From: Terriglobia bacterium
Lineage (GTDB): Bacteria > Acidobacteriota > Terriglobia > 20CM-2-55-15
NCBI GenBank assembly: GCA_963664115.2
Contig: CAXWPJ010000006.1
Location: 303,784-367,783, forward strand
Direction: 5' to 3'
Length of the DNA: 64,000 nucleotides
Of the stretch, positions 1 through 64,000 are shown piece by piece. A program made the translations under genes and the position numbers. The notes below the pieces were generated by a model. It did no database searches, had not been told where the DNA came from, and saw only the letters and a program-made list of their open reading frames with translations. Position 1 is the first letter of the stretch. Every line of letters begins with the position of its first letter.

Positions 1-1158
1 TGGAAGGAGTTGCTTGCATCCCGCTTGGCCTCGGATGGCGGTGTCTGGTCCCAGAAGGAACTCGTCCTCCCCATCGTGAAAGACGCAGACATCGTTTCGC
101 TGGGCGAAGGGAACACGCCGATGCTCGCGAGTCCGCGGATGGCTCGGGCTTTGGGGGTGAGAGAGATTTTCGTCAAGCAGTGCGGCACCTCGCATACCGG
201 TTCCTTCAAGGACCTTGGTATGACAGTACTTGTGTCCATGGTCAACCGGATCCGGTCCCGGATCCGTGCCGTTGCGTGTGCTTCGACCGGGGATACCTCG
301 GCAGCTTTGGCCGCATACTGCGCGGCAGCAGGAATACCGTCCATAGTATTCCTGCCCAAAGGCAAGGTGTCGTTGCCACAGTTGATCCAGCCCATTTCAA
401 ACGGCGCACTGACGCTGTCGCTCGATACCGATTTCGACGGTTGCATGGAACTGGTCCAGAAGATTACTGAGGACTCTTCGATATATCTGGCGAACTCAAT
501 GAACTCCTTGAGGGTCGAAGGGCAGAAAACGATCAGCCTGGAAATCATCCAGCAATTGAGATGGGAGGTGCCCGATTACGTTGTTGTCCCCGGCGGCAAC
601 CTCGGCAACATTTCGGCGATCGGTATGGGTTTCATGCTGGCCAGAGATCTGGGAATAATTGATCGTCTGCCCCGACTCGTCTGCGCGCAGACGGAAATGG
701 CAAATCCCTTGTTTCGCGCCTACCAATCGGGATTCGAACGTTTCGAGCCGATTGTTGCGGGTCCGACGATGGCGACTGCCATTCAGATCGGCAATCCGGT
801 CAGCTTTCCGAAGGCTGTCCGGGCGCTTCAGGCCAGTGACGGCATCGTCGGACAGGTGAGCGAGGCGGAGTTGGGGGATGCAGCCGTGTTCGGTGACGGT
901 TTCGGGCTTTTCAATGACCCTCAAACTGGTGTTGCAATTGGAGTTACAAGAAAATTGATCGCATCTGGAGATATCGAGAAAGATGCTCGAATCGTTGTCA
1001 TCAGCACCGCCCATGGGCTGAAATTTGTCGACTTCAAATTGAAATTGCATCAGGGCAAGGTTCCTGGTACCGACCCTGCGCTCCGGAACCTGCCGATCGA
1101 GGTTCCTGCCGACATCGACAAGGTACGGAGAGTCCTCGATGGCAGCCTACCTGCTTGA
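1..1158 (+). CDS. thrC: Threonine synthase (5'-truncated by window edge)
   Basis: SLGEGNTP, PLP-lysine motif TGSFKDLG, CASTGDTSA, PGGNLGN and STAHGLKF. The frame is open from base 1. Confidence 0.93.
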   Translation, partial: WKELLASRLASDGGVWSQKELVLPIVKDADIVSLGEGNTPMLASPRMARALGVREIFVKQCGTSHTGSFKDLGMTVLVSMVNRIRSRIRAVACASTGDTSAALAAYCAAAGIPSIVFLPKGKVSLPQLIQPISNGALTLSLDTDFDGCMELVQKITEDSSIYLANSMNSLRVEGQKTISLEIIQQLRWEVPDYVVVPGGNLGNISAIGMGFMLARDLGIIDRLPRLVCAQTEMANPLFRAYQSGFERFEPIVAGPTMATAIQIGNPVSFPKAVRALQASDGIVGQVSEAELGDAAVFGDGFGLFNDPQTGVAIGVTRKLIASGDIEKDARIVVISTAHGLKFVDFKLKLHQGKVPGTDPALRNLPIEVPADIDKVRRVLDGSLPA

Positions 1159-1219
1159 CAATCCCTTGCAACGAAAAGCTATACTTTTTCAATAAGTTAG
1201 CGTTGTTCGAAGGTGATTT

Positions 1220-4200
1220 GTGGTCAAAATGAACACATTACTGCGGCTGTTGTGCGCATTACTGGTGGTCACGTGTGTGTCCGTGCCGGTAGCGGCCCAG
1301 TCTGTGTTCCATTTTCCGCGCGTCTCTATGAGCGAGGGAGGCGGTGTCGGAGGGGGCGACGGTCGGTCCTCGCATGTCACGGTTACCAACCCGTCGGAGT
1401 CTACGGCTGAAGTCGAATTCGAGCTGATTGGGCTGGACGGATCCCAGGTCGGGGCTCCAGCCAATCCGGTGCGTTACCGGGTCGAACCCGACAGCATTCT
1501 GTCGATGGGGATTGACACGGTCTTTGCGACCTCAGGTGCGGCCGGGTGGATTCGCGTCAGCAGCGATCAGTCGGGCTTGGCAGCCCGGCTCCAAACAGGA
1601 GACTTCGCCACCAGCCTCGAGGAAATCGCACCCGGCATTCCTCTGGCCGATCAGCTTGTGGTCATCCCGAGCGGGGACCCACAGGCGCTGCGTGTTTTGC
1701 GAGTCGTCAATCCGTCTGACAGTCTAACTGCCGTAAACGTGACGGTCTTTGATAATCAGGGAAACGTTGCGGAGAGCTTTGCCGTGGCGCTGGAGGCCTT
1801 TTCGGGTAGTGATTTCAGCTTGGTCTCTTCAGGGGCGGGGGCGCGGATCAGTTCGAGCCAAGCCGTTGTGGCCCAGGTGGAAATCAGCACAGACGATTCG
1901 CTGTTGCTGCTCAACGGTCAGGCAGCAAGCGGCTTGGCAGCAGCGTTTCGAGTTGCACCTCATGTAGTGATCGGTAATGGCTTTGAGTCGACCCTCGTAT
2001 TGTCCAATCCGACAGGGCAAACCATTAACGTGTTCGCGACCTTGTTCAGTCAATCAGGCGGTCCCGTCCATATTTCCCAGAGCCGGCCGCCCAGGCATGC
2101 CCTGGCGATCCCGGCCAACGGATCTGTTTCGATCGGTGCCGGCCGACTCACCGGGCTTCTGTTTGTTCCGGCCGTGGACGGCTGGATCGAAATTGAATCC
2201 CCGAACGTCGCGTTGGCAGGTGGACTGATCGTGTCACAAGGTCGGAATCGGACGATCTATCCACTACAAGTGGAGTCCGAGGCCAAGGTCTTCTATCCGC
2301 AGTCGGAAGTACTCGATTCTCAGTTTGCAGCTTTGGTGGTGACCAATCCGTCCGGGATTCCTGCCGATGTCGAAATCTCGGCGATCGATGCGGATGGTTA
2401 TACATTGGCCCGGTCCTCGTTCGTTGTTGCGGCGAAGAGCAAGATGACAGGGCTTGTCGGCGAACTGTTCCCCGGAATTGATTTGAATCAGGGAGGCACC
2501 CTGACCTTGAGGTCTTCGTCTTCCACTTACGGGCTTCTGATGGTCGGCCCCACAGATGGCTTTCTTGCTGCGGCCGGAGCGGAGACACTGTCCGCCGGAT
2601 TTTCCGGCGACCCAGGGCTTCGGCCGGAAATCACGTCGATAGAACCCGAGCAGGTACGGTCTGGAGATACCGTGCGTATCCGCGGGCAGTTACTCAATGT
2701 TAACACCTTGCTCCTGGGTGGCCTTCCGGTGAGTGCGCGTTCACTGGCACCCGGCATTGCCATTCTTTCTGTGGTTGTGCCGGATATTGAAGCCGGTTTC
2801 GTCGATTTCAAAATTCGAACCTCGGACGGTCTCGAGTCCGAGCCGTATACGATTCTCGTGCTTCCGTCCGACCAGCAATCCTTACGCGAAGTGCGAGGAC
2901 GGGCTTTTTTCCAAAAAATCGATCTCGAGGCGGATGGCCTTGATCTCTCCCAACCTGTCATGGTGCCGATTCGTGAAGCGCGGGTCGATGTATTCAGCCA
3001 GTTGACCGGCGCAGTGTTCTCGGTTGCGGGTACCGACCGGTACGGGAACTTCCGGGCTTTGGTTCCTGTCGGTTCGGAGTATGCATTACGTGCCCTGAGC
3101 CAATCGTCTGAGTCCGGAGTGGCCGTGGCGGACAACACGAGCGGCGGTGCCCTCTATTTAGTCAGCGCAGGTATAGAGGTCGAGACTGCTCCGGTGTTGC
3201 TTGCCCTGGACGCGGACCGTACTTCGGGCGCTTTTAACATCCTGGAAGTGATTCGACAGGGTAACGCCTTTCTCAGGGCGATGGATTCGGATCTGCCGGT
3301 GCCGACCATGGGCATCTTCTGGAGTCCGAACAATACTGCGACCGCAGGTGACGCTGACCAGGGTCAGATTGGCGGTACGTTCTTCAACGCAGAAACGAAC
3401 ACGGCGTTCATTCTGGGAGACCGCGCAACGGATTCGGATGAGTTTGATGACTCCGTAATTCTCCACGAGTATGCGCACCTGTTGGCAACGAGATTCTCGA
3501 GAGATGATTCTCGTGGCGGCCCCCACGTGCTTGGCGACGCACTCGATCCGAGAGTGGCCTGGTCGGAGGGTTGGGCGAATTTCTTTTCCGCTTTGGTTCG
3601 CAACAGTCCGATCTACAGGGACTCGCTGGGTTTTGGTGGTGAGGCTGTCCTGGAATATAACCTGGAAGAAAACGTACCCATCGGGGATCAACCCGGCTAC
3701 TGGAGTGAATTTTCGGTCCACTCGATTCTGTGGGACCTGGCAGACTCGACCCCGGATACTGGGGATGCTATCGAGATTCCACTTCCTGTCATATGGGAAG
3801 CTTTTCTTCAGTTGAGTGATGACACCTTCGTCTACGTCCCGTCGTTTCTGGATCGCCTGACATCGTTGTTGCCTCTCGAGGCGTCTGGAATTGAGCAGAT
3901 CACACGGATGCGTTCCATCGACTATGTCGCGTCGGCCCTGCCCAGTGTGTCGAATCCTTTTCCGCGTTTGGTGGGAGGCACAGACACAGTCACCGGCGAT
4001 GTAGATTCGCTTTCAAGAGGGCGTGTCAACCTGGCTCAATCTGCGCACCACTATGTTTTCGACGTGGATGGCGGTGCAGTCTCCATTCGTCTGGACATTA
4101 CGGGCCTGGGCCAGGGCCAAAACCCCAACTCGAACGATCTGGATCTGTTCTTGACGGATTCCGGGGGCCGAGTTTTGGCCCGATCGGATCGGGGCCTGGA

Positions 4201-4339
4201 CGGACAATCCGAGTTGATCTCGACGTTCCTTCCTGCCGGTCGCTATGTGATCGAGATCCGGAGTTTCTATACGCAGGGCGAGACAGGCGCGCTGGTCTTC
4301 AACTCCGGTTCCTACAGTCTTCAGATACGCCTACCGTAA
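1220..4339 (+). CDS. Large secreted multidomain zinc metallopeptidase (Ig-like repeats, IPT/TIG, HExxH domain, C-terminal PPC-like domain)
   Basis: Signal peptide ending VAA-Q; four 'xTNPS/NPT...V...xDxxG' beta modules; 'PEITSIEP' TIG-like segment; ILHEYAH with downstream WSEGWA; C-terminal 'NDLDLFL...E.I...LPAGRYVIEI'. Confidence 0.75.
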   Translation: MVKMNTLLRLLCALLVVTCVSVPVAAQSVFHFPRVSMSEGGGVGGGDGRSSHVTVTNPSESTAEVEFELIGLDGSQVGAPANPVRYRVEPDSILSMGIDTVFATSGAAGWIRVSSDQSGLAARLQTGDFATSLEEIAPGIPLADQLVVIPSGDPQALRVLRVVNPSDSLTAVNVTVFDNQGNVAESFAVALEAFSGSDFSLVSSGAGARISSSQAVVAQVEISTDDSLLLLNGQAASGLAAAFRVAPHVVIGNGFESTLVLSNPTGQTINVFATLFSQSGGPVHISQSRPPRHALAIPANGSVSIGAGRLTGLLFVPAVDGWIEIESPNVALAGGLIVSQGRNRTIYPLQVESEAKVFYPQSEVLDSQFAALVVTNPSGIPADVEISAIDADGYTLARSSFVVAAKSKMTGLVGELFPGIDLNQGGTLTLRSSSSTYGLLMVGPTDGFLAAAGAETLSAGFSGDPGLRPEITSIEPEQVRSGDTVRIRGQLLNVNTLLLGGLPVSARSLAPGIAILSVVVPDIEAGFVDFKIRTSDGLESEPYTILVLPSDQQSLREVRGRAFFQKIDLEADGLDLSQPVMVPIREARVDVFSQLTGAVFSVAGTDRYGNFRALVPVGSEYALRALSQSSESGVAVADNTSGGALYLVSAGIEVETAPVLLALDADRTSGAFNILEVIRQGNAFLRAMDSDLPVPTMGIFWSPNNTATAGDADQGQIGGTFFNAETNTAFILGDRATDSDEFDDSVILHEYAHLLATRFSRDDSRGGPHVLGDALDPRVAWSEGWANFFSALVRNSPIYRDSLGFGGEAVLEYNLEENVPIGDQPGYWSEFSVHSILWDLADSTPDTGDAIEIPLPVIWEAFLQLSDDTFVYVPSFLDRLTSLLPLEASGIEQITRMRSIDYVASALPSVSNPFPRLVGGTDTVTGDVDSLSRGRVNLAQSAHHYVFDVDGGAVSIRLDITGLGQGQNPNSNDLDLFLTDSGGRVLARSDRGLDGQSELISTFLPAGRYVIEIRSFYTQGETGALVFNSGSYSLQIRLP

Positions 4340-4444
4340 AAATTTCATAGTTGAAGATTACGAACTGCTCTTCTGATGGGGAAACCAGACTCAGGACGGT
4401 AGGTCCCGGCTAAGAAATTTCCATACGTACAAGAAATGTCCGGA

Positions 4445-5617
4445 TCAGGAAGCGTCCTGGTAGGAATCGAGAGCCGCCCGCACTCCAGCGCCGGGGGAAG
4501 CGCTGAATCCCATCTCGGAAAGGATTTCTTCCAGTCCGTTGATCAGGAGCAGCACGTTGTTGCGTTGAGATGAATATCCCATCAAACCGATCCTCCAGAT
4601 CTTCCCCTTGAGATCGGTTAGCCCGCCGACGATTTCTATTCCGTAACGCTTGAGGAGCTTCGACCTTACCTCGGCTTCGTCGATGCCGTCGGGCACCTTC
4701 ACGGTGTTTACGGTCCAGGCACGTACCTCGCTTTTGGCAAACATCTCCAGACCCATCGCTTCCAGACCCGCGACAAGCGCGAGATGGTTTTCCCGGTGCC
4801 GCGCGAAGCGATTGGCGAGACCTTCCTCTTCGATGACCCGTAACGATTCCCGCAACGCGTAGTTCATCGAAATCGGAGCCGTGTGATGATAGCGGCGATC
4901 GCTGCCCCAGTACTTTTCAAGCATGGACACATCCAGGTACCAGCTCTGAACGGGTTCTTTGCGCGACCGCAGCTGTCGAATCGCGTTCGGCGACAGCGTA
5001 ACAGGAGCGAGTCCCGGGGGACAGCTCAGGCACTTCTGGCTGCCGCTGTATACGAAGTCGAGTCCGTTGGTCGCCACGTCGACGGGTTGACCTCCAAGCG
5101 AGGCTACAGCGTCCACGATCGTGATGATGTCGTCGTCACGTAGCAATTGTGCGAGGGGTTCGATGGGCTGTGCTACACCTGTGGAAGTTTCGACATGGAC
5201 GAAGGCCACGACTTTCGGCCGTTTTTTTTGGATGGCCTGGCGTAATTGATCGGGGGTGACGGCCTCGCCCGGAGAGGCTTCTACGATCTCGACCTCCCCC
5301 CCTGCCCGGTGCGCAATCTGTAGCATGCGATCGGCGAAGAATCCAGCCGAGCAAACGAGGACGGCGTCCCCTGGCTCGATCATGTTGACCATGGCCGTTT
5401 CCATGCCTGCGGTTCCTGTTCCCGAGACCGGCAGCGTGAGGGGGTTCTCCGCTTGAAAGACACCCCGGAGGCCTTTCTGGATTTCGTCCATCACGTCCAG
5501 AAAAACAGGATCCAGATGGCTGACCAGGGTCTGCGACATGGCTTTGAGCACACGGGGGTCGACATCGCTCGGGCCAGGCCCCAACAAGATTCGGAACGGA
5601 GGGTTGAACTCTTTCAC
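4445..5617 (-). CDS. Alanine-glyoxylate / serine-pyruvate aminotransferase (class V PLP)
   Basis: LLGPGPS, SGTGTAGME, HVETSTGV, DAVASLGG, SGSQKCLSCPPG and RIGLMG. Start placed at GTG 5617. Confidence 0.9.
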   Translation of the reverse strand: MKEFNPPFRILLGPGPSDVDPRVLKAMSQTLVSHLDPVFLDVMDEIQKGLRGVFQAENPLTLPVSGTGTAGMETAMVNMIEPGDAVLVCSAGFFADRMLQIAHRAGGEVEIVEASPGEAVTPDQLRQAIQKKRPKVVAFVHVETSTGVAQPIEPLAQLLRDDDIITIVDAVASLGGQPVDVATNGLDFVYSGSQKCLSCPPGLAPVTLSPNAIRQLRSRKEPVQSWYLDVSMLEKYWGSDRRYHHTAPISMNYALRESLRVIEEEGLANRFARHRENHLALVAGLEAMGLEMFAKSEVRAWTVNTVKVPDGIDEAEVRSKLLKRYGIEIVGGLTDLKGKIWRIGLMGYSSQRNNVLLLINGLEEILSEMGFSASPGAGVRAALDSYQDAS

Positions 5618-5745
5618 AGTTGTAGCGACTCCATTGGTAAGTGGCGTGGTTGGTAGCGTCCCAGAATGTTTTTTGGACTTATACGCTAGGAAAATCTGAT
5701 TGCGGGAGTCTTCAAGATGGAGATTATAACCGCTTGCGGCAGACT

Positions 5746-6246
5746 TTACGAACCCTCGACACAACCCTTCGCCAGTGAAAGTGCCAGTCGTACTGCGTCT
5801 TCGGGTGTCGCTACAGCTTGAAATTCAGGTTCCGCGTAGCGGATTCCATTGCGGACGGCGTCCCATGTGCGGAGCCCCACGACCGGTGTGCCCACCTTGA
5901 TGGCGAGGGCAATTTCCGAAAGGGTCCCAGGACCGCCTGCGATCGCTATGATAGCGTGTGCAGTCAGGACGTTGATCGCGTTCCGGGCGTTGCCCATACC
6001 CGTAACGATCGGGAGTTCGACCCAGCGGTTTGCGTGCCCGTCGTTGTCGTCGGGAAGGATACCCACGACCAAACCGCCGGCTTCTGCCCCACCGCGGGCC
6101 GCGGCTTCCATCACGCCGCCACCACCACCACAGATCAGCACAGCACCGTGCTCAGCGATACCGCGACCCACGCTTTCAGCGATTCTGGAAATTTCCGCGT
6201 CACACTGTCCGGAGCCCATGACGCCTATCCGTAATTTCCGTTCCAT
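5746..6246 (-). CDS. TIGR00725 / LOG-Smf-like Rossmann-fold protein
   Basis: CGGGGGVMEAAARG, TGMGNARN and GGPGTLSEIA motifs. Confidence 0.85.
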   Translation of the reverse strand: MERKLRIGVMGSGQCDAEISRIAESVGRGIAEHGAVLICGGGGGVMEAAARGGAEAGGLVVGILPDDNDGHANRWVELPIVTGMGNARNAINVLTAHAIIAIAGGPGTLSEIALAIKVGTPVVGLRTWDAVRNGIRYAEPEFQAVATPEDAVRLALSLAKGCVEGS

Positions 6247-6278
6247 CCCTTAGTGTTGCCCTACCGTCTGAAATACAC

Positions 6279-6337
6279 AACGCAGAGACGCAGAGGCCGC
6301 AAAGAAAAATTCCTTTGCGTCTCTGCGCCTCTGAGTT
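6279..6337. repeat. Imperfect palindrome built of CGCAGAG-type units (REP/MITE-like), copy 1
   Basis: AACGCAGAGACGCAGAGGCCGCAAAG, AT-rich loop, then CTTTGCGTCTCTGCGCCTCTGAGTT. Confidence 0.75.
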
Positions 6338-6399
6338 AACAGTCATTTATCGTTCGGTGACACCCACCAGAGGCGGGTTTGATGAAACTCGTCACGGGT

Positions 6400-7233
6400 T
6401 CAGTTCATCATCGCGCGGATACGGTTTACATCTTTTAAGTACGACTCTATTTTAGAGTTGTCCTCGGAGTCGGCAGAGTGCTTGAGAAACCACTTGAGAT
6501 CGCTTGCAGCTCCCCTGAACTGGCGTAGCTGAAGACGCAGAAGGCCGCGCTCTTTGTAGAGTTCCAGGGTGTCGGGTTCGGTCAGTATCATCAGGTCCAA
6601 AATCACGAGGGCCTTGTCGAACGTCTGTGCTTGAAGGTATATCGCCCTCAGGTTGACCAGCATGCGCGTGAGGATATGGCGGTTGGTGACCCGCCGCAGC
6701 CACTGTTCTGAGCTTCGACCGGTTTCGAGTTGTCCGGGTGGAAGCAGTCCACGACAGTCGTCGCGTGTGAGGATGGCTCCCTGGTTAAAGGGATCGACGA
6801 AAATTTCTTCGGTTCGGGATAAGTACTTGACCAGGAAGTGGCCCGGCATTCCGACTCCATCGATATTGAAACCGACGCGGCGGGCAACCTCAATGTAGAT
6901 GGCCGACAGGGTGATGGGGATCCCCTTCCGCCGCTCGATGACATCGTTCAGGAAGCTGTTGCGAGGGTCGTAGTATTTTTCCGCATTACCCTCAAACCCG
7001 TAATCGAGGAAGAGAACCTGGTTGATCGCCGCAATGGTTTCTATTGGAGAAGAATCGGTGGCCGTTTTGTTTTCTACGCTATCAGCCATGCGATCGAGTT
7101 CGTCCAGATATGGGGTCAGCGACAGGTGCGGGTACTCTTCACAGGCCAGGAGCAGAGCGGCCTCGGCCAGAGGGATGCCTAGATCCGGTAGTGTGATCAG
7201 CTCCTTAAATGTCTCTCTGGATCGTGTCGTCAT
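6400..7233 (-). CDS. SirB1-family transglutaminase-like protein with C-terminal TPR
   Basis: YYDPRNSFLNDVIERRKGIPITL and GVGMPGHFL motifs, TPR-like tail. ATG 7233 overlaps the upstream stop (ATGA). Confidence 0.88.
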   Translation of the reverse strand: MTTRSRETFKELITLPDLGIPLAEAALLLACEEYPHLSLTPYLDELDRMADSVENKTATDSSPIETIAAINQVLFLDYGFEGNAEKYYDPRNSFLNDVIERRKGIPITLSAIYIEVARRVGFNIDGVGMPGHFLVKYLSRTEEIFVDPFNQGAILTRDDCRGLLPPGQLETGRSSEQWLRRVTNRHILTRMLVNLRAIYLQAQTFDKALVILDLMILTEPDTLELYKERGLLRLQLRQFRGAASDLKWFLKHSADSEDNSKIESYLKDVNRIRAMMN

Positions 7234-7901
7234 GCCAACCGCTCCTCGAACCAACTTTCAAAATCCTGAATCGATGCGAGAATCCAATCCGCTTCCCTCA
7301 GTTGAGACCGATCGTAGGAATGTTCCAGCGCAAGACATCGAAGGCCCGCGGATTTCGCTGACCGAATGCCTCCGACGGAGTCTTCCACGGCCAGGCACCG
7401 ATGGGGCTCGAGCGGACCGTGGCGTTCCCCTAAGAGCTCGGTGGCTTTGAGGAAGGGTTCGGGACTTGGCTTTCCAGCGTCGACATCTTCGGCGGCCACG
7501 ATGACGGAGAAGTAGGTCCCAAGGGCGCCCTCTTTGAGGATCCAGTCGATTTCATCCCTTCGGGCACCGGAGGCCATCCCCAGCGGACAGCTCTCCGCTG
7601 CCGCTTGCACCGCCCGCACAGCGCCCTCGAAAAGTACGTGCCTCTCGCCCAGGAGCCCGAAGTAGCTTTTCGATTTGCGAGCCACAAGCGTTTGCAGTGT
7701 GTCGGAGGTCAGGTCCAGGTTGTGGTCACCATATAGCGCGCGAAACAAGTCCCAGTCGTTGAGCGCCAGGTATCGTTCGTAATATGCAGTGTCGGTCAGT
7801 GAAAGTCCTTCTTCGCGTGCGATGATTCGGAAGGCTTCCAGATGAATCGGTTCGTCGTTGGCCAGGACGCCATTGAAGTCGAAGATTACGGCTTGAAACA
7901 T
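7230..7901 (-). CDS. HAD-family phosphatase (beta-PGM-like)
   Basis: IFDFNGVL motif I, GKPSPEPF and VEDS..GI. Confidence 0.88.
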   Translation of the reverse strand: MFQAVIFDFNGVLANDEPIHLEAFRIIAREEGLSLTDTAYYERYLALNDWDLFRALYGDHNLDLTSDTLQTLVARKSKSYFGLLGERHVLFEGAVRAVQAAAESCPLGMASGARRDEIDWILKEGALGTYFSVIVAAEDVDAGKPSPEPFLKATELLGERHGPLEPHRCLAVEDSVGGIRSAKSAGLRCLALEHSYDRSQLREADWILASIQDFESWFEERLA

Positions 7902-8099
7902 GGTGATCGCGCTTGTGCCCGGTCCCAACAGCGGCGAGGGGGCATTAGCTAAGTTACCATGGTTCCCACGTTGGGCCCGTGTGGGTCGAACAGGGCATTG
8001 CCTATCCGTCCCAGACCACTGCTATTTTTCGTTCGTGGGCTGTTAAAGAAGCCGTCGAAATGCACCCGAGTTCCTAACTGATAAGATACGAGACTGCCT

Positions 8100-9200
8100 A
8101 TGAATTACGACGTCATCGTTGTTGGCGGTGGAGCGATTGGGCTGGCCCTGGCTCGCAGCTTGGCCGGGGACCGATCCGTTCTCCTGATCGAGCGGGGCTC
8201 GATCGGCCGGGAGTCGTCGTGGGCGGCAGCGGGAATGTTGTGCCCGCACAGCGAGGCCGATACCGACGACGCGTTATTGAGGTTGAGCCTCCGAAGCCTG
8301 ATCATGTACCGGTCTTTTGCAGCGGAACTGTCCGATGAGACCGGCATCGATATCGAATACCAGGACGACGGCGTGATAGTCCTCGCTTCGGACCCGCCGG
8401 AATACGAGTCCCTGCGGCATCGGTGTGAGTGGCAGCAGCGGTCTGGATTGGACGCGACCATGCTTTCTGCCGCCGACGTCCGGAGGCGGGAACCCCGTTT
8501 GACCCTTGAGATCGAGGGGGCGATGTTCTGTCCGGGTGATCATCAGATCCGTCCCCGAAGACTCATCGAGGCTCTTCGGCGCTCGTGTGCGATTCGCGGC
8601 GTCGAGATTCTGGAAAACACTCCGGTCCGAGCCGTGGTTTCGGCCGCGGACCGTGTGGAGGGCGTGCGGGCCGTTTCCGAGACCTTTGCTGCCCCGACCG
8701 TCATTCTGGCCGCCGGAGCATGGGCGTCCGAGATTGATGGCATGTGTCCGAGGATTCACATGAAGCCGCGGAAAGGACAGATACTCTCGCTCGAGATGCC
8801 GGGTCGGACGTTCCGGCACCTGATTCGATGGCGTCGACTTTATTTCGTTCCGAGGAGGGACGGAGAACTCGTTGTCGGTGCGACGAACGAAGATTGTGGA
8901 TTCGACCGCCGGCCCACGGCGGCGGGTTTGAGTGGATTGCTGGCCGATGCTCAACGGCTGTCTTCCGACGTCGGCAACTATCCGATTCTGGAAACGTGGG
9001 CGGGTCTGCGTCCGGCGACCGAAGACGGTCTTCCGGCCATCGGAGCTTCCGGAATCGATGGGCTCTTCTATGCTCTCGGCCACTATAGAAATGGAATCCT
9101 CCTGACGCCGGTCACCGCGAAAATCATAAATGCGCTGACGCGAGGGGACACGCCTGATGCAGAGGTGTCTGCTTTCTCGCCACTGCGTTTTTCCAAGTAA
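8100..9200 (+). CDS. thiO: Glycine oxidase (FAD-dependent DAO family)
   Basis: VVGGGAIG, SSWAAAGML, WAGLRP and GHYRNGILL. Confidence 0.85.
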   Translation: MNYDVIVVGGGAIGLALARSLAGDRSVLLIERGSIGRESSWAAAGMLCPHSEADTDDALLRLSLRSLIMYRSFAAELSDETGIDIEYQDDGVIVLASDPPEYESLRHRCEWQQRSGLDATMLSAADVRRREPRLTLEIEGAMFCPGDHQIRPRRLIEALRRSCAIRGVEILENTPVRAVVSAADRVEGVRAVSETFAAPTVILAAGAWASEIDGMCPRIHMKPRKGQILSLEMPGRTFRHLIRWRRLYFVPRRDGELVVGATNEDCGFDRRPTAAGLSGLLADAQRLSSDVGNYPILETWAGLRPATEDGLPAIGASGIDGLFYALGHYRNGILLTPVTAKIINALTRGDTPDAEVSAFSPLRFSK

Positions 9201-9248
9201 TACACAGCAGGTTTTTCTTTCCCATCAGGCTGGTATAATTGCGTCTTC

Positions 9249-10340
9249 ATGATTGATTCCACGATCATTGGGAAGGTCGAGCGAGGGGAACGGCTCAGTT
9301 TCGAGGACGGCGTAACTTTGTACGAGTCCGATGATGTTTTTGGAGTCGGCCGGCTCGCGCATCTAGTCCGTCTTCGCTTGAACGGGAACGCCGCCTACTA
9401 CAACGTGAACCGCCACATCAACTATACAAATATTTGTGTTATCGATTGCCAACTTTGCCAGGGAGCGTATGCGCGGAAGCCCGGCGAAGAAGGTGGCTAT
9501 GCGATGACCCTGGACAATGTTTTCGGGTTTGCGGCACAGAAATACAACGATTCGGTGACGGAGTTTCATATCGTAGGCGGCCTCAACCCTGCGCTGTCCT
9601 TTGATTACTATCTCGATTTACTGCGGGGGCTCCGGGAAAGGTTCCCTTCGGTGCATCTGAAAGCGTTCACGATGGTGGAGCTCGATTTCTTTGCCAAGAT
9701 TACGCGGAGACGGCTGGAGTGGGTTATTGAACAACTTCTTGAGGCGGGCTTGGGGAGTTGTCCAGGAGGTGGCGCCGAGATTTTTTCCGAGAGGGCCCGT
9801 CCGCTGATTGCGGGCCACAAGATGTCAGGAGAACGCTGGCTGGAGTGCGCGCGAACCCTTCACAAAATGGGCGTCCACTCCAATGCCACGATGTTGTACG
9901 GCCACGTCGAGACGATCCCCGAGAGGATCGATCATTTGGTCAGATTGCGCGAACTTCAGGACGAAACCCAGGGATTCAATTGTTTTATTCCTCTCGCCTT
10001 TCACCCGGAAAACACAGCCTACGATCAGTTGCCGCCAACCACGGGGACCGACGACCTCAAGACGATCGCCCTGGCCCGGTTGATGCTCGACAATTTCTCC
10101 CACATTAAGGCCTACTGGGTAACGATCACACCGGAACTCGCTCAGATTGCCCTCCGTTTCGGGGCCGATGATCTGGACGGCACGATCATAGAAGAGCGAA
10201 TCATCCACGGTGCCGGAAGCGAGACCAGCCTTGGGTTGACGCGGCAGCGGATTGAACTGTTGATCCGGGATGCCGGCTGCGTCCCCATCCAGCGCGACAC
10301 TCTCTATAATCCCGTCAATGCGAAAGTCGCCTCTTCCTAG
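9249..10340 (+). CDS. mqnE: Aminofutalosine synthase (radical SAM, menaquinone futalosine pathway)
   Basis: NRHINYTNICVIDCQLC (CxxxCxxC), PGGGAEIF, NATMLYGHVE, FIPLAFHPENT and HIKAYW. Confidence 0.9.
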   Translation: MIDSTIIGKVERGERLSFEDGVTLYESDDVFGVGRLAHLVRLRLNGNAAYYNVNRHINYTNICVIDCQLCQGAYARKPGEEGGYAMTLDNVFGFAAQKYNDSVTEFHIVGGLNPALSFDYYLDLLRGLRERFPSVHLKAFTMVELDFFAKITRRRLEWVIEQLLEAGLGSCPGGGAEIFSERARPLIAGHKMSGERWLECARTLHKMGVHSNATMLYGHVETIPERIDHLVRLRELQDETQGFNCFIPLAFHPENTAYDQLPPTTGTDDLKTIALARLMLDNFSHIKAYWVTITPELAQIALRFGADDLDGTIIEERIIHGAGSETSLGLTRQRIELLIRDAGCVPIQRDTLYNPVNAKVASS

Positions 10341-10360
10341 AGGCATCAGAATTCGGAATT

Positions 10361-10440
10361 AACGCAGAGGCGCGGAGACGCAGAGGTTTTTTTAAATTCT
10401 CTCTGATCTGCGTCCTCAGCGACCTTTGCGTCTCTGCGTT
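10361..10440. repeat. Imperfect palindrome of CGCAGAG-type units, copy 2, between convergent genes
   Basis: AACGCAGAGGCGCGGAGACGCAGAG ... CTCAGCGACCTTTGCGTCTCTGCGTT. Confidence 0.75.
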
Positions 10441-10453
10441 TAAATTTTCATTT

Positions 10454-10876
10454 TTAGGATCGGAAGGTTATTTCGGCCAACATGAACGCCATTCCTTCGG
10501 GTACGATGTTCAGCTCCACAAAATCCGTCTTCAGCAGCTTTCGAATGTCGTCCACGACGTCCTGGTCGATGTGGTCGATTCGGAACGTCGCCCGGTGCAA
10601 ACCCGCTTCCGATAGCAGTTCGCAATCCAGAGCTTCCAGGCGCTTGATGATCCAGTGCAGTCGACCCGCGAAGGTGGTGGTGTCCACTTTGCCGTCGATC
10701 TTGACAATAGTTTCTTCGGGCAACCAGCAGAATTTGTCCCCGCCATAGAGTATCCGGTAGTTGCTGCGTTTGACTTCAAGCACCAGCCCGGCATCCTTGG
10801 GGATGCCGAGCTGAGATCGATGATAGGAAGATCCGCAGTAAATGAACTCGCCGACTTCGATGCGATTGGCTTTCAC
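10454..10876 (-). CDS. Hypothetical protein (about 140 aa)
   Basis: Protein-like composition, directly downstream of moeB on the same strand. Start placed at GTG 10876 to avoid overlap. Confidence 0.6.
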   Translation of the reverse strand: MKANRIEVGEFIYCGSSYHRSQLGIPKDAGLVLEVKRSNYRILYGGDKFCWLPEETIVKIDGKVDTTTFAGRLHWIIKRLEALDCELLSEAGLHRATFRIDHIDQDVVDDIRKLLKTDFVELNIVPEGMAFMLAEITFRS

Positions 10877-10901
10877 CTGCGTTATCCAGGGGGCACGGTA
10901 T

Positions 10902-12065
10902 TCAGCCCGTCGCGCAGACAAAATCAGCGATGGACTCCAGATCGATTCGGGGGTTTTCGCCACACGTGGTGCATTTCGGATCTTTGCGGACTTTCACTTG
11001 ACGGAACGTCGCTTCCAGAGCGTCGTAGACCAGGAGTCGGCCTGAGAGGGTTTCCCCGATACCGAGCAGGAGCTTTATGGTTTCCGTTGCCTGAAGAACG
11101 CCTATCGTTCCAGGAAGGACACCCAGGACTCCGGCTTCCGCACAGCTGGGAGCCAGCTCAGGTGGGGCGGCTGCCGGATATAGACACCTGAAGCATGGCC
11201 CTTCGTGGGGGACGAATGTCGAAACCTGTCCATCGAACCGGAAGATGCTGCCATAGGCTACGGGCTTGTTGAGCATGACAGCCGCATCGTTGACCAGATA
11301 TGCCGTAGAGAAGTTATCCGATCCGCTGACGATGACATCGTATTCCTTGAAGATTTCGAGCACATTGGAGGCATCGAGCCTGAGGCTATGGGTGGGGACT
11401 TTAACGTCGGGATTCACCTCGAAAAGAGTCCGGCGTGCAGAGTCGGTTTTCGGCACACCGATTGATGATGTCCAATGCAGAATCTGCCGCTGGAGATTCG
11501 ATTCGTCCACGACGTCGTCGTCGATGATGCCGATCGTCCCCACTCCGGAGGCTGCCAAGTAGATCCCGGCTGAAGAACCCAGTCCCCCGGCTCCAACCAG
11601 CAGGACCTTGCTAGCAAGAAGCTTCAGTTGTCCTTTTTCTCCAACTTCCGGAATCAGCACATGACGGCTGTAGCGAGCCATCTGGTCCTTTCCCACGGTT
11701 TCGGGTACGACCAGCTTAAAGCCCTTGTCTTTCCAATCACGGATGCCGCCGGCCAGCGATTGAACCTTGGAATAGCCAAGCTGATTCAGGCTCTTCGCCG
11801 CGAACGCGGACCGGACACCCCCGGCGCAGTAAACGACGATGGGATGATCCTTGTCCGACAGCATCTTCTCGACTTTGACTTCCAGAAAGCCTCGCGGCAG
11901 AAACTCGGCGCCTTCGATATGGCCTTGGTCCCACTCGTCTTTTTCCCGGACGTCCAACAGGGTGAAATCCCTATTGCTGTCGAGTTTAGCGTTTATTTCC
12001 TCAGGAGTTACCTCCTCAATTTCCTGCTTCACACCGGCGAGTAATTCGTTGAAATTGGGACTCAT
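10902..12065 (-). CDS. moeB: Rhodanese-MoeB/ThiF adenylyltransferase fusion (MoeZ-type)
   Basis: N-terminal rhodanese (DVREKDEW..GHIEGA, YCAGGVRS), RYSRH, GAGGLG, SNLQRQILH, CFRC and SCAEAGVLG. Confidence 0.92.
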   Translation of the reverse strand: MSPNFNELLAGVKQEIEEVTPEEINAKLDSNRDFTLLDVREKDEWDQGHIEGAEFLPRGFLEVKVEKMLSDKDHPIVVYCAGGVRSAFAAKSLNQLGYSKVQSLAGGIRDWKDKGFKLVVPETVGKDQMARYSRHVLIPEVGEKGQLKLLASKVLLVGAGGLGSSAGIYLAASGVGTIGIIDDDVVDESNLQRQILHWTSSIGVPKTDSARRTLFEVNPDVKVPTHSLRLDASNVLEIFKEYDVIVSGSDNFSTAYLVNDAAVMLNKPVAYGSIFRFDGQVSTFVPHEGPCFRCLYPAAAPPELAPSCAEAGVLGVLPGTIGVLQATETIKLLLGIGETLSGRLLVYDALEATFRQVKVRKDPKCTTCGENPRIDLESIADFVCATG

Positions 12066-12201
12066 AGTGCTCCTCGATCGCCCGAATACTTCTTAATCCG
12101 ATTTAAATTGATCAACTTTGTCATGTATCCGACTATTTAAAGTACAACAATGCTCCGGCATTGCGCAAGACTTCTGCCCGAAACGGCGGTGCCGCCTACG
12201 T

Positions 12202-12894
12202 TCAATCGCCCTCGCCCTCCTGTTCCCAAGCCTCCCCCCGCCTCCTGAGTTCGTCGAGAACATTCTGCATTCGCACGTGCCAGTCCCGGACTGCAGACTC
12301 GTCGGCGTCAGGGGGTATCCAAATCGCGGGTGCCGCAAATAGCATTGCCTGCGAGAACGGCATCGGGATCTGGAAGTGGTCCCAGCTGCTGAGTTGAATC
12401 TTACGCTTCAACGCTATGTGAAAGCAGAAAATTCCAGCTCCCGTTTTACGGGCCAGTATGATCGGGCCAGCCTTGGCGACATAGCGTGGACCTCGTGGGC
12501 CGTCTATCGTGAAGCCGACATCATGATTGCTGCGGATTTCGCAAACCATCTGGGCCAGAGCCGGGCCTCCTGCGCGTGAGCTGGAGCCCCGGGCTGCCCC
12601 GTACCCAAGACGCCGGATGCACGCCGCGATGATTTCACCGTCGAGGTTCAGGCTTGTCATTACGACAATGCCCCTGTGTCTCCAGCGCCACGTGGCAGGG
12701 AATATGCGCCCGTGCCAGCACGTGAATATGGCGCGTCGTCCCGTTTTTTGGATTTCCTCGAGGTGTTCGAAGCCCGTCGCCTGCCATCGCAGACTGCGAC
12801 CGATCAACGCGATCGCCCAGTAGCCGATCCATGAAACGAGGCTGATCTTGATGCGCTCGGTTCTTGAGAAACGGCGCGGCTGACCGACCTCCAT
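12202..12894 (-). CDS. Lysophospholipid acyltransferase-like protein (DUF374 type)
   Basis: CWHGR, RGSSSR, TIDGPRGP and SWDHFQIPMPF. Confidence 0.85.
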   Translation of the reverse strand: MEVGQPRRFSRTERIKISLVSWIGYWAIALIGRSLRWQATGFEHLEEIQKTGRRAIFTCWHGRIFPATWRWRHRGIVVMTSLNLDGEIIAACIRRLGYGAARGSSSRAGGPALAQMVCEIRSNHDVGFTIDGPRGPRYVAKAGPIILARKTGAGIFCFHIALKRKIQLSSWDHFQIPMPFSQAMLFAAPAIWIPPDADESAVRDWHVRMQNVLDELRRRGEAWEQEGEGD

Positions 12895-13035
12895 TCAAAT
12901 GTAGTCTTTGGGGTTTCGAGTGAACTTGTCGTAACAGGCGGACGAGCAGAAGTAATACTCCTTGCCCTTGTATTCGGATTTGAATTCCGCCATGTCGGGG
13001 TCGGTTGGCATTTTGCAGACCGGATCAGTTTCCAT
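12895..13035 (-). CDS. YHS-domain small protein
   Basis: METDPVCKM...YKGKEYYFCSSACYDKFTRNP, with an AAGGAG RBS upstream. Confidence 0.88.
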   Translation of the reverse strand: METDPVCKMPTDPDMAEFKSEYKGKEYYFCSSACYDKFTRNPKDYI

Positions 13036-13303
13036 CGCAGCTCCTTCTGTGAAATAGGGGGCAGTCCCTAGAATTTCCCCCAAGGATAAATCAAAACGAG
13101 TGCGCTGCAAACTCGGGTCGTGGATTTGCCGCTCAATGGGCCGCAACGGACGTACGGCATCAGATCTGTCTAGAGAGTGAGAGAGAGACCGGAGTGAAGG
13201 CAAGATCAGGTGTTCGGACGTCCCATTTGTGCTGTTCCGAGTGTGGGTGGAATGGCACCCGGGGCTGCGAACCTATTGAAGACTTTGGAGAGACTATGAT
13301 GGG

Positions 13304-13570
13304 CTAACTGGAAGCCGCTACAGGGATTACGACGAGGCCCATGGGATCCCGAACGACGCCTTCCACACCCAGCGATTCAAAGATCAACGCAGTCTGTTTG
13401 ACGCGCTGAGCAGGCACGGTCAATATCTTTATTGGGCACGCGGATTCTTTCATCTGCATTACGGCCGCCGACAGTTCCCATAGGTTGTTTCCGGTAACCG
13501 CCAGTTCTTCCACCATGCCTTCCAATCCTTCCGGAAATCCTGTCCAGTAGGCATCTGTTGTGTGCATCAC
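13304..13570 (-). CDS. Hypothetical small protein
   Basis: GGGGAG RBS upstream of GTG; plausible composition; no recognised family. Confidence 0.5.
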   Translation of the reverse strand: MMHTTDAYWTGFPEGLEGMVEELAVTGNNLWELSAAVMQMKESACPIKILTVPAQRVKQTALIFESLGVEGVVRDPMGLVVIPVAASS

Positions 13571-13788
13571 GTGCGGGCGCTCCCCGGTTTCGAAGTTGTC
13601 GCTCTTCCTGATATCTGTATCGACTTATTTTCTGGTCTGGGTTACTAAAATATCGAAATTAAGAGGTGAGGGGACAGACGATTCAATGGCCGAATCGCTG
13701 ATTCCCAGGGCTGATGAGATTGCGGTGAGTTCCGAGCGAGTTTGGGGATTCGGTCGTTTGTCCCCTTTATTTGCATACAATAGCGAAC

Positions 13789-14484
13789 ATGAAGATGTTG
13801 CTGTTCGATGTGGATTTGACGCTTGTGAACACAGGAGGTGCGGGCATACGGGCCTTAAATCAAGCCACTGAAGAGGTTTTGGGTTTCCCCGAAGCCATGG
13901 CAGCTATCACGCCCCATGGTAAGACCGACCCAGCCATCGTCCGCGAAATCATTACTCAAAATAACCAGAAAAGTATCAAGGATTTGCAGCATGTTACAGC
14001 GGATATCCTTGACAAATACTTGATATATCTGGAGCGGGAAGTTTTCGATTCAGACGGCTATCGCGTTCTTCCGGGAATCGGTCGCTTGCTCGAAGAATTC
14101 AGTGCCCGTGAGGACGTTCGCCTGGGGCTGGCGACCGGAAACCTGGAGCGGGGTGCCCGGATCAAACTGGAGCGCGGCGGGCTCAATGGGTACTTTGGGT
14201 TCGGCGGCTTCGGTTCCGACGCTGAGGATCGCCGGGAACTGGTCCTCCAGGCGGCCCGGCGGGGTAACCCTGAGAGCAGTGTCGATGTCGCCCGAGCCGA
14301 CACATACGTCATCGGCGACACGCCAAAGGACATCGAAGCCGGCAAGCAGGCAGGGTTTCAGACCATAGGGGTTGCCACCGGGAGTTACTCGGTGGAGGCG
14401 CTCCTAGCGACGGGGGCCGACGTGGTTATCGAAGACTTTATTGTTGGCCGCGATCAGTTCCTGCGTTCCACCCGCGCTGCGTAG
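13789..14484 (+). CDS. HAD-family hydrolase
   Basis: LLFDVDLTL, HGKTD, LATGN, GGFGSD and VIGDTPKD. Confidence 0.88.
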   Translation: MKMLLFDVDLTLVNTGGAGIRALNQATEEVLGFPEAMAAITPHGKTDPAIVREIITQNNQKSIKDLQHVTADILDKYLIYLEREVFDSDGYRVLPGIGRLLEEFSAREDVRLGLATGNLERGARIKLERGGLNGYFGFGGFGSDAEDRRELVLQAARRGNPESSVDVARADTYVIGDTPKDIEAGKQAGFQTIGVATGSYSVEALLATGADVVIEDFIVGRDQFLRSTRAA

Positions 14485-15558
14485 ACGTCGATGCGTTCGA
14501 GCGGGCTCTCGTTATCCGTTTCGACGGCCGCGATACGTTCAACGACATCCATTCCCGCTGTGACTCTTCCAAACACGGTATAGAAGTTGTCCAGGGCGGG
14601 TTGATCGTCCAGGACGATGAAGAACGAGGTCAAGGCACTATCGATTTCCTCGCCACGCGCCATTGAGACGATTCCTGCGACGTGTTTAATCTCGTTTATT
14701 TCTGCGGCAATGGGCACCACGAACTGTTCAGCGTTCTGAGGGTAGGGTTCCGTTCGAGTATTCAGGTCGCCCGTCTGGATCACGAAGCCAGGGGCCACCC
14801 GGTGGAACGCCGTCAGATCATAGACGCCTAAAAATGCCAGGCGCAGGAAGTGTCTGACGTGGTCGGGCGCTTCCTCCGGAAAGAACTCCAGCGTGATATT
14901 CCCGAACGCAGTTTCCAACACCGCCTGATATTCGCCCAGTTCTTCGATGGTTTCCTGACTGAACGGGGGCACCGGTGGCGGGGGTATGTCCCGGATCCTG
15001 ACGTCGAGGATCTCAACGCGTTCAAGCGCGATCTGTCCCTCGTCGGTTGGGGTCATGGAGATTTCATCGAGGACTTCCAGCCCTTCGACCACGTGGGCAA
15101 AGGCCGTGAATTGGCGGGTGAACTGAGGCTGATCACCGATGCAAATAAAGAACTGCGAGCCGGCGCTGGAAGGCTCACCGGGGAGCAGCGTTGCCACGAC
15201 GGTTCCCGACACAAATTCGATGTCGCTGATCTCAAGTTCCAGACCCATGTTAAATCCCCCGGCGCCGTACTCCGTCGTGCGGTCCGGATCTTTGGTGTAG
15301 GGGTCCCCGGTCTGGACGATGCCGGTCGGCACCATGCTGTGGAAGGTCGTGCCGTCATAGAAATCTTCTTCGACGAGTCGAATGAACTGGTCCACGTGGG
15401 CCGGCGCCGCGTCAGGATAAAACTCAATGACAACCTCGCCGACGGCGGTTTCGATCACCGCCTGAAGCTCGTGCGGGTCAGCGGGAATTGGCCGGGCCGT
15501 GTCTGAACTTAAACGATGGGTCCTGCCCGAGGAGCAGAAGTAAAAAAAGGTATCGCAT
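14454..15558 (-). CDS. Secreted tandem cyclophilin-type peptidyl-prolyl isomerase (apparent 1-nt frameshift near 15511-15513)
   Basis: Two cyclophilin domains (YDGTTFH..SAGSQFFI; YDLTAFHRVAPGFVIQTGD..SMAR..YTVFGRV). A signal-like start MRYLFLLLLLGQDP at 15558 lies one base out of frame. Confidence 0.85.
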
Positions 15559-15596
15559 GATGGCTGTTTTTTCCGGCTATATGGCAACGAATTTTA

Positions 15597-16763
15597 TCAC
15601 GACAGGTCCGACCCTCTTCGAAGCGAACCGTCTCCGTATCGATCGTTAATCTTGTCCAGAGCCTGGGCCAATCGTTCGTCCTGTTCGGTGGTTTCGAAAA
15701 GCGAGAGTTGTGCCTCATCGTTGCTTGCCCGAAGCAGGTTGCTGGTTCCGACGCCGATCAACCGGACGCTTTCCTCCAAAGGGAACTTTTCGAACAGCGT
15801 CCGGATCAGCGCGAAGATTTCATTTCCTGTGTTGAGCGCCTCGGGTACCGATTTCTGTCGGGTGAAGGTGGTGAAGCTCGCATATCTCAGTTTGAGGCTT
15901 ATCGTCCGTGTTTTGAAGCCCTGGCGGCGCAATCTGGCAGCGACCTTGTCTGAGAGCCCCCGCAGCGTTTTCAACAGAAGATCGTTGTCGGACGTATCGT
16001 GTTCGAATGTTGTCTCGTTGCTGATGGATTTAGGTTCCCACGCCGAAACGACAGGCCGTTCGTCCTCACCGCGAGCCAAGTGCCAGAGGTGCTCACCGGA
16101 CGCACCGAGCGTTTCGATCATTTTCTCGCGCCCGATGGCGGCGAGTTCTCCGATCGTGTGAACGCCGAGCTTCCGGAGGCGGGTGGCTGTTTTTGGGCCG
16201 ACGCCCCACAGCTTTGAAACTGGAAGAGCGGCAAGAAAGCTCTCGACTTCGGTATTCCCGACGACAACGAACCCGTCGGGTTTATCCAGATCGGATGCGA
16301 TTTTGGCCAGGAACTTGTTGGGTGCCACCCCGACGGAAGCCGTCAGACCCGTCTCTTTCTTTATGGTGGCCTTGACCTCGCGGGCGATCCCTTCGGCGGG
16401 TCCCATCAGCGCTGTGGAACCGCTTACGTCGAGAAATGCCTCGTCGATGCTGATGGGTTCGACCATGTCCGTATATCGGCGCAATATACCCATGATGGCC
16501 ACGGAAACCTCCTGGTAGCGGACCATCCGAGGGCGCAGATAAACGCCGTTCGGGCAGCGCCTCCAGGCGTGGCTGATTGGAAGAGCGGAGTGAATACCGA
16601 ATTGGCGTGCTTCGTAGGAACAGGCGGCAACGACTCCCCGCCCGGTTCCGGCTTTAGGGTCGGCGCCCACGATGACAGCTCGGCCCGCGTATTCGGGTTG
16701 ATCGAGTTGCTCGACAGACGCATAAAAAGCGTCCATGTCCACGTGCAGGATCTGACGCATCAA
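15597..16763 (-). CDS. dinB: DNA polymerase IV
   Basis: HVDMDAFYASVE, SYEAR, SIDEAFLD and NKFLAKIASD. Confidence 0.95.
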   Translation of the reverse strand: MMRQILHVDMDAFYASVEQLDQPEYAGRAVIVGADPKAGTGRGVVAACSYEARQFGIHSALPISHAWRRCPNGVYLRPRMVRYQEVSVAIMGILRRYTDMVEPISIDEAFLDVSGSTALMGPAEGIAREVKATIKKETGLTASVGVAPNKFLAKIASDLDKPDGFVVVGNTEVESFLAALPVSKLWGVGPKTATRLRKLGVHTIGELAAIGREKMIETLGASGEHLWHLARGEDERPVVSAWEPKSISNETTFEHDTSDNDLLLKTLRGLSDKVAARLRRQGFKTRTISLKLRYASFTTFTRQKSVPEALNTGNEIFALIRTLFEKFPLEESVRLIGVGTSNLLRASNDEAQLSLFETTEQDERLAQALDKINDRYGDGSLRRGSDLS

Positions 16764-16785
16764 GCTCGGGAAGAATCTATCTGAG

Positions 16786-17235
16786 TTAGATGTGGTACAT
16801 CACGAGGCGTTCCCGGCTTCGATGCTGCCGTACGAGGTCGGCGTAGGTGACTCCGTTCAGGACCGAAGCGATCGCGCAGTCGACCTCGGCCCAGACAGGT
16901 TTGAACTGGCATGTGCTTTCCCTGTCACAGTCGTTTTCGAAATTGCCGGACTCCAGGCACGAGAGCTGAACAAAAGGACCGCTGATGCTCTGTATGACAT
17001 CGCCGATCGTGATCTCCTCGGGAGGACGCGCCAACACGTAACCGCCGTCTGTACCCCTCTTGCTGCGAACGATATCGACCCGCTTGAGCACCTGCATGAT
17101 CTGAAAGAGAAATTTGGCGGGTATGTTCTGGTGCTCGGCTATGTCCTGGACGCGGATCGGTGAATCAGGATCGTAGTTGAGCGACAATTCGAGCACGGCC
17201 GAACATGCGTATTCGTCCTTTGCTGAGATCTTCAT
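16786..17235 (-). CDS. Rrf2-family transcriptional regulator (three C-terminal Cys, possible Fe-S)
   Basis: VRSKRGTDGGYVLARPPEEITIGDVI followed by C-x9-C-x5-C. Confidence 0.9.
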   Translation of the reverse strand: MKISAKDEYACSAVLELSLNYDPDSPIRVQDIAEHQNIPAKFLFQIMQVLKRVDIVRSKRGTDGGYVLARPPEEITIGDVIQSISGPFVQLSCLESGNFENDCDRESTCQFKPVWAEVDCAIASVLNGVTYADLVRQHRSRERLVMYHI

Positions 17236-17431
17236 GCCGCCCCACTATAGCACGCGAGAATGCCTGTAATTACCGACTAAGCGCTTTGGAATCACCGCAA
17301 AGGCGCACGGGCACAAACAAGAAAATGATGGGAAGTGGACGGACACTTCATGCGACATTGTGGCCTGGCGAGTGTATTTCGGCTGAATTGTCCGTCCTCC
17401 AATCGCTCGACCGACTTTTACCCCAGGGTTG

Positions 17432-18373
17432 CTAAGGACCTTGCGCCTCGCGTTTCGGAGGCTCGTCTGCTGGCCCTCCGGAGATCTTTCTGAGGACCCG
17501 ATTCCACCACATGACGCCGCCGGTTACGAACATTGCTGCAGGAACGAGTCCAAGCGTGGCCCATAAGGCCTGGAGCACGGGGGAGTTCCGGAAGCGGCCG
17601 AAATGAAGTCGTGTGAGCCACAAAAGGACGACATCGCCGGGACGATTTCCCAGAATGTCATCCGGCTCGGAGACGGCGTCAACAACGGCTTGGAATGGAT
17701 CCGGGAAAGCCAGGTAAACTCCCGACACGGCCCAGAGCAGCATCAGAGCGAACACCCAGAATCCCAAGGCACTGTGAAGATCCCAGTTGAACCGGGGCCA
17801 GCGCGATTGCCACCGTATCCCCAAACTTCGGCGCACTCTTTTCCGTCCGGGCCACCAGATGACGGCTCCCGTCAAGATTAGTATCGTGACCAGAATACTG
17901 CCGATGCCATTGATCCTGCGGCCGTTGAAGCCCATCAGCAGGTCATCGTGCAGCTCTGTGAGCCAGAAGATCGCGCGAACGCTATCCGGGAAGGCTTCGC
18001 CGAGGTCTTCCCCTGAGTAGGGATTGAATACACGCTCCTTGATGTCGTCGCCCAACGCCAGGTTGACGGACATTACGGGTCGGCGCCGTGTCACCCGCCT
18101 TCCGATTCTCGTGACCTCATATCCTGGATATGCCCGTTGGGCGGCGATGGTCATCTCTTCCACCGACATCGGCTCCCGATCGGGCTGAAACTCGGGCATG
18201 GGTGATTCCAGCACGCTGATGAGCTCAGCGCTGTAGACGAGGATGCTTCCAGTCACGCTGAGCATCACGATGTAGAGCCCGATCCCCAGTCCGGTCCAGA
18301 GGTGAATCTGGAACATGGCTCTTCGAAGCCAGACGCTCCGGGGCTGGTCGACCCATTGCTTTAGATAATTCAT
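17432..18373 (-). CDS. PepSY-associated TM helix protein
   Basis: IHLWTGL...SVTGS, NPYSGE, ELHDDLL, WDLHSALG and RLHFG. Confidence 0.88.
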   Translation of the reverse strand: MNYLKQWVDQPRSVWLRRAMFQIHLWTGLGIGLYIVMLSVTGSILVYSAELISVLESPMPEFQPDREPMSVEEMTIAAQRAYPGYEVTRIGRRVTRRRPVMSVNLALGDDIKERVFNPYSGEDLGEAFPDSVRAIFWLTELHDDLLMGFNGRRINGIGSILVTILILTGAVIWWPGRKRVRRSLGIRWQSRWPRFNWDLHSALGFWVFALMLLWAVSGVYLAFPDPFQAVVDAVSEPDDILGNRPGDVVLLWLTRLHFGRFRNSPVLQALWATLGLVPAAMFVTGGVMWWNRVLRKISGGPADEPPKREAQGP

Positions 18374-18626
18374 CAGATGGCTCGGTATTATATCTGCGCT
18401 TTCCGCTTTGGCTCGCTATGAACGGACAGGAAAGCTTCGGCAGTAAACTTTAGCCGGAGATTTATCGCGAGTTCCGTCGCCTGTTCTGGACCGGAAGTTC
18501 TTCAGGCCTGAAAAAGGACCCGATCTGTCTGTCTGAATGAGATGCTGAGAAGGCACCGGAAATTTGGGTTTTAGCGACTCCCTTCGAGGCCCTGTGCCTC
18601 GAAGAGTATCTCTATATGTCTGACTT

Positions 18627-21600
18627 ATGCTGAAGTTGCGCCGCATAGAACTGTTTGGGTTCAAGTCTTTTTACGAGCGTTCTGAAATCGTCATCAATGA
18701 TATCGGTATCACTGCCGTCGTGGGTCCCAACGGTTGTGGAAAGAGCAACATCTCCGACGCGATCGCCTGGGTCCTGGGAGAGCAGCGCGCGCGTAGTTTG
18801 CGTGGGGATCGAATGGAAGACGTCATCTTCAGCGGAACGGACCGCCGCTCTGCGCTGGGGATGGCGGAGGTTACGATAAGCCTGGTCGACGACGCACCCG
18901 CACACAGCAACGGTGGACCCCCTCCCGGGCCCATGGAAATGACGGTTCAGCGCCGGCTGTTTCGTTCCGGTGAGAGCCAGTACCTGTTGAACGGACGTCC
19001 GTGTCTCCTGCGCGACATCCAGGACCTGTTTCTGGGCACGGGACTCGGTCCCAACAGCTACGCGATCATCGAGCAGGGCCGGATTGGTCAACTTCTAAGT
19101 GCGCGGCCTTCCGAGCGTAGAACGGTCATTGAAGAAGCCGCCGGAGTCACCAAGTTCAAGGCGAAGCGGAAGCTTGCTGAGTCGCGACTGCAAGCAGCCC
19201 GGAACAACCTGTCCCGCGTCAATGACATCCTCTCAGAGGTCGAGCGCCAGCGGAATTCCTTGAAGCGACAGTCAGGGAAGGCCCGGCGATATCGCCAGGT
19301 CCGCCGGCGGATGAGGGACGTGCTTGGTGCCGTATTCTCGACGCGAGCCGAGTTGCTGATCGATGGTCAGGCGCGCGTTGATCTGGCTCTTGCGGGAATC
19401 TCATCCGAGGGCGAGCGCCTGGAAGCGAAGGTCCGGGAACTGGACGGCCAGGTGCATCGTTCGCGCGAAGGTGTCGAAACCGAAGAAAAGCGACTCGATG
19501 AAGCCCGGGAAGTTCAAGTGGCCACCAAGTTGGATTTGGAAAAAGCTCACCAGCGAATCGAACGCTTTCAGGATCAGGTGCGTTCACTCGATGAACGTCT
19601 TCGGGAGTTGATTGCTGAGAAGGACCGGGTTATGGAGGACCTTAAAACCCGGCAGGAGGAAGTCGCCGCAAGTGTTTCCAGGTTGGGTCAGGCGGATCAG
19701 AGCCTTGTTGAAGCCCGGACGAACCACGAGAGGGCGCAGGCCACTCTGGAAGCGACCGGGAGGCTTGGAAGCGAAACCGAGGCGACCATCGACGGACTCA
19801 GGAACAGCCGTTTCGATATCGTCGGTTGCGAGGCGAAAATCGGAAACGAGCTTTCGGGTAAGGTAGCTTTGGCCCAACGCTTAGACGGGCAAGTCGACCG
19901 CGTCAAGGGCGAAGAGGAAGAGGCTCTCCGGGCCACCCAGGAGTGCCGGGCAAAGCTTGAAGCCGCCCAACGGCAACATTCCTCAACACAGGCCGAGATC
20001 AGCCGCCTGGCCCTTGAACGTGACCGTGTCGAATCTGAATTTCGGGAAGTTTCCTCCGAGCACGACCTCGCACAGCAAGCTGCCCGGGAAGCACGGTCAA
20101 GCGAGGAGGGGATGCGTCATCGGCTCGAAACGATACGCGAGTTATCTTTGGACCGAGCCTACGGCACCGAAGCGGTGCAGCAGTTCTTTAACCATGTGAG
20201 GGACGAGTCGTGGGCTCCGATGGGAATCGTCGCCGACTTCGTCGAGGTCGAACCCGACTACGAAGCCGTTGTCGAAGACTTGTTCCACAGCGAACTCCAA
20301 TACGTTGTCGTCGAGGACCTGCTGCATGCCGAAAAGGCTTTGGCGATCGCACGCGGAGCCACTCGTGGCCGGCTTGATTTCCTTGTGGCCGATCCCTCAC
20401 CGGAGACTTCCGGAGAGGCTGAGGTCATTTCTGACGCCAAGCCCGTGGTCGATCTCGTCCGATTGGATTCGCGACTGCAGTTTTTCCAGAACCACGTTCG
20501 AAATGCCTACATCGTAGAGGATCTCTCCATTGCCTGGCGTCTCTCCGGCAGCCATCAGGGTAAGACCTTTGTAGCCCGAAGCGGCGAAGTTGTCAGGGAC
20601 CGTGTGATCAGCTGGGGTGAACGTTCCAGCCACGGCCCACTTTCTCTAAAGCGCGAATTACGTGATCTGGATCGCCGTGTGGAAGCAGCTCGTAGGGAAT
20701 CGCATGCCGCTTCCAAAAGGGCTGAAGAACTCGGCGAGCGGATCGAGCGATTGGACCAGTCGAAGCAGGCATTGACCCTCCAGTTGCAGGAGGCTGAGAA
20801 GGAAGCACTCGGGCTCGACCACGGGCAGCAGAGCCTGGCTGCCGAACTTGAAAGAACCCAGCAACGCCTGGAGATGGCACAGGCTGAAATCCGCCGTTTT
20901 GCCGCAGAGCGTAAGGAATTGGAAGATGCGCTGGTCCGCGCGCGGACCGGTTTGGAGACGGTTCGCGCTGAGAAATCCGCGATCGATGAGCAGCTACAGA
21001 TCCAGAGTGAGGAAAGCGGGCGTCTGCGGAGCGATTTGGAGACACAATCTTTAGCTGTTGCCGAATTCAGATCGCAACTGGCGGTGCTCGAGGAACGAAA
21101 AGAGGCTCTCTCGCGCGATATTGCGGCGCTTCGGGTACAGGAGTCGGACCTCGAAGCCCGTTGCCGTCAAGTGGAGGAACAGATCGAGGGTACAGGTGCA
21201 CAGAAAACGGTCGCGCTTGCTTCGATCGAAGCGGACCAGTTGCGGCAGGAAGAACTCGGTGTTCGAGTAGAAGAGCTCCAAGACCAGATCTCCGGGGTTC
21301 TCGGCGGACTCGAAACGCTTCGCAGCAATCTGCACCAGGCCGAGACAGGTTGGGACGAGGCACGGGCCGTGCTCGATGGGTGGAAGGACCGCCATAATCA
21401 ACTCGATATCGAAAAGACGCAGATCGATGCCGATCTGAAACACCTGGTAAGTCTCTGTTTCAGTGAACTGGGGGAAAACATAGAGTCGGTCTGCCTCGAC
21501 AGCTTTGAGACTCTGACACCGGAAGAACTGGAAGAGCGCGACAGCGAGTATCAGGAGTTGCGTCGGAAGATCGATTCGATAGGAGCGGTCAATATGATGG

Positions 21601-22175
21601 CCGTGGAGGAGTATGAAGAGGCCGCCGAACGCTTTGAATTCCTTACCGGCCAACGGCAGGATCTGCTGGATTCGATCCGGGACACGACGCTGGCGATTGA
21701 GGAGATCGATACTGTGTGCCGGCAACAGTTCAGCGAGGCTTTCAACCTGATCAACAAAGGGTTCACCGAGGCGTTCGTCGATCTTTTCGGTGGAGGTCAT
21801 GGAGAATTGCGACTGGTCGACCAGGACGGGGATACGTCTGACGCCGGCATCGAGATCGTGGCCCAACCCCCGGGCAAGAAACTGCAGAACGTTCTTCTTC
21901 TTTCGGGCGGAGAGAAAGCTCTCACGGCCCTATCGGTTGTTATTGCTTTGTTCCGATTCAAACCCAGCCCGTTTTGCGTCCTTGATGAGGTGGACGCTCC
22001 ACTCGACGATGTCAATATCGACAGGTTTGCCAAACTGATTCGTGTGATGAGCGATGAGACACAGTTCATTGTGATCACGCACAGCAAACGCACAATGGAG
22101 ACGGCGAACCAGCTTTACGGCGTAACGATGGAAGAGCCGGGAATTTCCAAAGTCGTTTCCGTAAGATTGAATTGA
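18627..22175 (+). CDS. smc: Chromosome segregation protein SMC
   Basis: GFKSF, Walker A GPNGCGKSN, long coiled coils, LSGGE signature and VLDEVDAPLD. Confidence 0.96.
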   Translation: MLKLRRIELFGFKSFYERSEIVINDIGITAVVGPNGCGKSNISDAIAWVLGEQRARSLRGDRMEDVIFSGTDRRSALGMAEVTISLVDDAPAHSNGGPPPGPMEMTVQRRLFRSGESQYLLNGRPCLLRDIQDLFLGTGLGPNSYAIIEQGRIGQLLSARPSERRTVIEEAAGVTKFKAKRKLAESRLQAARNNLSRVNDILSEVERQRNSLKRQSGKARRYRQVRRRMRDVLGAVFSTRAELLIDGQARVDLALAGISSEGERLEAKVRELDGQVHRSREGVETEEKRLDEAREVQVATKLDLEKAHQRIERFQDQVRSLDERLRELIAEKDRVMEDLKTRQEEVAASVSRLGQADQSLVEARTNHERAQATLEATGRLGSETEATIDGLRNSRFDIVGCEAKIGNELSGKVALAQRLDGQVDRVKGEEEEALRATQECRAKLEAAQRQHSSTQAEISRLALERDRVESEFREVSSEHDLAQQAAREARSSEEGMRHRLETIRELSLDRAYGTEAVQQFFNHVRDESWAPMGIVADFVEVEPDYEAVVEDLFHSELQYVVVEDLLHAEKALAIARGATRGRLDFLVADPSPETSGEAEVISDAKPVVDLVRLDSRLQFFQNHVRNAYIVEDLSIAWRLSGSHQGKTFVARSGEVVRDRVISWGERSSHGPLSLKRELRDLDRRVEAARRESHAASKRAEELGERIERLDQSKQALTLQLQEAEKEALGLDHGQQSLAAELERTQQRLEMAQAEIRRFAAERKELEDALVRARTGLETVRAEKSAIDEQLQIQSEESGRLRSDLETQSLAVAEFRSQLAVLEERKEALSRDIAALRVQESDLEARCRQVEEQIEGTGAQKTVALASIEADQLRQEELGVRVEELQDQISGVLGGLETLRSNLHQAETGWDEARAVLDGWKDRHNQLDIEKTQIDADLKHLVSLCFSELGENIESVCLDSFETLTPEELEERDSEYQELRRKIDSIGAVNMMAVEEYEEAAERFEFLTGQRQDLLDSIRDTTLAIEEIDTVCRQQFSEAFNLINKGFTEAFVDLFGGGHGELRLVDQDGDTSDAGIEIVAQPPGKKLQNVLLLSGGEKALTALSVVIALFRFKPSPFCVLDEVDAPLDDVNIDRFAKLIRVMSDETQFIVITHSKRTMETANQLYGVTMEEPGISKVVSVRLN

Positions 22176-22256
22176 CAACGCTGGCCGGTACGTCCACCAT
22201 TTGTTTCTCAAACGGGTTGTACATTTCTGTTCCGTGGATTGAAAGGGATGATTCCG

Positions 22257-23153
22257 ATGGTTTTGATCCAGACTGACCTTTCCGGTCTCAAGTTTCACTC
22301 GCGCGGTAAAGTTCGCGATATCTACGATCTGGGAAGTGCACTTTTGTTCATCGCGACCGACCGACTGTCGGCATTCGACGTTGTTCTTCCGACTGCGATC
22401 CCGAACAAAGGCCGGGTACTGACCCAGATGTCGCTCTTCTGGTTTGATTACTTTAAAGAGGTCCTTCCAAATCACGTCATCACAGACAACGTCGATGAAT
22501 ATCCGGAGGAAGTACGGGGCTTTAAGGAACAATTAGAAGGCCGCTCGTTGCTGGTCCGGCGAGCTGATGTGTTTCCCATCGAATGCGTTGTGCGTGGCTA
22601 TCTCGCCGGCTCAGGCTGGAAAGATTACAAGCAATCGGGCGCCGTATGTGGGATCAGGCTGGGTTCGGATTTGTCTGAATCCGACAGGCTTTCTGAACCC
22701 ATCTTCACTCCAGCTACCAAGGCGGCCACCGGGCACGACGAAAATATATCGGAAGAGACGGCCGCTGATATTGTAGGGCGCGACACGATCAATCGACTCC
22801 GCGATCTCTCCATCGACGTCTACAATCGGGCTGCAGCTTATGCTGCTGAGCGGGGCATTATTATCTGCGACACGAAGTTCGAATTTGGCCTTGTGGACGG
22901 CAACATTACGATTGTGGATGAAATGCTCACGCCGGATTCGTCCCGTTTCTGGCCTGCCGCCGAATATATGCCTGGACGACCACAACTCTCTTTCGATAAA
23001 CAGTTCGTTCGGGACTACCTTGAAAGTGTCAGCTGGGACAAACAACCGCCAGCTCCTGAACTTCCTTCAGATATCGCTGAAGCGACTGGCAGCAAGTACA
23101 TCGAAGCGTTCCGACTGCTGACAGGATTGAACTTCGAACAAGACGAAATCTAG
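22257..23153 (+). CDS. purC: SAICAR synthase
   Basis: RGKVRDIY, ATDRLSAFD, ECVVRGYLAGSGW, DTKFEFG, LTPDSSRFW and SFDKQFVRD. Confidence 0.96.
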   Translation: MVLIQTDLSGLKFHSRGKVRDIYDLGSALLFIATDRLSAFDVVLPTAIPNKGRVLTQMSLFWFDYFKEVLPNHVITDNVDEYPEEVRGFKEQLEGRSLLVRRADVFPIECVVRGYLAGSGWKDYKQSGAVCGIRLGSDLSESDRLSEPIFTPATKAATGHDENISEETAADIVGRDTINRLRDLSIDVYNRAAAYAAERGIIICDTKFEFGLVDGNITIVDEMLTPDSSRFWPAAEYMPGRPQLSFDKQFVRDYLESVSWDKQPPAPELPSDIAEATGSKYIEAFRLLTGLNFEQDEI

Positions 23154-23162
23154 AACCGAACA

Positions 23163-23708
23163 ATGGATATTTCGATTCTGAATCTGACGCTCCTGGACTG
23201 GCTTGTGGTTGCGATCCTTCTCTATTCGGTCGTTATGAGCGCCATGCGGGGTTTTGTCCGCGAGGTCCTCGGTCTCGTTACGGTTGTGGTGGGAGTTGTT
23301 CTGGCCGCATGGTTCTACCGGGATATCGGAACTATTTTCTTTGGTGTTGTCAGGACGGAAGACCTTGCCTTATTCTTTGGATTCTCTCTCCTGTTCGGGG
23401 GAACACTGATCGTTGGTTTCACCCTGATTTGGCTCGTTTATAGGTTTTTTGAGTTCGCGCACATCGAATGGTTCGACCGCTTGTTGGGCGGTGCTTTCGG
23501 CCTTGTGCGCGGATGGTTGATCGGTGTCGTAATTTTTCTGGGGATGACGTCGTTCGAAATTCAGTCCGAGGTTGTAAGAAACTCAGAATTATCGCCTTAC
23601 TTTCTTTCAGGATCCCGAGTCGTAGCCGTTGTAACACCGTTCGAGTTGAAGGCTAAGTTCTTGATCGGTTATGAGGAAGTCCAACGATGGTGGCGCGAAA
23701 ACCTGTGA
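23163..23708 (+). CDS. cvpA: CvpA-family membrane protein
   Basis: RGFVREV and DRLLGGAFGLVRG, four TM segments, next to a purine gene. Confidence 0.85.
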   Translation: MDISILNLTLLDWLVVAILLYSVVMSAMRGFVREVLGLVTVVVGVVLAAWFYRDIGTIFFGVVRTEDLALFFGFSLLFGGTLIVGFTLIWLVYRFFEFAHIEWFDRLLGGAFGLVRGWLIGVVIFLGMTSFEIQSEVVRNSELSPYFLSGSRVVAVVTPFELKAKFLIGYEEVQRWWRENL

Positions 23709-23726
23709 ATCTGTAGGAACTATGTT

Positions 23727-23936
23727 GTGAAAAAGCAGTTGGAAGCCCTCGTCACCGAAATGATCGACCGCGGCATACTTTTTGGGCAGGCCCGCGACGA
23801 ATTCGAAAAGAAATTTATACAGACCGCACTGGGCAAGACGAATGGCAATCAGACCCGGGCTGCGGAGATGCTCGGTATCCACCGAAACACATTGAATCGG
23901 AAGATCAGCCTACACAAGCTCAACGGCCGAAGGTAG
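23727..23936 (+). CDS. Fis-type HTH small DNA-binding protein
   Basis: ALGKTNGNQTRAAEMLGIHRNTLNRKI. Confidence 0.85.
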   Translation: MKKQLEALVTEMIDRGILFGQARDEFEKKFIQTALGKTNGNQTRAAEMLGIHRNTLNRKISLHKLNGRR

Positions 23937-23965
23937 GCAAAGCATGCATCGGGGGAACAGTCTCA

Positions 23966-24349
23966 CTAAGACCGATCCAAGCTGGGAGATTTTCGCCGGG
24001 ACGGGCGAGGGTCTTCAGCTCCGATATATGTAACCGGCGGGGTGTGGCGCTTGAAACGCTTCCGGAGCTCGGGGCCGAGCTTCCGGAACGCCGCGACCGA
24101 CAGTGCGACACCCGTCGAGTCCAGAACCGCCGCCGTGTTTACCGCTTTACCGATAACGTCATATCGTTTACAGCCTGGTTCGCCAAAAGAACCGGCAATT
24201 GCACTGCCGAAGTGGACTTTCGCTCGGAAGCGACACTGCCATCCGCCGTTGACCAGCAATGCATCGACAGACTGCTTCAACCCCAGCAACATCTCGACAG
24301 CCCCCTCCACTGCACTCTCCGGGAAGACAGCCAAGCTCCCATCACCAAT
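23966..24349 (-). pseudogene. C-terminal fragment of a class III adenylate/guanylate cyclase domain
   Basis: IGDGSLAVF, VHFG...GSFG and YDVIGKAVNTAA. The N-terminal part with the first metal Asp is absent and there is no clear start. Confidence 0.65.
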
Positions 24350-24372
24350 ATCGCTAGAAATTAGAGAGCACT

Positions 24373-25215
24373 TTGACTAATCGAGGCATATTCCCGAGTG
24401 TATTGATTGTGTTGTTGTTGACTGCGTTCGCACCGGCCAATCTGTCTGGACAGGACCCTGAGGTAGCCCCCGCACCTGGAAGTTGCCTGAAGACGGAAGA
24501 AACGCGTCATCGTCCCAGTTTGAGAAACTTCTTAGCGGAGCTGGGAGCCAATTCTGTAGGCCTTTTTTCACGCGATAACCTTTTCCCGACGGTCGTAGGG
24601 GCGATTGCCATTTCAGGCACGCATTCGCTTGACGGACGAGTCCGTGACTATTTCGCGAGCGATGATCGATTCGGAAACTTCGAAGGGACTTTCGGCGACC
24701 AGTTGGGTCGGGCCGGCGTGGTGTTCGGCGTGGTTGGAGGGCTTTGGACGGTGAGCCATTTTTATGGGAACGATAAGTTTCGACGCTTCAGCCACGATCT
24801 GGCTCAAGCGTCGGCGCTCACCGGATTGATCACTTTTGGTTTCAAACACACTGTGGGCCGAACACGGCCCAGTGGCAGTAACACCCAGTCTCTCCCATCC
24901 GGACACAGTTCGGCGGCTTTCACGGCTGCAACGATCGTGGATCACCATTACGGAAGAACGGCTTCGTTCGCGGCATATGCCACGGCCAGCTTTGTAGCTG
25001 TGTCCCGATTGGATGCCAACAAACACTTCTTGAGCGACGTAGTCGCTGGGGCGGCCTTGGGCTATGTCGTTGGGAGAACAGTCGCCCGCCGGCAGGCTCA
25101 GAGTCGGCGCATCACGTGGAATCCGATTGTGTCACCCAGTACCAGAAATGTGGGCATCGCGTTGTCGTGGCAGTTTGGAAATCAGGGCAAAGATCCTCTG
25201 TTGAAAGTGCGGTAG
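24373..25215 (+). CDS. PAP2-family phosphatase
   Basis: KHTVGRTRP, PSGH and SRLDANKHFLSDV. Confidence 0.88.
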   Translation: MTNRGIFPSVLIVLLLTAFAPANLSGQDPEVAPAPGSCLKTEETRHRPSLRNFLAELGANSVGLFSRDNLFPTVVGAIAISGTHSLDGRVRDYFASDDRFGNFEGTFGDQLGRAGVVFGVVGGLWTVSHFYGNDKFRRFSHDLAQASALTGLITFGFKHTVGRTRPSGSNTQSLPSGHSSAAFTAATIVDHHYGRTASFAAYATASFVAVSRLDANKHFLSDVVAGAALGYVVGRTVARRQAQSRRITWNPIVSPSTRNVGIALSWQFGNQGKDPLLKVR

Positions 25216-25257
25216 GGTGGGTCTCTGGAGTTTGCTATTTAGTAGAGCCGTTCCTGA

Positions 25258-26628
25258 ATGGAATTCGCACTTCCAGTTATAGCTGCGTTTCTGATCGGCA
25301 TGACCGGTATCGGGTTGTGGCACGCCCGGAGGGTCCGTTCGGCTGAAGATTTCGCTCTGGGCGGGCGTCGGATTGAGGCGCCCGTTCTGGCGGGGACACT
25401 CATCGCAACCTGGATTGGAACCGGGTCACTTTTCGGTAACACTGAATTTACTTATCAGAATGGAGTGGCGGGTTTCTTCCTTCCGCTCTCCGGTATTCTG
25501 GGTATGCTGGTGCTGGCCTACCTTGCGCCGCGCGTCCGTGAAATTCCCGCATCGACCGTGCCTCAAATCCTCGGGCTGCGTTTCGGCCGCCCGACTCAGG
25601 TCTTGGGTGCGGTGGCTCTGATTCTCGCCTACCTTGTGATCGTTTCCTATCAATATCGGGCCGGGGCTGCAGTGGCCGAACGAATATTCCCGGGGCTCGA
25701 TCAGACCGCGTTGCGAATCGCGTTTGCGGCCTTCGTAATCCTCTACACGGCGCTCGCGGGTCTGACCAGCGTGGCGCTGACCGACGTTGTCAACGGTATC
25801 GTGTTGAGCGCAGGCCTGCTAGTCGGGCTTGGACTGGCCTGGAACGGGTGGAATCCCCAACTGCAGCCCTTCGATGCGGCTATGTTACGGCCGTCGGCTG
25901 GTATCGGGGCGATCGGCTGGATCAGTTTGCTGCTGCCGCCTTTCCTTTTGATACTGGGAGACGCCAACATGTATCAACGCTTCATGGCGGCCAACTCTCC
26001 TGCTGGGGCTCGGCGTGCGGCCTTCGGAGCATTTGCCGGCTTGCTCGTCCTGGAAAGCACGATCATCGGCGTTGCGCTCTTTGCCCGTGTCATGCTGCCC
26101 ACCCCTCTGTCGAACCCGGGAGATGCAATCATCGAGATGGCGTTCACGGTATTTCCACCCCTGGTGGGTCTCCTCCTGGCGGCCACCGCCATTGCAGTGA
26201 TCATCTCTACGGCCGACTCCTACCTTCTGGCATGTTCGACGAGCGCCGCGATGGACCTGGCCGGGAAAACCGCCTCACCCGCTCCCCAGCGCGTGCTGGT
26301 GGTTGTCTTTGGCGTGTTCGCCCTGCTTCCGGCGTTCTTGTGGGAGGAGTTCCTGAGCGTGGCCCTCTACGCCTACACCCTCTACGGTGCGAGCCTCACA
26401 CCAGCCGTGCTGGCCGCTCTCCTGCGCCCGGCGACATCCTCACGCGCCGTTCTGGGCGGCATGATCGCTGGATTGGGTACAGCACTGGTCTGGAAACTGC
26501 TGCTCGACACGGGCGTGTTCACAGGCACCCTCGCCGGCGTCGATCCGGTACTTCCCGCACTGGGAGCCAATGTCGGGGTGTTGTTTGTGCTGGAGACGAT
26601 ATCCCGGAAAACAACCGTCAATCCCTGA
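25258..26628 (+). CDS. Sodium:solute symporter family protein
   Basis: DFALGGR, ATWIGTG, YTALAGLTSVALTD, YQRFMAA and ISTADS; many TM segments. Confidence 0.9.
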   Translation: MEFALPVIAAFLIGMTGIGLWHARRVRSAEDFALGGRRIEAPVLAGTLIATWIGTGSLFGNTEFTYQNGVAGFFLPLSGILGMLVLAYLAPRVREIPASTVPQILGLRFGRPTQVLGAVALILAYLVIVSYQYRAGAAVAERIFPGLDQTALRIAFAAFVILYTALAGLTSVALTDVVNGIVLSAGLLVGLGLAWNGWNPQLQPFDAAMLRPSAGIGAIGWISLLLPPFLLILGDANMYQRFMAANSPAGARRAAFGAFAGLLVLESTIIGVALFARVMLPTPLSNPGDAIIEMAFTVFPPLVGLLLAATAIAVIISTADSYLLACSTSAAMDLAGKTASPAPQRVLVVVFGVFALLPAFLWEEFLSVALYAYTLYGASLTPAVLAALLRPATSSRAVLGGMIAGLGTALVWKLLLDTGVFTGTLAGVDPVLPALGANVGVLFVLETISRKTTVNP

Positions 26629-26643
26629 CAAACGGTTCGACAT

Positions 26644-27798
26644 TTAACCGTTTCCTTCCTCCGCAGTCTCTGCGCCCTTTGCGACTCTGCGTTTGGCTTT
26701 TTCTTTCGCCTTCTGAAGGTTCCCCGCAATTTCGGCGGCCGTTTCAGCTGGATCACCCAGAGGAACAAGCTGGACGCTTTCTAAGCGACGATGGAGAAAG
26801 CTCGAGACGAGACAGAACTCTTCATAGTGACGCTCAGGTGAGACTGCTCTGGGCTTGACCGATCGATGAGCTCGCGTCATCAGGGTGAGTGTTTCTTCGA
26901 TGTCGACCACTTTGTGCTCTTCGAAGGTGACGATATGCCCTTCAAGAATGAGGGCGATCTTTTTTGTGCGTATCGATCCGGATTCCATGATCGCAACAAA
27001 ATCAAAACTCCAGATGTCCCGGTAGGGCTCCCGGTACTCCTTTCGCGCCCGCTTGATGCGGTCTAGTTTGCGCCGCAAGCGTTCCGCTTCTTCGAAGCGC
27101 GTTTCTTCCGCGAGCTCCTCGATTCGACCTAGCATGCGGGAGAGGGTGTCGGTTTCCCCTCCTTGTACGAATCGAATGGCATCATCGATATCTTCCAGAT
27201 AAGCCCTGCGTCCGATATCCGCATTACAGGGCTTGGAGCAAGTGCGCATCTGGAAGTAGAGGCAGTCCGGGTAGGGGTCATTGCCGCGTATGTTGTAGTG
27301 GCAGGGCCGGATCCTGAACGTGCGTTCCACGACCGCCTTGAATCGTTCCAAGTCTTTTCTCCGCTGGAACGGACCAAAATAGGCGACGCCACGCTTGATC
27401 TGGCGCGCGGCATAAAGTCTCGGGAAACGCTGCCGGCGGTTGATCTTGAGCAGGTAGTAACGTGGAAGCGTCCCCATCGTGCGGTAGGTGTCTGGAAACC
27501 AACGCCGTCGTTCGGAGTGGAGGAGGTACAGGGTCTCCAACGGAGAGTCGGTCCGGCAGAACTCAACCCTTTCGGTGATATCCCGAAGATCCAGTGCCCG
27601 TGCTTCGCGAGCCTCCGAATAGAACCGGCCAATCCGATGGGCCAGGTTGTGGGTCTTTTCAAGTAGGATGAGCTTGCCCTGAACGTCGAAGATTCGGAAC
27701 ACTCCGGAGCGCCGGGGAACCGATGGCAGTGCCTCACCCTGGCTCCGCACTTCTTCTTGAGGGATGGTCTGGAACTCAAATGTGATGGGTCCGGCCAT
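26644..27798 (-). CDS. UvrC/Cho-like protein (degenerate GIY-YIG, Cys cluster, UVR domain)
   Basis: SGVFRIFD, YFGPF, RPC...CLYFQMRTCSKPC and RFEEAERLR. Start placed at ATG 27798. Confidence 0.75.
   Translation of the reverse strand: MAGPITFEFQTIPQEEVRSQGEALPSVPRRSGVFRIFDVQGKLILLEKTHNLAHRIGRFYSEAREARALDLRDITERVEFCRTDSPLETLYLLHSERRRWFPDTYRTMGTLPRYYLLKINRRQRFPRLYAARQIKRGVAYFGPFQRRKDLERFKAVVERTFRIRPCHYNIRGNDPYPDCLYFQMRTCSKPCNADIGRRAYLEDIDDAIRFVQGGETDTLSRMLGRIEELAEETRFEEAERLRRKLDRIKRARKEYREPYRDIWSFDFVAIMESGSIRTKKIALILEGHIVTFEEHKVVDIEETLTLMTRAHRSVKPRAVSPERHYEEFCLVSSFLHRRLESVQLVPLGDPAETAAEIAGNLQKAKEKAKRRVAKGAETAEEGNG
26658..26693. repeat. Half copy of the CGCAGAG-type repeat inside the 3' end of the UvrC-like gene
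   Basis: CCTCCGCAGTCTCTGCGCCCTTTGCGACTCTGCGTT matches the right arm of copies 1 and 2. Confidence 0.6.
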
Positions 27799-27948
27799 TG
27801 GGCTGATTATAACGGCCTGCTGAGGCTTGGAAGGGGACAGAAAGGGAGAGCCGTGGTTAAAGGGAATACCGATAGAAGATCGCGCTCGGTCGTTCATTCC
27901 CTCGACCATTTCTGTCGCGTCAGGCGCGTGGACCGAACGACCGGCGTC

Positions 27949-27974
27949 CCCCGTCGTCATCAATGACGACGGGG
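27949..27974. repeat. Perfect 12-bp inverted repeat
   Basis: CCCCGTCGTCAT-CA-ATGACGACGGGG. Confidence 0.7.
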
Positions 27975-28151
27975 TCATTTGGGGAAAACCGGAACCATGG
28001 TGAATGCCCTGAAGAACCCGCGGCGTTCTTCGCTCCGGGTGGACGGCTTTCAGAAAAAAGAGGCGGTAGCTGAGGTCTCAGCGTAAGAAAACGATCAAAG
28101 CGAGCACAAGAATCGCTTGACCGACTCTAACGACGGCCTGCCAGGCAGTGG

Positions 28152-29066
28152 CTAATCGCCGTTGAACGCGTCCCAGTGGAACTTTAACGACGCCGCCGTA
28201 TGCTCTCGTGCGTAGTCCCACCCGTGACGTCCGGGGTAGAGATAGAATTCGTGGTCAATGCTTCGAGAATCGAGAATATCGTGAAGCTGCTCGGCCCCGG
28301 TGAAAAATCCGTACTGGTCTTCGGTGCCGCAGTCGAAGTAAATCTTCATGCCGTCGAGGGCAACTTCGCGGGCTATGCCCAGCGGGTTATTCGCGTTCCA
28401 GGACGCCATGCTCTCCGATACGCCGAATATTTCGTCAAAGAGGGCGAGATATAGCTGCCGTAGGTCCGGGCGGATCATCGTGCTTTCCAGGTCATCCAGC
28501 AGCATCGCGCTGTGCGCGCTGACCGAGCCAAACAGACCGGGATTCTTCATCGCAAGTTTCAATGCACCATAGCCACCCATGGACACGCCGCTGATCGCGC
28601 GTCCTGCTCGCGTTCCAAGTGCCCGGTGATCGGCTTCGATCATCGGCATGAACTCTTCGGTGACCATGTCTTCCCATCGTTCGCCCGACACGGAGTTGGT
28701 GTAGAAGCTGTTTTCCCCGAAAGGTATGGCGACTATGAACTCTCCGATCTCACCATCTGCGATCATCTGGTCGAGCATCAAGTCGGTGCGCCCGCGGGTG
28801 CTCCATCGTTTTTCGTTCTCGTTTGCTCCGTGGAGGAAGAACACGACGGGATAGTCCTGGTCGTTTTCTTCGTAGGAAGGAGGTAAATAGAGTCCGTAGG
28901 GTATTTCTCGGGCGAGGATCTCACTCGAAAATGTCTTGTACTGGACCCGGGATTCCTCGGGGCTGATGTCCCGATCCGAGTTCTGGCGGAAAGCCGGACG
29001 TTGGCCGCCGAGGGCGGGAAGACACAGGAGAACAACGGCCAAGTTAACGAGATGGCGTTTACGCAC
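28152..29066 (-). CDS. Secreted alpha/beta-hydrolase esterase
   Basis: YLPPSY, YPVVFFLHG, GVSMGG nucleophile elbow, DCGTED and GRHGW; signal peptide from GTG 29066. Confidence 0.88.
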   Translation of the reverse strand: MRKRHLVNLAVVLLCLPALGGQRPAFRQNSDRDISPEESRVQYKTFSSEILAREIPYGLYLPPSYEENDQDYPVVFFLHGANENEKRWSTRGRTDLMLDQMIADGEIGEFIVAIPFGENSFYTNSVSGERWEDMVTEEFMPMIEADHRALGTRAGRAISGVSMGGYGALKLAMKNPGLFGSVSAHSAMLLDDLESTMIRPDLRQLYLALFDEIFGVSESMASWNANNPLGIAREVALDGMKIYFDCGTEDQYGFFTGAEQLHDILDSRSIDHEFYLYPGRHGWDYAREHTAASLKFHWDAFNGD

Positions 29067-29073
29067 GGGCTTA

Positions 29074-29454
29074 TTACTCTTTCTGTGCTGAGGCTTCCTC
29101 TCCGGTTTCAGATTCTGGCTCAACACTATCGTCGAAATGGCGGATGAGAAGTGCTTCAGAAGCCTTGTCGGTCAAATCCACAATCGCGGCTGCGTTGACG
29201 CCCATCGTGATGGCAATCGTCTCGCTCAGTTCTTCGCGGGTTGCCCCGCATTTGAGCGCCTTCTTGATATGTCCTTCGAGACAACCTTCGCAATGGGTTG
29301 CGAGAGATGCGGCGATCGCAATCAGTTCCTTGGTCTTGCGATCCAACACCGAACTCTTGTAGGTGTCCTGGTAGAAGCGGAAATAGATTTTCCGCATTCT
29401 GGGCTCGACCATGGTATAGGATGGCCATTTTTCTTTGTCAGTATCACTGCCCAT
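29074..29454 (-). CDS. Carboxymuconolactone decarboxylase / AhpD-like protein
   Basis: LDRKTKELIAIA...CEGCLEGH...GATREEL. Confidence 0.85.
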   Translation of the reverse strand: MGSDTDKEKWPSYTMVEPRMRKIYFRFYQDTYKSSVLDRKTKELIAIAASLATHCEGCLEGHIKKALKCGATREELSETIAITMGVNAAAIVDLTDKASEALLIRHFDDSVEPESETGEEASAQKE

Positions 29455-29519
29455 AAAGGCCTTGCTCCATCAGTATTTCCGTTCTCTATAAAAACAATAC
29501 GTGCAAAAGAGAATACGGG

Positions 29520-31499
29520 TTACGCGGCGATGCCGTCAAGGATCTCGCGCACAGTCTCGGTGAGTTCGCTCAAGGGGAAGGGCTTGGGAAGGATTCCATC
29601 AATACCAAGAGTCTTGATGGCTGCCAGTCTGTCGGGAGCGGCATAGCCAGTTGCAACCAGCACTTTAGTATGGGGATGAAGCTGTCGAATCGACTTCAAC
29701 GCAGTGAGGCCGTCCATCACCGGCATGATCATGTCGAGGATCACAAGATCGACGTCTGCATTCATCCGGTCAAGGGCCTGGATCCCGTTTGAGGCCTTTA
29801 GAACGCGGTACCCAAGATCTGATAGAGAGATCTCCATCAGTTCCAGCAAGTGCGGTTCATCGTCCACGACCAGAATCGTTTCCCTGCCCTCGGATATTTT
29901 CGACTCGACGGCATTGGATGTCTTGACCGTTTTATTTGCCATGGGGAACCAGAGACGGAACTCCGTACCGGTCTCCGCGCTTGTCTCCACATCAATAGTC
30001 CCTTCGTGGCGTTTAACAGCGGCGTAGGCCATGCTGAGGCCAAGGCCCGTACCTCGGCCGCGTTCCTTCGTCGTGAAAAACGGGTCAAATATTTTGTCCA
30101 GAACTTCTGGTTCGATACCCGGCCCCGTGTCACGCACACTGAGTCGAACTCCTTGGTTTTCCGCTCGTGTCTGGAGCGTAATCAAACCTTCTCCCTCCAT
30201 GGCGTCGCGGGCATTGACGGCGAAATTGATCAACATCTGGGTCAGTTCGCCTTCATCGCCTTCGATCGTCGGCAGTGTGTCCGCAAGATCGAGTCGGATG
30301 CGAACCGTGCGTTCCAGTGTTTCTTTGAGCAGTTGCTCGGCGGACCGGACTACATCGTTCAGGAGTAAGGGTTCAACCGAAGGCGGTTCATCTCGAGCCA
30401 TTGCCAGAAGCTGCCCGGTCAACTGCGCGCCACGCTTGGATGCGTCCACGATTGCTTCGAGGCGCCGACTCCGCTTGTCCGGTGTGTCCCTCAACTGAAG
30501 TAACTCGGCGGTAGGCAATATGATTCCCAATATGTTGTTAAAGTCGTGCGCAATGCCACTGGCAAGTGTTCCGATGGATTCCATTTTCTGGGTGCGGGCC
30601 AGTTGGTGCGATAGTTTCTTCTGCTCGGTGATATCCCGCACGATCACTGAGACCCGGACTGAATCCGCGACCGCGCTCACCAGTCCGATGAGGGGTTCGT
30701 CGTTGCGGGAACGAAATTCCGCTTCGAAGTCTTGAACCGAACCGTCTTTCCGGACACGCCTTTCGAACCGTGTGGCAGTTTCGGGATTCACGAAAAGGTC
30801 CTTAAGGTCCGTCCACAGCTCAGGGGGCGGACCAAAGGCGCCGGTCGCTTGATTGGAATCGATGATACGGAGGTCCCTCGTGCAGATGTAGACAGGATCC
30901 TGCATCCGTTCCACAAATGTTCTGTATTTCGCTTCCGATGCCTTCAAGTCTTCATAGAGTTCGATGTTGGAGAGTGCACTGGAAAGTTGGGGAGCGACCA
31001 TCATCAACGTACGTTCCATGGCTGGAGAAATCGACGAGGGTTTTTCATCGGCCAAAATCAGTAGCGCCTGGCACATGTCACGGGCGAGGAGCGGGATGAA
31101 TAGCCATGATCGGAGTGTGCGGGGGAAGGGCCACAGGCTGTTGTCCAGATTTTCAGCGTCCAGATCCGGGAGAGCGACCGGTCCGGACTTGTCGGTGAAG
31201 TTACCGGGAATTGCGGCGAGGTCGAATGAGGCAGGGAAGCGTGTGTCACCGAAGACTTTCGATGTGGCCTGCAGTTCGTAGCGTTCATCGAGGCTTCGAC
31301 GGTACAGGAGCGCATGCTTCGATAGAGTTGCTTCCGCGATGACTTCAACCAACTCTTCCGACAGCTGGAGCGTCGAGGTGTGACGGCTGATCGCCTCACC
31401 TACGCGGCTGACGAAAGAAAGCTCGTCGACTTTCGAACGGAAAGCTGCATCGGCGTTCTCGAGCGCGGCGCTCAATGGCGAAACGGAATCATAGTGCAT
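29520..31499 (-). CDS. Hybrid sensor histidine kinase (GAF-PAS-HisKA-HATPase-REC)
   Basis: [41 protein letters not shown] and receiver VVDD..LDMIMP..K. Confidence 0.92.
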
Positions 31500-31507
31500 G
31501 TGCTTAC

Positions 31508-32329
31508 TTAAACCACCTTGAAGAAGTTATCGATATCTTCCGCCTTCGCGCGGAGGTGATCGGCGACTGCGTTCCAATCCTCCGAATCCCCGATGTCGCA
31601 TTCCGGATTCTCGCCGTCCAATCCCATTTGAAGTGAGGCTGCGACTCGATCGCTCATCTGTACGATGCCGGCCAGAGTATGGGTTCCAGGTCCTGCAACA
31701 GGGTCGCTGTGGTGATCGGCGACGGCCGCGACAAAGGATGCGGGCAGTTGCCAGCGCTCAGCAAGCCAGACACCGGCCTGAAGATGGTCGATACCCAGCA
31801 GGGTGCGTTCGACCGCCTCGCGTGTTCCACCCTCCTTGCTCAAAACTTCATGGACTCTTTCGTATTCTTTCGGAAATCCGGTGTCGAGGGCGAGCACTCC
31901 AATGTCGTGGAGAAGGCCAACGCAGAAGGCTTCATCCGGAGATGCGTTCCCGGATCGTTCGGCGAAAAACGATGTGGCATAGGCGACGGCCATCGAGTGC
32001 TTCCAGAAATCGGCTCGGTTGTCGTCACCCGAATTCCATCGATCCACTACGAATGCACATAGCGACAACTGCTTCAGCATCGTGGATCCTATGATTGACA
32101 CCGCGTGATTGAGAGTGCGGACCTCGGCCCGATGTCCGTAGTACGCAGAGTTGGCCAAACCTAGTACCTTCGCCGTTAGGCTCTGGTCACGAGACACAAT
32201 GGCTGCGAGTGTCTGATGGCTGCTCCGCTCGTCTTCTGCCGCCAGAAGAATCTTGCGAGCAACCACCGGCAGTGTGGGCAGATCGCGAAGCGCATAGATG
32301 CGCCTCTTGAAGTCAATGGCCGTCGACAT
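31508..32329 (-). CDS. HDOD-domain protein
   Basis: LPTLP, DQSLTAKVLGLANSAYY, FWKHS, GLLHDIG and WQLP. Confidence 0.92.
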   Translation of the reverse strand: MSTAIDFKRRIYALRDLPTLPVVARKILLAAEDERSSHQTLAAIVSRDQSLTAKVLGLANSAYYGHRAEVRTLNHAVSIIGSTMLKQLSLCAFVVDRWNSGDDNRADFWKHSMAVAYATSFFAERSGNASPDEAFCVGLLHDIGVLALDTGFPKEYERVHEVLSKEGGTREAVERTLLGIDHLQAGVWLAERWQLPASFVAAVADHHSDPVAGPGTHTLAGIVQMSDRVAASLQMGLDGENPECDIGDSEDWNAVADHLRAKAEDIDNFFKVV

Positions 32330-32346
32330 GCTATTCCCCCATCCTG

Positions 32347-32374
32347 TAATCGACAGTTCGACCGCCGAACTTTA
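32347..32374 (-). promoter_or_regulatory. Sigma-28 (FliA/SigD)-like promoter for the HDOD-kinase operon
   Basis: Minus strand TAAA-N16-GTCGATTA, 17 nt upstream of the HDOD start; consensus is TAAA-N15/16-GCCGATAA. Confidence 0.6.
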
Positions 32375-32485
32375 GGAATTTCTCCGATAGCAAACTGCGA
32401 AGAACGTCAGACGAGACCGGGCGTAAGATCGACGTAACAGCGCCGTAACAGATTGATTTTCAGGGATCTGACTCGTTTGGGCTGG

Positions 32486-32515
32486 TTGACAGCCTGTCAA
32501 TCGCTTCGATAAAAT
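32486..32515 (+). promoter_or_regulatory. Sigma-70 promoter of nadA with a palindromic operator over the -35 box
   Basis: TTGACA-N18-TAAAAT; TTGACAG-C-CTGTCAA palindrome at 32486-32500. Confidence 0.6.
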
Positions 32516-32611
32516 CAGGGGTCACGCATGATGAATGATTCCTTCTAGTGGCCCTTTGAGTCATGAGTGTTAAGTTGAATTAGTAAAGGTATTGAGCCGG
32601 TACCGAGGACC

Positions 32612-33700
32612 ATGTTTCAGACACTACTGCCCGAACATCTAACACGGTTGAGCGAAGACGAAACCGATCGCCGAATCAGCGAAGTCAGGGAGCGCCTGGG
32701 TTCTCGCTTGGTGATCCTCGGCCACCACTATCAACGGGACGAAGTGATTAAGTTTGCCGACCTTCGGGGGGATTCGTTCAAGCTTGCCCAATGGGCTTCC
32801 CAGCAGAAGGATGCTGAATACATTCTGTTCTGCGGCGTCCATTTCATGGCCGAGAGCGCCGACGTATTGAGTGCTTCCCACCAGAAGGTGATCCTGCCGG
32901 ATCTCGGTGCGGGTTGTTCGATGGCGGACATGGCTGCTCTGGATCAGGTGGAAACCTGTTGGGACGAACTCAGCAAACTGACGTCTGAAACTATCATTCC
33001 GATTACCTACATGAATTCTGCGGCCGACATCAAAGCGTTTTGTGGGCGTTATGATGGTGCTGTCTGCACATCCTCGAACGCGCCTGCTGTAATGCGTTGG
33101 GCTCTGGAGCGCGGGGACAAGATCCTGTTTCTTCCCGATCAGCATCTGGGCCGCAACACAGGCTATCAGCTGAGAATCCGTCTGGAAGAGATGTCGGTGT
33201 GGGACCCTTACGAGGAACTCGGAGGAAACACCCCTGAGGAATTGATCGAGAGCCGCATCGTCCTCTGGAAGGGCCATTGTTCCGTTCATGGGCGTTTCCT
33301 GCCCGAACACGTGGAGAGAGTGCGCGAACGGTATCCCGATATCCGGGTGATCGCCCATCCGGAGTGCCAGTTCGACGTTGTTCAGGCTTCCGATGCGGTG
33401 GGCTCCACCGAGCACATTATCAAGTGTGTGACGCAGTCACCTGTGGGCACCCAGTGGGCGATCGGGACGGAGATTCATCTGGTCAACCGTCTGCGAAACG
33501 AAAATCCGGACCGATTCATCATTCCCCTTGATGATTGCGGGTGCTTCTGCTCGACGATGTTCCGTATTGATCCCTCGCACCTGCTCTGGTCAATGGAGAG
33601 CCTGTTGGAAGATCGAGTGATAAACCAGATCTCGGTTTCCGACGAAGTGGCCCGTTGGGCTCGCGTTTCGTTGAACCGGATGCTGGAAATTACTCACTAG
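32612..33700 (+). CDS. nadA: Quinolinate synthase
   Basis: ILGHHYQ, FCGVHFMAE, AGCSMADM, YMNS, CSVH and HPEC. Confidence 0.95.
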   Translation: MFQTLLPEHLTRLSEDETDRRISEVRERLGSRLVILGHHYQRDEVIKFADLRGDSFKLAQWASQQKDAEYILFCGVHFMAESADVLSASHQKVILPDLGAGCSMADMAALDQVETCWDELSKLTSETIIPITYMNSAADIKAFCGRYDGAVCTSSNAPAVMRWALERGDKILFLPDQHLGRNTGYQLRIRLEEMSVWDPYEELGGNTPEELIESRIVLWKGHCSVHGRFLPEHVERVRERYPDIRVIAHPECQFDVVQASDAVGSTEHIIKCVTQSPVGTQWAIGTEIHLVNRLRNENPDRFIIPLDDCGCFCSTMFRIDPSHLLWSMESLLEDRVINQISVSDEVARWARVSLNRMLEITH

Positions 33701-33811
33701 CAGGTCGAGTGAATGCCAAGGTAGGAGTTAGGAGCGGATCGCGATGACTGCGGCAATCGGATCCCTTCTTAACTTTTAACTCATCGTTATGAACTCGACT
33801 TCACCGGAACA

Positions 33812-34090
33812 GTGGCCTCTACCTCCAGAAAAACCTTTACCATAAGTGGCATTGTCCAGGGTGTCGGTTATCGTTACTTCGCTTCGGTGGCGGCCCGGCG
33901 CCTCGAAATCCTGGGGTTCGCGAAGAACCTGCCTGGCGGCCAGGTCGAGGTCCTCGCTGAAGGTGAAACGGCGGCATTGGCTGCTTTTCGACGGGAACTG
34001 GAACGTGGGCCAGCCTCTTCCCGTGTGGACGCGGTTACCGAGTCCGAGCCTGAATTCTGGGAGCCATTTACAGCCTTCAATATTCTTTAA
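33812..34090 (+). CDS. acyP: Acylphosphatase
   Basis: GIVQGVGYRY, KNLPGGQVE and GPASSRV. Confidence 0.9.
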   Translation: MASTSRKTFTISGIVQGVGYRYFASVAARRLEILGFAKNLPGGQVEVLAEGETAALAAFRRELERGPASSRVDAVTESEPEFWEPFTAFNIL

Positions 34091-34108
34091 TCTCTGAGGT
34101 CTATTCAA

Positions 34109-34624
34109 ATGGATGAGTTTAAGAAATTGATCCGTGAAGTACCGGACTTTCCGAAGCCCGGCATCAATTTTTACGATATCACGACGCTGCTCAATCACCG
34201 GCCCGGCTTTTGCCGGCTCATCGATTACCTGACGCTTCAGACGCGCCCGATTCAGGCGGACTTTGTCCTGGGTATCGAAGCCCGGGGTTTTATATTCGCG
34301 CCGGCGCTGGCCTACAACCTCAACGCCGGGTTCATTCCGATCCGCAAGCCGGGGAAACTACCCGGAGAAACCGAAGCGGTGAGCTACGATCTGGAATACG
34401 GTACGGACACGCTTGAAATCCACAAAGGGGCGTTTCCCCAGGGAAGCCGGGTCATCATCGCCGATGACTTGCTGGCCACCGGTGGGACAGCTAGAGCAGC
34501 AGGCGAACTGGTGGAGAAGGCGGGTGGTGTTGTTGCCGGCTTTACGTTCGTCGTGGAGTTGGAGTTTCTAAACGGCAGGGAAAAGCTCAGCGGCTACGAG
34601 ACATTTTCGTTAATCCAGTACTGA
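34109..34624 (+). CDS. apt: Adenine phosphoribosyltransferase
   Basis: [30 protein letters not shown] and DDLLATGGT. Confidence 0.96.
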
Positions 34625-34652
34625 AAATGGGGTCAGAGCCCTATGTCCCCTT

Positions 34653-35720
34653 TTACTCGCGTTGGGTCGCCTCAGCCAATTCCTTCTCCAGCCTGAGCTG
34701 CGCCGCCCGGGCACAACCCTGCATGACCTGGAAATAACGCCCGACCCACTCCGTCCCGAGTTCGTAGGGATGAGGCCCGTCGCCGCGCCCCGCCAGCATT
34801 TTGTTCTTGCTGACGGCGTTATCAAACTCTGAGTGGTTCGAGAGGAGAACGCTCGCGCCGGTTGCCGCTGCCTGGTCCGCGATGTGCTGCTGCGACTCGA
34901 TATAGGACTGGAAGTTCCGGATGCCCGGGTCCGGAGTGTTGTTTACGAAGTTAAAGGCCGTGCCGCCTGAATAGGCCACGTTGATGGGCCGCCCATCGTC
35001 GAACACGGTAAAGGTGTAAGACAGCGTGCCCGGGGTATGGCCGGGGGTTTCCCAGACCGTTATGGTCGTGTCTCCCAGCGTGATCTCCATGCCATCGGTG
35101 GCGGCAATGTCGCGCATTGGAGCCATGGTCGCATAACGATTGGGGTAGGTTTCGACGAGCTCCCAGTCAGGCCCACCCATCACGACGCGGGCGTCGTAGC
35201 CCTCCTGCAGGAGCCTGGCCCCGCCGATGTGGTCACCATGGGCGTGGGAAATGATGACGTATCTGATGTCGTTGGGGTCGAGACCCAGCCGTTCCAGGCC
35301 TCCCACGATCAACTCCTCCGAGTTATAAGGGAAGATCGTGTCGATAATTATGATGCCTTCGCTCGTGGTCAGAGCCCAGGACGTGTGCAGCTTTCCTCCG
35401 ACAAAGTACAGATTGTCGAATACCTTTCGGGAGTCCGCGTACCAGATCTCCCGCGCAGGCACACTTGAGGGATCCGCTACATACCGCGGCACGTTGTTAG
35501 ATGTGTTGAGTCCGCCACTTTGAGGCAGAAGGCAAATCCGGGTCAAGGTTCCAAGGAACTCGAACCCGGCCGCAGATTTGGCCGACTGCAGCGCGTCCCG
35601 AATTTCCGCGTCAAAGTCTCTCGCGACAGTACGGGAATTCGGGGCTTCCTGCGCAAATACGCTGGAGGTGGCCAGTCCAACGATGACGGCAAGTGTCGTG
35701 AAAGTCTTCGCTACGTTCAA
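34653..35720 (-). CDS. Secreted metallo-beta-lactamase-fold hydrolase (B3-like)
   Basis: Signal peptide, HAHGDH, TPGHTPG and LLSNH; GGAGG RBS before TTG 35720. Confidence 0.85.
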   Translation of the reverse strand: MNVAKTFTTLAVIVGLATSSVFAQEAPNSRTVARDFDAEIRDALQSAKSAAGFEFLGTLTRICLLPQSGGLNTSNNVPRYVADPSSVPAREIWYADSRKVFDNLYFVGGKLHTSWALTTSEGIIIIDTIFPYNSEELIVGGLERLGLDPNDIRYVIISHAHGDHIGGARLLQEGYDARVVMGGPDWELVETYPNRYATMAPMRDIAATDGMEITLGDTTITVWETPGHTPGTLSYTFTVFDDGRPINVAYSGGTAFNFVNNTPDPGIRNFQSYIESQQHIADQAAATGASVLLSNHSEFDNAVSKNKMLAGRGDGPHPYELGTEWVGRYFQVMQGCARAAQLRLEKELAEATQRE

Positions 35721-35876
35721 TTTTAAAAACCTCCGTATCGACGGCTGGGCGTAGTAGGGGAACATCTGTGCACTGTCAATTTTGAAGAGAATCTATCCAC
35801 TTGGAGGACGGATTCTCCGCAGGATGACGGGTCGTTTAGTACACTGTCGAAATATCACATAGAAGGAAAGAAGAGA

Positions 35877-37106
35877 ATGCGAAAAGTGTTGGCTGCGTCC
35901 GCGATCATGGTCCTCGCGATGGGCTTGGAAGTTCCGGCCCAGGACTGGCCGCAGTTTTTCGGCCCGGAACGGAACGGTGTCTACAGCGGCCCGGAGTTGT
36001 CTGAGACCTGGGGACCGGAGGGTCCCCCGCTGGTCTGGAGGCGGGAGGTCGGTGAAGGGTTCAGTGGGCCCGTTGTCGCGGATGGCCGCGTCATCCTGTT
36101 CCATCGGGTGTCGGATCGTGAGGTTGTCGAAGCACTCGATCCGCAGACAGGAACGAATCTGTGGGAATACAGCTATCCAACGACTTACCGCGACGATTTC
36201 GGTTTTGACGAGGGACCCCGCGCTGTTCCAGTCGTCGCCGACGGTGTGGTGTACACCTTTGGTGCCCAGGGACAATTGCATGCTGTCGAGCTTGAAACGG
36301 GACAGGGGGTCTGGAGTGCGGACACCATGGGGCGCTTCGGCGTGGCCAAGAGTTTTTTTGGCGCCGGCGGATCGCCCTTAGTTGAGGATGGGAGAGTCAT
36401 TGCGAATATCGGCGGTCCCGATGGCGGGGTCGTAGCCTTCGACGCCGGAACCGGAGAGGTTCTCTGGACGGCCACAGAAGATGGCGCGAGTTATTCATCT
36501 CCCGTAGGCGCCACAATTTCAGGGAGCCGCTATGCGGTTTTCATGACGCGCAACGGTCTGGTTGGACTCGATCCTGCGACCGGAGAGGTCAGGTTCAGTC
36601 AACGGTGGCGGTCACGTTCGGCGTCGTCGGTGAACGCCGCGTCACCCGTCGTTGTTGACGATCTGATCTTCGTGTCTGCCGAGTACGGACCCGGTGCGGG
36701 AGTGCTGCGTTGGGATGGGGCACAACTCAACCCGCTGTGGAGCTCTAACGACGCACTCACAAATCATTACGCGACCAGCGTTTACTACGACGGGTACTTG
36801 TATGGATACCATGGCCGTCAGGAGTTCGGGCCTAGCCTCCGCGCTGTTGAATTCACGACTGGAGAGGTTGCGTGGAGCGAAGAGCAGTTTCGCGCGGGCA
36901 GCATCATTCTTGCAGGCGACCGCGTGTTGATTCTCCGGGAGGGCGGCGAACTCGTCCTCGCTCAGGCTTCGCCTGACGCGTTTCAGCCGATTGCACGCGC
37001 GCAACTTCTTCCGGCAACCGTGCGTGCCTACCCCGCACTTGCGAATGGCTTTCTCTACGTCCGGAATGAGACCACGCTCGCTTCGTTCGATCTGGGCCTC
37101 CAGTGA
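35877..37106 (+). CDS. PQQ-binding-like beta-propeller repeat protein
   Basis: Signal peptide, DWPQFFGP, repeated ALD..TG...W blades and SP motifs. Confidence 0.88.
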   Translation: MRKVLAASAIMVLAMGLEVPAQDWPQFFGPERNGVYSGPELSETWGPEGPPLVWRREVGEGFSGPVVADGRVILFHRVSDREVVEALDPQTGTNLWEYSYPTTYRDDFGFDEGPRAVPVVADGVVYTFGAQGQLHAVELETGQGVWSADTMGRFGVAKSFFGAGGSPLVEDGRVIANIGGPDGGVVAFDAGTGEVLWTATEDGASYSSPVGATISGSRYAVFMTRNGLVGLDPATGEVRFSQRWRSRSASSVNAASPVVVDDLIFVSAEYGPGAGVLRWDGAQLNPLWSSNDALTNHYATSVYYDGYLYGYHGRQEFGPSLRAVEFTTGEVAWSEEQFRAGSIILAGDRVLILREGGELVLAQASPDAFQPIARAQLLPATVRAYPALANGFLYVRNETTLASFDLGLQ

Positions 37107-37172
37107 AGAGATGAAGAGCGCAATGTCGTCGGATCGGGTTCTGTCTGCGAAAGGTCGCGAGGAAAGGCAAGA

Positions 37173-37790
37173 ATGTTTCGACCATTTTTAGCGATATTCA
37201 TATTTGTTGTTCCGATGGCCTCGCAGACTCCTGAGGATCCGCAGGTTATCCTCGCCCAGGCTATGAGCGATTTTGAGGCAGGCCGGATCGACGAGAGTGT
37301 TGCGGGATTCGATGCTGTGGCCAGGCTTGTCCCTCGCATCGCCCCTCAGCTCTGGCAACGCGGCATCGCCCTCTACTACGCCGGTCGATACGAGGACTGC
37401 CGGGCCCAGTTCGAATCGCACCGCACCGTGAACCCCAACGACGTCGAAAACGCAGCCTGGCATTTTCTCTGTGTGGCCCGTTCCGAATCTCCCGAAGCAG
37501 CCCGGTCTGCGCTGCTGCCTGTGGGACCCGACCGACGCATCCCGATGGGTGAGATCTACGAAATGTTCAGCGGCGACCTGAGTCCTGCGGAGGTGTTGCG
37601 GGCCGGGGGCGACGTACCCCTGGCACAGTTCTATGCCTATCTCTATGCCGGTCTCTATCTCGAGGCGCTTGGGGACGAGGAAGGCGGGCTTGCCTACATG
37701 CGGACCGCCGCGGAGGATCGATTCAGGGGAGGCGGATACATGCACACCGTTGCCCGGATTCACGCCGGCTTGATCGAGCGCCGGGATTAG
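37173..37790 (+). CDS. TPR / NlpI-like protein
   Basis: LWQRGIALYYAGRY, VNPNDVENAAWHF and FYAYLY.GLY. Confidence 0.8.
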   Translation: MFRPFLAIFIFVVPMASQTPEDPQVILAQAMSDFEAGRIDESVAGFDAVARLVPRIAPQLWQRGIALYYAGRYEDCRAQFESHRTVNPNDVENAAWHFLCVARSESPEAARSALLPVGPDRRIPMGEIYEMFSGDLSPAEVLRAGGDVPLAQFYAYLYAGLYLEALGDEEGGLAYMRTAAEDRFRGGGYMHTVARIHAGLIERRD

Positions 37791-37823
37791 TCCTTACGTC
37801 GCACAGGAGTGCTTCTGTCCGAA

Positions 37824-38732
37824 TTACTCTGACGACGTACACAACTCGGAACGGGCTGCCTCGCAGATCGCCACCACTGCCGGGTGCTGAACATGACGCT
37901 CGACAGAGATCGCGTAGAAGTGCTCGCTGACCTCATCGGTCGACCCGATGGGTTCGACCTGGTACTGTCGCGCAACCTCGTCCGCAATCACCGAAGGCAC
38001 TGTGAAGAATCCCGCACCTGCCTGACCGAAGACTTTGAGCAGTGCGCTGTCCTCGAACTCCCCAATGGTCACCGGTCGAACCTCTAGTGCGCTAAACCAG
38101 CCATCAAGCGCACGACGTAGAACGGCATTGTCACCGGGCAAGAGCACAGGCGCGCCGTCGAGCGATCTCGGAAATTCCGCTCGGAGGTGTCTCGCCAGAT
38201 CACCTCGTGCCATGAATGTGACGCCGCAGGTTCCAAGCTCATGGCTGTAGGCCCGCACACTCACACCGGGCGGAATCGCGGTGTCAGAGAGCACGACATC
38301 GACGTCGTGGACGGCAAGGGCTGCCAGGAGTTTCTCCGGCGGACCCTCGCGGCAGATGATTCGGACCTCCTCATCCAGGTGAAGTGCTGGCTCGATGAGT
38401 CGGTGGGCAACTAGCTTCGGCAAGACATCGGCCACTCCTACCACGAGCCTGAGCGGACGCCCAGTCGACTGTCCCCGAAACGTCTCTACAAGTTCGTGAC
38501 CGACCGAGAAGATTTTGTCGGCATATCCCAGGGCAACGCGACCGGCATCGGTGAGAATTAGGCCCCGGCCGGCGCGGCTGAAAAGCTTCTCTCCGATCGC
38601 CACCTCAAGATCGCGAATCTGCGTGCTGACAGTCTGAGGCTTGAGGTACAACTTTGCGCTGGCCCGCGTGAGATTGCCTTCGTGCGCGACGGCCCAGAAC
38701 AAGCGCAAGTGATGGTAGTTCAGGTTCTCCAT
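37824..38732 (-). CDS. nhaR: LysR-family transcriptional activator NhaR
   Basis: LNYHHLRLFW, VGVADVLPK, EFEDSALLKVFG and YAISVER..HPAV; RBS AAGGAG before ATG 38732; nhaA nearby. Confidence 0.9.
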   Translation of the reverse strand: MENLNYHHLRLFWAVAHEGNLTRASAKLYLKPQTVSTQIRDLEVAIGEKLFSRAGRGLILTDAGRVALGYADKIFSVGHELVETFRGQSTGRPLRLVVGVADVLPKLVAHRLIEPALHLDEEVRIICREGPPEKLLAALAVHDVDVVLSDTAIPPGVSVRAYSHELGTCGVTFMARGDLARHLRAEFPRSLDGAPVLLPGDNAVLRRALDGWFSALEVRPVTIGEFEDSALLKVFGQAGAGFFTVPSVIADEVARQYQVEPIGSTDEVSEHFYAISVERHVQHPAVVAICEAARSELCTSSE

Positions 38733-38783
38733 CGCTCCTTCCTTATATTCGATAATATCTGACAATATACTACATATTATCGA
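38560..38783. repeat. 224-bp direct repeat, copy A (nhaR 5' end plus operator)
   Basis: Matches 40539-40762 with two mismatches, read by eye. Confidence 0.92.
38749..38783. promoter_or_regulatory. Candidate NhaR/LysR operator in the divergent promoter
   Basis: TCGATAATAT-N15-ATATTATCGA perfect inverted repeat in an AT-rich region; one mismatch in the second copy. Confidence 0.55.
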
Positions 38784-38837
38784 CTTGTTCGAACGTGCAG
38801 TCTCTGTTCTGATTTAAGGACCATGGGGGGATCAAAC

Positions 38838-39153
38838 ATGCAGCAACTTGAAGTATCTGCGACCGGCATGGACCTGACCCAAGCCTACTTGCCCGTGTCG
38901 AGCGGCGCATCTGATTCGCACTGGGGACTTATGCGGGGCTGTCGAACGCTTCCACGTCCAGCTTTGCGACGACAACGGTCCGAAGGGCGGCTTAGACGAT
39001 ACGTGTAGCATCCTCGTTCAGCTTGTTGAGATTGAACCCATCGTCGTGCAGCAGATGGATGCCGACATCCGACCTGCTATCGATTGTGCGGCGGCGAGGA
39101 AGCTAGATCGAACGCTCACGGCGATGCTCGACCCTGGGGAGACCATCCAATGA
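38838..39153 (+). pseudogene. Degraded HPF/RaiA-family gene, paralog of 40826-41185
   Basis: Pieces in three frames (MQQLEVSATGMDLT / RVERRI*FALG / VERFHVQLCDDNGPKGGLDDTC...AIDCAAARKL) align to the intact copy; two frameshifts and one stop. Confidence 0.82.
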
Positions 39154-39163
39154 GGTGAAAACC

Positions 39164-39718
39164 ATGAAAGCCATTCTGCCCGCGCTCGACAACTTGCCTA
39201 GCGCGTATCGCGATTCGGCGATTAGCGATCTTCTCGCTTACCACAATCTAGGTATGGCGTATCGTCACCGTCCCTCCTCCCAAGCCAAACTGCTCGTCGG
39301 CATGTGCATGGACTACCGCAAACGGCTTCGGATTCCGGAAGACTTCGCCTACGTCATACGGACAGCCGGGGCCAACTTTCGTGGTCTTGAGTTCCAGATA
39401 TCCTTTGCCGTAGGGGTGGGAGGCGTGCGGGCAATCGCCGTCGTCGGCCACGATCAGTGCCGTATGAACGACCTGGCCGCCCAGCGGGACGCCTTCGTCT
39501 CGGGCTTGATCAAGGCAGGCTGGGAGCGACATGTCGCCGAGTTGCACTTCCAGGAGTGTGCACCCCGATTCGAGATTGGCGGTCCCGTAAAGTTCGCCTG
39601 CGCTCAGGCGCGCCACCTTCGGCAGCAGTATCCAAGAATCACGGTGGCGCCACTGCTGTACAAGCATGGCACCGACAGGCTCTACTTTATCGACGAAGAC
39701 AAAAGTGAGAAGACCTGA
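39164..39718 (+). CDS. Beta-class carbonic anhydrase, paralog 1
   Basis: CMDYR (CxDxR), RTAG and GHDQC (HxxC) zinc ligands. Confidence 0.85.
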   Translation: MKAILPALDNLPSAYRDSAISDLLAYHNLGMAYRHRPSSQAKLLVGMCMDYRKRLRIPEDFAYVIRTAGANFRGLEFQISFAVGVGGVRAIAVVGHDQCRMNDLAAQRDAFVSGLIKAGWERHVAELHFQECAPRFEIGGPVKFACAQARHLRQQYPRITVAPLLYKHGTDRLYFIDEDKSEKT

Positions 39719-39759
39719 CCAATGAGAAGGAGACACAAGGTGAACTTAGGAGGATAGCG

Positions 39760-40191
39760 ATGAACATTCTTCGCCTAGCTCGGGTCCCCGCAATAACAAT
39801 CGAAGCCGATGCCACCGTCGTTGAGGGTATCGGATTGATGCAGCGGGAGAACGTCGGTTGCCTTTTTGTTGTCAAGAACGACCTGCTGGTGGGCGTACTT
39901 AGCGAACGGGACGTCATGCGACGCGTGGTATTTAGCAGCCGGGACCCCAAGACCACGCCCATTCGTCAAGTCATGACCATGCCAGCACGGCAACTTTCTA
40001 GACACGCAACCATCGAAGAAGCGATCCGTACGATGGCTGTGGGTCGAGTACGCCGGTTGCCGATCGTTTGCGACGGCAAGGTCGAGGGCATGGTGTCGCT
40101 CCGGTACTTGCTCCGGGAGAATATATTAGGCCTCACCGAGAGATGCGATTCCCTGATCGCACCGTACTGTGCCGACGGAATAGGGGGATGA
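39760..40191 (+). CDS. CBS-pair domain protein
   Basis: VGVLSERD, VMT, VRRLPIV and GMVS. Confidence 0.88.
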   Translation: MNILRLARVPAITIEADATVVEGIGLMQRENVGCLFVVKNDLLVGVLSERDVMRRVVFSSRDPKTTPIRQVMTMPARQLSRHATIEEAIRTMAVGRVRRLPIVCDGKVEGMVSLRYLLRENILGLTERCDSLIAPYCADGIGG

Positions 40192-40326
40192 CACCAATCC
40201 GGCCTTTATGTGGAGAGCGGTCCGCAAGGAACAGGCCATTAAGAACCATCAATTGCGGACAGGTGGAGTAGGGAAAGGCATCATGTGGGTCACACGAGCC
40301 GCGTCAGTCCCTAGGAGCTCAACACC

Positions 40327-40560
40327 ATGAAGATACCGTTTACAGCGGACCAACAAGAAGCCTTTCTCCGGCATGCGATTGAAGCCCGAGTGTTTCAGAG
40401 CGCCGAAGACGCCCTAGAGCAAGCCCTGGCGCTGTGGGAAGAGCGCGACGGCACCAGAGCGGCGTTATCGCCGTCGGCAGGGGATAGAAGGCCGTCGCAC
40501 TACCTGGGCAAGGTCACCGGATCGTGGCGGAGGTTTCAAGGCCCCGGCCGGCGCGGCTGA
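40327..40560 (+). pseudogene. ParD-like (RHH) antitoxin remnant, no toxin following
   Basis: MKIPFTADQQEAFLRHAIEARVFQSAEDALEQALALWEER resembles a ParD N-terminus; the tail runs into the duplication junction. Confidence 0.5.
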
Positions 40561-40711
40561 AAAGCTTCTCTCCGATCGCCACCTCAAGATCGCGAATCTG
40601 TGTGCTGACAGTCTGAGGCTTGAGGTACAACTTTGCGCTGGCCCGCGTGAGATTGCCTTCGTGCGCGACGGCCCAGAACAAGCGCAAGTGATGGTAGTTC
40701 AGGTTCTCCAT
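40514..40711 (-). pseudogene. nhaR: Truncated nhaR copy (HTH only, 65 aa)
   Basis: First 58 aa identical to NhaR, then ETSATIR*. Confidence 0.88.
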
Positions 40712-40762
40712 CGCTCCTTCCTTATATTCGATAATATCTGACAATATACTACAAATTATCGA
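40539..40762. repeat. 224-bp direct repeat, copy B
   Basis: Near-identical to 38560-38783. Confidence 0.92.
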
Positions 40763-40825
40763 GTAGACCGAATAAATGGATTTGGGTAAAACTTCTATTA
40801 GCACACGTCACGGAGAATCGCACGC

Positions 40826-41185
40826 ATGCATCTTGAATTCTCAGCGAAAGGCCTGAAACTGACCGACACTGCGCGAGGCCATGTCGAGCGGCGCATCCGC
40901 CTCGCTCTGGGGCGCATCTTGGTCCGGGTCGAACGTGTTCACGTGAGGCTTGTCGACGTGAACGGGCCAAAGGGTGGAGTGGACAAGACCTGCCGCATCC
41001 GCGTCCACCTCTTCGGACTCCCCACGGTTGTCGTCGAACAGGCGGACGCAGACCTCCACGCAGCTATCGATCGCGCGGCTGACCGTGTCGGCCGAACCGT
41101 GGCGAGGAAGCTCAAGCAAGCACTCACATCCATGGGCGACGGGAGAGCAAGCGAACCAACGGGGGAGGGACCATCAGCGACATGA
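40826..41185 (+). CDS. HPF/RaiA-family ribosome-associated protein (NhaR-linked type)
   Basis: HVERRIRLAL...V.V.LVDVNGPKGGVDKTCRI...DLHAAIDRAADR. Confidence 0.82.
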   Translation: MHLEFSAKGLKLTDTARGHVERRIRLALGRILVRVERVHVRLVDVNGPKGGVDKTCRIRVHLFGLPTVVVEQADADLHAAIDRAADRVGRTVARKLKQALTSMGDGRASEPTGEGPSAT

Positions 41186-41418
41186 GGCATTCAGACATTG
41201 CGGGAAAGCGGCACGCTTTCCGTGGCAAGCTGCGCAACATCTACTATCCAGGCCCGCACCACTACCTCGTCGCCACGGACCGCATCTCCCCGTTCGACGT
41301 CGTGCGGTCGCGCCTATCCCTGGCAACGGAAGCGGCCCTCACGAGACTTTCGAGCTTCAGGTTCGAGATAACCGCCGAGATCGTGGAACAGACATCGGCC
41401 AGATATACGAAGAGACGC
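41182..41418 (+). pseudogene. Internally deleted SAICAR synthase (purC-like) remnant
   Basis: RGKLRNIY..LVATDRISPFDVV matches the PurC N-terminus; EITAEIVEQTSARY matches the PurC C-terminal helix; the core is missing. Confidence 0.72.
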
Positions 41419-41458
41419 ATCGATGTCTCGTTAAATCGGGACGGGACAGGAGACTGCC

Positions 41459-41773
41459 ATGAAATGCCCAATATGCGAAACCAAAACCTTGCACAAACGC
41501 CATCGAAACGACGTACTGATCGACATCTGCGAGCGCTGTCGCGGCATATGGGTCTACCACAGTGAACTTGAAAAGCTCATCGCCCATCCCCAACAGGAGA
41601 TCGATAAGCACGAACGCTTCTACCAAGAGTCCGAAAGCGCCTACAAACCGGAGCGACCACATGCCGCTGCGCACATCCGACAAGAGGGGCAGTCCACGGC
41701 AAGCCCTAAAAAGGATAAGAAGAAGGGATTCCTCACTGTCTTCGAGATCTTCGGCTGGGGGAAGGGTCAGTAA
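41459..41773 (+). CDS. zf-TFIIB-type zinc-ribbon protein
   Basis: MKCPIC...IDICERCRGIWV..ELEKLI and a C-terminal KKKGFL..IF tail; RBS AGGAG. Confidence 0.85.
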   Translation: MKCPICETKTLHKRHRNDVLIDICERCRGIWVYHSELEKLIAHPQQEIDKHERFYQESESAYKPERPHAAAHIRQEGQSTASPKKDKKKGFLTVFEIFGWGKGQ

Positions 41774-41777
41774 GGAC

Positions 41778-42350
41778 ATGAACAGCACGACCCCACGTCT
41801 GGTGCCGGTGCACGAGCGAAGTGACGTGCCCACGATGTACCGTGACACCGCGATCGCCGATCTGCTCGTCTATCACAACTTGGGTGGTGGGCCCCACCGT
41901 CGTTACACGCAGGCCGATCTGCTCGTCGGTATGTGTATGGACCACCGCTCGCGACTCCGGATCCCTGAGAACTTCGCGTACATCATGCGGAGCGCTGGAG
42001 CCAATTTTCGTGGGCTCGACTTCCAGATGTCCTTTGCGATCACTGTCGGGCGTGTGCGGGCCATCGCCATCATCGGCCATGACCAATGCGGCATGTCCGG
42101 TCTTGCAGCTCAGCGGAGCGCTCTCGTCGAGGGTCTGGTCCATGGTGCGGGCTGGGAGAGACACATTGCCGAGCTCCACTTCGATGAGTACGCACCACGG
42201 TTCGAGATCGGCGACCCCGCGAAATTTGCCCTCGGCCAGGCGCACCACGTTCGGCAACAGTACCCGGGGCTACCGGTGGCTGCGCTGCTCTACCGCCTCG
42301 ACGAGGGGATGCTCCACATCATCGACGCAGGTGAGGAGATGAGGTCATGA
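41778..42350 (+). CDS. Beta-class carbonic anhydrase, paralog 2
   Basis: CMDHR, RSAG and GHDQC; aligns over its full length with paralog 1. Confidence 0.87.
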   Translation: MNSTTPRLVPVHERSDVPTMYRDTAIADLLVYHNLGGGPHRRYTQADLLVGMCMDHRSRLRIPENFAYIMRSAGANFRGLDFQMSFAITVGRVRAIAIIGHDQCGMSGLAAQRSALVEGLVHGAGWERHIAELHFDEYAPRFEIGDPAKFALGQAHHVRQQYPGLPVAALLYRLDEGMLHIIDAGEEMRS

Positions 42351-42676
42351 AGAATGCTCAGATCGTCGAAAGAGAAGCTCGCAATCCACCACCAGACCAC
42401 TACCTCCTCACATATCAAGTAATGCAAAACGCAAATGTACTTGACCCTTTGACTGGCCAGTTGCGAATGGATGAGGAATCACTCCGAACGCTTCATAGGG
42501 CATTGGATGAAAACGAAATCCAATTTCCACCACGCGCCAAGTGGGTTGGCTTCGAAGACTGGGAGGGAGCACCAACTTGGGAAAATGTCTTCATCTTTGT
42601 CCCCGAGAATGCCCAAAGGTACTTGGACCATGTGGTCCGCCGAGTTGCCAAATGGGAGCAAAAACTGAAGTCATAA
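42347..42676 (+). CDS. Hypothetical protein
   Basis: ATGA-coupled to the upstream gene with a GAGG RBS; no recognised family. Confidence 0.55.
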   Translation: MKNAQIVEREARNPPPDHYLLTYQVMQNANVLDPLTGQLRMDEESLRTLHRALDENEIQFPPRAKWVGFEDWEGAPTWENVFIFVPENAQRYLDHVVRRVAKWEQKLKS

Positions 42677-42893
42677 GTCGTTGTAATAATAGTTCGTTAC
42701 TGCTTCGTAATTCATGAAGCCCCGCGGGACATCGAAGGATCGGATACGGACCGGGCCAGACGATGGGATTGGCGAGACAAACCTGGTGGAATCAAGACTC
42801 GGAGGACAAGTTGAGCATCTCTTGGCACATCTTGGCGGGCGAGCAGCCTGCCCTTTGGCTTGAGCTGGAAACCGCCGCAGAAATGGGAGGCGC

Positions 42894-43886
42894 ATGGGTG
42901 ATTTCCTAAGCCTCGATGGTATTCCCCTTTGGGCCAACGGTCTGATCGCGCTCGCGACCATCGCCTTGCTCGGACTCGGCGCACACTGTGTCGTGGAGTC
43001 CGCCGTACGCATCGCCAAGCGATTAGCGGTCTCGGAACTCATCATCGGCCTTACGGTGGTGGCCCTCGGCACATCGGCGCCGGAGTTAGCGGTCACGCTA
43101 ATCGCCGCCTTCGAAGGACACGGCGATATCTCGGTCGGCAACATCGTTGGCTCCAACATCTTCAACCTCGGCTTCATCCTCGGCGGCTGTGCGCTCGTCC
43201 GTGCTATTCCAGTGGAACGCACCATGCTGCGGCGCGACGGCGCGGTTCTCGGGGGAACCTCCTTGTTGCTCATCGGGCTGATCGGATGGGATCTCCGGCT
43301 GGATCGTTACGACGGCGTCGTGCTGTTCGTCTTGCTGGGCGTCTACCTCGGCTACCTGTTCAAGCACCGTCGAGCGGGCGCAGACGACAGTCCCGAAGGA
43401 CACGAACAGGAAGGCCAGAGCGATGTCTCACTGCTGCGGGACAGCGCGCTGCTGATCGTCGGCTTGGTCTGCATCGTCGGAGGCTCCCACATTCTGGTCG
43501 AGTCCGCGACCGTAATCGCTAGGGGCTTCGGCGTGAGTGAGTGGGTCATTGGCGTGACCATCGTCGCCGCCGGGACATCTGCGCCGGAGATGGCCACCAG
43601 CCTGTCGGGCGTCATCAAAGGTCGCTACTCACTGAGCGCCGGCAATCTGGTCGGAAGTGACATATTCAACATGCTCGGGGTTCTAGGACTTGCTGGCATG
43701 CTTCGCCCGGTGGAGATCGATGTCATGGCACGCATCTCCCTCGCCGCGCTCTGCGGGATGGTGTTGGTCGTGCTGTTCTTCATGCGTACTGGCTGGCACG
43801 TGTCACGATTCGAGGGGCTCGCGCTCGTTGCGATCGCGGTGCTTCGGTGGGGCTTCGATTTCTCGCAAGGAAACAGTAACCCATGA
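42894..43886 (+). CDS. Calcium/sodium antiporter (CaCA, YrbG-like)
   Basis: Two alpha repeats: GTSAPE...GNIVGSNIFN and GTSAPE...GNLVGSDIFN. Confidence 0.92.
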   Translation: MGDFLSLDGIPLWANGLIALATIALLGLGAHCVVESAVRIAKRLAVSELIIGLTVVALGTSAPELAVTLIAAFEGHGDISVGNIVGSNIFNLGFILGGCALVRAIPVERTMLRRDGAVLGGTSLLLIGLIGWDLRLDRYDGVVLFVLLGVYLGYLFKHRRAGADDSPEGHEQEGQSDVSLLRDSALLIVGLVCIVGGSHILVESATVIARGFGVSEWVIGVTIVAAGTSAPEMATSLSGVIKGRYSLSAGNLVGSDIFNMLGVLGLAGMLRPVEIDVMARISLAALCGMVLVVLFFMRTGWHVSRFEGLALVAIAVLRWGFDFSQGNSNP

Positions 43887-43962
43887 GCGACTGGACCGAA
43901 CCAGGACTCTGTCACCAACAACTCCTGGATATTGCTTCCATGAGGAATCAGGGAGACGGGCG

Positions 43963-45675
43963 ATGACAGATCTGCCCTTCTTGGGTGAGTTCGTTATCAT
44001 CCTCGCCTCGGCCGTGGTTGCCGTCGTTCTTTTGCGACGTCTTGGAATTCCTTCCATCGCTGGATTCATTGTTGCTGGAGCCCTGGTCGGCCCAAACGCG
44101 CTGGGCCTTGTAGCGGACATTCAGAATGTAGAGATACTCGCCGAATTGGGGGTCGTGCTGTTGCTATTCGGCATCGGCCTCGAACTATCGTTGGAGCGTA
44201 TGCGCGGCCTCTGGAGCGCGATCGCGGTTGGTGGCTCCATCCAGGTTGGCGCGACCATTCTGGTGGTTGTCGGCATCTGTGCTGTGTTCGGTATTAGTAT
44301 CCGCTCAGCAGTGCTCATCGGTTGCATTATTGCGATCTCCAGCACAGCCATCGTACTGCGAGGTTTGTCGGCGCGGGGAGAGCTCGAGGCGCCGCACGGG
44401 CGACTTGCGCTCGGCATTCTCGTTTTTCAGGATCTATGCGTCGTTCCGATGGTCCTCGTCATTCCGTTGCTGGCGAACACGCAGGAAAGCGAGACGAGCC
44501 CGCTTCTGGCGCTATTGACAGCCGTGGGCGTTATCTCTGGAGTGTTGGCGGTGGCCAAGTGGGTGGTCCCCCGCCTATTCGATGTCGTCGCGGCCACGCG
44601 ACAGCGTGACCTGTTCGTCCTCTCCGTCTTCCTGGTTGGTCTAGGGATTGCTTGGGCAGTTTCGCGCGCCGGTGTCTCGCTCGCCTTGGGCGCGTTCCTC
44701 GCAGGATTGGTGGTTGCGAGCGGTAAGTACAGACAGCAGGCGTTCTCCGACCTTCTGCCATTGCGTGAGGTGCTTGCCAGCACTTTTTTCGTCTCCATAG
44801 GCATGCTTCTCGATGTGCGGACTGTGATCCAGAACGCGATCCCCATTCTTGGTCTTTTTCTGGCCATCGTTCTCGGCAAGTTCGCAATTATCTTCCTTAC
44901 CGCCAAGCTCATGAAGCTGCCATTGCGAGTGTGTATCCTAGCCGGTGCCGCCCTCTGTCAGGTGGGCGAGTTCTCGTTTGTCTTGCTCCGTGCAGCTGAT
45001 GGCAGCGGACTGCTTGACCCATTATTTTCTGAATACCTCACGGTGGCTGTAATCCTGTCCATGCTCGGTACGCCGTTCGCACTCTCTCTCGGGCCTCGTT
45101 TGGCCAGCGGCATTGGAAAAGTGAGTTTGGTGAACCGGCTGTTTCGCATTCGTATGGCAGTCGACCTACATGCGGACGAGTCGCTCAGGCATCATGTCAT
45201 CATTGCAGGATACGGCCTGACAGGTCAGTCGATTGCCCGATCACTCGAGGTGCGTGACATTCCTTTCATCATCGTCGATCTCAATATCGACAACGTCAAC
45301 AGCGCAACGCCACAGGCGGCATCGGCCTACTTCGGAGACGTGACGAGCGTAGAGGTCCTGGAGCATGTCGGCGCGCCACGCGCCAGGATGATCGTTCTTT
45401 CGATAAATGACCACGACGCCACAATCCGTGCGATCGCGGCATGCCGTAGTGTTGCACCTGGGCTCCGCATTGTTGCTCGGACCCGTTTCGCTGCTGATGT
45501 TGGTCTCCTGAAAAAAGCAGGAGCAACACACGTCATTGACGTTGAAACTGCGGCCGCTGGCGAGGTCGCCGGTTGTGTCGTGGAACACCTGGGTTCTGAC
45601 GGTGCCACGGAGGACCTGCGTGGTCAAGCGATTCGCGTTTCTGGAGACGGAAATACGGGGCGGAATGATGAGTAG
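43963..45675 (+). CDS. CPA2 (KefB/KefC-like) cation:proton antiporter with TrkA-N domain
   Basis: [39 protein letters not shown] and IAGYGLTG...FGD. Confidence 0.92.
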
Positions 45676-47164
45676 GAAAGACAACGGTCCCGAGAGTTTG
45701 CCGCCCGAAGCGTCCCCCCAAGCCCGCCGCCTTGCGCTCAAACTCTCACGTCCGGTGGAGAAGTTTCTCCATGTGACGGCCGCGAGTGGGATCCTCCTTC
45801 TGGTCATGGCAGTGATCGCCCTTGTCTGGGCAAACTCTCCGTGGGCGTCAACCTACGAGCACCTGCTGCACACTTCCATCTCCTTGGGATTCGGCGAACA
45901 CGTCTTCACGCGAACCGTCCATTTCTGGATCAATGAGATCCTCATGGTGGTCTTCTTCTTTGTCGTGGGTTTGGAGGTTCGGCGAGAGCTGTTCGAAGGT
46001 GAGCTTTCCACGCTCCGGCGTGCTGCGTTGCCCGTAGCCGCAGCGTTCGGGGGGATGCTCGTACCGGCGGCGATCTACATCTCGCTCAATGCCGAGTCTC
46101 CTTCTGTCAGCGGTTGGGGAGTACCAATGGCCACCGACATCGCTTTCGCCGTCGGTGTGCTCGCGTTGCTCGGCCGACGAGTTCCGGTGTCGTTACGTGT
46201 GTTGCTCCTCGCTTTGGCGATCATCGACGACATTGGAGCCATCCTCATCATCGCGCTGTTCTATTCCAACGGAGTCGCGGTGAGTGGTCTCGCGATCGTT
46301 GCGCTTGGGGTCGTGACAGTCGTTGTCATGCAGCGATTCGGTCTGCGGAATCCGTTCATCTATGTTGCACCGGGCATCATGGTTTGGAGCGGAATGCTAC
46401 ACGCCGGAATCCACCCGACGATTGCGGGCGTGATCCTTGGGCTACTCACACCCGTGCGAGCTTGGTTCGGCCATGACGGCTTCCTTGCGGAAACGGAGAA
46501 TTCGCTGGAGAGTTTGCGCAAGAAGGTCGCTTCGGAGAAGGACCCACGCAAGCTCCTACCTGAACTCGCACGAACCAACGTCGCACGCCGTGAAGCGATC
46601 TCGCCGGTAATCCGTATTGAAGCCGCGCTTCATCCGTGGGTCGCCTTCGGGATCATGCCGCTGTTTGCTCTAGCAAACGCAGGCGTTGCCCTTGGCGGCC
46701 TCGGCGAGGGTTTGTCCGAGTCGATGGATGTCATGCTGGGAGTTGGCCTGGGTTTGGTTGTCGGTAAGCCGCTCGGGGTCGTCGCCTTCAGTTGGCTGGC
46801 CGTTCGTCTCGGTCTCGCGTCGTTGCCGCGCGGTGTTTCATGGAGCGGTGTACTCGTTGTTGGCTGTGTCGCCGGCATTGGCTTCACGATGGCGCTGTTC
46901 ATCGGCGCGCTGGCGTTTTCCGATACTTCAACGTTGGCCGTCGCTAAACTTACCGTGCTGGCCGCTTCTATGGTTGCAGGGGCGGTCGGACTTGTCGTGG
47001 GCTACAAATTTCTGCCGCGCGGCCCTTCGAGCGATGTCGGAAGTCGCGCACAGAGGTCTGCGCTCCAGTTCGAAAAAGCGAACACTTTCTTGACAGGCAA
47101 ACCGAGTCGGGATCGACACGGGCTATCTCGTGTTCCCGCCTCTTTCAATGAGGTTCTAAGATGA
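45665..47164 (+). CDS. nhaA: Na+/H+ antiporter NhaA
   Basis: [35 protein letters not shown] and [10 protein letters not shown]. Confidence 0.95.
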
Positions 47165-48180
47165 AAATCAGAGTGCTTGATAACGACATCGAGCTCCCAG
47201 ACTTTGACCCGAAAAAATTCGGGGCGAGGCCGGTTCTGATCATTGCCGCGGTTGTTTTCGGGTTGGCGATGGTCTGGAGCGCCGTGTATCAGATTGCGCC
47301 CGAAGAGGCCGGAGTCGTGCTCCGTCTGGGGCGCTTTGTCCGGACGACGGATCCCGGACTCCGCTTCAAGATCCCATTTCTCGAACAGGTTCAGAAAGTG
47401 CCGGTCCAGCGGCAGCTCAAGCAGGAGTTCGGCTTCCGGACTGTTACCGCGGGAGTTCAGAGTAATTTCACGACCGTCGGCTTGAACGACGAGTCGTTGA
47501 TGTTGACGGGTGACTTGAACGTGGCCGTCGTGGAGTGGATCGTCCAGTACCGTGTGGCCGACGTCTACGACTACCTGTTTAAAGTGCGCAATGTCGAGGA
47601 AACATTCCGTGACATGAATGAAGCCGTCATGCGAGAGGTCGTCGGTGATCGTACGGTTACCGAGGTTCTCACGATCGGAAGGCAGGACATCGAGGTCACT
47701 GCGCAAGTCCGGCTGCAGAGGCTGAGCGATCAGTATGAGAACGGAATCCGGATCGAGCAGGTTGTGTTGCAGGACGTCAATCCGCCGGACCCGGTGAAAC
47801 CTTCCTGGGACGAGGTGAACCAGGCACAGCAGCAACGGGACCAGTTGATCAACGAAGCGCTGACCGACTACAACAGCGTCATCCCCAGAGCCCGGGGTGA
47901 AGCCGAGCAGGCGATTCTTCAGGCGGAAGGGTACGCGGTGAACCGCGTCAATCGTGCAGAGGGTGATGCCGCCCGCTTTATAGCCGTCTATGACGAGTAT
48001 CGCCAGGCTCCTGAAGTGACTCGCCGACGGATGTACCTGGAAACAATGTCGTCCATGATGGCCCGTGTTCCCGGCAAGGTGATCCTCGACAGCAACGCCC
48101 AGGGCATTCTTCCGTTGCTTCCCCTCGATGGAATTACTAACCGGCTCGCCAGCAACTCTCTGAATCAAGGAGGCAACTGA
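47161..48180 (+). CDS. hflK: FtsH modulator HflK (SPFH)
   Basis: [22 protein letters not shown] and [13 protein letters not shown]. Confidence 0.92.
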
Positions 48181-49118
48181 TGAAAGGCATGGCCAAAGCT
48201 CCACTATTGATATCGGCCGGTATCGTTGGATTGATTCTCCTCGGCAGTGGACTCTTTGTCGTGGACGAAACCCAGCAGGTGATCATCACGCAATTCGGCG
48301 ACCCCGTCGGCGAAGCGATCACGACCCCGGGTCTCAAGTTCAAAATACCCTTTATCCAGATGGCCAATTATTTCGACAATCGTTTTCTGGAATGGGACGG
48401 TGAACCGAATCAGGTGCCGACCCGCGACAAGCGGTTCATCTGGGTGGATGCCTATGCACGCTGGAGGATCAGTGACCCCCTGATGTATCTGGAAAGACTC
48501 CGCGGGGATGAGAATACGGCCCAGTCGCGCCTGGACGATATTCTGGACGGCGAGACGCGCAACGCTATTGCCCGCAACGATCTGCTCCAGGTGGTTCGGA
48601 CCAGCAACCGGCAACCCGAGACGGTCGAAGGCGATCAAGAGGAAACCGGAATCCTCGACGAAATCACGACCGGCAGGGCGGACATCTCGGCGGGTATTCG
48701 AGAGACGGCTGCGCCACGGTTGGCCGAACTCGGGCTCGAACTCGTCGATTTTCAGATCAAGCGGATCAATTACGTGGCAGAAGTGCAACAGGATGTATTC
48801 GCGCGAATGATCGCTGAGCGGCAACGAATTGCGCAACAGTACCGTTCAGAAGGTGAAGGAGAAGCAGCGCGCATCCGGGGCGAGAGGGAACGCGACCTCC
48901 AGGCTATCCAGTCGGAAGCCTACCGGCAGGCCGAGGAAGCTCGAGGCGTGGCTGACGCTGACGCCTCGCGCATTTACGCGGATGCCTACAGCCGGGATGG
49001 TGGGTTCTATGAATTCACCAAGAGCATGGAGACCTTCGAGACCGCGATCGATCCCAATACGCTCATGATTCTGACGACGGATAATGCGCTGTTCAAGTAT
49101 CTCAACCAGCCGCAATAA
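48180..49118 (+). CDS. hflC: FtsH modulator HflC (SPFH)
   Basis: ITQFG, PGLKFKIPF, TRDK, RMIAER.RIA..YRSEG and FYEF. Confidence 0.92.
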   Translation: MKGMAKAPLLISAGIVGLILLGSGLFVVDETQQVIITQFGDPVGEAITTPGLKFKIPFIQMANYFDNRFLEWDGEPNQVPTRDKRFIWVDAYARWRISDPLMYLERLRGDENTAQSRLDDILDGETRNAIARNDLLQVVRTSNRQPETVEGDQEETGILDEITTGRADISAGIRETAAPRLAELGLELVDFQIKRINYVAEVQQDVFARMIAERQRIAQQYRSEGEGEAARIRGERERDLQAIQSEAYRQAEEARGVADADASRIYADAYSRDGGFYEFTKSMETFETAIDPNTLMILTTDNALFKYLNQPQ

Positions 49119-49487
49119 GTCGTCGGGTTGGGTTCTGAGTGTGCGGAGGTCTTCTATGGATTAGTTCTAAATCGGCGATTGCCGAAGAGATTGATGTGTC
49201 GAAAGGAGGCGTGGCCGATTCTGGCGGCAGGTGGATCGTGCCCAAAGACAAGCAGATCCATATCATCTGCGGGAAAGTCGTCAACTCACGATTTCATGTA
49301 CTTCACGCCAACCAGCGCATCCTGGGGAGAACCACGCCTTGCTGCGTTGCCAAGATGCTCCAGGTTGGGGAGTTGCTAGTGTCCTTGGCAAACTCATCAT
49401 GGCAGCGTATTGATAGCGACTTCACGACCGAGCTTTGTGGAGAAAGAGACTTTGGGGCGGTAAGTGAGTGTTTGTAGATTCATGTGA

Positions 49488-49928
49488 GTGACATACGTAA
49501 ATGACTCAAGAGGAAGGCAAGTGATGGAGACTGTCGAGGTAAGACGAAAACGCGCGATTGTCCTGTTGCGAAATCGATTCGTTGAAGTGGTTCTCGATGG
49601 TGATGATTATGTCAAGGTTGGTAAGAAAGAGTACCGCGTTCATAAGGACAAGTTGGTCACACTGATGGAGTCGGGCAGACTGGCACCCGACACCATTTTG
49701 CGAATTTCCCGCGAATCTGTGGAACGTCTTGCCTCGGATGTGCTCAATGAACTCGACTCGCGGCTAGAGATTTTCGCGATCATCCCGATAGGGAAGAAAC
49801 CCGGGATCTGGGCTGTCGACTTTGTTGACGAAGAGGGGGGTCATCTAGAGGTTGCGATTGGTCACAACATTGTCGGGATGGACGATCCAGCGATCAGAGC
49901 GCATATTAAGGCGAAGTTGGATCGATGA
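49488..49928 (+). CDS. Hypothetical protein
   Basis: 146-aa ORF with protein-like composition; the start may be ATG 49523. Confidence 0.55.
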   Translation: MTYVNDSRGRQVMETVEVRRKRAIVLLRNRFVEVVLDGDDYVKVGKKEYRVHKDKLVTLMESGRLAPDTILRISRESVERLASDVLNELDSRLEIFAIIPIGKKPGIWAVDFVDEEGGHLEVAIGHNIVGMDDPAIRAHIKAKLDR

Positions 49929-50065
49929 TTACAAACGCTACGGTTCCGCCGCACGGGGATCCTCTCTATGATGAAGCCGGGCGTTGCCTGAACAACCTGT
50001 GACCGTTTGGCACCAGGCCGCCATTCGGACGTTAAGTTGACAATGCCCTATATCTTGATGAAGTG

Positions 50066-50412
50066 ATGTTCAGCATGCTACAGAGAAGAGCCGTCGCCCT
50101 GCTGGTCTTATCGGCCGTGCTGGCCTTCGGTATTCAGTCGGCCCTCGAGGTGTTCCATCCCATCGAGGTAGCCCCGCAAAATCTCTCGCTGCACGACCAT
50201 ATTCAGGTTGGCGACGGTGCGTCCCTTCTCGATTCCAGCCACGCGGACCGCCGAAACCATAAGCATCACTATTGTGCCCACTCGAACGCCCTGGCGTGCC
50301 TTGGCAGACTGGAAACCGTGTTCCAGCGTTCGCACGCGCGGTTGCCGACACCGAAGCCGCCGCTGTGCGCTCCCTGCTTTCGGTCTTCGATCGAGGCCCG
50401 CCCCTCCTCTGA
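50066..50412 (+). other. Putative His-rich leader/arrest-peptide gene (apparent frameshift; RGPP C-terminus)
   Basis: N-terminal hydrophobic segment, then LHDH...HADRRNHKHHYCAH; the -1 frame continues ...SLLSVFDRGPPLL* and stops at 50412. Confidence 0.55.
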
Positions 50413-50483
50413 TTCCAAATTCAGTCCGCTTGATCCGGACACGTGCGTCGGAAGCATTTCTGTATTTGCAATTGGAGGGCCCC

Positions 50484-52321
50484 TTGAAACGTAGTTTCTT
50501 TATTTCTATTCCTATTTATTTGATCCTTGTATGCAGCCTCGCCGGAGGCGCCATCGCGCAGACCAGCGGCGCGATCGAGGGCACCATTACGCTTCCCACT
50601 GGCGATCCGGCCCACCGTGTGACCGTTGTGGTGACCGGATTGGGCCGAACCGTCGAAACCGACGAGGATGGGCGCTACCGATTCGACGACGTGCCGGCCG
50701 GCTTCTATGAAGTGCTGGCGTTCCAGTCGCTGTTGGATGGCGCAGCCGAAGGCGTCGAGGTCACCGGCGGACAGACCCGGACTCTCGACATCATGATGCG
50801 GTTCTCTCCCATTAGGGTGGAGATCACTGTCACAGCGCGAGGCCGCGAAGAAACGACATTCGAAGCCGTTCCATCGGTGACCAGCCTGGACGCGTTCGAT
50901 CTGGCCGAGGCCATGGCGCCCTCTCTCGGTGAGGTGCTGGATGGTCAGTTGGGAGTTTCCAAGCGGAGCTTCGGCTCGGGCAATGCCCGCCCCGTCATCC
51001 GCGGGTTCGACGGCGACCGCATCCTGGTCATGCAGGACAGCATGCCTGTAGGCGCCCTCGGTTCCCAGTCAGGCGACCATTCCGAGCCGGTGGATGTCAG
51101 CAACCTGGAGCGCGTTGAGATCCTGAAGGGACCGGCGACGCTGCTTTACGGAAGCAATGCCATCGGCGGAGTCGTGAATGCGATCAGCAGCCACCAGTCT
51201 TTTCACGACCAGCCACATACGGGTCTCACCGGGCAGGTTTCGTCTTCGGTCGGGAGCGCCAACGGCCAGGCCGGCAGCAGCTTCAACATGCAGTACGGTG
51301 TCGGCAGATGGGCCGTCTGGGCCGGCGGCGGCCAGCGGACCCGTGACTACGACACACCGATCGGGATCGTCAAAGATTCCAGGAGCCGGATCACCAACGG
51401 ATCGGTCGGGTTCGGGTGGTTCGGCGACCGGGCGTTTGCCAGCGTCGGCTACCGCGGTACGGAAGGTCGGAACGGGATTCCGTTCGTCACCACGTTTGAA
51501 AGGGAGGAAGAAGGGGACGGCGGAGAGGAACTCGACGCGGTCAACATCGCGCTGCGCCAGCACACCATCAACTTTGCGATAGGAGTCCGGGATCTGGGTG
51601 CGGCGTTGGAAGAATTTCGGTTGTCGGTCAACTTTTCCGATTACAACCACGATGAGGTGGAGATATTCAAAGGTGGCGATCAGGTAATCGGGACGACATT
51701 CGAAAACCAGCAGCTTTTCTACCGGGGCGTGTTTACTCAGAGAACGCACGGTCGGCTTTCCGGTAGCTTCGGCGTCTCCGGACGGATACGGCAGTTCGAA
51801 GCCACCGGAGAAGAAGCGATTACGCCGCCGGTCGACCAGACGGGTTTTGGAGTATTTACGCTTCAGGACATCGATTTCGAACGCGTCCAGTTACAGTTCG
51901 GTGGACGGGTGGACTACAACCGGTACGAGCCGCAGGTGGGCGGGTTTTCCGACCGGAGTCTGACCGGGTTTTCCGGTGGCATCGGTGCGCGATTCGATCT
52001 GTGGGAGGGAGGCGCGTTCGTCGCGAACTATACGGATTCGTTCCGGAGCCCGGCTCTGGAAGAGCTGTACAATTTCGGTCCGCACCTGGGCAACGTGACG
52101 TTCGAGATCGGGGATCCGAATCTCCGGCGGGAGCGCTCACACGGATTCGACTTCTCGCTTCGCCAGGAGTCTGACCGGGTCCGTGGCCAGGCCAACGTCT
52201 TCTACTACGATATCGACGACTTCGTTTTCCTAGCCCCGACCGGCGCGTTCGTAGACGGACTGACGGAGGCCGAGTATAGCCAGGGTGACGCGCGTTTCCT
52301 CGGGATCGAGCTGAAGCTAGA
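50484..52321 (+). pseudogene. TonB-dependent receptor (ZnuD-like), 5' part, interrupted by IS
   Basis: RBS GGAGG plus TTG; signal peptide; carboxypeptidase-regulatory-like domain; plug RPVIRG..DH..ERVEILKGPATLLYG. Confidence 0.9.
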
Positions 52322-54168
52322 CCCAAAACAAGCGCATAACCAGTCCGCCGAGGCCCAGTTCGCGCCGATAGAATTCGAGGCATAGAATCCCGTTCCCGGA
52401 TGGCCTGTTCCAGGTATCGAGTTTCTGTTGAATCTGTTTCAGTTCAGCCTCGCTGGTGTTGGACGGTTGACAGAAACCGGGACCTCGATCGCCCGGGCTC
52501 AGAGTCATGATCGGGTCAACATCGCAGAGGCTGACGCAACACATCCACCCCGCGGAACAAGACCGGCAACCACCGGTTCCAGGCCAGGATCCGGAACAGA
52601 ATGCGCCGCCCGGTGCGCACGAGTTGGCACGGCACAAGCATGAAAGCGTTCAAGAAGGTTTTGAACTCCATGCGCAGCACGGTTTGCTTCTCAGCCTGAT
52701 ATTTTTGGCCCCAACGTCCGGTTTCGGGAAGCAGCAATGCAAACCACGCTTTCAGTGTCCAGGCCAGTGACGCGATCACCATGTAGGCCCAGTTGCTGGT
52801 CTGATCTCCGACCGGCATCCGCAACGCCTGAACGCCGTTCTTCAACTGCTCAATGAGATTCTCCTGATTGCACCGTTGATTGGCACGCATCACAATCTGG
52901 TCGGCCGGATCCGAACGGTTGGTAATGTAGAAGAAGTACCGGATGTCGTCAAACAACACCTGCTCTCCTTTGGCCACCGACAGATTCTTCCGCACCACGA
53001 CGACACGGTAGTCCCGATCGCAGGCTCCGGGTCGATACCGAAACTCGGCCACATCCTCACCCTGCAAGCGGATATTGTCGAAACCGCGCTGCCGAACGAT
53101 CTCTTCCTTCACGTTGTCGGGACGTTGGCGCGGTTCGGTCGCCACGTCGTATTTCGCGGGCCGTTCCAGGCGCTTCCACTGGCGCGGCTCCAGTTCATCG
53201 GCCCGGGCCTTCAGGTTCGCCATCGCGTCAATCCCGAATATGAAACCCACCTGCTGGTCGTCCCATCCGTCCAGATGCCGGGTCTGGCTGAAGTCCGTGT
53301 CCCCGCGCAGCAGGATCTGGCGAAACCCCGCATGCCGGCACAATGCGATGGCTTGGTCGAACCGGACCGCGGCTCCTTCATGCGACGGCCGGTTGCCGCT
53401 ACGATTGACCAGATACAGCGGTTCGGCGGTGTTGGCCAGCGAGATCATCAGCGGGTGATATCCCCACGTCCCGTCGTAGGCCACGTCCATCCCTTGCTTG
53501 CATTCCCCCGTGGTTTCGGCCAGTGTCCCGTCCGCGTCCAACACCGCTTCTTCGAAAAACGCCGCCGGTTGCTGTCGCCAGACTCCGAGCCGGACTTGAT
53601 TGGTTGCCTCCATCAGACACTCCACGTCGTCGGCCTCGAATCTCCGGCAGAAGTCTCCCGCCGTCGTCGGATCCGGAATCCGTTGCGCTCCCAGCGCATC
53701 CAGATACACCGCATCGTTGCGCCGCAGTTCGATGTCTTCCAGGCACGTTCCTCCGCTCAAGGCGTTGTAGGCGATGTTCAGCACGTGATCCGACTCGTGA
53801 TACGGCAGGTGCCGCTTCAACACATGCACGCCCTTGTCGATGGCTTCGATCAGCCCGGTCCGCCGCGCCACCAGTTGCATCGTCCCGATACCACCAACCG
53901 ATGTGCCCCGCGTCCGCTCTCCCATCTCGTACTGAATGTTGCTCGCCGAAAACATCGGCTCTACCTGATCCGTCCAATGCCGGTCCCCAAGCCGACGTTC
54001 GATTCGCCGCTTGCGGTTCCTCATGTTCTTGCGCGTATAATCGTTCATCTGAAATGCCTCCTTTTCCGAAGAATCTGTTCAAGGTTTTTTTCGCACGGAG
54101 AGGGGGCATTTCGGGTACTTCCGCTCTTATTGCACTATCATTTCCTCGTCAATCACGCTTGTTCAGGG
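52322..54168 (-). mobile_element. IS1380-family insertion sequence (1847 bp) with GCTAGA target duplication
   Basis: Termini CCCAAAACAAGCG and CGCTTGTTCAGGG (11/13 inverted match); GCTAGA at 52316-52321 and 54169-54174; removal restores the receptor frame. Confidence 0.92.
52516..54048 (-). CDS. IS1380-family DDE transposase
   Basis: LDADGT, GYHPL, LLRGD, YFFYITN and R.NQENLIEQLK; 510 aa, intact. Confidence 0.88.
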   Translation of the reverse strand: MNDYTRKNMRNRKRRIERRLGDRHWTDQVEPMFSASNIQYEMGERTRGTSVGGIGTMQLVARRTGLIEAIDKGVHVLKRHLPYHESDHVLNIAYNALSGGTCLEDIELRRNDAVYLDALGAQRIPDPTTAGDFCRRFEADDVECLMEATNQVRLGVWRQQPAAFFEEAVLDADGTLAETTGECKQGMDVAYDGTWGYHPLMISLANTAEPLYLVNRSGNRPSHEGAAVRFDQAIALCRHAGFRQILLRGDTDFSQTRHLDGWDDQQVGFIFGIDAMANLKARADELEPRQWKRLERPAKYDVATEPRQRPDNVKEEIVRQRGFDNIRLQGEDVAEFRYRPGACDRDYRVVVVRKNLSVAKGEQVLFDDIRYFFYITNRSDPADQIVMRANQRCNQENLIEQLKNGVQALRMPVGDQTSNWAYMVIASLAWTLKAWFALLLPETGRWGQKYQAEKQTVLRMEFKTFLNAFMLVPCQLVRTGRRILFRILAWNRWLPVLFRGVDVLRQPLRC

Positions 54169-54174
54169 GCTAGA

Positions 54175-54568
54175 CATCGGAGTTCATGAGAACCTTTGGT
54201 TCAACCTAGCTCTGGACTCGGTGGATACCAAACTCAGGCAGAGCTCGCTGCCTCTTCCGCGCATCCCTCCCCTCCGCGGAACCGTCGGCTTGGAGATTGT
54301 CTATGGCGGCTTGAGCATTAAGCCTGAGATCGTGATGGCCGACGCGCGTCGTGATGTCTTCACGACCGAAACACCCACCTCCGGCTACACCGTCGCAAAC
54401 CTGAAAGCGTCGCACACAATTCCCCGGCAGCACTTCTCGCATCACCTCGCCATGGCGGTTTTCAACATCGGCGATACGCTGTACCGGAATCACGTGAGCT
54501 TCATCAAGGATCTCGCGCCGGAAATCGGGCGCGGCGTCCGGTTCTCGTATACAGTGAAATTCTTTTAG
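54175..54568 (+). pseudogene. TonB-dependent receptor, 3' part
   Basis: LPRIPPLR, ETPTSGY, NIGDTLYRNHVSFIKD.APEIGR and terminal Phe. Confidence 0.9.
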
Positions 54569-54676
54569 GAGAAAAAGACGGCCAAGTACCCTGCAATAAC
54601 GACCTAGGATTCCGGAGCGCGAACCCTCCGCTCGATTGAAGAGATTCACCGCATACCCTTCCTGCCTTTAAGGCCC

Positions 54677-55012
54677 CTATGCTCTCATCGACGTGACGCT
54701 TAACGGTATGCCTCTGTCCAGAATTTGGCAATTCCCTCTGTCCACGGCTTTGGGTATGTTTGCGACCTGGTACGGGTGGTTTCGGCTGTTAGTGTGGCTC
54801 GGTTGGGTCGGGGTCAGCATCTTCAGCTCTGATGCTTCAAAGGTTGGGGGAATGCGACAATCAAGGGGATCGTTGAACTGAGCTGGTCTGGGGAAATATA
54901 GCCTTCCGTCGACTAACAGTTGTTCAATCCAGTCCGCACGTTTTTCTTGGAGACTGGAGTATTTGTAGAGCTGAGCCGGTAGGTTTGCCAAAGTCTCGTG
55001 GGAAGTTACCAT
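54677..55012 (-). pseudogene. DUF2971-like N-terminal fragment
   Basis: LYKY...LYFPRPAQFNDPLDC, then loss of similarity; GGAGG RBS. It reads on the minus strand, although the ORF track labels it +. Confidence 0.6.
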
Positions 55013-55139
55013 ATTGCGTTACCTCCGATTAGCATGGACGCGGGCCCGTCCAATTCCGGGGACTGTCTAGGCACAATTGAGGGCACAAGGGGCCCAGACG
55101 CTCCCGAAAAGTTTCCGTAACTTGCTAGAATTACGATAC

Positions 55140-55213
55140 GGCCCTGTAGCTCAGGTGGATAGAGCAGCGGTTTCCTAAACCGGAGGTCGGCGGTTCGAGT
55201 CCGCCCAGGGTCA
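55140..55213 (+). tRNA. tRNA-Arg (anticodon CCT)
   Basis: GGCCCTG/CAGGGTC acceptor, GCTC/GAGC D-stem, TTCCTAA loop, GGCGG-TTCGAGT-CCGCC T-arm; CCA not encoded. Confidence 0.92.
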
Positions 55214-55268
55214 TGCGGAATATAGAAGGAAAAGGGGCCATGAAGAGCCAGAAGTTAATAGAGAACTC

Positions 55269-56105
55269 ATGACGCAGCAGATGCCGGACGGACTTGAAGT
55301 CTTTCGTGAATTAACGGAGGGGCTGATCGAAGTGCTTCAGTCCTGGCCTCTATACAGACGATTTGAATATAGCGAACAGGACAGGCACTTCCTCGACTCA
55401 GAGGACGCGACTTTCGGAGTCCTCCCTCAAGAGATTATTCTTCCCTGTAAGACCTGCAAAACCGAACAGCGTTGGAGACGGACGGGAGGCGGAGTGGGCG
55501 CGGAGGGTCGGATTTACCTCAACACCGAACCCCACGACGCTATCTACAAGTGCCAGGTTTGCGATCGGCGAGAGGTTTATTTTACGTTTTACTGGTATCT
55601 GACGGAGGAGGGTGGTCTGTTTCAGAAAATTGGCCAGTACCCGCCTCTTCACTACTTCCTCGATGTTTCCCGTGAAATTTCGAACTTGCTGTCGGATTCT
55701 GACCTGAAACTTTATCGGCAAGCGCTGAGTAACCGGAACTCGAATTTCGGCATCGGAGCCGTATCTTACTTGCGCCGGGTTGTCGGACATACACTGGACG
55801 GCATGCTGGAACAGGGCGCCGAAGCGGCTCGAAACGCTGACGCATCGGATGAGGAACTGCGAGACTGGGAAGAAGTAAGAAGTTCGAACGGTGCGAAGCA
55901 GAAAATCGAGTGGGTATCCAAGATGGTGTCCCCGCCCCTTGAGTCAAGAGCTCAGGATCCACTGGACCCGCTCTGCGACCTGTTCAGTGATGCTCTCGAT
56001 TTGAAAACGGACGAGGAATCGGTCGATGTGTTCGTCAAGTCTAAGATTGCTTTCGAATACCTCGTCAGGGCAATAAAGCTGGAGCGCGATGAGGGCAAGC
56101 AATAA
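55269..56105 (+). CDS. Hypothetical Zn-ribbon plus HEPN/DUF4145-like helical protein
   Basis: CKTC...CQVC, KIGQYP and YRQAL...GIGAVSYLRRVV; lies between tRNA repeats. Confidence 0.6.
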   Translation: MTQQMPDGLEVFRELTEGLIEVLQSWPLYRRFEYSEQDRHFLDSEDATFGVLPQEIILPCKTCKTEQRWRRTGGGVGAEGRIYLNTEPHDAIYKCQVCDRREVYFTFYWYLTEEGGLFQKIGQYPPLHYFLDVSREISNLLSDSDLKLYRQALSNRNSNFGIGAVSYLRRVVGHTLDGMLEQGAEAARNADASDEELRDWEEVRSSNGAKQKIEWVSKMVSPPLESRAQDPLDPLCDLFSDALDLKTDEESVDVFVKSKIAFEYLVRAIKLERDEGKQ

Positions 56106-56147
56106 GCATCCCCTGGCTAATCTATCCGTGAGAGTGGAGGAAGAGGG

Positions 56148-56183
56148 AACCGGAGGTCGGAGGTTCGAGTCCTTCCGGGGTCA
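56148..56183 (+). repeat. Diverged copy of the tRNA-Arg 3' half (att-like scar)
   Basis: 32/36 identical to 55178-55213; T-stem still pairs (GGAGG/CCTTC). Confidence 0.8.
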
Positions 56184-56194
56184 TCGCTAAACAG

Positions 56195-56380
56195 TCATCG
56201 TGCTGATTTCGCTCTCCGCTTTCGGGCTCGAACCGTCGCTTTGATGAGGGTCCAAGTTGCGGGCCGGTCGTGGACCGGGCACTCAGGAAACTCTTGTCCC
56301 TCAAGGATTTCGGTTTCATAGCCGCAGTCGTTCGATCGATAGAAGCCTTGTTGTTCGCAGGTCTTGCCGGTCCTTTGCAT
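56195..56380 (-). CDS. Small zinc-ribbon (YjzC-like) protein
   Basis: TGKTCEQQGFYR...GQEFPECP...TWTL with a GAGGG RBS. Confidence 0.65.
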   Translation of the reverse strand: MQRTGKTCEQQGFYRSNDCGYETEILEGQEFPECPVHDRPATWTLIKATVRARKRRAKSAR

Positions 56381-56593
56381 CCTACCCTCTGTCGCTTCAG
56401 TTTCGTTTTGTCGGCCGAGTCATAAATTAGACGTTTGAGAACTGAGATTATGAGTCAGTTAATTGGAAAAGATGGGAAAGCCCGGGCGCGGTCAGCCTGG
56501 CTTGTGTTTGTCCCATTGCTAGCTTAAAATCAATAGGTTTGGAATCGATTGCAGTCTGGTAACTGTTGTTTGTAGGCCGAGGAGGTCAGTCCG

Positions 56594-57301
56594 TTGGCAC
56601 GCAAGAGGTTGACTCGGAAAGAAATTGTCCAGAAGGATGAGATCACGTCGGTTCTGGAGCGGTCGACCACCTATGTTGTGGAACATGGAAAGCCCATCGC
56701 CATCGCAGTGGGCGCTGTGGTGGTCGGCATTACGGTTGTCATCGTCTTAAACGTGACCGCGGCGAATCGCGAAGCAGCAGCCCAGAACGCACTGGCCGAA
56801 GTCATCCGGATTTACTCGACAGTCACTGAAGACACCACCGATGAGTCAAGATTCCAGGCCACTTTGGTAGAAGCGGCCCGTGTTGAGGCCGACCATCCCG
56901 ATCAGCCTGCGGCCCAGATCGCCCGGTACTATGCCGGTCTGAGTCATGAAGGACTGGGGGATTCCGACCAGGCGATTGCGATCCTCACCGAGTTGGTTGA
57001 ATCGGGCGACGAAATGGTCAACCAGGTTGCGCGTGTCGCGTTGGCGGAGTCCTATAAGAAGCAGGACAATTTGGAGCGTGCGATCGAGGTTTATCAGGAG
57101 CTAGCCGATTCAGGAGGCTATTCGAAGAGCGCAGTTCTATACGAACTGGGACGGCTCCATGAGGCAACATCGATGCCCGACGAGGCGCGAGCGTACTACC
57201 AATCTGTGGTGGGCGATTATCCCAATTCGCCGTACCGTGAGGACGCGGACCGTGCGCTGAGACGGTTGACGCTCGTCGAATCCGCCGAGGAACCCTCCTG
57301 A
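56594..57301 (+). CDS. YfgM-like membrane-anchored TPR protein
   Basis: Basic N-terminus RLTRKEI..D, one TM helix and TPR helices. Confidence 0.82.
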   Translation: MARKRLTRKEIVQKDEITSVLERSTTYVVEHGKPIAIAVGAVVVGITVVIVLNVTAANREAAAQNALAEVIRIYSTVTEDTTDESRFQATLVEAARVEADHPDQPAAQIARYYAGLSHEGLGDSDQAIAILTELVESGDEMVNQVARVALAESYKKQDNLERAIEVYQELADSGGYSKSAVLYELGRLHEATSMPDEARAYYQSVVGDYPNSPYREDADRALRRLTLVESAEEPS

Positions 57302-57308
57302 TCGCGTT

Positions 57309-57956
57309 GTGTCGACAGATCAGCAGGGATTGACCGGGCTGGGCTTCGTTTCAGGGGTTTGTAGAGTGAACGTGAAATCCAGGACTTCTCCCGATCGTCA
57401 GCGCTTTTCCGGCGCCGTAAATATCGATCTGGTTGATCTCCCTACGGAGCGATTGCTTCTCGAAGGGTCTCTGGCACCCGGCGAGTTGGATTTTGCCGAA
57501 ATTGGAATTCGGCAGATCAAACCGCTGGACTGGTCGGGATTCATAGAGCGGAAGGGTTCCAATTTCCGCCTGTCCGGAGAAGTGGTGACCGAGCTGGAAC
57601 TGGAGTGCGTGAGGTGTCTCAATCCGGTTCGACAGGCGGTTCGAAGAGAGTTCGACGTGTTCTTCCAGCAACGCGAAAGTCTGATCTACGCCGAACACGA
57701 AGACATCGAATTGAAAGAATCCGAAACGCAGACGTCGTTTGTGACCGGTTCTGAGTTGCCGTTGAACGAGATCATGCAGGAGCAGGTGTTGCTCGCGCTT
57801 CCAATGAAGCCGCTGTGTCGCGCGGATTGCCGTGGACTGTGTGCGGTCTGTGGAATCCACCTGAACGAAGATACTTGTGAATGTTCCCTTCGGGGGATCA
57901 ATCCGGCGTTCGAAGTTCTTAGAGAGTTTAAGAAGCAGTTGGAGAATCCCAGTTGA
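57309..57956 (+). CDS. yceD: YceD / DUF177 protein (true start probably downstream)
   Basis: CVRCL and LALPMKPLCRADCRGLCAVCG; immediately before rpmF. Confidence 0.88.
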   Translation: MSTDQQGLTGLGFVSGVCRVNVKSRTSPDRQRFSGAVNIDLVDLPTERLLLEGSLAPGELDFAEIGIRQIKPLDWSGFIERKGSNFRLSGEVVTELELECVRCLNPVRQAVRREFDVFFQQRESLIYAEHEDIELKESETQTSFVTGSELPLNEIMQEQVLLALPMKPLCRADCRGLCAVCGIHLNEDTCECSLRGINPAFEVLREFKKQLENPS

Positions 57957-57977
57957 GTCGGAGTTAATAACTAAGTC

Positions 57978-58160
57978 ATGCCAAATCCAAAACGTAGACA
58001 TTCAAAATCGCGCAAGAACAAACGGCGCACTCATGACTCTTTGACGTTGCCCGCGCTTGCGGAATGCTCCAACTGTCACGAGATAAGGCAGCCCCATCGT
58101 GCCTGTCCTCACTGTGGCTATTACAAAGGCCGTGAAGTCATAGAGACCGCCGAAGAATAA
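57978..58160 (+). CDS. rpmF: 50S ribosomal protein L32
   Basis: MPNPKRRHSKSR..RR, CSNC and PHRACPHCGYY. Confidence 0.97.
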   Translation: MPNPKRRHSKSRKNKRRTHDSLTLPALAECSNCHEIRQPHRACPHCGYYKGREVIETAEE

Positions 58161-58169
58161 ATCTATCCC

Positions 58170-59246
58170 GTGATCAAAATCGCAGTCGACGCAATGGGGA
58201 GCGATCATGCTCCGGCAGTGGAAGTCGAAGGCGCCGTGCTTGCCGCGGCCGAATACGGCGTTCATGTCGTGCTTGTAGGCCAGTCGAAACCGATTGAAAT
58301 GGCGCTCGGCAACCACGAGACTTCCGGCCTGTCCATCGATGTCCACCATGCCAGCGAGGTTGTTGGTATGGAAGAATCTGCGATGAGCCCGCTCCGCCGG
58401 AAAAAAGATTCTTCAATTCGTATCATCGCCAACCTGATGAGTGAGGGCCGCGTTTCCGGTGTCGTCAGTGCCGGAAACACGGGCGCCGTGATGGCGGCGA
58501 CCAAGGTCGTCGCAGGCTCGCTTTCGGTGGTGGACCGGCCGGCCCTATCAACCGTTCTGCCGACGCAGAAGGGAAAACCCTCGATCCTGCTCGATGTGGG
58601 TGCGAATGTTGATTGCAAACCTTTACATCTGGTGCAGTTCGCGATCATGGGGGACATATATTCGCGTTTCATATTCGGCATTCGCCGCCCGCGAATCGGA
58701 TTGTTGTCCATCGGCGAGGAAGATTCGAAAGGGAATGAACTGACGAAGGAAGTCTTCAAGACTTTGAAACAGGCTCCGCTGAACTTTGTTGGCAACGTCG
58801 AAGGTAGAGAAATTTTCAAGGGTGAGGTTGATGTCATCGTCTGCGACGGTTTCATAGGAAACGTCGCACTCAAGTTGAGTGAGGGTCTCATAGAAACTGT
58901 AACGACAATGCTGGGGGACGAGCTTCGGCGGACGCTTTCGGCAAAGGTCGGTTACATTCTCGCCCAGAAGGCGTTTCAGCAATTCAGCCGCCGAATGGAC
59001 TATTCCGAATACGGGGGCGCTCCACTGCTGGGCATCAAGGGAATCGGCATCATCTGTCACGGACGGTCGAACGCGAATGCGATAAAGAACGCAATTCGAG
59101 TGGCCCACGAGTTCTGCGAACAAAATGTCAACGAAGAGTTCGAGCGGGAGTTTCATAAGCTAGGCCTGACAAAGCCGGCCCCTTCCAATCCAGAACAAGC
59201 CGTCGAGAGTGATACTAAGGTGTATCGCTCCGGCGTCATCAGTTAA
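58170..59246 (+). CDS. plsX: Phosphate acyltransferase
   Basis: IAVDAMGSD, SAGNTGA, DVGAN, DGFIGNVALK and YGGAPLLG. Confidence 0.96.
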   Translation: MIKIAVDAMGSDHAPAVEVEGAVLAAAEYGVHVVLVGQSKPIEMALGNHETSGLSIDVHHASEVVGMEESAMSPLRRKKDSSIRIIANLMSEGRVSGVVSAGNTGAVMAATKVVAGSLSVVDRPALSTVLPTQKGKPSILLDVGANVDCKPLHLVQFAIMGDIYSRFIFGIRRPRIGLLSIGEEDSKGNELTKEVFKTLKQAPLNFVGNVEGREIFKGEVDVIVCDGFIGNVALKLSEGLIETVTTMLGDELRRTLSAKVGYILAQKAFQQFSRRMDYSEYGGAPLLGIKGIGIICHGRSNANAIKNAIRVAHEFCEQNVNEEFEREFHKLGLTKPAPSNPEQAVESDTKVYRSGVIS

Positions 59247-59279
59247 CGCCAACCCGCCGTTTTTCTTTACATCCTTTAC

Positions 59280-60227
59280 ATGGCATCCCGCAAAATCGCT
59301 CTCATGTTTCCGGGTCAAGGGGCCCAGTACGCAGGCATGGGCCGGGATCTGGCCGGGAGCTTTCCATCTGTGGCCGCCCTGTTCGGGGAAGCGGATAAGA
59401 CACTGGGCTTTCCCATATCCAAGCTGTGCTTTGAGGGTCCCGAGGAAGAGCTGAAGCTTACCGAAAACACGCAACCGGCTCTATTGACGACCGCCGTGGG
59501 GGCTTTCCGCGTCCTATCGGAACGCGGTGTCGTGCCGGATTTTGTCGCGGGGCATAGCCTTGGCGAGTACAGCGCCCTGGTTGCTGCGGGCTCACTCGAT
59601 TTTGCGAGTGCCGTGTCCCTGGTGAGAAATCGTGGACGTTACATGCAGGAAGCCGTTCCCGTGGGCGAGGGTGCGATGGCGGCAATACTTGGACTCGATT
59701 CCGATGAGGTTCGCTCCGTTTGCGAGCGCGTCCAGGAATCGGAGGTGGTGACGCCAGCCAATTTCAATTCGCTGACCCAGATCGTAATTGCCGGCCATCG
59801 GCCAGCCGTCGAACGAGCCATTGATGCGGCCAAGAGCGCCGGTGCCCGTAGAGCATTGCTACTCCCGGTGAGTGCGCCATTCCATTGCAGGCTGATGCTG
59901 CCAGCCCAGAAGCGCCTGTCTGAAGATCTGGATGGCATCGATTTCGGAGACCTGCGGTTTCCCATCGTGACGAACGTAGACGCCGAGGAGGTTCGGACCG
60001 GTTCCGAAGCACGCGAGGCGGTGCGGAGACAGACTTCCAGGCCGGTCCGTTGGTATGAGACCGTGCGATTTCTTCTCGATTCGGGAGTCGACACGTTTAT
60101 CGAAGTTGGGCCGGGTAAGGTCCTGACGGGGCTGCTTCGTTCCATCGAAAAGTCGGTTACAATGCTAAACGCAGAGGACGAGGCTTCGCTGGACCAGGCC
60201 TTGGCCACTCTGCACACTCTACAGTGA
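59280..60227 (+). CDS. fabD: Malonyl-CoA:ACP transacylase
   Basis: FPGQGAQ, GHSLGEY, VSAPFH and EVGPG. Confidence 0.96.
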   Translation: MASRKIALMFPGQGAQYAGMGRDLAGSFPSVAALFGEADKTLGFPISKLCFEGPEEELKLTENTQPALLTTAVGAFRVLSERGVVPDFVAGHSLGEYSALVAAGSLDFASAVSLVRNRGRYMQEAVPVGEGAMAAILGLDSDEVRSVCERVQESEVVTPANFNSLTQIVIAGHRPAVERAIDAAKSAGARRALLLPVSAPFHCRLMLPAQKRLSEDLDGIDFGDLRFPIVTNVDAEEVRTGSEAREAVRRQTSRPVRWYETVRFLLDSGVDTFIEVGPGKVLTGLLRSIEKSVTMLNAEDEASLDQALATLHTLQ

Positions 60228-60327
60228 AGAGGACTTCACGGGTTCATCGGGCCCTCGTTGTTCTGCTCCGAGTTTCTCGCTTCTAAGGTGCGTATTGAGA
60301 ATCATTTGAAAGACGGAGGTTGTATAA

Positions 60328-60573
60328 ATGTCTTCTTCGGTTGAAGAAAAAGTCAAAGCGGTAATCGTCGAACAGTTGAGTGTCGACGAATCGGAGGTCA
60401 CACCCACGGCTTCGTTCATCGATGACCTGGGAGCAGATTCCCTGGATACGGTGGAGTTGGTCATGGCGCTGGAAGAGGGGTTTGGGATTGAGATTCCAGA
60501 CGATGCCGCTGAAAAGATCACCACCGTGAAGGAAGCGATAGATTACATCGAAGCTCACGGGCCCAAAAAGTAA
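60328..60573 (+). CDS. acpP: Acyl carrier protein
   Basis: [18 protein letters not shown]. Confidence 0.97.
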
Positions 60574-60589
60574 GCGGTTTCGGAGGCTA

Positions 60590-61834
60590 TTGACCTTGGA
60601 GAGGAGAGTCGTTGTCACTGGTGTCGGACTTGTCACCGCGCTCGGTATCGGAACAGATGCGAGCTGGGAAGGTCTGCGTGCGGGTCGAAGCGGAGTCACT
60701 CAGATCACCCAATTCGACACGACACAATTTTCCACAAAGATCGCGGCAGAGCTGAGTGGTTTTGATCCTCTCAACTGGATCGAGAAGAAAGAAGTCAAGA
60801 AGATGGATAGGTTTATCCATTGTGCGATAGCCGCCTCCGCGTTTGCGATGGAACGGTCAGGTCTGGAAATAACGTCGGAGCTTTCCGAAAGATCCGGAGT
60901 ATTCATCGGTTCCGGCATTGGTGGATTTAACATTATCGAGCGGGAACACTACAACCTCATACGGGGCGGCCCGCGCAAGATCTCCCCGTTTTTTATACCA
61001 TCCAGCATCATTAATCTGGCGGCCGGACAGGTTTCCATTCGCTTCGGAGCCAGAGGTCCCAACGCTGCACCGTGCACGGCATGTTCCTCGGGCGCGCATG
61101 CAGTCGGCGATGCATACGAGTTGATCCGTCGAGACGGTGCCGACATCATGATTGCCGGGGGCTCTGAATCAGCAATTACCCCGATGGGCATCGGTGGATT
61201 TGCTGCCATGCGGGCTCTTTCCAGTCGTAATGACGAGCCCGAACGGGCCTCCCGACCTTTCGATCTCGAGCGGGACGGTTTCGTGATGGGTGAAGGTTCC
61301 GGGATTCTAATTCTGGAAGAGCTCGAAATGGCGAAGAAGCGCGGCGCTCCCATTCTTGCCGAAATTATCGGATATGGCATGAGTGGCGATGCCTTTCACA
61401 TTACGCTCCCATCGGACGATGGAAATGGTGGCTACCGGGTGATGCAGAACGCTCTGAAGAGCGCGGACGTTTCGCCCGATAAAGTTAGCTACATTAACGC
61501 CCACGGCACGTCCACACCTCCTAACGACCGCCTGGAAACGATGGCCATCAAACGCTTGTTCGGGGACAGTGCGGGAGGGATCCCAGTCAGCTCGACCAAG
61601 TCTATGATCGGACACCTTTTGGGTGCGGCGGGAGCCGTCGAAGCCGGGATCAGTGTACTTGCGCTCCAGGACCAGGTCATACCGCCGACGATCAATTACG
61701 AAAATCCGGATCCCGACTGCGACCTGGACTACGTTCCCAATGAAAGCCGGGATGCCAATCTCGAGTACGTGTTGTCGAATTCTTTCGGATTTGGTGGCAC
61801 CAACGCCGCTCTTCTCTTTAAACGTTTCAACTAA
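60590..61834 (+). CDS. fabF: Beta-ketoacyl-ACP synthase II
   Basis: RRVVVTG, TACSSG, NAHGTST, GHLLGAAG and NSFGFGGTN. Confidence 0.96.
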   Translation: MTLERRVVVTGVGLVTALGIGTDASWEGLRAGRSGVTQITQFDTTQFSTKIAAELSGFDPLNWIEKKEVKKMDRFIHCAIAASAFAMERSGLEITSELSERSGVFIGSGIGGFNIIEREHYNLIRGGPRKISPFFIPSSIINLAAGQVSIRFGARGPNAAPCTACSSGAHAVGDAYELIRRDGADIMIAGGSESAITPMGIGGFAAMRALSSRNDEPERASRPFDLERDGFVMGEGSGILILEELEMAKKRGAPILAEIIGYGMSGDAFHITLPSDDGNGGYRVMQNALKSADVSPDKVSYINAHGTSTPPNDRLETMAIKRLFGDSAGGIPVSSTKSMIGHLLGAAGAVEAGISVLALQDQVIPPTINYENPDPDCDLDYVPNESRDANLEYVLSNSFGFGGTNAALLFKRFN

Positions 61835-61911
61835 CGACTGCGGAATCGACGCCGGATACCTAAACTCGGTCGTTCTGTTCCGGAGCTTTCCCGGTTTGCT
61901 ATCCTGCTTCC

Positions 61912-63567
61912 ATGTCTCCTGAACGTGAAATCATCGAGTTCGACGTTCTTGTCGTGGGCGCCGGGCCCGCAGGGCTGGCGGTGGCCTACCACCTGAGGCA
62001 ACTGCTGGATCGGAGCGGACGGAAAGACGCTTCGATCGCTGTTCTCGAAAAAGGCAAAGAGATCGGAGCGCACATCATATCCGGAGCGGTATTCGATCCA
62101 CGCGGGATAGACGAACTCATGCCCGACTGGTTAACGAAAGGTGCTCCTGTCGAAAGTAAGGTCGAAGAGGACCATGTTTACTATTTGACCCGGAAGTGGA
62201 AACTGGGCCTGCCGATCATCCCGCCGCCGCTTCGCAATGCGGGCAACTACATCATCTCGTTGAACAAGTTTGTCCTTTGGTTGGCAGAGCTTGTCGAAGA
62301 CAGCGATGTCGATATATTTGCGGGTTTTTCCGGGGCCGGATTGTTGATTGAGAACGGTCAGGTCGTCGGCGTCCGCACCGGGGACAAGGGCGTTGATCGT
62401 CAGGGCCAAGCGAAAGGGAACTACGAGCCAGGTATCGACATACGCGCGAAATTGACGGTGTTGGCCGAAGGCGCCCGGGGATCGTTGACAAAACAGCTCG
62501 TGGAACGCTTCGGGTTGGATGTTGGCCGGAATCCACAAGTCTACTCTGTGGGGATCAAGGAAGTGTGGGAGGTTCCCGGGTCCGATGAGCACCGGGGACG
62601 GGTCGTTCACACCATGGGATTCCCGCTCGCGTCAAAAGAATTTGGGGGTGGGTTCATCTACAACATGGATCGCGACCAGGTGTCGCTTGGCCTCGTTGTA
62701 GGTCTCGACTACCAGGATCCGCTCCTGGATCCTCACCGTAAGTTTCAGCAGTTCAAGGAACATCCTCTTGTAAGGAGTGCGATCGAGGGTGGCCGGCTCG
62801 TTGCTTACGGCGCTAAAGCCATCCCTGAGGGTGGATACTGGGCGATGCCTCAATGTTATTTCGCCGGTGGCATGATCGTGGGTGATTCCGGAGGGCTCCT
62901 CAATTCAATGCGATTGAAGGGCATCCACCTCGCTCTGAAGAGTGGAATGCTCGCTGCGGAGGCGGCGTTGGAAGCGATGCGGTCGAATGATTACTCGGCT
63001 TCCCGAATGCAGCGGTTTGAGGTGTTGGTCAAAGACAGCTGGATCAAAGACGAGCTATGGAAAGTACGTAACTTTCACCAGGGATTTAACAAAGGACTTT
63101 GGAGAGGCCTGCTTCACGCCGGTTTACAGATGTTGACCCGAGGGCGGGGCCTCTCGAACCGGTATGCCAGTGAACCTGGACACAAGCGCATGTGCATGCG
63201 ACCGGATTTCCCAGCTTCGTATGATCCGAACAGTGAAGTGAAATTCGATCAGATGTTAACGTTCGATAAGTTGACCGACGTCTACAACTCGGGAACCGCG
63301 CACGAAGAAGATCAGCCTGTTCACCTTGTGGTTCTTGAGCCCGATCTGTGCCACACCCGCTGTACCGAGGAGTATGGAAATCCGTGTCAGTATTTCTGTC
63401 CGGCTGCGGTCTATAGCATGGAAACCAACGAGGACGGGCAGTCCCGCCTCGCGATTGCTGCTTCCAATTGCGTCCACTGCAAGACCTGCGACATTATGGA
63501 CCCCTATCAGATCATCAACTGGATCCCACCTGAAGGGGGGGGTGGACCGGACTACAAGGGTCTGTAG
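61912..63567 (+). CDS. Electron transfer flavoprotein-quinone oxidoreductase
   Basis: VGAGPAGL, GAHIISGA, KGIHLALKSG and C-terminal FCPA...NCVHCKTCDI [4Fe-4S]. Confidence 0.93.
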   Translation: MSPEREIIEFDVLVVGAGPAGLAVAYHLRQLLDRSGRKDASIAVLEKGKEIGAHIISGAVFDPRGIDELMPDWLTKGAPVESKVEEDHVYYLTRKWKLGLPIIPPPLRNAGNYIISLNKFVLWLAELVEDSDVDIFAGFSGAGLLIENGQVVGVRTGDKGVDRQGQAKGNYEPGIDIRAKLTVLAEGARGSLTKQLVERFGLDVGRNPQVYSVGIKEVWEVPGSDEHRGRVVHTMGFPLASKEFGGGFIYNMDRDQVSLGLVVGLDYQDPLLDPHRKFQQFKEHPLVRSAIEGGRLVAYGAKAIPEGGYWAMPQCYFAGGMIVGDSGGLLNSMRLKGIHLALKSGMLAAEAALEAMRSNDYSASRMQRFEVLVKDSWIKDELWKVRNFHQGFNKGLWRGLLHAGLQMLTRGRGLSNRYASEPGHKRMCMRPDFPASYDPNSEVKFDQMLTFDKLTDVYNSGTAHEEDQPVHLVVLEPDLCHTRCTEEYGNPCQYFCPAAVYSMETNEDGQSRLAIAASNCVHCKTCDIMDPYQIINWIPPEGGGGPDYKGL

Positions 63568-63654
63568 GGGACGAGAGGCGAACTCTGACGGGAGAGATGC
63601 CGGAGAGTTGAGAAACGACACGGCAGCAGCGCTGCCGTGTCGTTCTGGAATATT

Positions 63655-63939
63655 CTAGTAGCGGCCGCCTCCGCCTCCGCCGCCATCCCGCCGCACCTGA
63701 GGTCTTGCCTCATTAACGGTGAGTTCGCGACCGTCCAACTCGGTTCCGTTGAACTGCTCAATAGCCTTTGCGGCATTCTCATCGCTCATTTCTACAAAAC
63801 CGAAGCCCCGGGATCGGCCCGTGTCACGGTCTGTAATAATGCGGACTGATTCGACCTCGCCGACCTGCGCAAACAGGCTCTCAAGATCGCCTTCTGTCGA
63901 TTGGAACGACAGATTACCAACGTACATTTTTTGAGTCAT
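63655..63939 (-). CDS. RRM (RNP-1) RNA-binding protein with Gly-rich tail
   Basis: MYVGNL and RGFGFVEM. Confidence 0.93.
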   Translation of the reverse strand: MTQKMYVGNLSFQSTEGDLESLFAQVGEVESVRIITDRDTGRSRGFGFVEMSDENAAKAIEQFNGTELDGRELTVNEARPQVRRDGGGGGGGRY

Positions 63940-64000
63940 TTAATTTCCTTGAAATTGATTGTATGTAGAGGAACTTCGCTAGCTTTGAGGGAAAGGAGGG

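Follow-up and report, generated by a model that had tools for sequence, protein, structure and literature searches.

In the 64,000-nucleotide stretch of DNA analysed here (the window), the genes gathered around an NhaR-like LysR regulator are best read as an alkaline-pH and inorganic-carbon-shortage regulon, present as a mosaic, partly decaying copy. The leading explanation, with a probability of about 0.58, is that a mosaic island was inserted here recently and that its NhaR-like protein, likely acting on two almost identical operators, is predicted to turn on carbonic anhydrases (CAs), an HPF-like protein and three antiporters when high pH drains CO2 and bicarbonate. Because such regulators in other phyla often adjoin genes that supply or use bicarbonate, the NhaR-like family likely responds not only to sodium but also to a lack of CO2 at high pH. 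The recurrent core is an NhaR-like LysR regulator with a conserved operator and swappable cargo.

The regulator (37824..38732, minus strand, 302 aa) passed the NhaR equivalog HMM (NF008284, 229.5 bits vs a cut-off of 219), which was its best HMM, and scored 52 bits with the CbbR model against a cut-off of 450. It is identical to E. coli NhaR in 105 of 298 aligned columns (35% identity); in a quick tree E. coli NhaR formed a long branch at an unsettled fork, and Glu134, which we take to be the Na+-affinity residue of E. coli NhaR, had no confident counterpart position in the alignment. An operator of tandem T-N11-A boxes, kept upstream of the closest homologues, is predicted at 38748..38793, and a second one, heading the long unit, was placed by the motif scan at 40727..40772. 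Using a motif trained on the same NhaR-like family, only these two strong sites were detected in the genome (scores 52-56; the next, beyond their reverse readings, scored 15.9), and no distant regulon members were found in this genome scan. The predicted operator resembles, as judged by eye, the E. coli NhaR consensus in the passages of PMC6307784. The second site belongs to a 234-nt repeat (97%), in which the nhaR 5' end and the operator are duplicated at 40539-40772; the copy includes a truncated nhaR 5' end comprising the HTH only (40539..40711, minus strand, 59/59 residues identical to nhaR) and is predicted to create two promoters.

A sequence-only reading of this DNA had described one co-oriented run divergent from nhaR. 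The named genes, their places, order and orientation were confirmed from ORFs and family scores, and the start/stop overlaps are present at HPF/purC, CA2/hypothetical, CPA2/nhaA, nhaA/hflK and hflK/hflC; the run is interrupted, however, by the duplicated 5' portion of nhaR with its operator, and most likely consists of two units. A sigma-70 scan gave 0 promoters, a terminator scan was uninformative (11 vs 9.7 expected), and an Rfam scan of 36000-52000 yielded 0 matches at E<=1, therefore no known riboswitch is present there.

All genes divergent from nhaR lie on the plus strand. The run opens with an HPF-like pseudogene (38838..39153) carrying frameshifts, an in-frame stop and a 21-nt deletion relative to the intact copy; an extra base at 38883 was found in three runs, and the stop and second frameshift persist. 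Operator 1 would drive CA1 (39164..39718) and a tandem CBS-domain protein (39760..40191, PF00571), behind which a 77-aa ORF without a family above cut-off (40327..40560) runs into the nhaR fragment. Operator 2 would drive the intact HPF-like gene, a purC remnant, a zf-TFIIB gene, CA2 and a hypothetical gene, and this unit probably continues through CaCA, CPA2, nhaA and hflKC. The intact HPF/RaiA-like protein (40826..41185, 119 aa) shares with the HPF/RaiA (YfiA) hibernation factors the S30AE domain (PF02482, 42.9 vs a cut-off of 23.7 bits) and a likeness to solved HPF chains (E 5e-6), but falls below the TIGR00741 equivalog cut-off (27.7 vs 40.9 bits) and represents a distinct subfamily tied to nhaR, with a predicted ribosome role. 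The purC remnant (41182..41410, in an ORF continuing to 41565) results from an in-frame internal deletion that joined about 61 N-terminal codons to a C-terminal piece. It is followed by the zf-TFIIB zinc-ribbon protein (41459..41773, PF13453, above cut-off) and, after CA2, by the 109-aa hypothetical protein (42347..42676), which had no Pfam/NCBIfam match and almost no relatives (one, at 32%, among 1.84 billion representatives; Atlas matches of 0.89-0.91 with low recognition).

CA1 and CA2 (41778..42350, 190 aa) are 62% identical to each other, and both retain the beta-CA zinc motif C-x-D-x-R plus H-x-x-C; among 58 homologues, CA2 residues C53, D55, H101 and C104 were invariant and R57 near-invariant. 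Both fall under the Pfam PF00484 gathering score (22 and 23.3 bits vs 25.7; E 2e-4 for CA1). The CA2 model (pLDDT 92) has a predicted beta-CA fold, and the listed Foldseek matches were all beta-CA-fold enzymes (probability 1.0, TM 0.4-0.56, 12-22% identity), including COS and CS2 hydrolases, which this fold covers too. As modelled, the window CAs are beta-CA-fold proteins with intact metal ligands, and a CO2-hydrating role is predicted. This CA subfamily had nhaR nearby at only 3 of 80 loci (none at 77), the maximum shared set being nhaR, HPF and CPA2; one locus (L009) reads nhaR-CA-CPA2, its CPA2 being 62% identical to that of the window.

Three antiporters follow after a gap of 217 nt with a hairpin at 42834-42852: a YrbG-type calcium/sodium antiporter (CaCA; 42894..43886, TIGR00367 above cut-off), a KefB/C-like CPA2 cation/proton antiporter (43963..45675, PF00999 (Na_H_Exchanger) and PF02254 (TrkA_N)) and the Na+/H+ antiporter NhaA (45665..47164, TIGR00773 above cut-off). 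NhaA retains equivalents of D133, D163, D164 and K300, presumably its catalytic residues, and takes its last ~25 codons from an hflK leader (47091-47200 is 89% identical to the hflK leader of contig C5). The adjoining hflK and hflC (47087..49119; hflK 47161-48180, hflC 48180-49118; TIGR01933 and TIGR01932 above cut-off) match C5:145531-147564 over 2034 nt at 99.2%, each of four congeners has one hflKC match (84-94%), and contig depth about doubles over the segment. The hflKC pair was copied recently from the host's resident genes and is most likely a passenger in the locus, and the proposal that HflKC is part of the system was not borne out.

The nhaR locus forms the left 11 kb of an insertion (37813..55139) that is flanked by a TPR gene and tRNA-Arg(cct). 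In the comparison with the closest relative, a same-genus genome (G002), synteny extends to 37812 and resumes at 55140, with ~190 bases in between; relative to it the window carries a 17-kb insertion, and G002 has the site without it. Absence from the relative's syntenic site together with adjoining tRNA and IS ends identifies a genomic island, while an integrase of its own and att repeats were not seen in the ORF lists of the region. The left junction is marked by the remnant of an IS end (37816..37841, plus strand), presumably IS3-like, that contributes the final codons and the stop codon of nhaR; it has 32 matches in the genome at <=3 mismatches, several inspected copies lying directly after a transposase ORF. 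A 31-nt match to contig C9 was considered as an att site and rejected, being this same 32-copy IS end. Right of hflC lie short IS remnants (49237..49438) with many copies in the genome, one of them within an ORF that we take to be IS630-like, and 49232-49325 is substituted in 2/4 sequencing runs. Assembly artefact was rejected as the source of the duplications because contigs of independent runs span 40724-46828 (a single contig piece in all three non-RNA runs compared, from runs of three studies) and the nhaA-hflK junction (one contig in 2/4 runs). The nhaR region was almost without variation across runs of these studies, and a metatranscriptome run (X20) gave contigs on parts of nhaR, CPA2, nhaA and hflKC, in which strand, level and the copies of hflKC or nhaR are indistinguishable.

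A survey of 115 nhaR-like loci was conducted; for 21 of them the divergent side was covered for <2 kb. Tallies were taken from tblastn because antisense frames swamped ORF clustering and the replacement, a composition-based gene caller, misses some genes. No locus carried more than three of the window's nine families, which, together with the rarity of nhaR beside the CA subfamily, speaks against the full combination as a conserved system. The expected recurrence did hold for the individual families: HPF-like genes (39 loci), zf-TFIIB (10), antiporters of the CPA/NhaA/CaCA classes (13, vs a 0.5% background), purine genes (9) and CAs (6) were all far over background beside NhaR-like genes, and of 7 planctomycete genomes with a zf-TFIIB match, 5 had it within ~3 kb of nhaR. 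This cargo pool recurs in three well-sampled phyla.

Genes for the supply or use of CO2 or bicarbonate (SulP, beta-CA, SbtA, DabAB, PurK/E/C, TsaC, Ccr) were present within -3.5 to +6.5 kb at 27 of the 115 loci, whereas the same queries hit 0.9-1.3% of random windows in the window's genome, a single-genome background that itself lacks SulP, SbtA and DabA. SulP was a neighbour at 11 loci, in 6 cases together with a beta-CA, SbtA at 3 and DabAB at 2, so that SulP, SbtA or DabA was found at 16 family loci and not at the window locus; these counts include non-independent relatives (five metagenome SulP loci are close kin, and L130/L249, L127/L128 and L245/L248 are near-duplicates). In the clade of the window protein (support 97), 6 of the 11 other members stand beside SulP. 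At locus L292, where TsaC and Ccr were sighted before they joined the query set, purC-tsaC-purE-ccr-sbtA directly follows a high-scoring operator, and because purC is carried there behind the operator, the purC remnant of the window is assigned to the same cargo pool. No carbon gene was detected at 88 of the 115 loci, and the operator was absent at 8/28 carbon loci, including 4/6 purE-purK loci of the window's phylum. By neighbour content, a role in supplying CO2/bicarbonate (27 loci) is indicated no less strongly than one in Na+ export (13 loci); the earlier idea of sodium and alkali tolerance stands in so far as antiporters recur.

Cells in an alkaline medium lose CO2 by leakage, and the bicarbonate-dependent PurK/PurE, TsaC and Ccr run short. 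Under the carbon-shortage reading, the CAs would trap CO2 again in the form of bicarbonate, setting protons free, the antiporters would bring protons in and maintain the Na+ gradient, which in other genomes would drive SbtA/SulP-type uptake, and the HPF-like protein may park ribosomes during the shortage. A bolder version can be offered only tentatively: outside enterobacteria, the NhaR family might sense CO2/bicarbonate shortage in many bacteria, as NdhR/CcmR do in cyanobacteria, and switch on whichever carbon pump, CA or bicarbonate-dependent enzyme lies behind its operator. Antiporters, TerC and an HPF-like protein dedicated to the system would be induced along with these, and Na+ sensing in E. 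coli would be a special case.

The most frequent cargo genes, HPF-like (39 loci) and TerC (34), are unrelated to carbon, and a general stress or dormancy regulon, in which the NhaR-like protein controls the parking of ribosomes and the quality control of membranes (HPF-like, baeRF10, Usp, TerC, HtpX and YccA) while carbon genes and antiporters are optional, draws on the same tallies (HPF-like or baeRF10 at 47/115, HtpX at 9) and on six annotated proteobacterial plasmid nhaR loci, which showed HPF (4), TerC (2), YccA (2) and HtpX (1) and none of which had a CA or SulP. It is nevertheless unlikely, leaving unexplained both four unrelated bicarbonate-supply systems (SulP, SbtA, DabAB and the window-type CA) and an operon made up only of CO2/bicarbonate-linked genes; in E. 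coli, TerC/Alx is induced by alkali, in keeping with the pH reading. The NhaR HMM score, the presence of three classes of antiporter, the intact residues of NhaA, the nhaA/hflK overlap with its junction in independent runs and three loci with HPF-CaCA directly behind nhaR would suit a fixed multi-layer Na+/alkali tolerance system that senses Na+, like the E. coli one, and has HflKC as an integral component. Such a system appears improbable given the scattered families, nhaA close to nhaR at only 2/115 loci, the copied hflKC, and another nhaA plus Mrp/Nuo-type genes elsewhere in the genome. Most doubtful is a decaying, IS-assembled island of little present function: HPF1 is broken, purC deleted, the nhaR copy truncated, both ends bear IS remnants and nhaR occurs in only 1/34 other genomes of the family, but nhaR, both operators, both CAs and three antiporters are intact and the region is nearly invariant among runs.

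To our knowledge, how non-photosynthetic bacteria sense and respond to bicarbonate shortage is poorly known. NdhR targets in cyanobacteria include SbtA, BicA and Na+/H+ antiporters. NdhR/CcmR and CmpR are described in passages of PMC11495319 as LysR regulators of inorganic-carbon uptake, and a table of the same paper gives Na+ as the signal of E. coli NhaR, the only characterised family member. The NhaR-like family gathers the same kinds of genes as these cyanobacterial regulators, whose effectors are RuBisCO-linked metabolites, but the window regulator falls in another LysR group by its scores with the NhaR and CbbR HMMs, and its locus has no bicarbonate transporter. SulP-CA pairs, SbtA and DAB pumps lie immediately beside many NhaR-like homologues, and none occurs in the window's genome. 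DabAB is a carbon pump, and H. neapolitanus needs two LysR genes in air, not named NhaR in the passages of bioRxiv 10.1101/476713. With the E. coli NhaR regulon (nhaAR, osmC, pgaABCD) the window shares the NhaR HMM, the consensus-like operator and nhaA among the predicted targets; in E. coli nhaR lies downstream of nhaA, whereas here it is divergent from its targets and 7 kb from nhaA, without an nhaA-nhaR two-gene operon, and the cargo consists of CA, HPF-like, zf-TFIIB, purC, CaCA and CPA2.

The sodium-sensor label of NhaR rests on E. coli. Passages of PMC5596200 transfer the E. coli role to Nitrospira, and a passage of PMC11961710 names nhaR as a map position only. A search of titles and abstract openings, with subscription journals mostly outside its coverage, found no NhaR with CA, SulP, TerC or HPF targets. 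The locus itself, a strain-level mosaic of known families, is of modest interest, and the family pattern weighs more, as an NhaR-like regulator whose operator can be read and whose targets are linked to carbon is open to a direct reporter test. A further benefit is a functional entry to unstudied partners, namely the HPF-like subfamily, zf-TFIIB, baeRF10, two proteins without annotation and this divergent subfamily of CAs. nhaR was not found in 4/4 same-genus genomes and occurred in 1/151 genomes of a verrucomicrobial sample; NhaR-like regulators were present in 12-20% of the sampled genomes of three phyla.

All genes that the sequence-only reading had named at 37824..49118 were found, in the claimed order and divergent from nhaR, and what they form is a mosaic island built of known families. 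NhaR, NhaA, HflK, HflC and the CaCA antiporter were recognized at curated NCBIfam cut-offs, and CPA2, the CBS protein, the HPF-like protein and zf-TFIIB at Pfam cut-offs. The two carbonic anhydrases, CA1 and CA2, score slightly below the Pfam cut-off and both retain the beta-CA zinc motif. Every listed Foldseek row for the AlphaFold model of CA2 (pLDDT 92) was a beta-CA-fold enzyme; because this fold is common to COS and CS2 hydrolases, the substrate of CA2 can be assigned only putatively. The segment 40724-46828 is unbroken on contigs from three runs of three studies, and the nhaA-hflK junction lies within a single contig in two of four runs. An insertion sequence (IS) remnant that borders the locus on its right (49232-49325) is exchanged for 11 other bases in two of the four runs, reflecting strain variation.

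Upstream regions of close nhaR homologues have tandem T-N11-A boxes in common. When the genome was scanned with a matrix built from 15 such regions, including the second of the two sites itself, only 38748-38793 (before the HPF pseudogene, CA1 and CBS genes) and 40727-40772 (before the intact HPF gene and the long unit) were recovered, with scores of 53 and 56, the next unrelated site scoring 15.9. This pattern suggests that one regulator may serve two promoters as a local regulon. At 92 of the 115 upstream regions, on which it had itself been trained, a family-wide matrix scored above each of 30 shuffles. Both its protein family and its predicted operator liken the regulator to E. coli NhaR, the first predicted box being similar to the E. 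coli consensus in PMC6307784; gene order differs from that of the E. coli nhaAR operon, and the locus was therefore not assigned to it.

Of 401 genomes from the window's phylum, 50 gave a match to nhaR, as did 39 of 201 planctomycetes, 19 of 93 genomes of a third phylum and 1 of 151 verrucomicrobia; 14 metagenome loci came on top of these phylum samples. The 115 loci tallied comprised 55 of the 58 matches in the window's phylum (the three weakest were dropped) together with one further surveyed locus (L202), 29 of 41 planctomycete matches (14 had just 1.5 kb of flanking sequence), 19 of the 21 in the third phylum, the verrucomicrobial one and 10 of the 14 from metagenomes. In the interval from -3.5 to +6.5 kb around nhaR, HPF-like genes occurred at 39 loci, TerC at 34, SulP at 11, baeRF10 and zf-TFIIB at 10 each, purE and HtpX at 9 each, purK at 8, CPA at 7, beta-CA and SPFH proteins (mostly distant from HflK) at 6 each, CaCA at 4, SbtA at 3, DabA and nhaA at 2 each and purC at 1. 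Reciprocally, zf-TFIIB matched 7 of 201 planctomycete genomes, lying no more than about 3 kb from nhaR in five of the seven, and 1 of 250 genomes of the window's phylum, where it does not adjoin nhaR. On annotated proteobacterial plasmids, nhaR was found together with HPF, TerC, YccA or HtpX. Taken together, the recurrence counts, the reciprocal test and the plasmid loci indicate that most genes of the locus are drawn from a genuine cargo pool common to such loci, the exceptions being hflKC, the CBS protein and the 109-aa ORF.

Several other cargo genes were observed. The baeRF10 loci include L120, L135, L137, L042, L307 and L308; at several of the baeRF10 loci this release-factor-like gene lies directly behind the operator, the position of the HPF-like gene elsewhere. 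A 421-aa membrane protein that matches neither Pfam nor NCBIfam families at the cut-offs used is encoded near nhaR at 4 of the 115 loci (L241:8738-10000, L250, L298 and a fourth) and is a candidate transporter of a new type. In four related genomes (L301-L304), nhaR faces a gene for a 284-aa protein with no NCBIfam match at 1e-30, and on a conjugative Pseudomonas plasmid (NZ_CP070507.1; L253:3969-7873) it faces raiA-hypothetical-terC-DUF6671-pyrC.

What merits testing is the family-level connection of NhaR-like regulators with inorganic carbon. Bicarbonate is consumed by PurK and TsaC, the reactions of PurE, PurC and Ccr involve CO2 or its AIR adduct, SbtA and BicA are Na+-driven, and cells lose CO2 in alkaline medium. 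At least one of SulP, beta-CA, SbtA, DabA, PurE, PurK, PurC, TsaC and Ccr was present at 27 of the 115 loci, the queries for TsaC and Ccr having been added after inspection of the loci; CPA, NhaA or CaCA was present at 13. Kin and near-duplicate loci inflate these counts. The same queries hit 0.9-1.3% (carbon genes) and 0.5% (antiporters) of random windows, all drawn from the window's genome. A quick tree built from 100 rows placed the NhaR of this locus in a 12-member clade (support 97), six members of which adjoin SulP. The locus best suited to testing what the effector is would be L292:2858-8218 (G841:C88), where nhaR faces purC-tsaC-purE-ccr-sbtA, an operon consisting wholly of CO2- or bicarbonate-linked genes, with a strong operator in front. 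At L245:4493-11722 and L248, nhaR and a winged-helix gene are followed by dabB-dabA-HPF-like-CPA2, with baeRF10 and a P-type ATPase on the opposite side of nhaR. DabAB is a carbon pump according to the part of bioRxiv 10.1101/476713 consulted, the text of which also describes two LysR genes of H. neapolitanus required in air, not named there as NhaR. Cyanobacterial NdhR/CcmR, a LysR regulator of inorganic-carbon uptake (PMC11495319), has a similar kind of targets but belongs to a different LysR group, and the window regulator was therefore not placed with it. Literature searches in a collection with few of the subscription journals listed no paper whose title or opening abstract lines describe such a regulon. 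Two further arrangements were noted: ccr immediately behind nhaR at L275, and isocitrate dehydrogenase (itself left out of the carbon genes) in the nhaR-facing unit, with purE-purK or tsaC, at L144 and L156.

We consider it probable (about 0.58) that both promoters are switched on by the regulator when the surroundings are alkaline and poor in CO2. On the basis of bicarbonate and CO2 biochemistry, the role of the CAs would be to provide bicarbonate and protons and that of the antiporters to stabilize pH and the Na+ gradient, and ribosomes would be kept idle by the HPF-like protein. No carbon gene was detected at 88 of the 115 loci, and the operator is missing at 8 of 28 carbon loci (the 27 and L275), including four of the six purE-purK loci in the window's phylum. 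A general dormancy regulon, to which the many HPF-like neighbours could belong, is an unlikely reading.

The fixed multi-layer Na+ system originally proposed appears less likely still. The original interpretation is supported in part: its gene set stands and most of its members recur near nhaR, but the full combination was not found again. None of the 115 loci had more than three of the nine families of this locus, and the 12-gene set is therefore particular to the window's lineage. From the CA side, among the best 80 of 578 stretches encoding a CA relative, nhaR was present in three, all with CPA2 and two with HPF, and purC, zf-TFIIB and hflK in none of these three.

In comparison with G002, the closest same-genus relative, the segment 37813-55139 stands as an insertion, flanked by a TPR gene and tRNA-Arg. 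Its left edge is an IS end with 32 genomic matches, which provides the last codons and stop of nhaR (37816-37841). A search for nhaR found it in none of four same-genus genomes, and in the family nhaR and the window-type CA were each found in 1 of 34 genomes. A 234-nt stretch comprising the 5' end of nhaR and the region before it is present in two copies (97%), and the HPF and CA genes that follow the two copies are paralogues of greater age (DNA identity of 72-85% and 73% within the repeated stretches). The first HPF copy is broken, and the purC remnant is an N-terminus fused in frame to a C-terminal piece, so that a complete purC most likely used to lie between HPF and zf-TFIIB. Over 2034 nt, the hflKC genes share 99.2% identity with a second copy, on contig C5; each of four congeners gave a single hflKC match, and the C-terminal end of NhaA is now derived from the hflK leader sequence. 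Such damage would suit a decaying island, the least probable of the readings; against it stand the two intact predicted operators.

In addition, 36 nt from the 3' end of the tRNA-Arg(cct) at 55140-55213 are repeated 1 kb downstream (56148-56183); the same arrangement exists on contig C2, and G002 carries an insert of its own there. Within the insertion, a small His-rich membrane ORF and a TonB-dependent receptor (50063-52385) have a paralogous pair (66%) on C10, close to where this genome has its other nhaA. Beside an IS end on G000:C9, a partial, by eye apparently frameshifted second nuoI-like copy (L002:7990-8580) lies about 6 kb from the intact nuoI-like gene.
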